Source of the DNA: Haliotis rubra
Taxonomy: Eukaryota
Assembly: GCF_003918875.1 (NCBI RefSeq)
Contig: NW_025767457.1
Coordinates: forward strand, 310,001 to 374,000
Length of the DNA stretch: 64,000 bases
Direction: 5' to 3'
How positions within the stretch are numbered: the stretch's first letter is position 1; every line of letters starts with the position of its first letter. Positions 1 through 64,000 of this stretch are shown piece after piece. A program made the position numbers and the translations under genes. Under the pieces are notes generated by a model. That model ran no database searches. It had not been told where the DNA came from and was given only the letters and a program-made list of their open reading frames with translations.

Positions 1-758
1 AAGCTTTGACACTCCTTAAGTGGTGTTCTTCCTTTTTTCGTGTTAATAATGTGCGAATAATAGAGACTTCATAATAGAGATTAAGTGAATGTACATGTAT
101 ACTTGGAATACCAATTCCTCTGGAAACAATTCTTGGATCTCAGGGAAACAAAATAGTACGTTCATTCTCAACTTGCTCTAGCTATTTATATCCTTAGGGA
201 TTGTCTTGATTGTCAATGAGTTCATGTTAACATTTATGTTGATTAACCCTGTGTAATCTAACAATGAAAACCCTGAAACTTGCAAATGCACTTTCTTTGT
301 TGCTAAACTCATCAATAATCCAGCTATCTGTTTGAATATCATCAAGTCTGACAAGCAAGCGAGTATGGTTTTTTGCCGCTTTAAGCAATATTCCAGCAAT
401 ATCATGGCAGGGGACACCAGAGGCCTTACAAGTTACACATTGTACCCATGTATGAATTGAACCCGTGTCTTTGGCGTGACGAGCCAATTCTTTAACCACT
501 GGGCAACCCCACCACCCCAAATCAAGTCTGAACCTGACAATCCAGTGTTGGACATCATAAGCACTAATAAACTCATATGGGATACAATAGCACCAACCAA
601 GTCAGCCAGTCTCACCACCTCAATCCAGTAGTCAACAAGCATGGTTTGCAGAAAACCAATTCTTACTCGAATTTCATGACAGTAGCAGTGCATTAAGTGG
701 CCATACTTTGTGTAGTTATTATACCAATAATTTCATAATTGGGTAAAATTAATCATAC

Positions 759-2062
759 CTTTCCTGTGGAGAAGCTGCAGCATTTTTTTGCTGCTCTACG
801 ATCTGCAGCATCAGCAGCCTTCTGTCTCTTCTCTTCCTTTTCTTGGTTTGCCCCATCTGGGAGAAGCATGTGAATATGATGTCACTTTTCAACATACAGT
901 GTAACCTGTCAACACCAGCACCTGTCTAATCCAGCACATTGTCAAAACCGGCATAAAATTTTGGTCCAGCCATTTTACAATGATATTATGATCATTAAAA
1001 CATTGTCTAATCCAGCACCTGTCTATTCCGTATTCTGGCATGACTTTCTGGTCCCAACAAGCAATTTTAACTGTAATTAACACTGTCTAAACCAGCATGG
1101 GTATGAGCAGTCCAATCAAGGACCCATAGTCCAATACTGACTGACTGAGTTTGGTTTTACGCCGCTTTTAGCAATATTCCAGCGACATCACGGCGGGGGA
1201 CACCAGAAATGGGCTTCACACATTGTACCCATGTGGGGATTCGAACCCGGGTCTTCGGCGTGACGAGCCAACGCTTTAACCACTAGGCTACACCACCACC
1301 CCTCATAGTCCAATACACTAATTAATTTTTTTGGCACGCTAGATAATCAGGAAGAAGTGGTTGCAAGGTGAATCAAACGCTCAAACCCGGGATGGGATTA
1401 CCGTCTCAACATTGTTTTACTCTGTTGCACAATTACAAAATATCTAAGGCATTTCAGAGATAAAGAGATTGACGAGTGTAAATGGCAGTCATGTTGGAAA
1501 ATGATCGTCACTGTCTTATCCGGCACCCTGTCTAAACCGGCATTTTATTTCATTCCCGTGGGGTGCCGGTTTAGACAGGTTTCACTGTATATAAAAATTA
1601 CATATTGTCACCAGCGTTAATATTGCCTATGCCCCTTAAAAATACCTAATGGCCTGTCCTTAAACCTGACAGTGTGTTTCAATGTATCTCTTAATAAATC
1701 TATGGCATGAATGATTTAAATACAAAATGGACCAAAATGGACTTAGACTTTTGGTGCATCCACAACTTAAGTAACTAGTCCAAAACCGAAGTAGAATGAA
1801 AGTCTGTTCATTCTAGCTGGTATCATTATAATTTTCAAACGAATGATGCTGAGAGCCAGAATATGCTCAAAATGCTACACTTGATGTAAATATACCAAAT
1901 GATGCCCTCCAATACTGCTGATCAAATTTTGCCAAGATCACTCTTATCACCAGACATATATACATTGATATATTTACCCATCTTCCTTTTCTTTGGTGAA
2001 ATTGGTGTTGGTTTAAACTGCAAAGTCGATTGTCGAAGTTTCCTAGTGGATGATTCACTCAT
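759..2062 (-). CDS. N-terminal coding exons of an unidentified gene running off the left edge (basic N-terminus with PIP-box-like, NLS-like and VIM-like motifs)
   Basis: Exon 2079..1978 (ctacag acceptor, ATG at 2062, phase-1 gtaaat donor) and exon 856..759 (cttctcccag acceptor, gtatga donor) splice in frame to MSESSTRKLRQSTLQFKPTPISPKKRKMDGANQEKEEKRQKAADAADRRAAKKCCSFSTGK. A likely non-coding first exon ends at a GTGAGT donor near 4380. Downstream exons not identified. Confidence 0.6.
897..1587. mobile_element. Tc1/pogo-type MITE with a SINE nested at 1137-1302
   Basis: Termini TA|CAGTGTAACCTGTC...GACAGGTTTCACTG|TA and internal ctgtctaaWccRgca repeats. The nested SINE is flanked by the duplication catagtccaatac. 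Confidence 0.75.
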
Positions 2063-2885
2063 TGTCAGCAAATAGCATCCTGTAGATTGAAGAGGCAAAA
2101 CACTCCTGTAACTTGGTGACATCAAACCATATTCACCAAAACAGTTGACCTCAAAGTTGACCAAAACCTAAATCACGATAACTTGTACAAACACAAACTA
2201 GATAGCCAGTCATTGATCACAGAGCTTGGCATCAGCATATCTATTCAAATTTACCATGGCATATTCATATATCAAACAATAGTGAGTGAGTTAAGTTTTA
2301 TGCCGCTTTTAGCAATATTCCAGCAATATCATGGCAGGGGATGCCAGAAATGGGCTTCACACATTGAACCCATGTGGGGAATCGAACCCGGGTCTTTGGC
2401 ATGACGAGCGAACACCTTAATGACTAGGCTACTCCACGGCCCTATATATCAAACAATAGCAAAATATATTCTTCTGTTGGGGTATAGATAAAAAAGTATT
2501 ATAAACACAAGGATGCAAGTTGGCACAAGCTCCTGGGCTCAGTCTGATCTAAAGAGGTATCATGGGATATTGCAGAATTTTAGGCTGTATAGGGGTAGTC
2601 TTTAAATGTAAACAATATGCTGGCAGGCATATGATTCAGTTCAAGCTGCATCCTTGAAACCCTTTCTGAGAAGCAAAGCACTAAATATATTTGTGTTGCG
2701 ACAAGTTCATAAAGGGCCTGTGTGGTACTTTTTAGTGTTTGCTTTTATTAAATGTCATACTCAGCATCATTTCATCTTTATGATGATGACCTGTAAAAAA
2801 GTGATTCAGGAGCAGACAATTCACTGATAGATACATTATGCATTGAAGCATGCTATTTAGCATGCCATCCCCAGACTTTCATAAC

Positions 2886-3250
2886 CAGAGATTTACCTCG
2901 AGTCCTGTGTTTGAGGGTCCCTGGGACTCATGCTTATAATTTTCAGGGGTCCTGGACAACAAAATGGGGGTCCGTGAGACACTTAAATATTTTTACTAAT
3001 ACTGTTATTGTATTGTGCATCATGACCATCACATTAATTGTTATAGTAATGAAATTGCAAATGATACCATAACTCAGCTAGTAGCAAACTCAGTGATAAC
3101 TTATTGTTACTTGATTGGAATTACAAATACAAATACAACAGTATTTGGACTTTTTCTGCATCCCTGTGGATGTGCTAATAAATTTCGTTGCGTCCATTGT
3201 GAATTTGTATGCGTATAGGACGCAGGAATGCGCATCCTGTAAAATCCCTG
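2886..3250. mobile_element. non-autonomous DNA transposon fragment (CAGGGATT-type termini, hAT-like)
   Basis: gatttacctcgagtcctgtgtttgagggtccctgggactca recurs inverted near 12695-12744 in a related copy (12412-12744). Confidence 0.5.
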
Positions 3251-4379
3251 CATAACCCTTGAAATGGGTCATTGGTCCTTTTGTGATTTTCACCAGTGAG
3301 TGTGCATCTTCCACATGATAGGAGGAAAAGTATTGGCCAAGTTGAGGTATTCAATTTGAAAAATCACTCACAATCATACTCATCTATCACTTCTTTTTAG
3401 GGACTATGAGGAGTTTGGATATAGATTTGGTCTATGTTTGGAATAGTATGTTGCACACACTCAACATAGTGAATGTCCTGTGGGGGGGTGGGGGTGCAGC
3501 CTAGTGGTTGAAGTGTTGAACCTGAACACCCAGGTTTGATTTCCCACATAGGTACAAAATGTGTTGCCTATTTCTTGTGTCCTCTGGCATGGTATGCTGG
3601 AATATTGCTATAAGCGGTGTAAAACCTTACTCACTTACAGAATATCCTAAATATAATGTGTTGTGATTCATACAAATTGTCTGGCTAATGCATTCTGTAT
3701 AACTGACTGACTGAGTTTGGTTTTACGCCGCTTTTAGCAATATTCCAGCAACGTCACGGCAGGGGACACCAGAAATGGGCTTCACTTTCTGTATAATCGC
3801 ATGTCTTGAAGTGGTATAAACAAAAATGCACATGATGTCTCAGACAAATGCCCCCATACTTCCTGGAATATTACAAGGCATGGTTTGTCCCTCATATTCT
3901 ACTTCTGAACCATTTATAAATGAAAGCAAGCATTTCACCTGATAATATACAAAACACTCTTGGTATGCACAGTTCACCTTGATCATATGAGCGTTTTATA
4001 TACGTCCATCAGTAACGGGTGATTGTTAGCAACCTAAATAGATGGTATCTCTGTTTATTGGTTCTGATGAATGACAGTATCACTGATCGTAATTTACGTC
4101 TGATTGTGATACATTCACTGATCGTCATATATCCACTGACCACTCGTAAACTGACTTTCAAACTTACAACGCAATCTGCTGTAATGGCCAGGAAAGCAAC
4201 TGCATAGTATGTAAACGCAAGAATGATGACGAAGCTAAATGATCATATGTCTTGACTTGAAGTTGAAACAAGACGGTTCTTGCGAACGCTTGCTTAATCG
4301 ATAGGTAAATTCTCGGAAAACCTCGCAAGTGCCCCCAATGCTATGTAAACAAAGTGATCGCCGTAACTATTTGACTCAC

Positions 4380-4568
4380 TTTTCAAACTGAACAGAACAC
4401 GGCTATCATAAAATGCAACTCTAAGCCACCGACGAATATTTTCTGTTGCAACTGGGAAGTGTTACTTTCTGTTTAAAGCATCTTTCCCCTCTTTGAAAGT
4501 CTCGCGTGTGACTTCCGTCGATAACTCTCTACTTCCGGTCTTTTCCTAGCGGCCATTAAGACCTCAAA
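4380..4568. promoter_or_regulatory. bidirectional promoter with ETS sites and a TCT/5'TOP initiator for RPS24
   Basis: ACTTCCGT (4511) and ACTTCCGG (4531), then the polypyrimidine initiator tCTTTTCC (4539-4546) about 30 nt before the RPS24 ATG. Opposite-strand donor at about 4380. Confidence 0.75.
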
Positions 4569-7500
4569 ATGGTACATGTGATGTGCTCTTGAAAATCCAA
4601 ATATATCTCTTAATATAAAGATAATCAATGTTATTAAGATAACTCACTTCATACGTTTACATCTTCACGCATTATATACAAAACTTTAAGTTTGGAAATG
4701 ATTTTGTAAACGTTGTATTTATCGTGTCAAATATGTCAACAACGGTAGTGGGAATTTCGCAGTGTGTTATTGCAGATGAACAGCTATCGCTTACTCATGT
4801 ATTTTATTAAAAATATGAAGAACATTTGTTTTTCATTATGTTTTCTGTAATAATGTCAGTTATTTTCCGTTCACCCTCTGACATAGCGTAATGTTTTGGA
4901 TTTTAGAACGTGTCGTACGATAGACGGGGTGAAACATTTATGATGGTCTTATTTTTATTTTTATCTGATTTTAGAGCACCAGGTCAGTGATAACTGTAAA
5001 ATATCGTACACAATGAAAAGTTGTGAACTGCAAATGAAAATTAATAGCTTTCTCCGTCAATTCAGTGCAGCAAACACAAATGACACTTCCCATTTAGCCT
5101 AACTAATTTAATAAGATTCCATCACATTTTCGCTCTTTTGTAAATATTAGCAAGCTTATTGGATTTTAAGGAATATATATTTGGAATTTAAATATTCCAT
5201 GTCAAATTCAAATTGCCATACCGCCATGTGACAGTTTAGTCATTTTCCATAACATTAACCGAGTTTAAAGCAAACTATTGAACTCTGATAAAAAGTATGA
5301 TTGGTTATCATAGCAAGAGCAATGAGTACCAAGAGTACTTTTGAGTACCTTATGTCCTTAAAAGTACTCTTGGTCACACTTCTAGCCAACACTTGGCGGC
5401 ACAGACGACCCAGTCACCTGGGGATTGCAATAAGTTTTATTCTGTTGATGTGACAGACGTCTATGATTGTAGAATCCAGGGATGAGAATTTTCCGCGGAA
5501 TTCCAGGAATTTCATTAGGCCAAGGGTCATATTTGTGAATCGTCTAAATCCGTATAATTTGGCCTCGATTTGGCCCCTGGCTAGTTTTCAGAGTTGTTCT
5601 CAAAACTTCATTCTCATCCCTGAGAATAGTTTGGCTTCATTATGTTTCTAGGGTTGTCAACTCGTACTCCTAGGTGTCACCATAGTGATAAACATCTGCA
5701 TCAGCACTGGCATTCCTCTTACATCAATTTGACATACTGTGATATGATTGACTTACAGTTGAGCAGAATTAAGCTTGCTATCAATCACTGCTTTCTCACT
5801 GGCATTGAAAATCTGTGTCTGACGTTCGTATTCATGTACTTCAACATTTGCAAATTACTTTTTGCAGAGCGAAGGTGCGGCCACTATCAGAACGCGGAAG
5901 TTCATGACCAACCGCCTGCTCAGCAGGAAGCAGATGGTATGAATTGTTTGAAATTCATATAAAGTTATATTTATAATACCAGGATCTTGCAAAGCTACTA
6001 ATGTCATTGTAATTTGTGTTCCTTGTTAATACTGCAACTATTCAGTGTTTTCATTGGGGCTGGCTAAAGAGATTGATATAAATCTTGAATATCAGCGATG
6101 AGAAGATTTGTGAATGATTATCGATATGAATATTGTGTCATTGCTACTGTCGAACAGAAACTATTGTGATGAAATATACTATTATTTTACTCCCACAATG
6201 CACAAAACTATGTCTATTCTTTTTACGTTTTGTTCATGCTTGTAACATAAGTGCTCAAAGTTAAAGATTAAGGGGCCTCTAGATGCAAAAACTATAGCAG
6301 CAAAACATATCCAGAGGACACATTTTTAATTAGCTTTTAGATTTCAGGATGTTTGTTCTTATGCTTGTACTGATTTTCCTACTGATTTCTTGTTTATTTG
6401 AAAGTGCAGTTTGTATTTCTGTTTGGTGAGATGTTTGAGGTAGAATTCTATCTGTTCTAGGTTGTGGATGTAATCCATCCAGGCAGGGCTACTGTTCCGA
6501 AAACTGAGATTCGTGAGAAGTTGGCCCGCATGTACAAGACAACCCCAGATGTCATTTTCTGCTTTAGTTTCACTACTCACTTTGGAGGTGGGAAAACCTC
6601 AGGATTTGCCCTGATCTATGACACCCTCGATTATGCTAAGAAGTTTGAGCCCAAATTCAGATTAGCAAGGGTAAGTAAAAGTTTGATGAATCGTGAATTG
6701 TTTACTTCAGTTTTGTCATTTCACTTGTTTATACTGCATAAACAACCATGGAGTGTCCCAGCTGTATGTGGTACCCCAACTTGTTGTGCTGAATTGACAC
6801 AATGGTGGGGTCAAATCCATGTTCGCCCGAATGTACGTTGTCAGCATTGTACCGTGTATGTGGTTTCACCTGAGTGGTAAACATCTGAGACCATCATCAC
6901 ATAAGGCTTTCCTCCCATGTGAAGTTACCATGGTAGAACTGGCATACTGTTCAAAGCGGAGTTAAACCAATGTTCTTATTGTAACCATCGGCAGATATTT
7001 CCGTTGCTTAGACCTGTTAGGGTCCGGGTGAGAATATTGATCTTCAGTAACCCATGCTTGTCGTAAGAGGCGACTAACAGGATCGGGTGGTCAGTCTCGC
7101 TGACTTGGTTGACACGTAATCGGTTCCCAACTGCGCAGATCAATGCTCATGTTGTTGATCACTGGATTGTCTGGTCCAGACTCGATTATTTACAGACTGC
7201 CGCCATATAGCTGGAATATTGCTGAGTGCTGTGTAAAACTAAACTCACTCACTCACTCACTCCATGTTGCTCATGGTTATATGGTCTGATTGTTTTAGTG
7301 TGTGATCTGGCTAATGATGTGTTACACCCCATAACAAATTGCACTGATTTCCTTTATGTGATAATTGCAGAGTTCGGGCATGCTTGTTTACTGTCTGTCA
7401 GTGTCATTAAATAAATTTTTAGTTACCCTTTACTTTATCTGATCTTTTTATTAGCTGTCGTCTTTTTTATATGAAATGTTCTAATAAAGAGACCTGAGCA

Positions 7501-8287
7501 ATTGTTTGTTTCTGTGTTTTCAACCTGAAATGTGAAACTATTTGCTACAATTATGTGGTTACAGCATGGCCTAGTGGAAGTGAAGAGAACAGGAAGAAAG
7601 CAGAGGAAGGAGAGGAAGAACAGACAGAAGAAAGTACGGGGAATTGCGAAGGCCAAGATCGGAGCTGACAAGAAGAAGGTAAGGAGTCCATATCTCACTA
7701 ATAACATACATTTGTATATGATTTGGTGGGGAGTGTTAATGCTGGTTTATTCAACAGCTGGCCTGTCTCAAGTTGTAATTTGCAAATATTAGTTTCATGT
7801 TATAATATATATTTAGGGTCAGTTACTCATAGTGGACAGGTGACTTTTTGAAGTCTTATACAAAGTACAAGAAATTTATTTGGGCCCAATTTTATTTATT
7901 TTATTTTGTGGCATGGTTCAAGTGAGAGTTTAGTACTTCCTCTGTTATAGCATATGTTTAATATTTTGGATTGGATCAGTAGGAGCTGTGTTGGATCAGT
8001 TTGTTACAGAGCAAGACAGTTATCTATTGTGAAGTAGGAACAGTCCTTGATTACTTTCCACATGTATTTTGGCAGTGGGGTAGCCAATTGGTTCTGGCGT
8101 TTGCTCATCACGCTGAAGACCCGGGTTCCATTCCCAAAATGGCCACAATGTGTAGCCCATTTCTGGTGTCCCCGGCCATGATATGACTGGAATAATGCTA
8201 AAAGCAGTTCAAAACTATACTCACCCATATGTATTGATTTAACTCGCAATATTTTTATGTATAATTTATTTTGCTTTGCAGAAGTAA
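4569..8287 (+). CDS. RPS24: 40S ribosomal protein S24 (eS24)
   Basis: Exons 4569-4571 (ATG only), 5868-5936, 6461-6670, 7565-7678, 8282-8287 (AAG TAA), all GT-AG and in frame: [50 protein letters not shown]...[14 protein letters not shown]...[25 protein letters not shown](K). AATAAA at 8334. Confidence 0.97.
7015..7262 (+). mobile_element. SINE family B (about 270 bp; GTCGTAAGAGGCGACTAA core, (ACTC)n tail), representative copy
   Basis: Related copies at about 520-680(-), 15545-15705(-), 25501-25747(+), 38678-38912(-), 42120-42389(-), 48700-48964(-), 54355-54597(-), 54712-54945(+), 55340-55533(+). The core resembles the Nin-domain SINEs of molluscs (from recall, not searched). Confidence 0.85.
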
Positions 8288-8911
8288 ACATGGTGCACAC
8301 ACCAGGTACATGGTTTGACAGTTTCTGCACTCCAATAAATAATGCTTGTTTGATGTGATGTGAAGTGCACTAATGCTTGCTACAATAACATGCTCATCTT
8401 CATCCTGTGCAGCTTCACTAATACAGACTAACATGTTCACTTAACAGAGTTAGAGCTACCATTTAGTCCAGCAGCCTAATCAAGTGCAAGTCTGCTACAG
8501 CTTGTTTTCTCCCAGAATTTACTGAGTTAACATTAACCTAAGTCCAAGCTGTGGGCTAGGCTAGTTGAATTTAAGCTCATGGTTACTAGCCGTGGAGCAG
8601 TGAGGTAGCCAATAGGTCGCTCGTCACGCCGAAGATCCAGGTGCAGTTCCCCACATTGATGCAATGTGTGAAGCACATTTCTGGTGTCCCTGCAGTATTG
8701 CTAATATAGCTGCACAATCTTCGCTCACTCACTCACTCACTCTGTGAAGATAGTATGAGTGCACACTTGTTTGATTTACGATAGACTTGACTTGATTAGA
8801 ATGCTTTCTTTGCCTAGACATTTCATATAGACATTTAACCAAAGTTCGAAAATTGAGAGTGGCTCCTTAATGATAGCTTTTACAGTCATTAAATGTTATT
8901 TCACACATTAA

Positions 8912-9237
8912 GGGACTACTCATAATTTATGGCTAGGGGGAGTGATGATGATGTTATGGAGAAGCATGTACAATGTGAATGACCCCCCTAAGATTTAAGT
9001 ACAAAATAAGTGAAACACCCAAACCCCCACCCCCCCCCCCTGCATGTCATGTACAAAATCAATGCCCCCCATAATTTTCTAAGCATAATTTTAAACACAC
9101 TTTATGTACAAAATTGCTCCTCCCCATATGTGTATACAAAATTTATTACCCTGCCCCCCAATAAAATAAATAAAAATGGGTGACCCCTTAAAATCATTTT
9201 CCCCTTCCTCTCCTCCCTCTTTCTTCTTCTCCTCTCC

Positions 9238-9313
<76 letters not shown>

Positions 9314-9339
9314 CCTAGCCATAAATTATGAGCGGTCCC
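8912..9339. mobile_element. PIF/Harbinger (Tourist-like) MITE containing a (CA)n microsatellite
   Basis: TIR GGGACtaCTCATAATTTATGGCTAGG / CCTAGCCATAAATTATGAGcgGTCCC with TAA on both sides. Confidence 0.75.
9243..9311. repeat. (CA)n microsatellite
   Basis: About 34 uninterrupted CA units; explains the CVCVCV ORFs. Confidence 0.97.
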
Positions 9340-10126
9340 TAATAAGTCTGAAAATATGTAAACGATAAGTGAAGTGATGTTTTGCATGTGTTTATTGTCT
9401 AGTATTTTCATTGCATGCAGTGTATTTTTGTCTGGATAAGTTTTCAGATTTTAATTGTAATTTAACACAAGATCTTATGTTCAAAGTGGTGTTCCTTGAA
9501 TACTGGATCCAATGTTCAACAGTGTTTGTCTTTACTAGAAGACGCATTAAAGGGGGTGTATATTATTACAAGATCTAACATTCAAGGGATTTTAACTTCA
9601 ATACGATTTCAAATATTCGAGGGGAATTGTCTCTGGAGCATGAGCTGTTCATTGAAAGCATTTGAGTTCATTCAAATTATGGCCAGTCTCATAGTTGCTA
9701 CTTGTTACAGTTGATACATACTCATGGGAACACATGAAAGTACAGGTGTTCCTTTATTTATATCCAGAATTCCACTCACATTGCAATAAAAGCATGTGAA
9801 GAACCCTGGAAAAGAGTATAGGAACACTTGTACTTTCATGTGTTCCCTTAGTCGTTTCCATGAGTATAGCTTAAAGGCTTATTGCTATTTGTTTGAGTTG
9901 ATATAGCTTGATAGCTTATTGCTTGAAACATTGTGATATTCAGTTATTGTTGTGATATATTTGAATGTTGTACCACCAGTTGCTTTGACATCTTTTCACC
10001 AGCTTGCATAATAACCTTCTTTGTGTAACATCTCAGAATCTGCATTGACTTTGTAGCTGAAAGAGTGATTATACCCAAGACTGCTACATTCTTTTATAAT
10101 CTTGTCAAGGTCCTTGTGTTAACATA

Positions 10127-10451
10127 CTGGCAAACAAGGATAAGTTGAGCACCGACCTGACTATTGACCCATATTGGCATGTATGAGTGCCGCCCACTGG
10201 TGCTTACCATTGTGAGCGAAGCAGCCCCAGGTTGTCTGCGATCAAGTGTAGTGCTACACCGACCACTTGAGTCTTTTGAGCTAGGCGTGTGCAGCTGCGT
10301 GTGGAATCAATTTCATCGTCGTGCAATGCATGTGCACTAGCCTACATCTGCCCTACCTTTCACAAACCAAATGGGTTTGCTCATAGCAGTGCACCGCCTA
10401 CTTCTCGTAAACGTGTTCTCTGCACCGGTCCAACTTATCCTTGTTTGGCAG
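10127..10451. mobile_element. Tc1/mariner-type MITE in the distal RPS24 intron
   Basis: TA|CTGGCAAACAAGGATAAGTTG...CAACTTATCCTTGTTTGGCAG|TA: 21-bp near-perfect TIR with TA flanks. Confidence 0.7.
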
Positions 10452-11117
10452 TAATTGCTCTTCTCTGAGTTGTAGGTAGTCTTGTTTGAACAGGGTACGA
10501 TGGGCAATAGACATATTTTCTATGGGGTATATTGATTTTGTAATCGAGGCGGTGGGGTAGCCTAGTGGTTAAAGCATTCAGGTTCAGTTCCCCATGAGTG
10601 TGAAGCCCATTTCTAGTGTTCCCCACCATGGTATTGCTGGAATATTGCATAAAGTGGTGTAAAACTGATAAATTTTGGAATATATTATCAGTTGTATTCA
10701 GTTCCAGTTCATAGTAAATTGATGCATTCAGAACTGATCCAGAATTGTTACCCTGAAAAGCTACAGGTCCATGAGCATATGCTCATGCATACCTAGCCAT
10801 CCTATAGATGGAATACTGCTGAACAACAAACACACACATGCCTATTCGTACAAAATATGAATTATTGAGGAAAGCAATACACCCAGCAAATAGATTAGTT
10901 TATCAACAATGAGGTACAGTAAGTCTCCATACAGCAGGTTAATGTAAATGTTCCATCCATGACAGCTCTAACTTTAGGTATTATTGTCAAATTCAACATG
11001 TTGTTTGAGGAGCAGGGATTGTTTTCCCCCTGTTTAGAATAGGGGTATAACAGCTTATGCTTATGAATGATGTGTGACTTAGTGATTCTGTTTTGAGTAT
11101 GATCTGAATATGCCTGG

Positions 11118-11281
11118 GAGCATGGGGTAGCCTGATGGTTAAAGCGTTCGCTCGTCACGCCGAAGACCTGGGTTCGATTCCCCACATGGGTACAATGTGT
11201 GAAGCCCATTTCTGGTGTCCCCCGCCGTAATATGGCTGGAATATTGCTAAAAGCGACGTAAAACCAAACTCACTCACTCAC
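11118..11281 (+). mobile_element. SINE family A (about 165 bp, tRNA-derived head, (ACTC)n or (AGTC)n tail), representative copy
   Basis: A box TAGCCTGATGG, B box GGTTCGATTCC, duplication tgaatatgcct. Other copies at about 372-515, 1137-1302, 2282-2442, 3484-3637, 8074-8224, 8592-8742, 10548-10666, 12826-13030, 14544-14705, 28366-28532, 28806-28965, 34161-34280, 45564-45730, 60315-60446. Confidence 0.92.
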
Positions 11282-11615
11282 TGAATATGCCTGAGACTAT
11301 TACCAGCAGCTGGTTTGTCTGCTGCAGATTAGGTTCCTTACCTGAAACTTGAATATTGATGAGTGCTACATTAAACTGCAAATAGTTTGTACATGGTTTC
11401 TGTATGCTGAGTTCCTCATCTCAGGAGGGTAACCCCAGTTCCTGTCTCGAGGATCTCTAACTGGATCTATTGATGAAAACTGGAGCCAGATGTTTATTCA
11501 AGGCTATTTTGTGGTGGTTTTCCAGGAACAGACATACAGTACTTGTTGCCTGGGTATTTGACTGGTCTCTTGTTTGATAGTGGATTCTAACAAATGTTCT
11601 TTTCTTGTATTTCAG

Positions 11616-11700
11616 TGATCAAGGAAGGAAAGATGTCCCGATGTGTACAGTGATGTGTAATCTGGGATTAAAAAAAAATTTAGAAACATCTCATGAAATG
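11616..11700 (+). other. RPS24: alternative or distal terminal exon of RPS24 (starts with TGA)
   Basis: Branch-point-like ttctaac (11585), pyrimidine tract and ttcag acceptor, in-frame TGA at 11616, ATTAAA at 11667, GU-rich sequence downstream. The 3' end is approximate. Confidence 0.65.
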
Positions 11701-13561
11701 TTTGTCATGTTTGAGGTTTAGAAAACATTGATATGCAGTGATTCATTTAATAATGGATACATTGCAATTGTCTAATGATGGATGGCAGCTTATTGGTGAC
11801 AAGTTGAAGTATTGAGAGCAGATGAAGATTCTGTGTTTGAGTATTACTGTTTTAAGCAGATGGTAACATTGGAGAACATATTTGTAAAACTAACACATTG
11901 TTAAACAAATGTGAGGAGCTGGAATTGGATCGGTTGAAGAGCTTGATTAATAGGTATTCAAAGCCAGGAAAGCCCTAAAGCATGGACACGTCTTTTATCA
12001 TCATCAGTGTCGTTTCTTCATCCCAAGTTTGGGTTTCCCCGACTTGATATTGCTGGAACATTGCTAAAAACAGCATAAAACCATAGTCAGTCAGTCATTC
12101 CCAGATTGGGGAAAAAGATTCAATTTATTTGAAAAGCCATAATATTTGTTATGTCTATATAGCATGGGTCCCATGGGCTTGAAAAAAGCTTGAAATTTGA
12201 ACTTTTGCCTCAAAATTGGTTTCAGCTTTGAAAAAGCCCTATTGCCAGTAATTTGCCCCCAAAAGGCACTAAATGAAAGAAAAAACCTTGCCATCATGTT
12301 ATTTTAAGGGAAATTAATGCACAAAACTAACTTGCAAAATCTTTCCAACACAGGGATGAAGCCAAAAATAACTTCTCACATTCAACTAACATTGTTTTTC
12401 TTTAAGTTCTACAGGGATTGACAAGACGCGAATTCCTTTGTCCTATACTCATAAAAATTGACAGTGGACGCAACAAAATTTATTAGCGGGTCCACAGGAA
12501 CTCAGAAAAAGTCCAAATACTTTTTGTAAAAAATCCAATCAAGTGACAATAAGTTGTAACTAAGTTTGCTACTGAAAAAAAGTACATGGATTATGGTATT
12601 ATTTGTAATTTAATTACTGTAACAATGTGACGATCATGCTACACAATACACTAACAGTATTAATAACAGTATTTAAGTGTCTTTGTTGTCCAGGACCCCT
12701 GAGTCCCAGGGACCCTCAAATACAGGACTCGAGGTAAATCCCTGGGTCTTACAATTGTGATTGGGCCTTGAAAAGAGTTTTCAATAAACTTTTGCATTAC
12801 TTTGGGCTTTCCTCCCATATCTGCGGTGGCCTATAGCAGTTATAGTATTAACTTCTGGGTTCTATTCCTTGTGGGTACAATGTCTAAAACCCATTTCTGG
12901 TGTCCTCCCGTGGAATGTGTGAAGCCTATTTCTGGTGTCCCCCGCCGTGATGTTGATGGAATATTGCTAAAAGCGGCGTAAAACCAAAACTCGGTCAGTC
13001 CTCCCGTGGAGTATTGCTAAAAGCAGCATAAAGCCATAGTTGGTCCTGCCACATTACACTGCACATCATACATTTAAATACTTTACTCAAATACTATCAT
13101 ACAGTTCTTGGAACACTGAGTGAGAATGCTGATGTTTTGGCATGTTATGAAACCTGCAATTCTATCACCATAACTTGTGCTACATGTGTGTACAGATATT
13201 TTCAAGTTGGTGACATTTGGTGCGGAACGGGTCGATGTGTTCAGCATCCTTTGCTCGGAAAATAGACAGGATAAGTTAGCCGGAACTTGTGATTTTATTG
13301 TAATTTAAAGGCCAGACTGTACCCATGTGTACATGGAATGGCTGCTGGCAGCCTCGATGATTTAAAAACATATATATATGTAACGTTACTATAAAAGTCT
13401 ATGGTTTTTGTTTGTAATCTGTATGTTACACCAAGTCTGAATACTAAGATCTGATTGGTTCACGAATGAAAGATAAATTCGTTTCAGCATATCACCCTGT
13501 ACACAATGTTTCATCCTTCCGGCGTTAGCATTCTATATCACTCGTTTGTAGAGAGGTATAA

Positions 13562-15231
13562 TACGGAAGCGCTGAAGGGACCTGATGAAATAAAATTTAT
13601 CTTGAGAGCACGAGTTCATATATTGAGTGCACAAGTTAATATATTGAGCGGACGAGTTAGTTTTCTTGAGCTCACAAGTTAACATCTTGAGCAGATAAGT
13701 TAGTATGTTGAGCGCACAAGTTAATATCTTGTTTAGCATCTAATGGCATTAATGGAACGCACGTTTGCTTGACTGCTGGCTAAATGTACAAACTTGTATC
13801 CTTTTTGGAAGATTTCAAACGAGGCAAAGTCGGAGTTAACTAGGTGGTTATGATGAGACTATGTAAAGTATGCAATTTTATCATGAACATTGATAATGTT
13901 TATCATGTAAACGTTCATCGTCTTTATGCTTGTCAATACTATTCTTTGTAACTGGTTTTACCACTTTTTGCTTTATAACATAAAGCAGGCTCTGGTATGT
14001 GTAATGTGATAATAAGAGTTAAAACATAAACATGAGTAGGAGTTTATTGCAGGGATGAATAGTGGTTTTACTGACTTCTAATATTGGTACATAGTATTAT
14101 ATGAACAGTAGCTTGAAGCTTGGATAACTTGTTTTGTGCTACGGCTTTATTATGTATATATAGTATTACAAGACCATGAAAAATGTAAACATTGAGGGTA
14201 AAACTTGATGTCAGATGTATTCTAAGTTAAGTCGACCGCTTTCAGGGAACTATTTAGCCTGTAGTCTTGGTTTGCATGTATCAGTAACTGTTTCCTAACG
14301 TGGGTACAATGGCAGTTTAACTCTGTACAATATCATATAAACCAGCCTGGTTTATCTGATCCATTAGTATGTGCACGTATAGCACATATATCGACTTTAT
14401 TTCTTATTTAAATACCATGTTCCCGTTTTACTTCATCCGTTTCAATCCCGTACGTATACGTATGTGTGTTGTAGTGCATCTAACGATAACCATGTCTTTG
14501 TCCAGATCGTCGAAGTTGTCCGCAATAAAGTCTGTAACATCAGCGGGGCGGTGGGGTAGCCTCGTGGTTAGAACGTCCGCCCGTCACGCCGAAGACATGG
14601 GTTCGATTCTCCACATGGGTACAATGTGTGAAGTCCATTTCTGGTGTCTCCCTGATGAAATTGCTGGAATATTGCTAAAGGTGTAAACAGTACTCACTCA
14701 CTCACTGTAACATCAGCAAATCTGGTATCTGGTGCGAAAAGAGGGACATCCACCTCAGAATACGCTTCAAGTGGCGTACTATACTATACCATGATTTTCG
14801 ACAAGAAGATGTGTTATATCTTTGTATTGGAACCAAGACTGAACTAAGCATGAATCAGCTCGCGTTTCCGCTCCCCCGTTGCTTCGACATGAACTGCTTA
14901 TGGAGTAGTGTATCTCAAGATACTAAGTTGAGCGCTCAAGATACTAACTTGTGAGCTCAAGATATTAACTTGTGCACTCAACATACTAACTTGTGCGCTC
15001 AAGATACTAACTTGTGCGCTCAAGATACTAACTTGTGCACTCAACATACTAACTTGTGCGCTCAAGATACTAACTTGTGCGCTCAAGATATTAACTTGTG
15101 CACTCAACATACTAACTTGTGCACTCAACATACTAACTTGTGCGCTCAAGATACTAACTTGTGCACTCAACATACTAACTTGTGCGCTCAAGATAAATTT
15201 TATTTCATCAGGTCCGTTCAGCGCTTCCGTA
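13562..15231. mobile_element. non-autonomous IS3EU-like foldback DNA transposon
   Basis: TIR TACGGAAGCGCTGAAnGGACCTGATGAAATAAAATTTATCTTGAG at both ends, followed by 21-bp subterminal repeats. Exact 6-bp TSD GTATAA at 13556-13561 and 15232-15237. TAY..RTA termini with a 6-bp TSD match the IS3EU definition. Confidence 0.8.
14912..15195. repeat. 21-bp tandem array (ctcaagatactaacttgtgcg), subterminal repeat of the foldback element
   Basis: About 13 copies here; about 6 diverged inverted copies at 13600-13730. Confidence 0.92.
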
Positions 15232-16349
15232 GTATAATGCAAAGAAAGAGACGTGTAAAAACACCTACACCGCAAGTGCTGCTCCAATTTATATTGTTTA
15301 CTTTCCGTCTGACGTAAGCAAGTGCTCGTTCTATCAACAGGCTCAACCGCTCAGACTCCACCATTTACAGGTCAGATGAAACATTCTCTTATGTACTGAC
15401 ACACAGGACTCGAGTGTGCGTGCGTTCCTGCATGTGCGTATAAATATTTATATAAACACTTTACCGCACTCCACCGTTTCAATATATATAGAAGATGTAC
15501 GATTAGGTGAACGATTTCTGCTCTTAGAAAAGGGGTTTTTTGCGTTTGACGTTTAATGCCGCACTCAGCAATATTCCAGCTGTACCACGGCGGTCTGAAA
15601 ATAATCGAATCTGGACCAGACAATCCAATGGTCAACAGCACGAGCATCGATCTATTCAATTGGGATACGATGCCATGCATCAACTAAGCCAGCGAGCCTG
15701 GTCAGCAATTGTCAGCAATTTTATACTTAATATTTTACAATATTATGCTTAAAAAATATGGGAAGAGGAATGGGGTGTCATTGATTTGTACATGATATGC
15801 AAAGGAGGAGGGGGGGGCACCTACAATGTACATACATTTTTAGGGGTGGGGTCATTCACATTGTACATGCTTCTGCATCAAAATCATCTTCAGCCCCCAA
15901 GCCATACATTATAGGGACTAGCCTACCAGTTCTTGCTTTGTCATGTCAGAGAGAGTGCCGCCGAGCGCCAGGGTTGGTAAAACAAATTCTATCTTTAAAC
16001 ATATTTTGGTTTGACACGGTCAGGGATCGAATCACCGACACCAACTCTTTAGCCAATTAACTAATACATGTTACAACAGTCCTTCAAAGATTAGATAATG
16101 CAGTGTTCAAGTTGCTGCATCCCAGTCTAATACGACAATGTAAAAAATTTTATTTCTCAATCCATAGTTCTGTACAATTTCGTGTCCACTAGGCTGTCCC
16201 ACCGCCCAGTGTCACTAGAGAATTGGTCCATACAGCAATAAATATGTGAGTGGAATTTGTAAGTGTAACAGTTAAAACATATTGAGACAGAGATGAAAAA
16301 TTATGTCACATGGATGAGAGTTATCTCCCCTCGGTCGCTCCTGACAAAT

Positions 16350-17741
16350 ATGGCGGCGAAAGAAATAAGCAGACGTCTGCGTCAAAGACAAATTATAAAT
16401 ATCGACGGATCAAAAGTCAATTCTTACAGGTAAATAAGCTTAACATCTAACAACAACCTACGTTTTGTTTTAATTGATGTTTTACTCTGATATAAGCATT
16501 ATTTGGTAGAAACGTTAATAAAGATTCCACGTGGGACGGCACGTTGCAAACTCACCGGTGACGCCTGAATTTGTACCCCGTGAAACTTAGTAAAGTAGTT
16601 TCAACTTATTTAATTTTAGTTGGGGAAAAATACATCTTCAATTTGTTTTTGTATCATTACTACACATGAGATTAAACGTTATTTAAAAAACATTCTTCCT
16701 TTACATCCAGATCCTGATTGACAGATTTATCATTTACAGAGACTTGGCTGATGGGCGTAGACTTGTGGTAAGGCCAGTACCTCCAGTCAAAAAAGAAACA
16801 TGGACACCTGGGTTGTATCCCATTAGAATTATCGACCGACCAAGGACAGGATTTTGCCGGGTTCATTACAGTGGTATCTAATTGAATGACATAACCTAGT
16901 GGTTAGTGGTAAAGTGTAGAATTTCTACAAAACACTAGTACCGATTTATTCAGCGTTTGTGTAATGATAGTTTAACTAAGTTCTGCTGGGACCAGCACTA
17001 AGGTCCGAACTGTAAAGAAAACCGAATTACCCAAGGTCCGAATATGACAGATTCCACTGTATTTTGTTTGAAGATGTTTGGAACTTCTAAAACGTACTTT
17101 ATCCGACAGATATTTGTAAACTGTGTTTCTGAAACTGAATTTCTGCGCCCAAAATGGGCCTTTTTGTGTTTAGTATTTTTAAAATCACAATAAAAAATCA
17201 CAAAATATTTTCTTACACAAAACTTAAGAGATTTACTTTTTCAGGATGGAGCACTTCATATGACGAAGTAATTAAGGTTGAGGACATCGTTGACACTACT
17301 CCACCAGACAGACTACCACTTAGACAACTACAGATTGAAATAAAAGAAGCACTGAATAACTCACACACAGACAGCAAGTTGTTTATTCGAGTACCTATAA
17401 CCAGTGATGATTTCGAGGTAATTAAACAGATTGGTGAGGTTTACCAGACCAGGAGAGACAGAACAGTGTACGTGATCTCCTCCAGACAATGTTTAGAGCC
17501 CATACTGGGAGTCGGGTGGGATTACAGAGTCATCAATGCTCAAGGTGATAACTTTTTTGTCAAAACTGACACAGTCAAGTTTTGGTTTGGTAAGCGGAGG
17601 TCACTGGTTGATTTCACAGTCTTTCCAGACCACGTAGAGGAGTGTTTCCTCGATAGAGGCTATCAACTTTCATTCACCTTTGTCAAAGCCCCAGGAAACG
17701 TGTCCCGACTGAAAGATCTCCTCAATGCCACCAGTTTATAG
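16350..17741 (+). CDS. intact 3-exon gene, 236-aa protein with a chromo-barrel/Tudor-knot motif and an unknown C-terminal domain (transposon accessory protein)
   Basis: Exons 16350-16429, 16740-16873, 17245-17741 (phases 2 and 1; 711 nt) join without stops. The motif LYPIRIIDRPRTGFCRVHYSG|WSTSYDEVI spans the second junction and matches the VHYxGWxxxxDEW chromo-barrel signature. Confidence 0.8.
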
Positions 17742-17762
17742 TCATATAGGCAAGAGTCCAGC

Positions 17763-19836
17763 ATGAAAGTTACAGTTTTACGTCTCATCATGGTAGTCAT
17801 TTCAAAACTGACGTTATTTAACATATTGCAAAGTAACTTGTGGGAAAATCAGTTGACCAAAGAAAACATGGAATCTTTCATTAGCAAGTTAGAGGACGAA
17901 ATTGGTGTGTCTTATATTGTCAGCGAAAGGGAAAAGGACAATATGAAATCAGAATTATTCAGACTCAGAAAACAAGCAGCAACGTGTAAAAGGAAAGGTG
18001 GAAGGCAGTTCAGACATTTTTAGCCAATCTTTCTAAAAAGAATACAAGTGGAATGTAAGTATAGATGGACATCGCAGTGAATTAAAAGTTAATGAAATAA
18101 AACAAAACTTGGAGTGCATCATTGATAATTTAAAACATGAAAACCAGCAGTTAGAAACTAAACTAGTGGAAGCACTAAAACCCGAATGTAAACTGAAAAG
18201 TAAAAGGCTCCCAGACGGTCCAGGACAGAGATCGGAAAAGGAAAATACTAGCTGACTGTACTCACTCTTATGCAAAGAAAGGAAAAATTGAGCAGTGTAA
18301 GGATGCACTACCTTTTGTTGAAGAGGACAACACCAAGGTTTTGTCAATACTAATAGAAAAGGGTGGCAAACACGATGAAATTATCCTTGAAAAAGACAAA
18401 GAAATAAGGAAAGACAGCTTGAATAGACTCTTTGTATGTATTAGATGTGTTTAATGTAAGCAAATAATGCTTATCATGAACTTACTATGCTGTTCAAAAA
18501 TCTTCCCAGATCTCACAAAATTAAAGAGACATATTCGCAGTTAAACAGTAACTTTATCATAAAGGAAACTCCAGACGGATTAGGATATGAACAGTCACTC
18601 GAGAGCGGTTACATGCTGTTGTGCCAAATTTGATCGCAAATGACCCAGATGCTTATATTGACGGGACATGTCTTAAAGTAAAAATCTCGGCAGATGGGAC
18701 ACGGATCGGGAAACACTTACATGATAACGTGGCTTTTACTTTTTATCCTTAACGATAGTAAATGTGGTTCTGCGCTGGGAAATTACCTCTAGCCATTGTA
18801 TGCACTAGGAACGACACTATGAACTTACTCAGGCCCTTTCCAATTTAAGGAAGGAAACAGATGAATTAAATGGAACGTGGATCTCCATAGCTGGTGTACA
18901 ATTGAAACTTACTCTTTTATCTAGGTGGAGATTATAAGTTCTTACTCATTGCTGTAGGAATAAGTTCTATTGCATCTCAACACACATGTATATACTGCAA
19001 GTGTTCAAAACAGGAACGTTATCGTGTCGAAGAAAAATGGTCAATGTCGGATCCAAAACAAAGGGGCGCGAATTGATTATAAGGCATCGAATAGTGACAA
19101 AATGCAGAGAAAACAAAAACTGATTAATTCTTTATCAAACGATCCTTTGTTTCCTAACATACCTCTAAGAAACGTGGTGATTGACCAACTGCATCTCTTT
19201 CTGAGGGTTACAGATAAGCTGTTCAGTCTTCTTTGTGTGTGAATTGAGACTGTTGGACAATGTAAAGACAAACACTTGTTTCAAAGCTGGCCTTGATAGA
19301 AATAAGCTTAAACACATGTCTAGACTGGAGAAACAATTAAAAGAAGCAGGGATAAACTTTGAATTTTTATCAACAAAGATACACGGAAAATAGAGTTTCG
19401 TGATTTGCAAGGTCCTGAGAAATTGAAACTCTCAAAGGTATTTAAAGCCCTCTGGAATTACTTGACGATGAAGAGAGGGCAGGCGTTATACAATCCGTCT
19501 GGGATGGGTTTCACTCCATAAACGATTTAGTGAAATCAAGTGCACCAAATGTGAATGAAGTGTCTTCTGAGATTAATTCATGGATCAAGTTGTATGTAGA
19601 TGCGTATCAGAGATGTGATGTTACCCCGCATATTCACATCCTTCAGCATCATGTTCCTGAACTGATTGGAATTCATGGAAATTTGATTGATTTACACAGC
19701 AGGGGCTAGAAAAACTTAACGATATCGTAACTAAACAGTATTTCAGAGCAAGTAATCATGGAAAACGTCCTTGAAACAAATACTCCAGAAGCAAAACCGA
19801 ATCACCTTGCTGGAGAATTATAAAGGGTCAAAATGA
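17763..19836 (+). pseudogene. frameshifted RAG1/Transib-like DDE transposase
   Basis: Motifs in order across frames: LKVKISADGTRIG (D at 18693), YLGGDYKFLL (D at 18930), CIYC (18987), PLFPNIPLRNVVIDQLHLFLRVTD, DLQGPEKLKL, VTPHIHILQHHVPELIGIHGNL, TQQGLEKLND (E at 19709). These are colinear with RAG1 KESCDG / GYDEK / CxxC / DALH / FHKTLAHVPEIIERDGSIG / EGNESGN. Confidence 0.8.
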
Positions 19837-22800
19837 AAACTGGCACACAGTTAACTTACTAGCTAGTTCGAGTGACGTAGACTGAGTGGTCTCACCTCAC
19901 AGAAGTGTTTAACATGCAGAGGAGGAAGTTTAACTAGTAAGAATTATGTTAAAAGTCTGATGTTTCCTCGCCGCGATATGCTACATGATATAGCACTCTT
20001 TGCCGACAGTCAAGTTTCTTTATTGGCATACATAATATCAAAACTTTTCTCTCTTTAATGGAACAAATGCACAGGAGCCGACTTCTGGATTACACTGTCT
20101 GCAAGAGTACAAATTCCTGTACTTTTAGTGGTTGTATTCGAGGAGGGGCTAAAACTCAGTAAGACACCTCACGCCAGAACTCAGCCTTACAACACTTTAA
20201 CCTCGACTTTAACTATGACCACAGTGAGCCCTGGTGGCGAAGATGTGGGTTTGAGACTCGCATCATTCAACCACGAAAGTAAAAGAATTTGTACTACTGC
20301 AGGTAGTTTGCTTTCTTTGTATTCTTGTCTTTATGGTTAACAGTTTTATTCTTTGGAGGGTAGATATGCTCTGTCAATGTTTTTTGACATCTAATTGAGT
20401 TTGCCTATTTAATGCAATTATATTGTCTTGTTTTAAGACTTATTTTTGTTCAAGCAAGCAATTCCGTGTTGATGTCGGTTGGGTAGGAGAGCTGAATGCA
20501 AAGAAGCCGTGCTTATGCTTGCTTTTGGTTTAGATGATAATTTTCACCACATGAAAAATAAATTTATTATTATCTTTTGTTATGAAATATACCTAAGGAT
20601 GAGGTATGATAGTTTCAGCTTGTGATTGCTGTGTGCAAGGTTGAGTAAACTCATGTTTGGATGAACGTTTAATATCATTCGGATGTTGTTTAGAAACCAA
20701 GATGTAAAGTGATTTGAGATAAAATATCAGTATATCACCGTGCGTCTGTATGTCCTCTCTCCTTTGAGGAAACCGTTATTTGATTTGAGAATGTTATTAT
20801 GTTTGGAGCACATCAAAATCTAGTCTGTATACGAGTGTGCTTTCAAATAATGTATGCGTACATGTTTCCTATTGCTGTGAATGAATAGCAATGTCCCATG
20901 TCGAAAATAACATTGTGAATGATAGCGTTAGGTTTATTTTTTAAATGTTTACAGTTTGACAAAGACAAAAACTTGATTTTTTCCGTTAACATAACGGAAA
21001 CAAAAAGTTAAACCATTTCTGGTTCGCCTTACTGTATTTACATTAAGTTTTGAGAGCTAAAAGGTAGCTGATCTTGCTTTTCGAACTTTTTTCATGTTTG
21101 TAGGGAACATCGATCAGTTTAGTGTTTTCAAATTTAGCTTCCTGGTTAAGGTAAAATACAATGAAGTCATTAGCCTCCTATGTTTCCATAAGAAATGAGT
21201 TTGTTAAAATTTTGTAGGCAATAATTACATGGGTTTTTTTAATTAAATGCTCAACACATAGATAAAACCGCTTCTTGAATGAGTTTAAGGTTCGGTGAAT
21301 AAAGTTAAGTCACTAATGGGATTGGAAATTCCATTTTATGGTTCATGTTATTTAATTTTTAGCTCCACAGGCCTGAAAGGCCCGATAGGCGTGTGGCATG
21401 GCACGCAATCCGGCGTCCGGTCATCCGTCTGCTCTAACAACTGAGTGCATGGGTCATATCTAATTTGCATATTTGACCTTGCTATGATCTTTACGCCTAT
21501 GTATTTGTGTGGGGATTGTTTGAGATATCCTCTTCCTCCAAACAACAAGAGACCCGAAGCTCACACTTTACATGTTCCACGTACTTTATCTTCGTCAGTG
21601 TTGCCCATGAGTAGTAAGCTGATGGTGTTTGTATTAGATATTAAAGTTGATCGCCAGCAGGCTACACAGCATAATTCACTTTCTCGCAGAGCCCGTAGCG
21701 CCGTTTTAATATGGTAAGTTGTTTGGTTTACCAATCTGTCATCAGGAAATGACATATAAATATATGTAGCAGCATGGAGTGCATTTATGTTGGATGAATT
21801 AATACAATAAAAGGAATCGCAAACATATCCTTGTGTTTTATTTTTACCTGTTTGAACCTGGATTTACCCGGAGTTAAACAGTGTTGGTGATGACAGCTAC
21901 ATTAGCATTATGAAAAGCAACGTGTAAAGGCATGAAACCTGTTTATTCAGTTTTAAGAGAAACTTTACATGAATGATTCTTAAGGGTAACAAATTGCATG
22001 AACACCGGTTATGTTATATTTGCAATTTTCCGTAAAAAGACGGTTTAAATATTTATGTTAGCGGTAATTAAAATATCGTATTAGGTAGCTGGAGAATTCA
22101 TCTAACTACACCAGCTCGCAATGGAAACTCTATGAATAAATGACCTGTGGAAAACGAAGTTTTGCGAGCACGAAAGTCTAAATGGAGCTGAACTCAATGC
22201 TACTGAAAAGGTTATTAAAATTTTATTCGTGATGTTTGACGGTTGAAAATATCGATGAACATGGGAAATGATTAGTTGTTTATTGTAAGCTAATAACTGT
22301 AAATGTCACGTTAGGTGCATCGGAGTAACCTGTATCTTGTTAAAATGTTATTTGCCATTAACCATCAGAAGTTACTGCTTTTGGTAACGGACATGGGGAT
22401 AACATGCAGAAGGGGAGATAACTCTGTCGCGAACAACTTTCAGTTGTGAAAGTGTCCCGATATGGTTATCTTGTCGTACACGTGTTGAGTGGCATTGGCA
22501 ATGACCATCCCAATGTGTCTCACTTTAATACACAATTCACGAATCTAACTAGTTGAGCATTTTGATGATACAGACTACATGGCTCATCTGGACATGCGTT
22601 ATCAAAACACTAACCCTGGTCAGCCAGATCCTACTCTCATGACTCTGTCTATGTGAGAGACCTGTTTTGACAGAATCTGGCTAAGTGAGAGGACACCCTT
22701 TGGGCAGAGCCTTTATTCACAACACCACGGATGCGCTTACCTGTGTCGAAGAATTGACATTGAGTTATAAGGTACAGACCATAGCAAAAAACATTACCAC

Positions 22801-24837
22801 ATTCTGTTATATGAGAGTGAGACAAATCTAATGCTCTCTGGATGCTGTTATTAAGAAATGTGCCGTAAATGGCTACCACTTTGTCGAAATCCACCAGCAC
22901 AGATGTGATGATGAAAGACAAACGATAATAACATACACGAATTTCAAATTCTTACCGACATCGGGCGGATCGGCAAATGCAAAGGGACGTACATATGTAC
23001 AGCAAAATGTGGTTGTGACATTAGTGAGTGCGTTAGAATCTGACGCCACATCGGCGTTATTTCAGCAATATAGCAAGACTCATGTCAACAAGTATACTTA
23101 TTAGCAATCTTGTCAATCATATTATAGCATAAAAAACGGGCCATGTATATACTGGCTGTATAAGCCACCAGCAACGTCATCGGATACTCCAGCAGCATTA
23201 CGACATCACCTTCGCTACTGATGTTTGCGCACAGTACAAGACAGTATTTAAGATGCTCAGTAATAAGCAGGTTGAAGAAACTCAGTCTGGTTTGATGATA
23301 CATCACACTGGGGTGAATTATTCTACGGTACTCTAATCTCTACAGAGCGTTCAATTAACTCCACCGATAAATGCATTACACCATGATTTCACACAAACAG
23401 TAAATTACTCAAATACATCATTAAGATTTTGGGAAAATACCAATTTCATTCAGGTAGTGACATCCCTGTTCCGTTCATTTCGCTAGTTTTCGTTACTATT
23501 ATTGACCTTTACTAACTATTCACTAACATTCAAGGCGATGAAATGAACGACATCTATTCATAAAAAAACAACCTTGATGTTTTGGTAAATACAAGGTTTA
23601 AGTTCTTTGGGATTTGTTTTGCACCTTTAACATGTGTGAATCTGGTTGTTCCATGTGTAGCTCGCTGACCACAAATCAGGCGATGTAAAACAACATTGGT
23701 TGCGAGCAGAAGGTGGATCGGAAGTACGTAACTATTGAATGTGTCGTGGACACGCCTTATGCTGGAACAGATGTTGCATGTAAGGTCTCCTCGGGCAAGA
23801 GACTTCGTTGGTGTTGAAGGGTGTCCGGTAGGGCGAGACTGTCAAACTTCAGGCGCCTTGCAACTTGGGTTGTACACTTCCATGGGAGCCGAGAATTAAA
23901 ATCGATTACCCATTGATACATTGACCAGGGTAAGAATTTAGCATCTTGACCATGCTTTGGGTATGGATGTGGCACATTAATGTGTTCATTAGGTCTCAAG
24001 TATAGCAATGTGTGTTCAAAACGTGAAATGATTCCTTTACAGCTGAAAGGAATAATTTGATCAAATTAAAATAACTCGGGGACAATATCCTTCTTTTTAA
24101 TTTCTCGCCTATAAATGACTGGTCTTTTTTCACTTTTCAATGCTTTGTGCTCTTTGTTTTCACGAAAATTCATCAGCCCACCCCATCACCACCCAGACAT
24201 TATTTCAGCATCTTCTTGGGTGCTGTTGGACTATTTTTTCAGAAGGCATCGGCATATTTTCACGGGTTAAACTTACCATATATATATCATGCCCCAAATC
24301 CTCAGGACAGGTGTTCTAATAAGATATATGTAGTTCTTCCCGGTCGATGATGATTGGTCTAAGATATCTATGAAGTAATGTCACATTCAAAACATTTAGT
24401 AACTATATATTATAGTTACTGAATTGTCATACCCATTTTGTTCAAATACTATGTCTTCTTTGATTGGCATTCTAGAAGTTTTGGAGATGAAGAATGAGGA
24501 AGCACTACTTACTTGACAACGACATTAGAATTTATGTCGAAACGTCGCCTGTACAGAATAAAGAAGTTGTATATCCATAAAATTGTCCTCATTCTATATA
24601 CTATGTGTAATGAACTATGAACTATCCATTTATTGTAAAACATGTAACGGTAAAAGAGGTCAAGTTATAAAAGACAACAACATTTATTTCCACCAAGTGA
24701 TAAGGGACACTTCAGATTCTTGGTCATATATGTTGATATGGAACCGATTCGCTAAAACAACATACATGTACTAACAATTGTGAATTACAATGACATTTAG
24801 AAAGTGGTCTAATATAACATGTATTATAATTGGGATT

Positions 24838-24985
24838 ACACTTTCTCTCAGTAAAGTACAGATGCTAGCACTTTTGTAAGCTTGAGTCCCATCCGGGATT
24901 CGAACCCACACTCTCAGAGTCAGGCATCTAATGCCAGCACGCAAAGTCAGCCATCTGAGCCACTCAACTTCCGCGGCTTCCACAA
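24838..24985 (-). mobile_element. tRNA-like interspersed repeat family
   Basis: cagtaaagtacagatgctagcac...gagtcccatccgggattcgaacccacac recurs at about 30455-30580 and 57068-57220; the last copy has inverted ends. Confidence 0.6.
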
Positions 24986-25858
24986 GTTGTGTGTACAGAA
25001 ACTCCGAGCACTCTGCTGAAAAGCAGTTGCTGTGGGGAGCCTTACGAAGAGCTCTGCGCATTGCTTTATGTATCGATACTGGCACAGAAGACGGTTAATA
25101 GGTAGCGCACTTTCCAGAACGGAGCTTACAACAAATTGCAAAATGGCGTCGCCCAGCACATCGTGTTGCTATTTGGCTTTGGAATAGTGTAAGGTTAATT
25201 TTGTGCGAGTATTTAATGACAGTACGTCACTGTTTATGCATCTACTAAACCAGACGGTGGTGACAGACCAGATCTACTGTTCAAGTCTCACAGACAGGTT
25301 TGAGATACGCCACGCCTTACCTGTCGGAATGTGATCAGTTGTGACTGAAATTGAAACTTTCATGAACTAACCTTACAAGTAACATGTACATGATAACCTT
25401 TTGTATTAAATACTGTTAACTGTGAACATTAAAGGAAGCCCACTAATAATACTTTTATAGTCCTTAACTTTTGTAATTCATGCGTTCATAATACATTTGC
25501 CCGTGAAGGTCTGGGTTAGAATTGATCTTCTGCAACCCATGCCTGTCGTGTCGTAATAGGCGACTAACGGGATCGAGTGGTCAGGCTCACTGACTTGGTT
25601 GACACATGTCATCGGTTCCCAATTGCGCAGATCGATGCTTATGCTGTTGATCACTGGATTGTCTGGTCCAGACTCGATTATTTACAGACCGCCACCATAT
25701 AGCTGGAATATTGCCGAGTGCGGCGTGAAACTAAACTCACTCACTCATAATACATTTAGTGTAGACAAGAGTGGTATGAATATTTCAGAGTCCTTTATAA
25801 ATGTTTCATGACAAATATATTTTTTTTCCAGTTCACCAGTTAATAAGAGCTAAACAAA

Positions 25859-28800
25859 ATGGCAGGTATTCATTTGAGATTGCCGAGTTTGTCTCTGAGA
25901 TTGTACACTTTGCTGAGGCAGACTGAAGGGTTGTCGAACAAACTTGGTGTTGGTCAGAATTTGTTGTGCAGAAGGCTGCATGACAGCAGTGAGGAGTTTG
26001 GTCCAGAAGGAGATGCCCCAAGGAGTGGAAACTTTGAGCAGTCATTCAAGTCGAGACGAAGAAGACCAGATAAGGTTTCAAAACTTCATAATAGAGTATT
26101 CACAAACGAAGACAGAGAAAATGACAGGAAATATTTGGAGCTAGAAGTAAGGTCAGATGACTCTGATATGTTTGGTCAGTTAGGAAACACAAGGAGCTTT
26201 GTAAGGTCAAGGAGGCCTGTTCATGACACAGAGCAGGATGTGGGGGCTCGGATGAAGGAACCAACAAACTTTCAGCCTCCAGAAATAAAGACAGTCCAGA
26301 AGACTTGGAATTCTAAAGAAAGTGACACATTTGGTACTCTGGCAGATGAAGAGAGAAGCTTATGGAAAGAGTCCCTCATGTCTGAGGTTGGATCACATAA
26401 TGAACGGTAAGGGAAGGGATGAAAACTCACTATCAACAACAGGTTGTTAGTGTTTTCCTTACCTTAAATGTTTATTATCCTTTCTTGTATAAATGTTTTA
26501 TGGAGGTCATGTTAGAATTGTATGCATAAAATTGCGTTCCACTAATTCCAGTCTTGCATTACATTATGAAGGTTCACATTTCAAGATTACATGTTATGAT
26601 TCAAATATTCAGATCAGAAATAGTGAGGAGTGAATGAGTAGGTTTGACACTTCTTTCACTGTATGCCAGTTGGTGATGAAAATCATTGACGTTTACCACT
26701 TGGGGATTCAAACATATTCAACAGTTAAGGGAGATAACTCTGTAAACCAGTGATTGCACCATTGCCTTGGTTACTGTATTTCTTATTACAAGTAAATAAA
26801 TGGGAACATTTAAAGAAAATAAACCCAATGATATGAATCAGTTTTCAAGATGATCAGGATGAGGAAGGGAGGAGCCACATCCGCTTATCTGCTGGCAACA
26901 GACTCCACAGCCAGGAGTGGTACGGCAGGAAGATTGAGAAGTTTGGCAAGGCAGGACAGGTGAGGTATTTGTCTTGCAGGGTTCACTGGTTTAGAGGGGA
27001 AAGAGGAGTTGAGTAATTTGATCTATTAGCTTAGTCATTCCAAAGGAGGTTAAAAGATGGCCAAACAAAGATATGTCATCTTGGTGTCATTATATTACTT
27101 ATGAGTGGAATATCCATTTAATAACTGTGGCATGGTATCTCAGTTGGTTAGCACTGGTGGTGATTCGATTAATTGAAATGATCGAAGACTGGTCGCAGTG
27201 AGTAGATTACCAAGTAATCGAACATATTTTCTCATAATCGAACACAAACAATTTTGGAATACTTGTATGTATCAACAATATTTTCACAAGGTTGGTTTTG
27301 TCTCTGTCATTAAATTTACATTTCATAAGCACTACATGATGATACCAAATCATAATTGAAGTTTTCTTAAAAGCTCCAGGAAATTTATGTTCCTAACATA
27401 CTTGTCATCCTTTAAATATGTGAAATTTGCAAATGCATTTTGTGCAGTTTACAAAAAACCCCAAAGAACTACATGTTTTTTTCTTTATTGTTGTGTGTGC
27501 ATTTACAAAGATAACCATTCTATTTCCACAGAGGTTACTTGTCATATCTTCCTACGAACCTCTGTTCTAATATGGCCATATTTCCCGGTTCTCGTAAAAT
27601 CCTGGGTTCTTGTAAAAGCGGCAAAAAGTCGCAACACGAATTATCTCCCTTCTTTTTATCCAATCAGAACATGTGTTACGTCGACTTACATCCAGCTTGA
27701 CTAATACAAGCAAATGTGGGGCCACATCAGCAGGGAATTGTGTTGATGTGACACACAAGACATTTGATGGCTAGCATGTCCATTGTCAACAGGGGCGATG
27801 GAAATGCCATTGATCTGCCATTACATGACTGAGTTCTGTCTAGAAGAAACGTTTGCGCATCGCAGGGGAAGAGGTTTTAGTTTTCCCGCAGTATATGGAA
27901 AGTACTGAGGCCTTGCGAATGATCACTTTTGAAACAACGTCGCTGATTGCACAACTAAATCTGATTGCAACCAATCACGAACCCTTAACACTCGCACCAC
28001 GAAAGGGCCGTATTAGAACAGAGGTTCGTAGGAAGATATGACAAGTAACCTCTATGGGAAGAGAATGAAAGATAACAGGAACATTTTGATAAAAGACGCT
28101 AACCAATTATTTTCGATGATTGATTAGTTGTAATGAACCAATCATTAATTATGATATTTTAACCAATACCCAACTCTAGTTAGCACTTTATAACTTGTAC
28201 AAGCAGCCACACAAACATATGACCATATAAGTGGAATAATCTTCAACGTGACCTTTCACCCTGTTTCATCTCACCTCATAAGTTGTTTAGAATTTTTATG
28301 TGAAAAATCTTTTGATGTACATTTATTGATTTTTTAATAATGCAAGAAAAATGTCTTAAGGATTTGGGGAGGTGGGGTAGCCTAGTGGTGAAAGCGTTGG
28401 CTCGTCACGCCGAAGACCCGGGTTCGAATCCCCACATGGGTACAATATGTGAAACCCATTTCTGGTGTCCCCTGCCGTGATGTTGCTGGAATATTGCTAA
28501 AAGCGGTGTAAAACCAAACTCAGTCAGTCAGTCTTAAGGATTTAGTTATGATAAACATATAATGGATAAGGAAACAAATTCTGTATAGATGGTTTGTCTT
28601 GTTTTTGTTCAGATTAAAGAGGCTGTGGCTGTCCTTGAAGAATGGATGCTGAAGAATGACCGAGTAATGCCTACAGCATATACATTCACAGTTCTCATTG
28701 GCTTGCTTGGGAGGGTAGGATATACCAAGAAGGCGTTCCAGCTCTTCAACAAGGTACAGTGGAAATTGTTTAAACTGAACCTGTTTGGGTCTGAAAGTGC

Positions 28801-31800
28801 AGTTTGTGAGTGAGTTTGGTTTTACGCTGCTTTTAGCAATATTCCAGCACCATCACGGCGGGAGACACCAAAATAACCTTCATACAATGTACCCATGTGG
28901 GGAATTGAACCCGGGTCTTCAGCGTGACGAGCAAATGCCTTAACCATTAGGCTACCCCACCGCTCCCTGGTACTGGTTGGGATTTGTGAGATTTTAGATG
29001 GAAGTAAAGAATAGAAATTCAAAATAATGTTGAAAGGAATGAAATAAATTCATGTGGTCAGATATTGACAGATATATAGATTGGTTTCGTGTCTGTTTTG
29101 ACAGGACCGCCTCCGTGGTGTAGTGGTTAGAGCGTCGATCCCTGTATTTCGGAAGATGGATGTGATAACGCATTCGATCCCGAATGCGTCATACCAAAAG
29201 ACGATAAAATATGGTACTTGTTGGTCCCTGCCTGGCGCTCGCCTAATGGGTACAACAAGGACTGGTCGGCTCTCAGTCAGTATACTGTGTCTGAGTGGGT
29301 ATTCATGCTTCACTGCGGCATGGTATCTCAGTGGGCTAGCACTATAAAACCAGCTTAAGTCTGGGCTAGTACAAGCAGGTGCACATACACATACACACGC
29401 ATGCACGTCGTCATATGAGCGAAATATTCTCAAGCACGACGTTAAACCCCATATCACCTCACCTGTTTTGACAGATTCCAATGTAGTATAAATGTAGTAT
29501 GTGACTAATGATGGATAGATCAGGATGAAATGTATTCTGAAACACAATAGTTCTCATATGATAAACTAGGTAAAGAATTTGTGGAAGTCAGGTAATGAAA
29601 TGCAATGCAATAATAGAAAATCCATTTTTCATTCATTTTTTCCCTAGGTTATTTTTAACTGTTCACGTTTAACTGTTACAATTCTTCCATGTTTTGCTGC
29701 TGTTTGACCTGTTTGAGCCTTTAGCTATATTCCAGCACTATCATCCGTGGGCAAAGGGCATAAGAAAAGGGCATCACATATTGACAGAATATTGAATGTA
29801 CTGGTGTTTTCCAGTGTTCCGGGTCCAGTGGCTTGTGTGAACTGCATTGTGCTGTCAGATTTAGTATTATTTTTTCAAAGCGTCATTTAAGGATAGCCTG
29901 ATTAATTATTATGAAAATTCAAAATCTTTATAAATATTATGAAAGCATTATGTGTAATTTCACGATTGATACATCTGTGTGTCTTAACAGACTGATTACA
30001 GAGTGACCCAGTAACTGTTAACTGATGCATGTCTTTCTATATTCACATATATTTCAGATGAAAAAAATGGGCCTACAGCCTGTAGATCTAACATACACAT
30101 CACTTTTCAATGCTTGCGCCAACTCCCCGTGGTCTGAAGATGGTTTGTCAAGGGCAGACAACTTGAGGCAGCTCATGCTCACCAAGGATTATGAACCCAA
30201 CCAGATCACATACCAAGCCATGATCAAGTGTTACGCCCTGCATGGAGACATCCAGACAGCCTTTAGTCTGATGGATGAACTGACCACTAAGATCCGACCC
30301 ACTGCCGAAACTTTCAGCTTCCTGTTGATGGCTTGTATCTCAGACAGGAAGGCGGGATTTAAGTATACCCTGAAGGTGACCTTTTGTATTTTCATTGCTT
30401 ATTACAATTATTCAGAGAAAAACAGTAGTTCAACGTATACTATATTTGGGATTACCCTTTCTCAGTAAAGTATAGATGCTAGTACTTTCATGGGTTGTGT
30501 TCCATCTGAGATTTGAACCTACGCTTTCAGCACACAAAGTCAGCGATCTAACCCACTCAGTCATCGCTTCTTCCACAGAAATTGAAGTCTGACAATAGGT
30601 GTAGATTATTGAAAATTTTAATATAAATTGTATATTTATATACTTATCCTATCTCACGATTTGCACTTCTCTCTCTTGCTTCGACGCTGAGTGGAACGAA
30701 TGAGAACTTTTCCTGTAGGCCTCTCTTGTCCATACGCCCGTGTTCCCCAGGCTGCTCTCCTTATAGGACAGGTCCCTAGTCCCAGGCTAAGCGTGCAGCA
30801 TGTTCCCCTGTCTACCCACGTGACTACCTCAGAGTGATCATTCTCTTCTTGGAGCCAATGACAGTTATACGTAACCATCATAATCTGAGTAGAGGGGAGG
30901 CTGGGTGGGCATCCATCTCGTGAGATAGGATAAGTATATAAATATACAATTTATATTCAAATTTTAAAATTTTAAAACTTATCCTATCTCACGATTTGCA
31001 CTTATCCCACGGTTGGATGGCGGGTCACAGATTACCCTAAGTCAAAAGGCACTGACAGTATATACTGTATAGGCTAATGACAACCGTAGATAGCAATGAA
31101 CAAGGGAGGCCGGATCTGACTAGCATAGTACTTCTACTAGTGATGGGTTCTCCTGAACCCCTTGGCTTACTAGGCATCATCGCTCCCAAGGAGTGGGTGC
31201 TCCTGAGCAATGTGGTGTTCGGCCCCAGGATCCAACTAGCATAGTACCTATACTAGTGATGGGTTCTCCTGAACCCCTTGACTTACTTGGCATCATCGCT
31301 CCCAAGGAGTGGGTGCTCCTGAGCAATGTGGTGTTCGGCCCCAGGATCCAACTAGCATAGTATCTATACTAGTGATGGGTTCTCCTGAACCCCTTGACCT
31401 ACTTGGCATCATCGCTCCCAAGGAGTGGGTGCTCCTGAGCAATGTGGTGTTCGGCCGCAGGATCCGACTAGCATAGTACCTATACTAGTGATGTAGTGAT
31501 GGGTTCTCCTGAACCCCTTGGCTTACTAGGCATCATCGCTCCCAAGGAGTGGGTGCTCCTGAGCAATGTGGTGTTCGGCCCCAGGATCCGACTAGCATAG
31601 TACCTATACTAGTGATGGGTTCTCCTGAACCCCTTGGCATACTAGGCATCATCGCTCCCATGGAGTGGGTGCTCCTGAGCAATGTGGTGTTCAGCAGCAA
31701 CCCTCGCATACGCAAGAAAATGCAACTAGGCAAGTCACCTTGCTTAGCCACGACTTATCAGAGTACCCCCGTAATTACGACTAGTAATCGGGCCTGCACC

Positions 31801-34800
31801 TGCTTCGAGACAGCCCCCCAGACCCCATCACGAAGAGGGGAAAAGGAAACAGAATCGGAAAACTCACAAGTTTAACGTTCAGTACCAAAACAACACCACA
31901 TGACTTCCACTACTTACCACAGTTAGGTCACAACGGTGTGCTAAGGTATTTAGGAGCTTGAACGCTACGAAATCCATAAAGAAATCGGGAAGGACTCACT
32001 ACACTGACGTGATTGCTCCATGGAGTAGAGGTCAGCAGGCTAGATTGTCGAACACTTCTACATCCGACACTTCTACTTCTACGACAAGGTAGGCCCATAA
32101 CTACCAAGGTCACTACGTGCGATGGTTAGTTCGAACCCATTGACTTGCTAAGCACAATTGCTCCCAGGGACCGGGACTCTCGAGCAATGTGGTGTTCAGT
32201 CACTACCTTCACGAAAGTGAAAGGACGCAGCGTAGTGAGTGTAATCAGTCACATTACCATGATTTCCAAGGTACCCCCGTAATAAAAGTCTAATGTCTAG
32301 TATCGGGCCAACCCCTGCTTCGAAACAACCCCCACAGACTACGTACCGAGGAGGGTGTCCCAGAAGAATCGAAGACACAAATCAGAAATAAAATTCAGAA
32401 TTTTATTCAGATTGTACATAAAGCAGTAACGATCGCAACTGGTGATCATCTGCGCTGAAGCTGATGGTTGTCCCAAGTGGCGAACAGGTCTACCTCTGGT
32501 CATGATAACAGGTAGATTTTCGATTGGAATATCAGAGGCAGTTGTTTCCACTCCGTGAGTGACGGGCGTTTGAGACGTGACAGGGCATCGGCAATGACAT
32601 TCCTCATCCTGGGAATGTGTCTGGCTCTGGCCACTGTGTGTGAACCACGTGAACCGATCAGATGATAAATTCGAAACCTCAACTGAAGCAGAGCTGCTGA
32701 TCCTGTCGACCCCTGATGGTTTATGTACAAAATTACCATCAAAATGTCTGGTGAATCGCCCAATTCATGAATAAGCTCAATTGCTGGCAAGGTCCGAGGA
32801 GTGGATTATTGACAAATGCTGACAGTTCAATGAATGCTGACAATTCAGTGATCTTGAACGGCCAGGTGAACTGGTACGACGATAGGAAGCGGTTCGGCCT
32901 GGTGAAACGGTACGAGTCGGGCTGGTAAATCGGTTCAGGGTGGTGAGCCGGAACGTTGATGTGATCTGAATCAGTCCGTGATCTGGATCGGCGTTGTGAG
33001 CTGGATCGTGACTGTGATCTGGATCGGCTCGGTAATCCGAAACATTTAAATGATCTCAGCTGATAGAGAGATCTAGAACGATCAGATGAACCAGTGAGGC
33101 GAGGTGAAATGTTCCGGCCGAGGTGAATTGGTTCAACAGGGGGGAATCGAGCCGTTTCGCTGCTGTGAATCGAATCGATGATGTGAACCGTTTAGACGAT
33201 AAGAAACAGTCTTAATGTTATGGCGAATTGAGTCGATGTCGTAATCCACATACGCCGTGTGAATCCATTCGGTATGGTGAACTGATTCGTGTGGTGGTGA
33301 ATCGATTCGGCGATTTGATGAGGCGGAGATGTAGACATCGGCTGTGTGAGTCAGCTGGCATCACATCGAGCAGTTTGATGTAACGAGCTCTGTCTGCCAG
33401 CCAGCGGGGCAACCATGATAAGGAGCACATTCCGATAATCGAACACAGGTCAATACATCTGATGATCGCCAATAAAATTATCACTGTCCTACTTAGGGTC
33501 GCTACCGGGAATCTCTGGACGGACGACAATACGTCCGCAGTTAATACTGGTTGTTGAAAGCGGGGTTTCCTATAAGGAGAGCAGCCTGGGGAACACGGGC
33601 GTATGGACAAGAGAGGCCTACAGGAAAAGTTCTCATTCCTTCCACTCAGCGTCGAAGCAAGATAGAGAAGTGCAAATCGTGAGATAGGATAAGTTTAAAA
33701 ATTGTACTTTGTATAAACTGTTTAAGGCTTACAGATAGGTCTGAGATGGACCAAGCCCTATCTCTCAAAATGTGTGAATACTTTTTTTTGAATATTATAC
33801 CTTCAATGCGTTTTTTATATAAAGGTTCCAATCACCAAAACCAAGTTAAGCAAATACCACACTGGCTCAAGTGTTAAATGACGGAAAAAATGTGAGCTTT
33901 ATCCTTTAAAACCATTACTGCATCAACATTACCAGATGTTTTTGTTCTTGTTAGATGAAAGAATTAGTCCCATACACAAAAGTATTTTTTTTGTGTTTCA
34001 AGTGGGAGTCAGTTATTGTGAATCACAGCAACCTGACAGTAATGAAGCAGAGAAATTAATGACCGATATCATGAACAATGTCTGCATGACCTGAACTGTG
34101 TTCACACAGATTTAGTTATTATGTTGAATGAATGAATATAAAATGGATGGGTTTGGGTGGACTGACTGACTGAGTTTGGTTTTACGCCGCTTTTAGCAAT
34201 ATTCCAGCAACATCACGGCGGGGGACACCAGAAATGGGCTTCACACATTGTGCCCATGTGGGGTTTCGAACCGGTTCTTCGGAAACTATAGCGGACGAGC
34301 TCCATTACTGGAGTCTATAGCAGGGTCCTGACACGCTATCAATCACACTTCACTTGCAACTTAACCATTATAATTTACCCACTTTGTCATGATCACTAGT
34401 CTCGGGTTGGGTGGATGGATAGATAGATGGATGGATAGATGGAATGAGTAGTTTTTCCAGATCAGTTGGTAAAAGGGTAGTCAGTGTTTTCGGAGTCATT
34501 ATTGTGTTGAACGATGGTACAGATATAATTTTGTTGTGTGCATTTTTGCTTTGTGCTATTGATTCAGTGAGCATAATAACTTTGATATCATGCTGATATC
34601 CACTGTGCAGAGATCAGTTTTCATGTCCATAGACACAAAACCTATACTGAAGTCAGTTACGTTATAAATGTTGTGTCTTGGCATCTGACCAGGTTCTGAT
34701 TACTTGTGATCTCATTGTGTCAGGTGTGGCGCTTTGATGAAGCAGTTCAAAGTGAGCCCTGACCTGCCTCTCTACAACCTGCTGCTGAGAAGCGTCGCGA

Positions 34801-37800
34801 GACTGTGGTGCAGGAGACAATGACTTCTCTGATCTGCTTCTCCTGGTCACCAGGAAGTTGACACGCATAGCCAAACTCACCCTAAGATGTTGAGGCAGAA
34901 CAATACGAGGTTTCGTAAATCTGGTGAACATGAAGTTCTTGGTCAGATCAGTGATGGGGCCAGCAAATCAGGTCAAGGACCTTAGAGGGAAATCGAGAAT
35001 GTTTCTAACCTGAAACAAAACACCCAAGACTCTGAAGATTGTGACCCTAAAATCCAACTATTTGAGAGAGATTCTCTTGTTCCAGCTAATCGACAGTGGT
35101 GGGAGTGTATGGAGCAGATTATTCCAGTACTGCCAACTTGGCCGAGGTACCAAATCTGTTAAGAACTGACTGTAAACTGGACAATGTAATCTCTATTAAA
35201 CAGTTAAAGTATCCAGATGAGAGATTGGCTGTGATTGGTGGAATGCATGGCATCCTGGATGCCATGGCAACGATGGTGTCCAACCAGATGTTCGGCCATT
35301 CAGCCAGCTGATAGAAGTGGCCCCTCCCACAGCCTTGGCAGAGATGGCGCTTCTGCACGCATGGAAGACCTTGGTGTGAAGCCAGACATCGCCATGGTAC
35401 AACTCACTCATCCATGAAGAGGTGTTTCAGGAGAGCAGAAGCCAGGGTGAGTTGTTCATCATATTGTTCATCTGGAATTCATCATCATTGCCTATTCTTG
35501 AATGGTTCTGTTCACCCAGCAGAAAATGCTAACTCGGTGGTGTAAGTCATATGACTATTAACATTCGCCTCACAGGCAGCTGGTTTATCTGGGGTAATAA
35601 TGTCCATCATGTTGTCTGCGCTTGGAGCATGTCCCTGCGGCGTGGAGTTCAGCACAATATAAGTGGCCAGTTATTATTATTATTGCAATACATATAGAAT
35701 CTCACCCAAGTGTCTTCTGATTTCAATTATATCTACACGAGTTGATAAAGTTACAAATATCCGAGGTTTGATATATTTGATATCAGAAGACACGAGGGTG
35801 AGATTCTATTTATCATCCAAAATCACTCTTCATTAATTTTCAATGAAAAATGTACATCTCTGAACATGGTACTGCCATTAGACTTGCAATGCAGCGATGT
35901 CATAGCATTGTGACGTCATCAAGTACATGATGTCATAGCATTGTCAGGGCATTGTACAAAATCTACTGTCAAAACGATATCTCCTAGGAGATATCGTTTG
36001 ATCTCACACAAGCGATATCTCCTGTGGAACACAGTTTTGGATGATAAATTCCTTTGACAATCAACACATGAGTGCTTTTGCACTATAATCACTATCTTTA
36101 ATCGATGCATCCATGATGGTGTGAGAGGGGAAACAGTGAGTGTTCACATTGGCCAAAATATCTTCTCTATGCAGGCTTTGCACAAATTTCATCCATGTAG
36201 AAAGGTTCATGACCATCTGTGAGTAATTTCCAGCCTCTTTTCATTTGTCTACTTAAAGTAGATGGCATCACCATGCATCGTATAGCAGCTGTTTCTAATC
36301 ATGGCTGATGGAGAAATGTACTGAATAGACCCATAGCCATTTGATCTATAGAAAGTTTTTATTTGGTAATGAACTGGTTACATCAATCTGGGGTTTCATG
36401 AGACACAAAATTTTGAACCCTTTGTTTGGTTAATCATTGCCTTTTGTGTCACACTTTTACCCATTTTTTATCAAATATTCAGACTATTATGATTCATACT
36501 GATAACGAATACTTCTACTCATGCACACTTATTTTGATATTTATTGTTAACATGGAGTTAAATAGATTTAATGACTTTTACAACTAAAGTTTAAGAATAG
36601 TGATCTCATTTTCAAACTAGCAGCAGTATTGTAAACATATTTGTGGTCAGTTGTGTAATAATTTATATATACTAGCCACATAAAGAAACTGTGCATTGTC
36701 AAAATATTATCCCAGTTGATAAGTACGATAACAATGTCAAAGGTACATATAAACTTTAATGGAGGGATCATGAGACCATAACAAGTCGGGAGAATTTCAA
36801 TTGGAAAGTCAATCACAATGACGTCACAAGTCCACAAGCGGGACAGGGGTCAAACGACCCTGTCACAAGCTTAATAACGGTATGTCCACCATCGGCATTG
36901 AGAACAGCAGTGCATCGACGACGATAGAGCCTATCAAGCGTGCAAGGAAGGCTTGTGGGATGTCACGCCAGATTCTCTCAAGTTCTGTAGCAAGGTCAAG
37001 GATGTTATCTGGCGGATGAGGAAGGCGGCGTGAGACGGCGATCCATCTCGATCCCAAACATGCCTATCGAGGGGACAGATCCGGTGAATTGCAGGCCAAG
37101 GCAGTAAGTCAGCGCTTGTGGTGTTGCAAGAAATCCATAGCAACCCTTGCCGTTATGAGGGAGGGCATTGTCCTGTTGGAATGTTTACCCAGGGTCATGG
37201 CGTCAAGAAAAAGTAATTGCCACAGGTCGAAGAATCTGATCCCTGTAGCCCACACCAGTTAAGTTGCCCTGAACAATCGCCAAAAGGAGTTCTTTGGCGT
37301 GCTGTTATTCCACCTCAAATCATCACGAACCACCACCAAAGCGCATCCTCTCCAAGACACAGGCCTGTGCATAACGTTCTCCGACGTGTCTATAGGCACG
37401 TTGACGTCCATCACTATGGGAAAAGTTAAATCTGGACTCATCTGTGAAAACAACATTTCTTCACCAAAACAAGGGTCTGCGGACATGATTTCGGCACCAC
37501 ATTCGGCGAGCTTGTCAATGACGTTGTGTCAGGATAGGCCGTATGGCGGGACATCGTGGTCTGATCCCGTGATGACGTAAACGTTGTCGAACTGTGTTGG
37601 GGTGGATACAGCGAAGTCCTGGGATGGTTCGGGCGAAGATGGGTCACCCTTATCCATCTGTCCTGTCTTGGTGTTGTTACCCGTGGACTTCCAGAACGTG
37701 GCCGATCGATGACGTCATTTGTGTTCTGGTAGCGTCTCACCAGTGCAGAAATGGTGTTCCGGTGGCAGTGGAAATGTGCAGCCACTTGTCGTTGACACAT

Positions 37801-40800
37801 TCCCCCACGGACCAATAGCCGCTTAATTTTTTGAACGATCGCGAGGGCAGGGGTTGAACTTTCCAAAGTGACAGTATTGTGTTGGCATTCATTTTGCTCT
37901 GTTTCTCTTTCCCGAATGCCGCAACAACAGCATTACTGCGTCTCAAGAATCGAACCCACTGACGTCACGGGACGTGGCACGTGCATGCATGTTGGATACA
38001 TGTCACTAATCTCTGAGTTTAAATCCTTATGTGTCTACACAGGTTTGATAAATTTAGATTTTAGATTTCTGTATGCACAGTTTCTTTATGTGCCTAGTAT
38101 ATATTTTGTGGTTATATTGCACTGTTTGAAATCAAAATATGTGTTTAATACACTTGCAGTGATTTCCATTATATTTTGAATTTGTTATCACCCCCATATA
38201 GCTGGAATATTGCTGAGTGTGGCGTTAAAGTAAACTCACTCATTCAAATTGTCTGTTATCGCTTGTTTCCTCCCACAGAGCGTTCTAGAACTGATGAGGG
38301 CGTCTGGACTCCAGCCCGACATGATGACGTTTGGAACTCTGGCCATGACATGCCGCCTCCAGAGAGATGGCATACAGTTCCTCAAAGACATGGAGGTGGG
38401 ACATATTCTGTTACTATATCACTGATAATAGAGGGTATTATATCTCCATTCTGTCTCAATACAATCATGGACCCATTTGGAAATTCAATTTACACAACAC
38501 AAGGGGGTGTTATCTCACCAAAATTGTGCTGATCTCAATGTGTACTGTACCCATTAAAACTTGGAATGCCTGACTCACAACCATACCCCTGCAATTGTAA
38601 TGTGGATCTCTCCCAAACACTCCTTAAGAAGAGTCATTTTGGTTGGCTGTTGACTTCAAGTTCAAGCTCCACAAGTGAGTGAGTTGAGTTTTGCGCCACA
38701 CTCCGCAACATTTCAGCTATATGGTGGCGGTCTGTAAATAATCGAGTCTGGACCAGACAGTCCAGTGATCAACAGCTTAAATATCGATATATGCAATTGG
38801 GATACGACATGTGTCAACCAAGTCAGCGAGTCTGACTACCCAATCCCATTAGTTGCCTCTTACGACAAACATAGGTTACTGAAGACCAATTCTAACCTGG
38901 ATCTTCATGGGTACAAGCTCAACAAGATAAGATAGGGTCATATACTGACAGAAATTACCTAAATGAAACTTTAAAGTTAATACTGCCATTTGAGGATTGT
39001 CCAAAGATCCTCATGCTAATCAGGTTTATCTCTGAAACAAATAAGTTATGATTAATAATTGTGTGTGACATCATTCTGTTTGTTCCATATGACAGCATTA
39101 TGGTATGGCACCAAACATTGAGGTTTTGGGGACACTGGCATATGCGAGTAATCTGGACTTTGGTTACAAGTCTGTCATCTTGAGAGAAGTCGAGAAGTAT
39201 GACCTCAGTCCTAACGACAAGTTTCTGGAGGTTGTGGAACGTAGTATTGCGGAGGCCAAACGAAGAACAGTCCAAGTGGTACGTAAACTCCTTTTTACTC
39301 CCTGTGTGTGGAGTTGTGCAAAACATATGAAGACATGCAGTTGTCATTAGGGCTGGATATTGCTCCGATTTTCATATCGCTATATATTGCAATAACTTCA
39401 GAGATATTGCAATATATATTGAATTGACTGGAAGGTTTCTGGCCAAGTGCGTACATGATAAATTCATAATAGCTCTCTGTGTGCGACATCATCTTCTTAG
39501 TTGTCGTTACACCATACTTTCAGGCTCCCCGTCCCCATTGTGTATGGCTGTATGCCAATGGTTTACAGATAAATAAAATGATATAGAGCTTTTATGTGGA
39601 ATATTAATTGAAGTATTGCAATAAAGTTTTGCGAACATAATGATAAAAGTAATAGTATAACATGATTTTCATGGTCAATACTAGTGTTGTTTGCTTCAAC
39701 AGAGTTCACCTCAATGCAGGATGTACTTATTGTTACGGTACGAGGGTCGATCAAAAAGTACGTAGCCTAACTATATTCTCGATGTCCAATGTTTGCATAG
39801 CTTCCATTTTATTTTGAAGGAATCGTTAGCAAAGCCATATCCAAAATTTCACATGTGTGGGTAATGTGGTTAACCAGATATTTGTCATCACAGCACATTG
39901 GGGTATAATATTTCTAACAAAATTGCAGAAAATGAAAAACGATTTGTCTTTTGGTATCTCTTGGATAATGGTATGCCCTCAGATAATGTCATATAAAATA
40001 TGTTCAGTATAGTATTGGATGACTTCCCGACATGATCAACAGTCAAAGATTTGGATTGCCTGATTTATATTTAGTCGGGGGCTATTTTTTAAGGACACCC
40101 CCATTTTAAACTTTCAAAGACATTGTGTCCAGATATTCAAGCTGGCACAGTTTACAATATATTGTCAGCTGACACTTGTGTGACCATTCAGTATTTAGTT
40201 TGAACCCTCGGCATCATGTATGCATAGGTGAAAACATTAGAATAAGCTATGCCCTTATGATTACGTCATCTGAAAGGGGGGATGGTTAGCGTCTCCAAAA
40301 CAAGCTCTTTCAGTCAACATGAAGGGTGGAGTCACTTTAACAAGCGATTGTAATTTCAAATTGCTTTTTTATGAACTTGAATATCTATGTGTGATTCTTG
40401 GGGACTTCTGTCAATCTCAAAACACACAAAATATTGCTTGCATATTTTGTTTCCTGACGTTTTTGATGCATTTATTGTAGATTTTGTGTTTTTTGAGGGT
40501 ACCAAGGTCAAACAAAATGGGGATCGAGAGACTGGAACATAGCAAAACCAAATTGCTTGAGCTTGACAGATAATATGTAGAAAAAAACAACAACATAAAA
40601 ATAACTGCATTTGTATCGTTTTCTTGTTGATTCTACATACTTTTTGATCGCCCCTCGTATGTCAGTGATTCATTCAGATTCAACTCCAATATAAACATGT
40701 GTTAACATGAACTATTGCAAAATGAAACAAAAACATGATTTAGGTGAACTACTTGAGCTTAAAAACTCATGTAACCTCCCAATGCTAAGATCCTTGACTA

Positions 40801-41765
40801 GAATGTCATTATACAGTCCTACAAAATTTATAAGACTTAAGCTTTTATGATAATTGATAACATATGTCCCATTATGAAACAAACAAAAATAATAAAATAT
40901 TTTGAATTGTGAAATGGTCCCTCAGAGCCAGAGGCTCTACTAATAAGGCCAAATAAAACATTGGCCCATTTGAGGCCACTTAATTCCTCCAAACTGTCAC
41001 ATATGAAACCATTCAAACCCACAAAACTTGGTAGAATATTTGGCTCTTTTGGAGCCACTTATAGAGATACTTCCACTTGTAAAATGTTACATGAAACCAA
41101 CTGAAATAAAAGTATATTTGACACTTTTAGAACACATATTGTTGCCATGGAAGTCAAGGGCATATAATTTCAACTCTTGATGACCCAATATATTGCAGAA
41201 TCTGAACCATATCGCGATAATCGTATCGCATATATACCGGTTTATCAGTAATATTGCACAGCCCTAGTTGTCATTACTCTACCACAGTTGTCCCTCGTCA
41301 TAACGTGGGTCTTGGGGTCCATGGATAAAGTTTGCCCCATGCATGTGTTGGTTTGAATCCTGCTCACACTTACCAGTTTCCCTACACACGCTGTGTCTTT
41401 GTCTTTAGTAGGTTTCAAACTTTTACCAGTTTGGCAATCATCACTTAGATGACTTTGTGGCCTGTATCAAGATGAATGTAAGTTTAACATCTCAACAACA
41501 ATTAGAATAGGGTCCTACCTACCTAAATAATCAGAACAAATTGTAACATCTATGGAATTCAAACCGAACTACCAATTTCTTCCAGGAGAAGGGCCTTGCC
41601 ACAGATAACTTCCTTACCTCACAGTACTTCCAGAAAACATTTATGAAGTTCCTGGACTACTATGAAACATGGTTGAAGAAGACGAAACCAAAGCAAGAGC
41701 CACACCCATGGAGTGATTTCAGGAAAACAGTTGATAAAAGTGATGTGACTGAAGCTACGAACTGA
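25859..41765 (+). CDS. PTCD1: pentatricopeptide repeat-containing protein 1, mitochondrial
   Basis: Coding exons 25859-26406, 26842-26959, 28613-28753, 30058-30375, 34724-35446 (several indels), 38279-38395, 39096-39278, 41586-41765. PPR motifs YTFTVLIGLLGRVGYTKKAFQLFNKMKKMGL, TYTSLFNACANSPW, TYQAMIKCYA, TFSFLLMACISD; C-terminal HPW; arginine-rich presequence-like N-terminus. Probable upstream non-coding exon near 25140-25190. Confidence 0.88.
27155..28178. mobile_element. degenerate hAT-type non-autonomous element
   Basis: 8-bp direct repeat GTTAGCAC at 27147-27154 and 28179-28186, degenerate TIRs, subterminal atcga repeats. Confidence 0.55.
27516..28067. mobile_element. Mutator-like (MULE) MITE nested in the hAT element
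   Basis: TIRs of about 60 bp (cattct...agaggttacttgtcatatcttcctacgaacctctgttctaata) and exact 9-bp TSD AAAGATAAC at 27507-27515 and 28068-28076. Confidence 0.85.
29105..29464 (+). mobile_element. SINE family C (about 360 bp, tRNA head, (CACCT)n tail)
   Basis: GACCGCCTCCGTGGTGTAGTGGTTAGAGCG head and TSD gttttgacag. A second copy lies at 56051-56408(-) with TSD gaagcggtgtaaga. Confidence 0.88.
30612..33703 (-). mobile_element. non-autonomous DIRS-type (tyrosine-recombinase class) retrotransposon
   Basis: Inverted terminal repeats of about 130 bp (30642-30768 vs 33568-33694). An internal complementary region (about 30917-31003) joins copies of both termini. Minus-strand RNase H remnant YINHQGSTGS...ARHIPRMRNVIADALSR...EW (32500-32790) and RS-rich gag-like remnant near 32900-33100. 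Confidence 0.85.
31111..31693 (-). repeat. about 116-bp tandem repeat (5 copies) inside the DIRS element
   Basis: Unit ggatccRactagcatagtacctatactagtgatgggttctcctgaaccccttgRcttactWggcatcatcgctcccaaggagtgggtgctcctgagcaatgtggtgttcggcccca; diverged copy at about 32090-32197. Confidence 0.93.
35692..35811. repeat. long imperfect palindrome
   Basis: atagaatctcacccaagtgtcttctgatttcaattatatc pairs with gatatatttgatatcagaagacacgagggtgagattctat. Confidence 0.75.
36672..38097 (-). mobile_element. decayed Tc1-family transposon
   Basis: TIR CTAGsCACATAAAGAAACTGTGCAT with TA flanks. Minus-strand transposase fragments: HTH QRQVAAHFHCHRNTISALVRRY, DRPRSGSPRVTT, FSQMSPD (frameshifted FTDESRF), QQDNA, LPWPA, HVWD. 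Confidence 0.9.
39348..41266. mobile_element. non-autonomous hAT element
   Basis: Termini TAGGGCTG...CAGCCCTA with exact 8-bp TSD GTTGTCAT at 39340-39347 and 41267-41274. Confidence 0.85.
39741..40657. mobile_element. mariner-type non-autonomous element nested in the hAT element
   Basis: TA|CGAGGGTCGATCAAAAAGTAcGTAG...CTACaTACTTTTTGATCGcCCCTCG|TA. Confidence 0.85.
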
Positions 41766-44700
41766 TCTGTGTTCATGATGATAAATACTTGAAGACAGCT
41801 GCTGTGCAATAACCAGTTAGTTTTCATATGAACACTGAGTATGTGTTATGTCTGCATGTATAGTTGTCACAACAATGTAATAGAAAAGTTAAAGGGCAAG
41901 TGTACACGAAAATTAACCTTTTGTCTTGCACTTTTCATCATAAAAGTGTTTATCAAGTAGTTTGATATCCAAACCCGTACATATATGATGACGTTGCAGT
42001 TTGAAAAACGTATACATTGTACTAAAAGTGTTACCACGTAACCAAATTGTATAACATATTCAACCTGAGTCGGTCGCCTTTCCAACAGTATACTTTTTCA
42101 GGAAACCTTAAACGTATGCGTGAGTGAGTGAGTTTAGTTTTACGCCGCACTCAGCAATATCCCAGCTATATGGCGGCGGTCTGTAAATAATCGAGTCTGG
42201 ACCAGACAATCCAGTGATCAACAGCATGAGCATCGATATGCGCAATTCGGAACCGATGACATGTGTCAACCAAGTCAGCGAGCCTGACCACCGATCCCGT
42301 TAGTCGCCTCTTACGACAAGCATAGTCGCTTTTATGGCAAGCACATATGGGTTGCTGAAGACCTATTCTACCCCGGATCTTCACGGGTACTTAAACGTAT
42401 GCACTACATCTTGCTTGCCATCGGTGAATGTGCCAGCATTCTACGTTTGTTACTAAAGATCTTACATAAATCGTACGATATGTCCCTCCTCTTCCACCTT
42501 CACTTTGATATCGATAGTACATATCCAAATACATCACGCAGAAAAATGCAATTTGCAGTTTTGAACACTGTTTGAAATTCGTTTTCTATGATATCATCCG
42601 CTCATTGTTGATAAAGTTTACTGAAAATTACATGCATCGTAAATCTCGCCAGTTTTGACACATTACTAAATCACCATTCACTGCGTTTTGCGTAATTTAT
42701 GGTTTGTCTTAATTCAAATGTCAAATTTTACTGGGAGAATTGAATTTAAAAGAAAAAGACGTGATCATTGTGATCAGCGGTAGTTTTGTTGTTGTATGAT
42801 CGAATCACCAATGCTCGTTCTGAAACATTATCGATGAACCTAGAATCGCTGAGAATGTCTTGGAAAATACGCAAACGTCAAAGTGAATTTTCAGCCATAT
42901 TACATAGTGTTTATAAAATCACGTCACATGTATGTCGGTTGTGTTTCGTCCATAAAATCAACTGTATAATTCAACACCATCTTCCTTACATGAATCCCTG
43001 AATTCCTCATACAGTTCAAAATAAACTGACAAATGGACTCTTGTCACCAATACGAAGTGTTTCAGTGAAATCTAACGAAATATATCGAGGATATGAGATG
43101 CCGCGCTGTGAAAGAATACTTGTTTGAAATGTATACAAAGCCAATCTCAGATTTTACACTGTGTATCCGTTCGCCTACTTGTTGCTCATTAGTTTTAGAA
43201 CATGCATGGGAAAGGTATCGTAGCAAGCGATAGTTAAATAAAACAGGTGTATTCCAATGATTTTCTAGATTCATCACGACATATTATAGTTTTGAAAGCA
43301 TGACGCCATAACTGACGCAAACTCACACACAACGATGACGGTACTTCTCTTAATTTCTGACTATTTCCCTTGGTCACAATGAAAACAAAAAGAAAATAAC
43401 AACCAGCAGACTGACAGAATTTTTGGACTACTTACATGTCACATTTATGCATATACGTTGCTTGAAACAACGAAAATTTCCTTCGAAAACTCCGGCGTAC
43501 TCGTGTCAGTGTACACGCCATTTTGAAAAAGTCGCTTCCCGATAGTGATGTCATACGGACGTCAACATTGTTATACATATTTGGTATTTTCATTGAGACG
43601 AGGTTATGAATGAAAATACACACGATCAATCCGTCCTGCTGCTTACATTTTCTGTTCTTGTGCTTCGTGTTTTCACAAACTTCTTTTCACGTGATTAATA
43701 TCAGTATTATTATCTTTTGATTTGGGACTAGACAGGAGACCAGTTTAAAATCAAGTGGCACCAATTACGTCATAATCAAAGGGCGGTAACTCTGGCCTGT
43801 TTAGCTCGGCAAACAAATACCTCATATTGGCATAACATTTCAGCACTTATTTTGAGGGTTATACTTACATTGTAAGAAAAATGAGTGTATATTTTCAAAC
43901 ATTGGTATTAACTAATTAAAACAGTTCACTTTGATTCACATAAGAATAAAAGTGATTTATTCGATAATACACTTCCCCTTTAACACAATTGTTTTGGTCA
44001 GTATATTACAAGATGATCTCAAGAATAGTGTCATCCTTGACACAAATACAAAGAGAACGAGAAGGTTTGGTTTGAGTAGTATTTCAGTTATATCAGAGTG
44101 TCAGCTTTATGTGGGACGAAAGGCCAAAGTGATGCAAGTGTTGAGTTTACCATTTTCAGAAACCCATAACAAGTGTCAGAAAGTAATGAATTATGTTATT
44201 TGAATTTTAATTATGAGAAGAAAATTAAGCCTTTTCCGTTTTTGCCAGTTCAACGATTACATACACCCAGCAGAAGCACCCGATTTCTTTGCTGTCGTAA
44301 GTGTGTAATTTTGATGAAACCACGTGCTGTCAGTGGTTTTTGACAGTGTGTGTGATTGTGCCTTGCCTTGCCTCGCAAGTGTTGCGGGAATGCCGAATGC
44401 CTGTCCTAAAACGTGAATGCCAGTAAACTTACACGAACTACCGGCGACTTCGTCTTCTTTTCAACAAGGGTATGGTGCTGCCAAGTACAGAAGACAGTCA
44501 GAGGGTGGTGAGGAACACGGAACAGGAAAGGTGTCTTTGTGCTCAAGACATGCACCTCCGCACAGCCAATTTATGTCCTCTGGATGACTACAGAAGTGGC
44601 ATGATGGCAACAGTTTTACATACCGGTTTTTGTAATCATGATAATATGTCAAAAAAATATTGCCAGTGTGTATAGAAAAATTGCATACCATAACCATTAT

Positions 44701-46351
44701 CTGCCTGGAATAAAATTCAGTAACAGTCTCAAATTGTTTTTCCATAATGTTCTGAACAAGTCTACAATACTTTGGCAAATTCAAATTCCTGTTTAGTGTA
44801 AATTTTCTTGTCTCCTTTCTGTTATATGTTTAACAACAAAATAAGAAAATACATCTTTAAATCATTTTCATTTCAGGGACTAAATGTTGGTCTAAATAAC
44901 AAATAGGTGAGATCTGATAAGCTTTGCATTTGAGTTAAACAGGAGAACCAAACTGCAACATGCTCAATTACTCCATTAAGTATAATTTGAGAGAGAGAGA
45001 GAGAGAAATGTTTCGCTGCAAAAAACACAGACAATGACATTGTATTACTCTTTAATGAATGCAAAAGCATTATAAATTAGTTCCCAATGTACAGAATCAA
45101 GCAGTACTTGAAAGTGAAACAGTATGGACAAGATTATGCAAGCTGGAATGTCCTCTATTTACAGATGTCATGACATATTTACAACATGTACAACCAATGA
45201 TGCTCAACAGAATACCCCCACATGCTGAAAGTCAAGCTAAGAACAGCTAAAAAAAGATGTGGTCCTGCGTATACAGAGAACCAGACCTACCCAGAACTGT
45301 TAGAACTGTCATGGATATGTAACAGTAATAACAACACTTCCCCAGGAGTATTTGTCATAATCCCTACAATGCTGGTCAACCCAAACTGTACTGACAATGA
45401 TATATCTGCCCAGGAGATGTGGGTATAACTGATTTATACCCACATTTGGTCAAGTTAATCCCAATGAACTTATTTAGTTCTTTTTTGACATCCACTTGTC
45501 AAGGTTATCTCTTTGTTTTCAGTACACCTGTACACAGCAATACACCTACACTTTCAACAAAGGACTGAGTGACTGAGTTTGGTTTTACGCCGCTTTTAGC
45601 AATATTCCAGAAACATCACGGCGGGGACACCAGAAATGGGCTTCACACATTGTGCCCATGTTGGGATTCGAACCCGGGTCTTCGGCGTGACGAGCCAACG
45701 CTTTAACCATTAGGCTACCCCACCGCCCCTTCAACAAAGGAAACTATAGCAGTGGTCCATAGTACTGGAGTCTACAACCTGACACGCAATCACACTTCAC
45801 TTGCCACTGCTGCAACATTTGTTCTATCATAATTTAATGTCCACTTTGTCATGATCACTAGTCTCTTACGTACAGCCATGTTCCTGGTCCAGACTCAATT
45901 GTTTACCGACTGCCGCCATATAGCTGGAACATTGCTGAGTGTGGCATTACACCAACCATCCTGGATATATATTAACAATTTACCAACTCATAAATATAAC
46001 AAATATCCCAACAAAAAATACTGCAGTATATGTACTTCTCTGAAGAAGTCAAAGAACCTTTGTCATGTGACTATAGCCATGTCCTGCCATGACAGATTAA
46101 CTATAATAATCGGAAATATCGGGCTGCTCTTTGATTTCTTTTGAGTTCGTTTTGAATGTCAGCAAACATGAATAGATATTTATAGCATAATCAAATTGAG
46201 TTTGATCAAGATTTCTTCAGACGTCATTACCAATTTGGATTTCAGAGTATGTCCACTACATGATTTATCAAACACTTGTTGCCCATTGCCAGCGTATCAT
46301 GACTGACCATGATAAAACTCAGATTTCCACTATAGTCTCTTATTCAAAGCT

Positions 46352-50615
<4,264 letters not shown>

Positions 50616-50966
50616 CGTAAACCTGTGAACGTCACACCGGAAGTGAGCACCTGCAAGCGGAAGTGGGACGTATCGAAAAATAATCGTATACAGAAACGAA
50701 TCTTTACTGCAGTGTAGCTTTATATGCATCTGCAATATACTCAAATTATAATAAATATATGATGATTCAATGTCATAACATAACATGTTGTGAATAATTG
50801 TAGAAATTATCTAAAAAACGAAAAAACAATCTTTTCTAATTCGATTTATTTTTCGTATCTACTACAAATCGTGTTTTTAGTGGGAAATCCCCGACACCAC
50901 GTGACAAGCCTGTCTCGTCCAGAGATTGTCTCACTGTTGCTAATTTGGGTGATACACATTTCTAAA
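50616..50966. promoter_or_regulatory. bidirectional promoter shared by TVP23 and PLD6
   Basis: About 350 bp between divergent ATGs, with tandem ETS motifs CCGGAAGT (50637) and GCGGAAGT (50657). Confidence 0.7.
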
Positions 50967-52726
50967 ATGCCTGACCGATCATTAATTGTTCGAGGCGCTT
51001 TCGTTTTTGGAACAACACTGGCGATAGGAGTGTTAACAGAGATTATTTACCAAGGTTTGACTTGGTGGAGAACACGAAGGAAAGTAAAGAACCGTTTTTC
51101 TAAAGTTTTATTTTTCCCTGACAAAGAAGTTGCATGTAAGGCCCATTTTCAAACACGAGAAGGTTGTAGTCATGTTAACTGCAGATATTCCCACAAGGAC
51201 ACATCGCTCAGTGAGCTGTACAAACACCTTGGCAGGGCTGAACGCAGTCTAGATGTGTGTGTGTTTGTGATATGTTGTCAGGATCTGGCAGACATACTGA
51301 TTCAGCTCCACAAGAAAGGAAAGGTGGTTAGGATCATCACAGATGACGAACAGATCGAGATGACTGGTTCACAGATATGGAGATTCAGGAAAGAAGGTGT
51401 GCATCCAACAGTTTGTTAGAAGTCTGTTGACGTTGTGAATTTCATATGTCAGGATGATCAAAGAACACCAGATGGGCCTATGCTTTACCATGGGCTCAAG
51501 GGTTAGATCTAGACACAAGTAGTGCCTTAGTTTTATCATTGTTATTAGGTGACATTGTATGCGAGATGACTGTTTGGGCAAGTAGATTTTCCTTCAAAGA
51601 CTAATTAATTGTGTGTGTAAAATGTTACATGTTCAGGGTACATATAATCATTAATTGATGTGGATAATATAATGAAATCAGCTGCCACTTTGAACGTGCT
51701 GATGCTTTAAATGTTCCTGCTTCCGAACATTGTAGAACATTAGAACATTTTAGAGGAACTAGAAGTAGTGACATCTGAAGAAATGTGTTTTCAGGACTGA
51801 TTTGGAAAATGCTTGATGTTGACTGGGAGAATTACATATGGTGCAGATATTATTGTTCTATAACCAAATAAGATTTTCCTTAAGAACTGTCACCAAGTGT
51901 TGATACTCTGAGCATGTTCTTTTACGTCTACTTGCCCAACGTTGGTCATGTTTTGTACATTCCATTGTTATAACAATTACTGTTGCTAACTTTGCTTACT
52001 AGACCAAACAGAATGTTACATGACCAGGGTCCCAATCCACACAGCATTTGTAACGTTAAGACCTTTCGTAACTGGACAGTTTACCATAGGCCTATGAATG
52101 TCATAGCCTTCCGAACACGTTGTGGCTGGGACCCAGGGTTTTAAACTAGTGATTAAAGTCTGGACCTGATCACTTTACAAGACTGAATGTGTTGGCATTG
52201 TTGATCTGTGTTACCTGTAGGTTTGTCAGCTTAAAATTTTATATGGTTTTGGTGATGATACTGGACAATCCTTGTATTTACATCCACTAACAATGTCAGT
52301 ATTCCTTAATATCAAGGATGCAGTAATACAAATCCCACAGCTGTAACGAAGAGCTGTATGGGAAGGAAAGTGTTTGTAACAATGTAAGTATGTGAGGCAT
52401 TTAAAGATGAAGCTTTGTTTGAACAATGTTCTTGTATTGTTGCAGGTATAAATGTCCGGACTGATCATTCATCATTCTTCATGCACCACAAATTTGTTAT
52501 TGTGGACAAAAAGATTCTCATCAATGGTTCTTTTAACTGGACGAGGAATGCAATCACGGGCAACCAGGAGAATCTGCTCATCACAAACAACCCAGACTTT
52601 GTCGGAGCATACCAGAAAGAGTTTGAAAAACTGTGGAAAGAATTTGATCCAAGAAACTTTAACAATTCAGACTTGCATAGAAGGAAACCACAGCAACCAA
52701 ACTCTTCACCAGCCACTTGGGACTGA
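50967..52726 (+). CDS. PLD6: mitochondrial cardiolipin hydrolase / Zucchini endonuclease (piRNA biogenesis), 236 aa
   Basis: Exons 50967-51396 and 52446-52726 (phase 1). N-terminal TM anchor, VLFFPD, zinc wing C-x9-C-x4-C-x3-H, SLDVCVF, single HKD motif MHHKFVIVD followed by GSFNWT and NQEN. Confidence 0.96.
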
Positions 52727-55700
52727 TGTTAGGATTCACTGCTGTGTTAGTTGCCGTCTTTCAGTTTCATAATTCTCGTCACATGATCGTCCATCATAGC
52801 AATTTCATTTTAAAAAACTTTTTACCGTGTTTTACCTGTTTTATTCACAATGAAGCAATACATGGATTCCCATGACATGTACATACTTTTAATGGAGTAC
52901 ATCAGTGTGTGACAATGAAGTGGCATTGATTGACAGAAATATACCAGCCATGCTTAATGTGTCAGATACTTCTTGCATAGCATAATGATTCATGCATACA
53001 TAATTTTGTGAGGTGTATGTTGTTTTATCATATCACATTCCGATCCATATTGTGTTTTTTATTATTTTGTTCAAAGGGGGTTTTGAATCCACTTGCTTGT
53101 TCACTCACTTTGTTTATCATTAGAAAATCCTTGAATAAGAATGTTAAAAGATTGTTGAAGTTAAACATTACTATTTAGGCCTGAATGATAGTTTCATTTG
53201 ATGATTGATGTACAGCGATATGTATTGTTTACTGAAGTTATAAGAAGGTCTATTTTCACTATTGCTCATCTTCATCCGGTGCACTTCTTAATGGGTTCAC
53301 ATGAGGCTAATAAGATATGTTCTATTTTTCAACACTTGTAAAATATACAGTTCAAAAGAACACCTGCTTGTTTCTGTCATGATTCTGCCAATTTCTAAAT
53401 TTCAGTTTCTAATTAGTCAAGGTTGTTTTAATATGCCTTGAAAAAAATTGGTACAAAAATATTAGTCATCTTCAGAACAATGAAGAGCTAAAAATATATT
53501 TGTTATATAGATATAATCATCTTGAATGTTCATTCAGTTAAATGGAAAGAAACCTACATTTGCAATATCATATGGTATCCCACTGAACACAAGTTTTATT
53601 TCAATACTATTGAAAAGTCAATTAAAATCTGGAATTTTCAATTTTTGGATTTGGTTCTTCAGTAGTTGCAGAAAACATTGACATGGCAACATAAAAGTAT
53701 TCAGACATGTCTTCCCTTTCTTATACTGGCATGTGCCTTTTTATTCTAATATATATACGTAAGGCTAAAACGACTGAAACGTGCTATTTGTTTTACTCAT
53801 TTACTTCATTTGAAGAATAGCAGAGCTATGAGCCAATATGAATGGTTCTGTTCTGTTTTGTATTACATTTCCAATAATCAGGTTTATGAGCTTGGGCCAG
53901 TTATTGGCTCATTTTCAAATGTTAGAAGAATACTCCCCTTTGGTGAAAATAATTCCAGCCTCAGACGATGACTGACGACACCAAATTTTATTTTGGACTA
54001 TAACTGGTACCATTCCTGGAAAAGCTATACTAAGGAAAACCTGAAGTGGGGACTTGAAACAAAATTCCCAACCAAGGGAGCTAACTCAACCGGCCATACT
54101 GAACTCAGATGTTTGTTTCGTTCATGGATGATAAAGAGTTCCCTCAATATTCCATATTTGATAGAATCGCACTTTCATAGCAATAATGACCTATTGGATA
54201 AGGTGTCTGCCTGGAGACGCAAGGTCGTTGGTTCGATTCCCGGACGTACGTATTCTTCAATAGCTATAAGAAGACAGCACTTCTTGTTACTCGGCCAAAG
54301 ACGTGTCCTCTCGGAGTTTGTACATTGTATCTGTGTTGGAGGTCCATATAAACCGTGAGTGAGTTTAGTTTTACGCCGCACTCAGCAATATTCCAGCTAT
54401 ATGGCGGCGGTCTGTAAATAATCGAGTCTGGACCAGACAATCCAGTGATCAACAGTATGAGCATCGATCTGCGCAATTGGGAAACGATGACGTGTGTCAA
54501 CCAAGTCAGCAAGCCTGACCACCCGATCCTGTTAGTCGCCTCTTACGACAAGCATGGGTTACTGAAGGCTCATTCTAACCCGGACCTTCACGGGTCCTAT
54601 GTTAAAACCGGAATTTGTACAATTGGACACACATGCATGCGCACGCAAAACATGAGCATGCATATCGCTTTTTAAATGCATTAATCTTGGACTGGACGTT
54701 AATCCCCACTGACCTGTGTTGATCCGTATCAGAATTGGTTTTCAGCAACCTATGCTTGTCGTAAGAGGCGATCGGGTGGTCAGGCTTGCTGACTTGGTTG
54801 ATACATGTCATCGTATCACAATTGCGTAGATCGATACTAGTGATCTTGATCACTGGATTGTCTGGTTCAGTATCGATTATTTACAGCCCGCCGCCATATA
54901 GTTGGGATATTGCTGAGTGCGGCGTTAAACAACAAACAAACAAACCATTTTCCCCCATACAACGGGGGACACAGATAATGTGTCTTCCACCGTCGGGATT
55001 CGAACTGGGGACATGGGCGTGGTCGTCCACGGAGTTCCCAAACACACTGCTCAGCAGAATGTAAAACACTGGCAGCTGGCACTTCGTTGTCGATACTTTA
55101 CTGAGAAGTTTATATAAATAAACTAATAAACTTCTCAGAAGTAGGCTTTACAAGCGGGATTATCCATACACTGGTGAAGCCCAGTGGTTTAAGTGTTCGC
55201 TCGTCACGCGATGACCCGGAATCGATTCTCTGCACGTGTACAATGTGTTAAGTCCATTCATGGCCTCCCCCACCGTGATATCACTCGTTCATACATTGGC
55301 TAATCATTTACTCTGATTATCGATACGTCCATCGAGGATCCGTAAGAGGCGACTAACGGGATCAGGTGGTCAGGCTTGCTGACTTGGTTGAAACATGTCA
55401 TCGGTTCCCAATTGCGCAGATCGATGCGCATGCTATTGATCACTGGATTGTCTGGTCCAGACTCGAATTTTGCAGACCGCCGCCATATAGCTGGAATATT
55501 GCAGAGTGCGGCGTAAAACTAAACTCACTCACTCCATCGAGGATAGGTTGAGGCACCACAGCACCCCACCCTCTGAGTTGTCAATATACCAATAACACCA
55601 CCAGATGCGAACCGCAGTGCCACATCAGGCACAACGATTTTCAAACATTCTTCTTTGAGACGTGGGTGTAGCCAGGAAATCTGTCTTTTGTTTTATGTGT

Positions 55701-56050
55701 TGAAGACCAATCCTTCTGAGAAATAAAGAGGTAACGAAAGTTTAATTTATCTTTTTTGAAAAGTATTATATTATGACTTGACTGATAACGTTCACAAGAG
55801 GCATCCCAATGGTGGCCTGAGAAGGAAATCATATGTAAAACAGAATGACCAATATAAAAATATGTTTTCAGGAATCTTGCAATATTTAAAATTGTTTGCT
55901 GTTAAATCATTAGTAGCAGTACTTACCTGAACGTTCTGTTTGTCATTATAGAAATGTGTGAGTATCAACTATGTGAAGATACTTTACGGATGACAAGTCC
56001 CTTATTGTATTAAGATGCAACGTTTCACTCTTGCTTGAAGCGGTGTAAGA

Positions 56051-56408
56051 GGTGAGGTGAGGTGAAATTGGGTTTAACGTCGTGCTTGAGAATATTTCGC
56101 TCATATGACGACGTGCATGCGTGTGTATGTGTATGTGCGGCTGCTTGTACTAGCCCAGACTGAAGCTGGTTTTATAGTGCTAGCCCACTGAGATACCATG
56201 CTGCAGTGAAGCATGAATATCCCACTCTCAGACACATTATACTGACTCCGAGCCGACCAGTCCTTGTTGTACCCATTAATGCCGAGCGCCAGACAGGGAC
56301 CAACAAGTACCATATTTTAACGTCTTTTGGTATGACGCGGTCGGGGATCGAACCCGGACCTTCCGCTCTTCAGGCGGACGCTCTAACCACTACACCACGG
56401 AGGCGGTC
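56051..56408 (-). mobile_element. SINE family C copy
   Basis: Reverse copy of 29105-29464 with 14-bp TSD GAAGCGGTGTAAGA (56037-56050, 56409-56422). Confidence 0.9.
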
Positions 56409-58409
56409 GAAGCGGTGTAAGAATCTGTACCGAAACGTTGCATCATAATATAATAAAGATGTTGTCATCCATAAAGTATATTGCCTTTATTATTAGTTTT
56501 AAAGTTGATGATATAGATATATTAACCTTCGAAAATGTTGAATAGTCTAGTTTTGATCCGATGCACGAGCGTTTTCAGCTGTTTATAAAACGTGTCATTT
56601 ATAGGTACTGCAGTATGTTCAATTTGCTTTTAAATGTGACATGTAGCGAGGCTTGAGTTATGTTGTTAAGGCAAATGTGTGATGCTGAGGACGTTGTCTC
56701 GCGATACCTGTGTAACATGAGAAACAGGTGAAACTTAAACATTGGATGTGTCCAAGTCGTCAGTGGTGCCGTAATTCGTGGAACAGTTGCGTCCCTTTGG
56801 ACACTCAAGAAACCGACGTGGGTTCGAACCGCGTTTCACCCCTGTTATGTTCGTAAGTTTGTCAGCATTATGTCCTTACAAAATGGTTTCACAAAAAGTG
56901 GTAAACGTCTGAGAACAACATTACTTCGGGCTTTCCTCCCACAATCAGCAGACACGCTGTTATATGGCTAAAATACTGTTCAAATGTGCGGTAAAACCCA
57001 CTCACTCATGTGAACATTGAATACACAATGCCATTAAAAAATGGTCAAATGTAACATATGTTATGGATCACACTTTCTTAGCAAAGTACAGAATCTAGTG
57101 CTTTTGTTGGGTTGAGTCCCATCCGGGATTCGAACCCACACCCTCAGAGTCCGGCACCTGATCGCTATCAACCAAAGTCAACCAAAGGTACTAGAATCTG
57201 TACTTTACTGAGAAAGTGTAATCTCAAATATAACACATGTCATGTGAACATGTTAAATACCATTGACAATAGATTTACAAAAGCCAACTTGAGGTATCAT
57301 AGACCTGACCATCGTCAGAAAAATGGCTCATTTCCTCACAGTTTCCAATATCCAGTACTGTTGTCTCATGTCACCCCTTGAGATTTCAAATCCGTAAGGG
57401 CAAACGTAACGCATATCAACAGTGTTTCAAAACTCTCTGTAACTTCACAGTTTGACATTTTATGATAGGCCATACACGACCTACAACACCCTTAGTTTCA
57501 CGTTTAGCACTATTCCTAATGGGATTGGGCACAGACATGTTCACTTTCTAATTTCATGCAACAGTTCAGCATGCGTCCACGCCATGTTGTAGTTCCACCC
57601 ACTGAAGCGACGGGATAATTGCAGTTGTATAGACATATAGAAGCATACCTCCAAGGGCCTTCATGGATACCGCGCCTGCTGACAATTTCCCCGAGATGCA
57701 ATGAAATCCCCTTTAAGCACGGCGCTAACATCAGACCAAAGAGTACTCTTCTGGAAGACAGTTTTGATTAGTCACAACGTACTACTATCACAGAATCATA
57801 TAACGTTTTGGTGGAAAGTCGCATCAGCCAAAGGTTCCCCTGAGACACCACTTACCAGTAAAAGTGTTTCGTTTCACCCATTGCTTAAAACCTATCACGA
57901 AAGTGAATTTTTGGTGGACAGTTTTGTGACCGTCTAAAATTAGGAGAATGCCCTTTTAATCACTTTACTTGACGTTGCCCCGCAACGTTCGGGCCAATGT
58001 CATTGCCATTTTGGATTAAAAACCTTTCATCTGGTCTTTGGAGAGCGGTAAGGCAACCTATCACGATTTTCTATCACTAATATTCTTAATCGAATTGCGG
58101 TCTTATCACAGGGCGCCTTGAAGCGTGACATATAGAAGCTTTCTGGCGCTCTCCCTTCATCGCTGGGACGGCCTCTGACGTCTCAAGTTGTCTCGTCCCC
58201 CAGAACACTTTCATCATACTGTAGTTACTCTGGTAAAAATACAGCCATTGGCTTTTGGGCTTAAACATTACTTCCCCACATATACAAAGCCTCATTATGT
58301 TGTATTTCTCATTGACTCGAGGCGGAGACGGTCTATATGTTTGTATTTAGAATTGTGTGTATATTAGAGACGATGGGTTTATGAAAGACGCTGTGTATAT
58401 ATGATGGAA

Positions 58410-60525
58410 GGTGTGTGTATTAGAGATGCTGTGTGTATTGGATGTGTGAATATGAGGGAAGATGTGTGTATTAGAGATGGTATGTGTATTGGATGTGTGG
58501 ATATGAGGAAGATGTACGTTTTAGAGATGGTATGTGTATTGGATGTGTGAAAATGAGGGAAGATGTGCGTATTAGAGATGGTATGTGTATTGGATGTGTG
58601 AATATGAGGGAAGATGTGCGTCTAAGAGATGGTATGTGTATTGGATGTGTGAATATGAGGGAAGGTGTGCGTATTAGAGATGGTATGTGTATTGGATGTG
58701 TGAATATGAGGGAAGATGTGCGTATTAGAGATGGTATGTGTATTGGATGTGTGAATATGAGGTAAGATGTGCGTATTAGAGATGGTATGTGTATTGGATG
58801 TGTGAATATGAGGGAAGATGTGCGTATTAGAGATGGTATGTGTATTGGATGTGTGAATATGAGGGAAGGTGTGCGTATTAGAGATGGTATGTGTATTGGA
58901 TGTGTGAATATGAGGTAAGATGTGCGTATTAGAGATGGTATGTGTATTGATGTGTGATGAATATGAGTGTATTAAGATGTGTGTATTGGATGTGTGATTA
59001 GAGGGAATGGTATGTGGTATTGTATTGGATGTGTGAATATGATGGAATGTGTGTGTATTAGAGATGGTATGTGTATTGGATGTGTGAATATGAGGGAAGG
59101 TGTGTGTATTAGAGATGGTATGTGTATTGGATGTGTGAATATGAGGGAAGGTATGTGTATTAGAGATGGTATGTGTATTGGATGTGTGAATATGATGGAA
59201 GATGTTTGTGTATTAGAGATGATATGTGTATTGGATGTGTGATTATGAGGGAATGTGTGTGTATTAGAGATGGTGTGTGTATTGGATGTGTGAATATGAG
59301 GGAAGGTGTGTGTATTAGAGATGGTATGTGTATTGGATGTGTGAATATGAGGGAAGGTGTGTGTATTAGAGATGGTGTGTGTATTGGATGTGTGAATATG
59401 AGGGAAGATGTGCGTATTAGAGATGGTATGTGTATTGGATGTGTGAATATGAGGGAAGATGTGTGTGTATTAGAGATGGTATGTGTGTTGTGTGTGAATA
59501 TGAGGGAAGGTGTGTGTATTAGAGATGGTATGTGTATTGGATGTGTGAATATGAGGGAAGATGTGCGTATTAGAGATGGTATGTGTATTGGATGTGTGAA
59601 TATGAGGGAATGTGTGTGTATTAGAGATGGTATGTGTTTTGGATGTGTGAATATGAGGGAAGGTGTGCGTATTAGAGATGGTATGTGTATTGGATGTGTG
59701 AATATGAGGGAAGGTATGTATATTAGAGAGTGGTATGTGTGGATGTGTGAATATGAGGGAGATTAGAGATGGTGTATGTGTGATTATGTGTGTGATTATG
59801 GATGTGTGATTATGAGGGAATGTGAATATGTGTGTATTAGAGATGGTGTGTGTATTGGATGTGTGAATATGAGGGAAGGTGTGTGTATTAGAGATGGTAT
59901 GTGTATTGGATGTGTGAATATGAGGGAATGTGTGTGTATTAGAGATGGTGTGTGTATTGGATGTGTGAATATGAGGGAATGTGTGTGTATTAGAGATGGT
60001 GTGTGTATTGGATGTGTGAATATGAGGGAAGGTGTGTGTATTAGAGATGGTGTGTGTATTGGATGTGTGAATATGAGGGAAGGTGTGTGTATTAGAGATG
60101 GTGTGTGTATTGGATGTGTGAATATGAGGGAATGGTGTGTGTATTAGAGATGGTGTGTGTATTGGATGTGTGAATATGAGGGAAGGTGTGTGTATTAGAG
60201 ATGTGTGTATGTGTATTGGATGTGTGAATATGAGGGAAGGTGTGTGTATTAGAGATGGTGTGTGTATTGGATGTGTGAATATGAGGGAAGACTGTGTGTA
60301 TTAGAGATGGTGTTAGTAATATTGTGTGAACATCACGGTGTGGGACACCAGAAATGGGCTTCACACATTGTACCCATGTAGGGATTCGAAGGCGGGGCTT
60401 CGGCGTGACGAGCCAACGCTTTAACCATTAGGCTACCCCACCGCCCGTGAATATGAGGGAAGGTATGCGTATTAGAGATGGTATGTGGTATGCGTATTAG
60501 AGATGGTATGTGTATTGGATGCGTG
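58410..60525. repeat. 51-bp minisatellite array, interrupted near its end by a SINE (60315-60446)
   Basis: Unit gtattagagatggtatgtgtattggatgtgtgaatatgagggaagRtgtgY; produces the spurious 17-aa-repeat ORFs. Confidence 0.96.
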
Positions 60526-63500
60526 TGTTTTTAGACGGTGTGTATTTTGAAACGGTGTGTGTATAGGGCGACGGTGTGTCCATTGGGGGCTATATGTTTA
60601 TTACAAATTGGATGTGCATGAGGGACGTAGTGAGTATTGGATTGGTGCCTACGCTACTGATAAACATCTAAGCAAATAATGTAGTTTTCACATGGATAAG
60701 ATCTGGCTGGATGTAGTTGGCAGTGCATAGGAATTAACCATTTCGTTTTGTCAGATACAATAAATATCTGATTGAACATTCTTCATGTGATCCGAGTCTT
60801 TAAAGAGCATCAATATTTTTTAATATATGTTCAAAGTGATTTGTATCAAATAGAAGAACGGCCCGAATACATTATCCCTGTCGTACTCCAAAAGTGAGTT
60901 CCAATGTGTAATTCGTGTCTTGATGTTAAAGCCAATGGTGATGGCTGCATATAGACCTTAAGGCTATCTCTTCCGATATTTCACCAAATACATGGAATAT
61001 AGAAGTAGACACAGTCGAACACATGTCAGCATTAGCCAATAGATCTAGTAAACCAGGGCACTTTAAATACTCTCTGGGTCGCCCATTTGTACTAAGTCTC
61101 TACATCAGATCGTTCTCATACACGTATCCTGTCATAAATGTGACACATTACTTCTTTTCGAATTAGGCCCGTTACTTTCTTTTATTTAGTTCATAAAGAA
61201 TTTGAAACTATATATCGGATCCCCTGTGTAATGGAATACTGCTTTCGTCACCACTTTCCGTAACCTGCAAGAAGATGCGTCTCTTGAGAGAGGCATGAGT
61301 CGCCCTTCGACTCGTCTCGGAATGACATGAGTGACCTTGAATGTTACTACTAGTGACGAAGGGCTCTTACCGTAAAGCGATCTCAACGCCATGTTGGCGA
61401 ACGTGGCTTAGAGCATTCGTGGCAGATCGCTCTGTAGAAGACCTTACCATACACTGCATCATACGGAAGCCAATTGCTAATGCCATCTTTTTTTATAATC
61501 TTGAAAATAAATTAACGAAACTAAATGGAGAACATTGTTGATTATCTTATATTATCTTGAGAATCCTAAATAAACCTAGTTCAACTTTATGACCGAAGGC
61601 TTCACTTATGCTCTAAGTTGATACTGTTGTCAGATAGGAACGTAATTTTTCAAGTTAGCTGCTCGAATTTTCAAAATGTAAAGTTTGTGGCCTTAAAGGC
61701 TTTGTAGGATACAGTATTGAAGCCTGGAGGTGAGAGACTGTGTGTTGCAGACCCTGTGCATTTATTGGGGGAGATACTGTATGTGATTCATCCTGCCTTC
61801 TCTTATATCAGGGTCGTACTTCGCCAGCAGTAGAAACGCGTGCCAACACTGTTAAAAAGTTCATTTTACGTTGCAGATCAATGCGTTATTTGAGCTTCAA
61901 ATTCGCAATGAATATGCAGAAGATAGTATTGGGTCGATAGGCAAAGCCTAGAGACACACCGGTTTCTTGCGTGCCAGAGACAGTAAACAGACAATGAATA
62001 TTGAAGAAAACAATGCCAAGATGAGTGATGGACAATACCGACCCATCATTCAATGTCCTTCTGTGGTTCAGATCGAAAGTGCCAAAAGGGCTCCAATTTC
62101 CCTTTTAAGTCTGAACTTTAACACTTGTTGATATCCTGGCCTAAATGGCTGGAGCCATGACGTTATATGATCATATCTCTGGGGTTCTTCAACCAAACAT
62201 GCCGCTGGCTTCGGTAGGTGTTGGAAAACCTGATAACGTAACTGTTCGGTTTCTTTACAAGTAATTTACACTATACATCTTATCAGCAGGTCCTAGTATT
62301 TGCACAAGGAGATCCTCGTGCGGGCTTTAAGCGGTCAGTGTCACAGTGTTGTTTTCCTATACCACAGACGCACAGAAGGCGGTGGTTGTTTGAGCTGCCC
62401 AATATGCCAGCAAGCAGAGATTGTGAAGTATTACGTTAGTTTAGAAAGTGATTTCCATTTCACTGTACAATTTACATAATTGATGTTGTGTTTAATGGGC
62501 AGGCTACGCTTTCGACATTTTGGTAACAAAAACATTTGCAAACTTGTTGTTGAAAAAGCCGAAGAGCCCTATCCAATTTAAGAACTTTAATGAATAATTA
62601 ACCTTTTACGGCAAGAGCCCGATCTGTTGGGAGCACAAGCATCACGGCTTCCAATTGAAACATTGCTCATGAATTTTCATAACCGACTTATTTCCATTCA
62701 GATGGATTTGAAAGCGTTGATAATGTGAAACACATTGTTTTTGTTCCGTCCATATAATTATGTATTCTATTTGCGTTTGAAATCAATATTATACAGTTAA
62801 CATTCCGACATTGTCGTCCCTGTACTTCGTAATTCCTATTTGGATTTTGATCAGTATCAAAGTTTGATTTTAAATAATAACAAAACTATTATCTGATAGT
62901 TAACCCTATTATCATATCATAAAGAAATTGTTCGTTTGTGCATGATTAAAAAACACACTCCTCGATCTGGAGTCAACGCAGGCATTGAAAGGCCGAAATC
63001 TAGTCTATCTCTGTAGTACGAACCCCTATATTTCAGAAACTGTTTATCCGATCAATAACCGTTACGACATAAAAACGATACCAGTTTTACAAGGTTTCCA
63101 TTCTACGTTTAATAGCATGATCAGAAGCGCTAAAAATATGTTTTTTAACAGCTAGAACAAACTGCTGCCTGTCACAGCCCAGTGAGTTAGTAGTTGGTAC
63201 GACTCTCTCACAAATCAGTGAAGATATATATCCGGAATATATATCTCCATTCAACTCTCATCCCCACCGCAACAACAGCAGTCCGAAGCTCTTGAAATTG
63301 TGAAACTTGAGAGTTCCTATGTAGAAATAGTACTATTTAATCTTATATAACATTTTTTCACTATATGTTTGTAAACAGTATTGACTGAGTGATAATGGTT
63401 TCTGGCCGTCTATAATATTTGATGAGTCCCTACTTTCTGGCAGTCCTAGATAAATCGATAAAAAGTGTATGTTTTTTTACATCCTCTTACTTGTTGAAAA

Positions 63501-63659
63501 TGTATCACCCGGCTCTTTGAAATACTCCAAGGAATTTCCAGTTAATAAAAAACACCTCTCTGTAATCGAAGAAGGAAATTATCTTTCTCTCAAGCTTCGT
63601 TTTTTAACCGCCTTGCAATCTTTTCTTTTTTCGCCGTTTGTTTGCTAGTAGAATATATG

Positions 63660-64000
63660 TAGGACCATTATGTGATAACAGTGCAGATAAATGGGCAGAT
63701 ATCCGTGAAGTTATAGAGGACCATTAGGTGCTTACACTGCAGATATCTGTGAAGTTATAAAGGACCATTAGGTGCCTATACTGCAGATATCCGTGAAGTT
63801 ATAGAGGACCATTAGGTGCCTATACTGCAGATATCCGTGAAGTTATAGAGGACCATTAGGTGCCTATACTGCAGATATCCGTGAAGTTATAGAGGACCAT
63901 TAGGTGCCTATACTGCAGATATCCGTGAAGTTATAGAGGACCATATCCGTGAAGTTATAGAGGAGGACCATTAGGTGCCTATACTGCAGATATCCGTGAA
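63660..64000. repeat. 44-bp tandem repeat running off the right edge
   Basis: Unit gaggaccattaggtgcctatactgcagatatccgtgaagttata, period 44 (63804, 63848, ...). Confidence 0.95.

Follow-up and report, generated by a model that had tools for sequence, protein, structure and literature searches.

Behind the origin of V(D)J recombination lies the question of how a second subunit, a reader of chromatin, became necessary to a RAG1-like transposase. In RAGL elements (ProtoRAG and the protostome and deuterostome RAG1L–RAG2L pairs), the catalytic protein is accompanied by a partner made of a Kelch propeller, with or without a PHD finger. To our knowledge, CAC termini are invariant in Transib, RAGL and RSS. 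Among more distant systems, chromoviruses are Ty3/gypsy elements with integrase–chromodomain fusions, and LEDGF tethers lentiviral integration. PIF/Harbinger elements show an obligate two-gene design, in which the small accessory protein has a Myb/SANT DNA-binding domain. Canonical Transib elements carry a single gene (PMC7204232), while Chapaev/CMC elements are described as having CAC...GTG termini, 3–4 bp target site duplications (TSDs) and an N-terminal Chapa zinc-finger domain (PMC4079192, PMC4411706).

The locus described here lies in a 64-kb window of the Haliotis rubra genome (64,000 nucleotides, the whole stretch that was analysed). A first-pass annotation had proposed that positions 16350–19836 hold a RAG1-like transposase paired with a chromo-barrel gene. 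The unit is in fact larger and corresponds to a whole mobile element of about 6.2 kb (16278..22474, + strand), with both of the genes inside it. The copy comparison that defines it as a mobile unit was made with a second H. rubra copy (L001:9125–16359), which is 98–99% identical and has unrelated flanks on both sides. The copy boundaries coincide with terminal inverted repeats, CATATTGAGACA on the left (16278..16289, + strand) and ...TGTCCCGATATG on the right (22463..22474, + strand), and 10 of the 12 positions of the left repeat agree with the right end once this is reverse-complemented. An inverted-repeat search also found a perfect subterminal repeat of 15 nt, whose left arm (16317..16331, + strand) pairs with a right arm at 22411..22425 (+ strand). 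No further copies of the element were found within the 64-kb window. The stretch 16278–22474 is an old copy of a cut-and-paste DNA transposon that has two genes and belongs to the RAG1/Transib superfamily, an identity in which we have high confidence, and this copy is probably dead.

Gene 2 (17763..19836, + strand) was recognized as a RAG1/Transib-type transposase with about 10 frame changes through tblastn, the family HMM, the profile comparison with RAG1 and the model of a relative. With P0003 as the query, tblastn covers residues 1–694 of 714 (E 1e-64), and the family HMM matches the gene in 10 ascending pieces, from 18197 to 19833; the gene is colinear with transposases of about 715 aa. 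The motifs first noticed in it, ISADG (starting at 18684), GGDYK (18924), CIYC (18987), DQLH (19183), HILQHHVPE (19635) and QGLEKLN (19700), do follow one another in colinear order, but are spread over three different frames.

The catalytic and zinc-site residues fall on invariant columns of the transposase alignment A1. The first aspartate lies in ISADG (18693..18695; column D312) and the second in GGDYK (18930..18932; D391), aligned with the G-x-x-D-E-K motif of RAG1, while the glutamate lies in QGLEKLN (19709..19711; E652), aligned with EGNESGN. The D-D-E spacing in the window is about 80 aa and then about 259 aa. The zinc site consists of a CxxC (CIYC, 18987..18998; C410 and C413), aligned with YICTLC of RAG1, and an HxxxxH (HILQHH, 19635..19652; H627 and H632), aligned with HKTLAH, all of these features being on the + strand. 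The ancestral gene extended beyond 19836, to a C-terminal CCHC knuckle at about 19906–19947 (+ strand) that is now degenerate: the family consensus ends in CxxCxxxxHxxxxC, and the window translation reads C-x2-C-x4-L-x4-Y past a stop. Gene 2 encoded a DDE transposase with a RAG1-type zinc site and a C-terminal CCHC knuckle.

The kinship with RAG1 emerges only at the level of family profiles and of a model. Taken singly, the gene 2 pieces of the window gave no match in Pfam or the PDB, nor did the longer gene 2 pieces of the other H. rubra copy in single-sequence searches. The relatives found for the transposase number 1,234, and the family profile matches RAG1 (E 6e-7 to 8e-8) and the amphioxus BbRAG1L (5e-6). 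The fold comparison used the AF2 model of a relative 54% identical to window gene 2 (pLDDT 88.5), not the broken window gene, and Foldseek retrieved mouse RAG1 (E 9e-17, TM 0.67), BbRAG1L (1.6e-12) and HzTransib (5e-12). By profile and by modelled fold, gene 2 is a RAG1/Transib-superfamily transposase, in agreement with the relationship first proposed for it. In the N-terminal 250 aa of the transposase, which form helices or coiled coils, there are no conserved Cys/His positions.

Gene 1 stands upstream of the transposase on the same strand. Its stop ends at 17741 and the ATG of gene 2 is at 17763, so that the gap of 21 bp first reported is correct. The gene has three exons with GT–AG introns and, as had been suggested, yields an uninterrupted spliced ORF of 236 aa. 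Exon 1 (16350..16429, + strand) starts at the ATG, encodes a basic N-terminus (MAAKE...) that is conserved in P0172 and P0175, and ends at the donor CAG/GTAAAT (slashes mark splice junctions). Exon 2 (16740..16873, + strand; HMM match E 1e-14) contains the first chromo-barrel strands, to ...VHYSG, and exon 3 (17245..17741, + strand; E 3e-86) begins with WSTSYDE and encodes the remaining chromo barrel, a C-terminal domain of about 130 aa and the stop. The other splice sites, ...TTTACAG/A, AGTG/GTATCT and TTTTTCAG/G, are equally canonical. Exon 3 is 95% identical to H. rubra LOC124278357. The junction across intron 2, VHYSG/WSTSYDE in the product, has its counterpart in the scallop homolog, where an intron occupies the identical HYxG/W position.

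The chromo-barrel domain first proposed for the gene 1 product was recovered by profile and by fold. A profile of 34 homologs searched against the PDB matched L3MBTL1/3 (1e-9), MRG701 (7e-7), Eaf3 (5e-6), MRG15 (3e-5) and MSL3 (3e-4), with ARID4A and MOF also among the matches; the Royal-domain matches of single gene 1 sequences are under the Pfam gathering scores. In the AF2 model of gene 1 (pLDDT 83), residues 48–91 resemble, with modest Z scores, RBBP1 (Z 5.4), the Polycomb chromodomain (Z 5.1) and the MRG15 chromo domain (Z 5.0, rmsd 1.7 Å, 26% identity), the rmsd to the RBBP1 and MRG15 domains being 1.7–1.9 Å. A shape search of the ESM Atlas returned Tudor-knot matches only, for the N-terminal domain. 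The pocket of MRG15 is formed by Tyr26, Tyr46 and Trp49 (PMC1747190). When matched by motif, these positions are aromatic in 28/30, 30/31 and 31/32 gene 1 homologs, as is a fourth cage position in 31/32, and window gene 1 retains Y, Y, W and Y at the four. On this profile and model evidence, the gene 1 product has a Royal family (chromo-barrel) domain with a predicted aromatic cage.

The C-terminal domain, conserved across the gene 1 family, has no solved relative. Foldseek with the model gave no credible PDB fold match for it, and an ESM Atlas feature search with exon 3 returned no meaningful neighbour. Matches to Bet v1/PYR1 (TM below 0.2) and the best VIA-wide match for the domain (Z 4.2) were rejected.

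The accessory protein could be a cofactor that binds DNA ends or serves nuclear import, as the Myb-like ORF2 protein does in PIF/Harbinger elements, its chromo barrel being structural or nucleic-acid-binding rather than mark-reading. The C-terminal domain is the better conserved part of the protein and carries most of the near-invariant columns, and the N-terminus is basic. Moreover, RNA or DNA binding is known for the chromo-barrel and Tudor-knot domains of some proteins, and one Pfam name among the gene 1 domain matches is "RNA binding activity-knot of a chromodomain". However, the C-terminal domain showed no resemblance to a DNA-binding fold in the structure comparisons, and the aromatic pocket is strongly conserved in at least 30 homologs, as expected for a methyl-lysine cage. 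We regard such a cofactor role as rather unlikely.

The association of both genes is not particular to the window. Every untruncated transposase locus examined (8/8) has a gene 1 homolog beside the transposase. This homolog is immediately upstream on the same strand in two Argopecten loci (L002, L005), in L003 and in Holothuria (L007), and downstream and convergent in one lineage (L008, L009, L011). The linked pair is found in independent, diverged copies from Haliotis, two Argopecten families, Holothuria and two other animals, and the divergence of the transposase and of the gene 1 protein tracks across lineages (r 0.65). The copies in L008 and L009 are 100% identical over 5,055 bp and active-looking, with the transposase and the chromo-barrel gene as their only gene content. 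In scallop, a spliced transcript contig (L004) bears both ORFs, 103 nt apart, which makes a single dicistronic mRNA for the pair probable; the 21 bp between the window genes fit this design.

Gene 1 might nevertheless be a host gene that lies by coincidence beside a single-gene Transib-like relic, given that canonical Transib elements have one gene (PMC7204232) and that gene 1 has introns, as host genes do. Against this, the two genes stand side by side in six or more diverged lineages from molluscs, an echinoderm and other animals, the pair lies inside the boundaries of identical mobile copies, and one mRNA is common to both genes in scallop. Since the linkage is conserved, a coincidental pairing is effectively refuted, and we give it almost no credence. 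The distinct two-component transposon first suspected is found well beyond Haliotis.

The same linkage could reflect a self-regulator or anti-silencing factor that acts outside the transpososome, for example by masking or competing for repressive marks on the element. Gene 1 is conserved together with the transposase and co-transcribed with it, and a solo gene 1 homolog without a transposase exists in Pecten maximus, from which the protein may act independently of the transposase. That solo copy could, however, be a mere deletion derivative or a domesticated gene. This role appears improbable to us.

The preferred reading is instead that of a two-gene RAG1/Transib transposon with a chromatin-reading accessory subunit, which we consider the best explanation overall and reasonably probable. 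The gene 1 product would assist the transposase, either as a subunit or as a cofactor. A methylated histone lysine would be recognized by the aromatic cage of its chromo barrel, and the transpososome would in this way be tethered or licensed where the chromatin is in a given state, while the C-terminal domain may contact the transposase or the transposon ends. The role of this latter domain is a guess, because it has no known fold. The accessory protein would thereby parallel the RAG2 PHD finger in its service to RAG1 and, as first suggested, would serve in targeting to chromatin or against silencing, a role convergent with that of RAG2. The chromatin-reader mechanism as such is plausible, although we place it somewhat short of an even chance.

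Compared with RAGL elements, the transposase shares the RAG1-type D/D/E triad, the CxxC...HxxxxH zinc site, the fold and a C-terminal Cys/His tail. Both designs comprise two genes, for a catalytic subunit and a small partner that carries, or possibly carries, a histone-mark reader, and in one lineage here the partner is convergent, like RAG2L. By contrast, a chromo-barrel protein of about 235 aa here takes the place of the Kelch propeller and its optional PHD finger. In molluscs and the sea cucumber, the partner gene precedes the transposase gene on the same strand, probably within a common mRNA. The transposase has no Chapa or RING N-terminal region. The absence of a RAG2-like ORF, first noted for the vicinity, holds inside the element, where no ORF above 100 aa occurs in 19836–22474 in the window or the other H. 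rubra copy. In the non-coding 3´ part (19948..22462), neither strand has an ORF above 100 aa, whether in the window or in L001, and no Rfam family matched.

The ends also set the element apart. Copy alignment, expected to reveal both the inverted repeats and the TSD, settled the termini, with CATAT tips in Haliotis and CATATG in the ERZ lineage, and not 5´-CAC as in RAGL elements; no consistent 5-bp TSD emerged in five complete insertions (the window, L001, L008, L009 and L011), searched for repeats of 3 to 8 bp under several end definitions and compared without empty sites. A 5-bp repeat, ATCTC, was seen at L009 only, offset by one base, and taking CATATG as a duplicated palindromic target (ATAT TSD) led to no decision either way on the five insertions. 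A scan for CATAT-tipped inverted repeats in L002, L003, L005 and L007 gave a borderline pair in L005 only (16/20), which is not relied on. The CATAT tip of the Haliotis element is also common to an unrelated subfamily.

Canonical Transib elements, such as HzTransib of Helicoverpa zea, resemble this transposase in the modelled core fold (Foldseek E 5e-12) and likewise do without the N-terminal zinc domains of RAG1. They differ in the tip of the inverted repeat and in the second conserved gene, present here in every untruncated copy examined; in sequence searches, the family profile retrieves RAG1 and RAG1L, but HzTransib is not among its matches. Judged by the described features, Chapaev/CMC elements differ from this one in its CAT termini and in the N-terminal 250 aa without conserved Cys/His. 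The likeness to chromoviruses and LEDGF tethering is that the recombinase of a mobile element is accompanied by a Royal-family reader that could direct integration towards a given chromatin state. Here, however, a DNA transposon encodes the reader as a protein in its own right, with no fusion to a retroelement integrase, and the targeting is putative. PIF/Harbinger shares the obligate pairing of a transposase with a small accessory protein, its transposase being of an unrelated superfamily.

A literature search found no paper describing a RAG1-like transposase with a chromo-barrel partner. The finding points to a widespread lineage of its own, whose RAG1-type transposase keeps a stable partnership with a different reader-like protein. 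If the reading is true, "transposase plus chromatin licence" would be a recurrent solution rather than a one-off, and the lineage would offer a natural comparison for what RAG2 contributes. More tentatively, RAG1-type transposases may have recruited a histone-mark-reading partner more than once, with the chromo barrel as the obligate licensing subunit of a widespread, still active animal transposon, a functional RAG2 analog or possibly an older alternative, and with solo descendants (the Pecten gene, perhaps C2orf42-like proteins) as domesticated relics. The scallop element, with both ORFs intact and transcribed, and the 100% identical copies elsewhere are candidate active RAG1-like transposons, and such candidates with a new targeting module may serve as a tool.

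The window copy is in a different state. Gene 1, initially called intact, has an uninterrupted ORF, but the homolog alignment places a V where the DEW motif has a near-invariant W, and on that basis the gene may be as dead as the transposase. This substitution and the broken transposase make it likely that nothing in the window copy is functional. Gene 2 of the other H. rubra copy has only about 3 breaks against about 10 in the window, and the two copies differ by 43 indels, mostly of 1 bp and in short runs, against only 38 substitutions. As the indels outnumber the substitutions, many of the gene 2 frameshifts in the window may be assembly errors.

Two same-strand genes lie 21 bp apart in the window, which is animal sequence with a GC content of 37-46%. 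Gene 1, encoding a small accessory protein, comprises three plus-strand exons (16350-16429, 16740-16873 and 17245-17741) joined at canonical splice donors and acceptors, and intron 2 splits the motif VHYSG/WSTSYDE at the slash. Gene 2, the transposase gene, starts on the plus strand at 17763, 21 bp past the gene 1 stop. All six gene 2 motifs named in the first-pass annotation are present and colinear, spread over three frames. In a tblastn search, residues 1-694 of P0003 (714 aa), the nearest full-length relative, align to gene 2 in ascending order (E 1e-64), and the family HMM resolves the gene into ten ascending pieces. The CCHC knuckle is reduced here to C-x2-C-x4-L-x4-Y, past a stop.

An exhaustive HMMER search with a 167-aa H. 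rubra piece returned 1,234 relatives of the transposase, many of 700-760 aa, with named members in Argopecten irradians and Holothuria leucospilota. No Pfam model covers the family. Residues D312, D391, C410, C413, D478, H481, H627, H632 and E652 are invariant in both transposase alignments (A1 and A5), where a C-terminal CCHC knuckle is also seen. With the family profile, RAG1 of zebrafish and mouse gives E-values of 6e-7 to 8e-8 and RAG1L of amphioxus 5e-6, and the alignment spans the second catalytic D, CxxC, DxLH and HxxxxH, up to the catalytic E. The AlphaFold2 model of P0003 (pLDDT 88.5) matches mouse RAG1 (E 9e-17, TM 0.67 over ~570 columns), BbRAG1L (1.6e-12) and HzTransib (5e-12). Profile and fold together identify gene 2 as a RAG1/Transib-type transposase, as had been proposed.

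The accessory protein was read as a chromo-barrel protein, and its family profile and model establish this identity. Profile searches recovered 37 homologs of ~210-250 aa. In the N-terminal domain, the family profile scores best on the MBT repeats of L3MBTL1/3 (1e-9) and also matches the chromo barrels of MRG701, Eaf3, ARID4A, MOF, MRG15 and MSL3 (7e-7 to 3e-4), while single members give weak, mixed Pfam matches (MSL3_chromo-like, Tudor-knot, Chromo, MBT). The scallop homolog P0172, whose identity to the window protein is 41-46% over the various stretches compared, has an AlphaFold2 model with a pLDDT of 83 overall and >90 in the folded parts. Its residues 48-91 form a barrel that aligns to the RBBP1, Polycomb and MRG15 chromo domains (Z 5.0-5.4). 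The methyl-lysine pocket of MRG15 consists of Tyr26, Tyr46 and Trp49 (PMC1747190), and the positions motif-matched to it are aromatic in nearly all homologs. The W of the DEW motif occurs in 31 of 33 homologs and is V only in the window and the other H. rubra copy (window 17280-17282, YDEV). The description of gene 1 as an intact spliced ORF is accurate in that its 236-aa frame is uninterrupted, but this substitution of a near-invariant residue suggests that the abalone protein may be non-functional.

The C-terminal domain (residues 96-224) is modelled confidently and has no convincing relative in the PDB. In AlphaFold DB clusters, this domain matches uncharacterised proteins of animals and fungi and, weakly, C2orf42 homologs. 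For the two-domain model (m51a2c4e86a99), the similar proteins are uncharacterised ones from amphioxus, oyster, scallop, corals and Rhizophagus fungi, and C2orf42 homologs resemble it weakly in their C-terminal half (E 8e-5 for the representative of a beetle cluster, E ~0.02 for human and mouse entries).

The two genes also occur together elsewhere: in two Argopecten families, Holothuria and two further animals, which establishes their linkage as conserved. In A. irradians (L002), an annotated 238-aa gene 1 homolog ends ~100 bp upstream of an intact 717-aa transposase on the same strand. The same-strand upstream arrangement recurs in a second, diverged Argopecten family (L005), directly before a decayed transposase, and in another animal (L003); in Holothuria (L007), the homolog ends just short of the transposase ATG. 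Orientation is not uniform, since in three copies from a further animal (L008, L009 and L011) the homolog lies downstream on the opposite strand, convergent with the transposase. The sole partner-less transposase locus, L010, is a truncated copy. Divergence of transposase and partner correlates pairwise (r 0.65, weak support because the pairs are not independent), with the mollusc trio closest in both proteins. Contig L004, assembled from a sequencing run, follows L002 collinearly except that two introns are missing; its two ORFs, separated by 103 nt, show that the scallop pair is co-transcribed and speak for a dicistronic mRNA. The HYxG/W intron position is common to abalone and scallop.

A 223-aa gene 1 homolog in Pecten maximus, LOC117344989 (L006:9986-20348), contains an intron of ~9 kb, and the 10 kb downstream of the gene show no remnant of a transposase; this accessory gene could have been domesticated or orphaned. 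Beside the truncated copy of the ERZ-lineage element, genes in L010:10297-14283 match zf-RING, rve+Chromo integrase and, faintly, Pox_A32 ATPase, an assemblage resembling a large mobile element of the Maverick/Polinton type or another kind.

The boundaries of the mobile unit were established by comparing copies. A word search with gene 1 retrieved nothing but H. rubra LOC124278357, whose locus L001 aligns to window 16278-22474 at 98-99% identity between unrelated flanks. The element is ~6.2 kb long, larger than the 16350-19836 originally delimited. Its termini, CATATTGAGACA...TGTCCCGATATG, form an inverted repeat matching at 10 of 12 positions, and a perfect 15-nt subterminal inverted repeat lies at 16317-16331 and 22411-22425. 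The last 2.5 kb has no Rfam match and, in either H. rubra copy, no ORF >100 aa; no RAG2-like gene is hidden there, in agreement with the earlier failure to find one nearby. L008 and L009 share 5,055 bp at 100% identity between unrelated flanks and thus look recently active; they contain only the two genes and end in a perfect 13-bp inverted repeat, CATATGAAACTTT, whose CATAT tip is common with Haliotis. No consistent target-site duplication (TSD) is found among the five complete insertions (window, L001, L008, L009 and L011).

As a relic, the copy in the window is of interest for the family it brings to light rather than for itself. Between window 17461-22474 and L001 there are 38 substitutions and 43 indels, the latter mostly of 1 bp within short runs, a pattern suggesting that the consensus of one assembly, or of both, contains errors. 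As indels are about as many as substitutions and the L001 transposase has only ~3 breaks (stop-free pieces of 349, 98, 73 and 167 aa), the apparent decay in the window may be partly assembly error. No indel separates the copies within the gene 1 exons, but non-synonymous changes dominate among the substitutions found in them, so they do not demonstrate selection on the gene. In L001, a 1,060-bp insertion (10318-11377) with short inverted ends (CATTCGT.ACC... and ...GGT.ACGAAT) breaks exon 3, and the NCBI model reads it as an intron, giving the truncated 160-aa LOC124278357.

In the literature, Transib elements are described as having one gene and RAGL elements as having convergent RAG1L and RAG2L, with termini that start CAC and TSDs of 5 bp (PMC7204232, PMC4411706, PMC9435367); Chapaev is reported to end in CAC...GTG and to make TSDs of 3-4 bp (PMC4079192). 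The abalone-type element has the protein-level characters of the RAG1/Transib superfamily but lacks the CAC tip; unlike RAGL it has no RAG2L, and unlike Transib it is not single-gene. In the full-text literature, which the search covered, no paper was found that connects Transib or RAG1-like elements with a partner of chromo or Tudor type. The original finding is real and its reading largely right.

The transposase would cut and paste the element by RAG1/Transib chemistry, with the accessory protein as its partner. The accessory protein would most likely read a methyl-lysine mark through its aromatic cage and touch the transposase or the transposon ends through its C-terminal domain. Alternatively, it could act as a regulator or, like its Harbinger counterpart, as a cofactor that binds the ends or aids import.

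Other repeats were observed in the window. Immediately upstream of the element, a 21-bp unit is repeated in tandem 13 times (14914-15195) and gives rise to spurious repetitive ORFs on either strand, and a G/T-rich satellite (58355-60313, 51-bp unit, ~36 copies in two blocks) accounts for a GC-skew spike of 0.75. A 116-bp tandem array (31112-31699, ~5 copies) lies inside a GC-richer 30-38 kb block, and a 44-bp array (63695-63944, ~6 copies) is close to the window end.

What the first reader, a model, noticed from the sequence alone, without database searches (positions are those of the whole stretch)
16350..17741. Accessory chromo-barrel gene is intact while its partner transposase is broken
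Seen: three exons with canonical splice sites and matching phases give 236 aa with no stops, while the adjacent 2-kb ORF has many indels. The signature is split by an intron, so the ORF track misses it. The last W of the usual DEW is V here, so the aromatic cage may be altered. The C-terminal region (LGVGWDYRVINAQGDNFFV...GYQLSFTFVK) matches no family I recognise. Inference: either domestication of the accessory gene or uneven sequencing error.
Basis: partly seen in the sequence, partly recalled or inferred. Interest (0 to 1): 0.7.

Follow-up and report, generated by a model that had tools for sequence, protein, structure and literature searches.

The report
Transposon helper gene, not a domesticated gene
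The intact 236-aa gene is the first of two genes of a RAG1-like DNA transposon of abalone and scallops; it survives in this copy by chance and because the assembly has many indel errors, not because the host has adopted it.

Summary
The three-exon model (16350-16429, 16740-16873, 17245-17741) is real. It has GT-AG sites, annotated homologues in Haliotis, Pecten and Argopecten, and both intron positions and phases are conserved with scallop genes.

It lies inside a 6.19-kb element (16278-22464) with imperfect 54-nt inverted ends. The downstream gene is a RAG1-like transposase: a family profile hits RAG1 structures at E=8e-10. The order ORF1 then transposase recurs at 7 other loci, including an intact Argopecten copy.

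Domestication is not supported:
- The inverted ends are intact.
- A 98-99% identical copy sits at another locus in H. rubra. There ORF1 is cut by a 1,061-nt insertion and the transposase is less broken (6 frame changes against 17).
- The ORF1 differences between the two copies are 3 non-synonymous to 1 synonymous.
- No RNA run holds the stretch.

Most of the window's transposase breaks are 1-2-nt homopolymer length differences. The sister copy lacks them, and so do short-read contigs at the sites they list.

The V replacing the W of DEW is not a cage position; the Y-W-Y cage positions are kept. The C-terminal domain has no recognisable fold.

I found no published description of a RAG1-like transposon with a Royal-domain partner.

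The parts
16278..22464 (+). One copy (6,187 nt) of a two-gene RAG1-like DNA transposon
   Evidence: Similarity to the H. rubra copy L002 starts and stops exactly at these positions and the flanks are unrelated. Short-read contigs break at 16277/16278 and some continue into a paralogous empty site.
16278..16331 (+). 5' terminal inverted repeat: terminal block CATATTGAGACA, a variable spacer, and a subterminal block GAGTTATC at element positions 41-48
   Evidence: The same two blocks are found at the ends of the Argopecten copy L006, and similar ones (subterminal GAGTTACC) in L009.
22411..22464 (-). 3' terminal inverted repeat (reverse complement begins CATATCGGGACA; same subterminal block)
   Evidence: A 15-nt perfect inverted repeat joins 16317-16331 and 22411-22425. 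The ends are aligned. No target-site duplication is present.
16350..16429 (+). ORF1 exon 1 (26 codons plus 2 nt; basic N-terminus)
   Evidence: It aligns to Argopecten P0003 residues 5-20 with score 40 against a shuffle mean of 20 (0 of 500 shuffles reach it). The intron position and phase are conserved.
16740..16873 (+). ORF1 exon 2 (first strands of the Royal-family barrel, ending HYS plus the first base of the Gly codon)
17245..17741 (+). ORF1 exon 3 (rest of the barrel from W, a linker helix, and a conserved alpha/beta C-terminal domain of about 120 aa)
17763..19860 (+). RAG1-like transposase gene, broken by about 17 frame changes in the window
   Evidence: tblastn and frameshift-aware alignment to the intact Argopecten protein P0008. 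The family profile hits RAG1 and RAG1L structures.
19861..22410 (.). 3' part of the element with no detected coding capacity
   Evidence: There are no long ORFs and no tblastx similarity to the scallop elements.

Best explanation
The 236-aa gene is ORF1 of a two-gene cut-and-paste DNA transposon whose second gene is a RAG1-like DDE transposase. ORF1 encodes a basic N-terminus, a Royal-family (chromo-barrel/MBT-like) beta-barrel and a conserved C-terminal domain of about 120 aa with no recognisable fold.

Shown here: the gene structure, its conservation, and its fixed position 20-100 nt upstream of the transposase on the same strand in abalone and scallop lineages.

Inferred: ORF1 is a transposition cofactor. 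Its barrel would read chromatin, probably methylated histone tails. Its C-terminal domain would contact the transposase or the conserved blocks of the element ends. In that role it would be comparable to RAG2 beside RAG1.

The window holds one recent, non-functional insertion of this element. ORF1 is intact there for four reasons. It is a target one third the size of the transposase. It has half the density of homopolymer runs. Much of the apparent damage to the transposase is homopolymer indel noise in this assembly. The copy is young, with about 0.4% substitutions from its sister. It is not a host-adopted gene.
For: - Gene model.
- Element bounds and ends.
- Sister copy with the reversed state.
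- ORF1 followed by the transposase on the same strand in L002, L003, L004, L006, L007, L009 and, more distantly, L010.
- Intact pair in Argopecten L006 (a 238-aa gene plus the 717-aa P0008).
- RAG1-likeness: profile A2 hits RAG1 at E=8e-10 and amphioxus RAG1L at 7e-6. The alignment covers the second catalytic D, the CxxC, the HxxxxH and the catalytic E motifs. There is also a sub-threshold Pfam RAG1 hit on P0065.
- Royal-family barrel: profile A6 hits L3MBTL MBT repeats at 6e-6, plant MRG2 at 1e-4, MRG701 at 3.5e-4 and MRG15 at 1.5e-3, and nearly all hits are Royal-family domains. Fold hits to chromodomains reach Z 3-4.
- Indel pattern.
Against: - No RNA evidence exists for any copy, so splicing and expression rest on comparison alone.
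- The deficit of indels in the ORF1 coding sequence against the transposase is nominally significant (p=0.004 per nt, 0.04 per homopolymer run), so some unexplained unevenness remains.
- Only two Haliotis copies could be compared.
- The proposed cofactor role is inference. Pfam scores for the barrel are below threshold and the structure models have moderate confidence (pLDDT 62 and 67).
Confidence: 0.78

Rival explanations
1. The accessory gene at this locus has been domesticated. The host keeps ORF1 under selection while the transposase decays.
For: ORF1 has 0 indels in 711 nt where about 6 would be expected at the rate seen in the rest of the element (P=0.002). NCBI annotates homologues as genes in H. 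rubra and Pecten. The Pecten locus keeps ORF1 with only a 24-aa transposase remnant.
Against: - Both element ends are intact.
- A near-identical paralogous copy exists with ORF1 disrupted.
- Coding changes between the copies are 3 non-synonymous to 1 synonymous.
- The introns share the low indel density of the coding sequence.
- No RNA holder was found.
Confidence: 0.05
2. The contrast is entirely an assembly artefact. The transposase of this copy is intact in the animal, and the element is a live autonomous transposon.
For: - Lesions in the window are almost all frameshifts at homopolymers, with almost no nonsense substitutions.
- Short-read contigs lack every listed window-specific indel.
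- The copies are 98-99% identical, which implies recent activity.
Against: The sister copy L002 agrees with the short-read contigs at all listed sites, yet it still shows about 6 frame changes against the intact scallop protein. The contigs may come from other copies or another individual, and only 12 of 44 indel rows were shown.
Confidence: 0.14
3. The three-exon reading frame is a chance open frame or a mis-joined model with no function.
For: Pfam gives no hit above threshold. The short exons 1 and 2 give no BLASTP alignment to P0005.
Against: Exon 3 matches homologues at E=1e-35 to 1e-96. Intron positions and phases are conserved in four lineages. Exon 1 aligns to P0003 better than all 500 shuffles.
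Confidence: 0.01

Closest known systems
Transib superfamily DNA transposons (Kapitonov and Jurka 2005, PMC1131882)
   Same: The transposase shares the RAG1-type catalytic core: the second D, the CxxC, the HxxxxH and the E motifs align to RAG1. The size is about 715 aa. The inverted ends are built from a conserved terminal block, a variable spacer and a second conserved block.
   Different: No 5-bp target-site duplication is seen at four insertions. The ends begin with CAT, not the CAC that is invariant in Transib and in recombination signal sequences. A second, intron-containing gene lies upstream. The family profile did not hit the Helicoverpa Transib structures at E<=1, although it hit RAG1.
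RAG-like (RAGL / ProtoRAG / TransibSU) transposons encoding RAG1L plus RAG2L (PMC4411706, PMC7204232)
   Same: It is a two-gene element in which a RAG1-like transposase is paired with a second protein that carries a probable histone-reader module. RAG2 has a PHD finger; ORF1 has a Royal-family barrel.
   Different: The partner is unrelated to RAG2: no Kelch or PHD hit was found. The two genes are tandem on one strand and 20-100 nt apart, not on opposite strands as RAG1L and RAG2L are. The element ends and the lack of a target-site duplication also differ.
MRG15 / Eaf3 / MSL3 chromo-barrel and L3MBTL MBT domains (Royal family)
   Same: The motif (V/I)HY-x-G-W-x-x-x-Y-D-E-(W/V) aligns to the HF/HY-x-G-W-x-x-x-(Y/W)-D-x-W core of these domains. 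Predicted strands superpose on chromodomains, with 29% identity to MRG15 over 38 residues.
   Different: Pfam scores are below the curated cut-offs. In Haliotis the last W is V. The domain is joined to an unknown C-terminal domain and is encoded by a transposon.
PIF/Harbinger transposons (transposase plus Myb-like DNA-binding partner); named from general knowledge, not tested here
   Same: A DNA transposon that carries a second gene for a non-catalytic partner protein.
   Different: The transposase superfamily is unrelated, and the partner here has a Royal-family barrel rather than a Myb/SANT domain.

Membership tests
Royal-family chromo-barrel / MBT domain | Sequence similarity to known family members | tested here: met
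   Profile A6, built from three scallop homologues, hits L3MBTL1/3 MBT repeats at E=6e-6, At1g02740 (MRG2) at 1.2e-4, MRG701 at 3.5e-4 and MRG15 at 1.5e-3. Eaf3, PHF20, MOF, MSL3 and TIP60 follow. Pfam single-sequence scores are below the cut-offs: MBT 20.1 against 22, and MSL3_chromo-like 15-19 against 28.
Royal-family chromo-barrel / MBT domain | Small beta-barrel fold | tested here: inconclusive
   In the AF2 model of P0005 (pLDDT 61.6), residues 49-88 superpose on the ZMET2, CBX4, Polycomb, CHD1 and MRG15 chromodomains and the PHF20L1 Tudor domain. Z is only 3.4-4.1 over 36-40 residues.
Royal-family chromo-barrel / MBT domain | Aromatic cage positions (Y-x-x-W-x-x-x-W/Y before D-E/x-W) | tested here: met
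   The window reads Y-S-G-W-S-T-S-Y-D-E-V. The cage residues listed for MRG701 (H37, Y42, Y62, W65, W69) correspond to MRG15 W49 and its neighbours (PMC5084153). The V replaces the residue after the cage, not a cage residue.
Royal-family chromo-barrel / MBT domain | Binding of methylated lysine | not testable with these tools
   This needs peptide arrays or ITC.
Transib superfamily | RAG1-core-like DDE transposase | tested here: met
   Profile A2 against PDB sequences: the 16 best hits are all RAG1 or RAG1L, with E from 8e-10 to 7e-6. D314 and D393 are invariant in the family alignment.
Transib superfamily | 5-bp target-site duplication | tested here: not met
   The flanks of the window copy, L002, L006 and L009 share no duplicated bases. 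A paralogous empty site in short-read contigs fits a flush insertion to within 1 nt.
Transib superfamily | Ends beginning with the CAC of a CACAATG-like heptamer | tested here: not met
   The ends start with CATATCG-like sequences in Haliotis and in two Argopecten lineages. CAC is invariant in Transib according to PMC1131882.
RAGL (RAG1L-RAG2L) transposons | RAG2-like partner gene (Kelch propeller with or without a PHD finger) on the opposite strand from RAG1L | tested here: not met
   ORF1 has no Kelch or PHD hit and lies in tandem upstream on the same strand.
Domesticated transposon gene | Loss of element ends and fixation at a single orthologous locus | tested here: not met
   Both inverted ends are intact. 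A 98-99% identical copy lies at a different locus. Orthologous sites in other species could not be examined.
Domesticated transposon gene | Purifying selection after immobilisation | tested here: inconclusive
   Only 4 coding differences separate the window from L002, 3 non-synonymous and 1 synonymous. This is compatible with neutrality, but the count is too small to decide.
Domesticated transposon gene | Expression | tested here: inconclusive
   No RNA run holds the stretch. Two probable RNA runs of the species laid nothing on it.

The most novel reading that the evidence does not exclude
This is a previously undescribed branch of RAG1-related transposons. It may be large: 1,481 cluster representatives match the transposase, though ORF1 linkage was checked at only a few loci. 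It has its own end sequences (CATATCG...), inserts without a target-site duplication, and has recruited a chromatin-reader partner independently of RAG2. If so, coupling a RAG1-type nuclease to a histone-mark reader evolved at least twice.
Probability: 0.3. Interest if true: 0.75.

Novelty: new variant of a known kind. Interest (0 to 1): 0.5.

Why it matters
The specific claim, an intact helper gene beside a broken transposase, turns out to be ordinary. It reflects decay of one transposon copy, exaggerated by indel noise in the assembly, and it shows why frameshift counts in repeats of long-read assemblies should not be read as biology.

The element itself is more interesting. RAG1-RAG2 is the textbook case of a transposase that works with a histone-reading partner. 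Here a RAG1-like transposase is consistently paired with an unrelated protein that carries a Royal-family barrel, and intact copies exist in a scallop genome. That gives a natural second system for asking why RAG1-type enzymes acquire chromatin-reading partners. It also allows a test of whether insertion without a target-site duplication is possible for this catalytic core.

Tried and rejected
- Pfam on the separate exons gave only a sub-threshold MSL3 chromo-like hit.
- Pfam and PDB searches with single transposase pieces gave nothing or spurious hits, for example arginine kinase at E=0.009. Only the 21-sequence family profile reached RAG1.
- BLASTP of the 26- and 44-aa exon translations against P0005 gave no alignment. 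MAFFT misplaced them, so a local alignment with a shuffle control was used instead.
- Word-index protein searches found only six family members.
- The fold of the C-terminal domain was searched twice, once in the full-length scallop model and once in the model of the window's exon 3. The best Z was 3.7-4.0 to unrelated proteins, and Foldseek gave E>=0.016. No assignment was made.
- tblastx of the 3' 2.6 kb of the element against the scallop loci found nothing.
- A more distant transposase locus, L008 (39% identity), has no detectable ORF1 upstream.
- No fusion of ORF1 with the transposase was found among 168 fetched proteins.
- Literature searches for Transib or RAG1-like elements with a chromodomain, Tudor domain or second ORF found no description. 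The library does not cover Repbase or subscription journals.

Full report
WHAT IS THERE

The window comes from an abalone. Exon 3 is 95% identical in protein to Haliotis rubra LOC124278357, and the DNA is 98-99% identical to an H. rubra contig.

The three-exon model can be read directly from the sequence:
- Exon 1 is 16350-16429, with donor GTAAAT.
- Exon 2 is 16740-16873, with acceptor TTTACAG and donor GTATCT.
- Exon 3 is 17245-17741, with acceptor TTTTTCAG.

The total is 711 nt, or 236 codons plus a stop, with intron phases 2 and 1.

THE GENE IS REAL

Exon 3 finds annotated proteins in H. rubra (E=1.4e-96), Pecten maximus (1e-35) and Argopecten irradians.

Exon 1 aligns to residues 5-20 of Argopecten P0003 better than all 500 shuffles.

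Both introns lie at the same codon and in the same phase as in the scallop genes:
- Intron 1 falls after the Y, inside the next codon, in phase 2.
- Intron 2 falls inside the Gly codon of HY(I/S)G|W, in phase 1, in the window, P0005, P0003 and P0002.

The scallop genes have one further intron that Haliotis lacks.

IT SITS INSIDE A TRANSPOSON

Similarity to the H. rubra locus L002 begins exactly at 16278 and ends exactly at 22464, and the flanks are unrelated.

The two ends are imperfect 54-nt inverted repeats. Each has a terminal block (CATATTGAGACA on the left, CATATCGGGACA on the right), a variable spacer, and a shared subterminal block (AGAGTTATCTCCCCT, with GAGTTATC at element positions 41-48).

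Short-read contigs break at 16277/16278. Some of them run straight from the left flank into sequence like the right flank. This is a paralogous empty site, because the element landed in a higher-copy repeat.

Similar terminal and subterminal blocks bound two Argopecten elements:
- L006 spans 2203-9527 and carries GAGTTATC, like Haliotis.
- L009 has termini CATATCGTGAAA and CATATCATGAAA. A GAGTTACC block was seen near its left end.

None of the four insertions has a target-site duplication.

THE PARTNER GENE

From 17763, 21 nt after the ORF1 stop, runs a transposase-like frame. Single pieces of it hit nothing in Pfam or the PDB.

An exhaustive search with the best piece (Argopecten L003, 302 aa) found 1,481 cluster representatives at E<=0.001, and the full-length ones are about 700-760 aa.

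A profile of 21 full-length members hits only RAG1 and amphioxus RAG1L among solved structures, with E from 8e-10 to 7e-6. The alignment covers the second catalytic Asp (GGDxK against GYDEK), the CxxC pair, the HxxxxH pair and the catalytic Glu. One member also gives a sub-threshold Pfam RAG1 hit.

The transposase is therefore RAG1-like. The element still fails two defining features of Transib: the 5-bp target-site duplication and the ends beginning with CAC (PMC1131882).

THE TWO GENES TRAVEL TOGETHER

ORF1 followed by the transposase 20-100 nt downstream on the same strand is seen in:
- the window and L002 (Haliotis);
- L003, L006 and L009 (three Argopecten lineages);
- L004, a contig from an Argopecten gill run;
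- L007, a Logan contig with an intact 714-aa transposase;
- L010, in diverged form, where the transposase is only 36% identical.

L006 carries both genes intact, a 238-aa gene model and the 717-aa P0008. Pecten L001 keeps ORF1 with only a 24-aa remnant of the transposase. A 39%-identical member, L008, has no ORF1 upstream.

WHAT ORF1 ENCODES

A profile of the N-terminal domain hits almost only Royal-family domains:
- L3MBTL MBT repeats at 6e-6;
- plant MRG2 at 1e-4;
- MRG701 at 3.5e-4;
- MRG15 at 1.5e-3;
- then Eaf3, PHF20, MOF, MSL3 and TIP60.

In the AF2 model of P0005, residues 49-88 superpose on chromodomains, though only at Z 3.4-4.1.

The cage positions (Y-x-x-W-x-x-x-Y) are aromatic in the window. 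The V replaces the W after the cage, and both Haliotis copies share it.

The C-terminal domain of about 120 aa is the best conserved part. It has 12 invariant columns, including the G..WDYRV motif. It has no Pfam hit and no fold match in two models of moderate confidence.

WHY ORF1 IS INTACT WHILE THE TRANSPOSASE IS BROKEN

Differences between the window and L002:

| Region | Substitutions | Indels |
|---|---|---|
| ORF1 coding sequence | 4 | 0 |
| ORF1 introns | 6 | 3 |
| Transposase | 22 | 20 |
| 3' part | 20 | 20 |

- The indels are nearly all 1-2 nt in homopolymer runs, and 30 of the 43 are extra bases in the window.
- A ratio of indels to substitutions near 1:1 is not what natural decay produces; I take this from general knowledge. 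It is typical of unpolished long-read sequence.
- Short-read contigs of the species agree with L002, and disagree with the window, at every substitution and indel the output listed. One 652-nt contig differs from the window by 0 substitutions and 14 gaps.
- A frameshift-aware alignment to the intact P0008 counts 17 frame changes in the window, 6 in L002 and 5 in Argopecten L003, with almost no nonsense substitutions.

In L002 the situation is reversed. The transposase keeps a 342-aa open stretch, but ORF1 exon 3 is cut by a 1,061-nt element that has its own inverted ends and a 10-bp target-site duplication.

Statistics:
- ORF1 coding sequence has half the density of homopolymer runs of 4 or more (11 per kb against 22 per kb).
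- Its lack of indels is nominally significant against the transposase (p=0.004 per nt, 0.04 per run).
- It is not significant against its own introns (p=0.12 and 0.54).
- The low density covers the whole ORF1 region, introns included (p=0.007).

Selection on a protein would not spare the introns. The four coding differences are 3 non-synonymous to 1 synonymous.

VERDICT

The gene is ORF1 of a young, decaying transposon copy, and the contrast with its partner is inflated by assembly indels.

I could not decide whether the copy's transposase is dead, as the 6 frame changes in the short-read-consistent sister copy suggest, or fully intact.

The broader object is a RAG1-like transposon family with a conserved Royal-domain partner gene, its own end sequences and no target-site duplication. 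I found no description of it in the literature I could search.

The proposed role of ORF1 as a chromatin-reading cofactor is inference from domain content and conserved linkage.

Noticed in passing
L002:10318-11378 (H. rubra copy): A 1,061-nt element with inverted ends (CATTCGTCACC ... GGTCACGAATG) and a 10-bp target-site duplication (AACAGTGTAC) is inserted in ORF1 exon 3. NCBI's 160-aa gene model splices it out as an intron.
   Followed up: partly
L001:10001-20351 (Pecten maximus LOC117344989): ORF1 with the canonical YDEW motif is kept, but only a 24-aa remnant of the transposase lies downstream, and one intron has grown to 9.4 kb. It could be a solo decayed copy, or a better candidate for host adoption than the abalone locus.
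   Followed up: partly
L006:2203-2261 and 9477-9527 (Argopecten): The subterminal GAGTTATC block starts at position 45 from the left end but at position 37 from the right end, so the spacers are unequal by 8 nt. In Haliotis both start at position 41. This recalls the unequal 12/23 spacers of recombination signals, but I did not analyse it further.
   Followed up: no
window 16200-16277: The left flank of the element is itself a repeat. Short-read word depth is about 409 there against about 69 inside the element, and several contigs carry the uninterrupted (empty) version.
   Followed up: partly
window 14898-15317: Long ORFs on both strands are made of a repeating unit of about 8 aa (SAQVSMLS / CAQDTNLC), which indicates a tandem minisatellite of about 24 nt.
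   Followed up: no
window 58001-62000: There is a strong GC skew, 0.745 in 58001-60000 and 0.24 in 60001-62000, far above the rest of the window.
   Followed up: no
L004 (Logan contig of SRR23580857): The data-availability statement of PMC10989825 calls this Argopecten gill run a metatranscriptome. The 1.9-kb contig carries the last ORF1 exon, the spacer and the transposase N-terminus, with intron-like sequence upstream. If the run is RNA, it would suggest that both genes lie on one unspliced transcript. The paper's methods describe DNA sequencing, so the label is doubtful.
   Followed up: partly
window 17742-17765: Only 21 nt separate the ORF1 stop from the transposase ATG, and the spacer is 36-103 nt in the scallop and L010 copies. 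How the downstream gene is translated is unexplained; it could be through its own promoter, reinitiation or alternative splicing.
   Followed up: no
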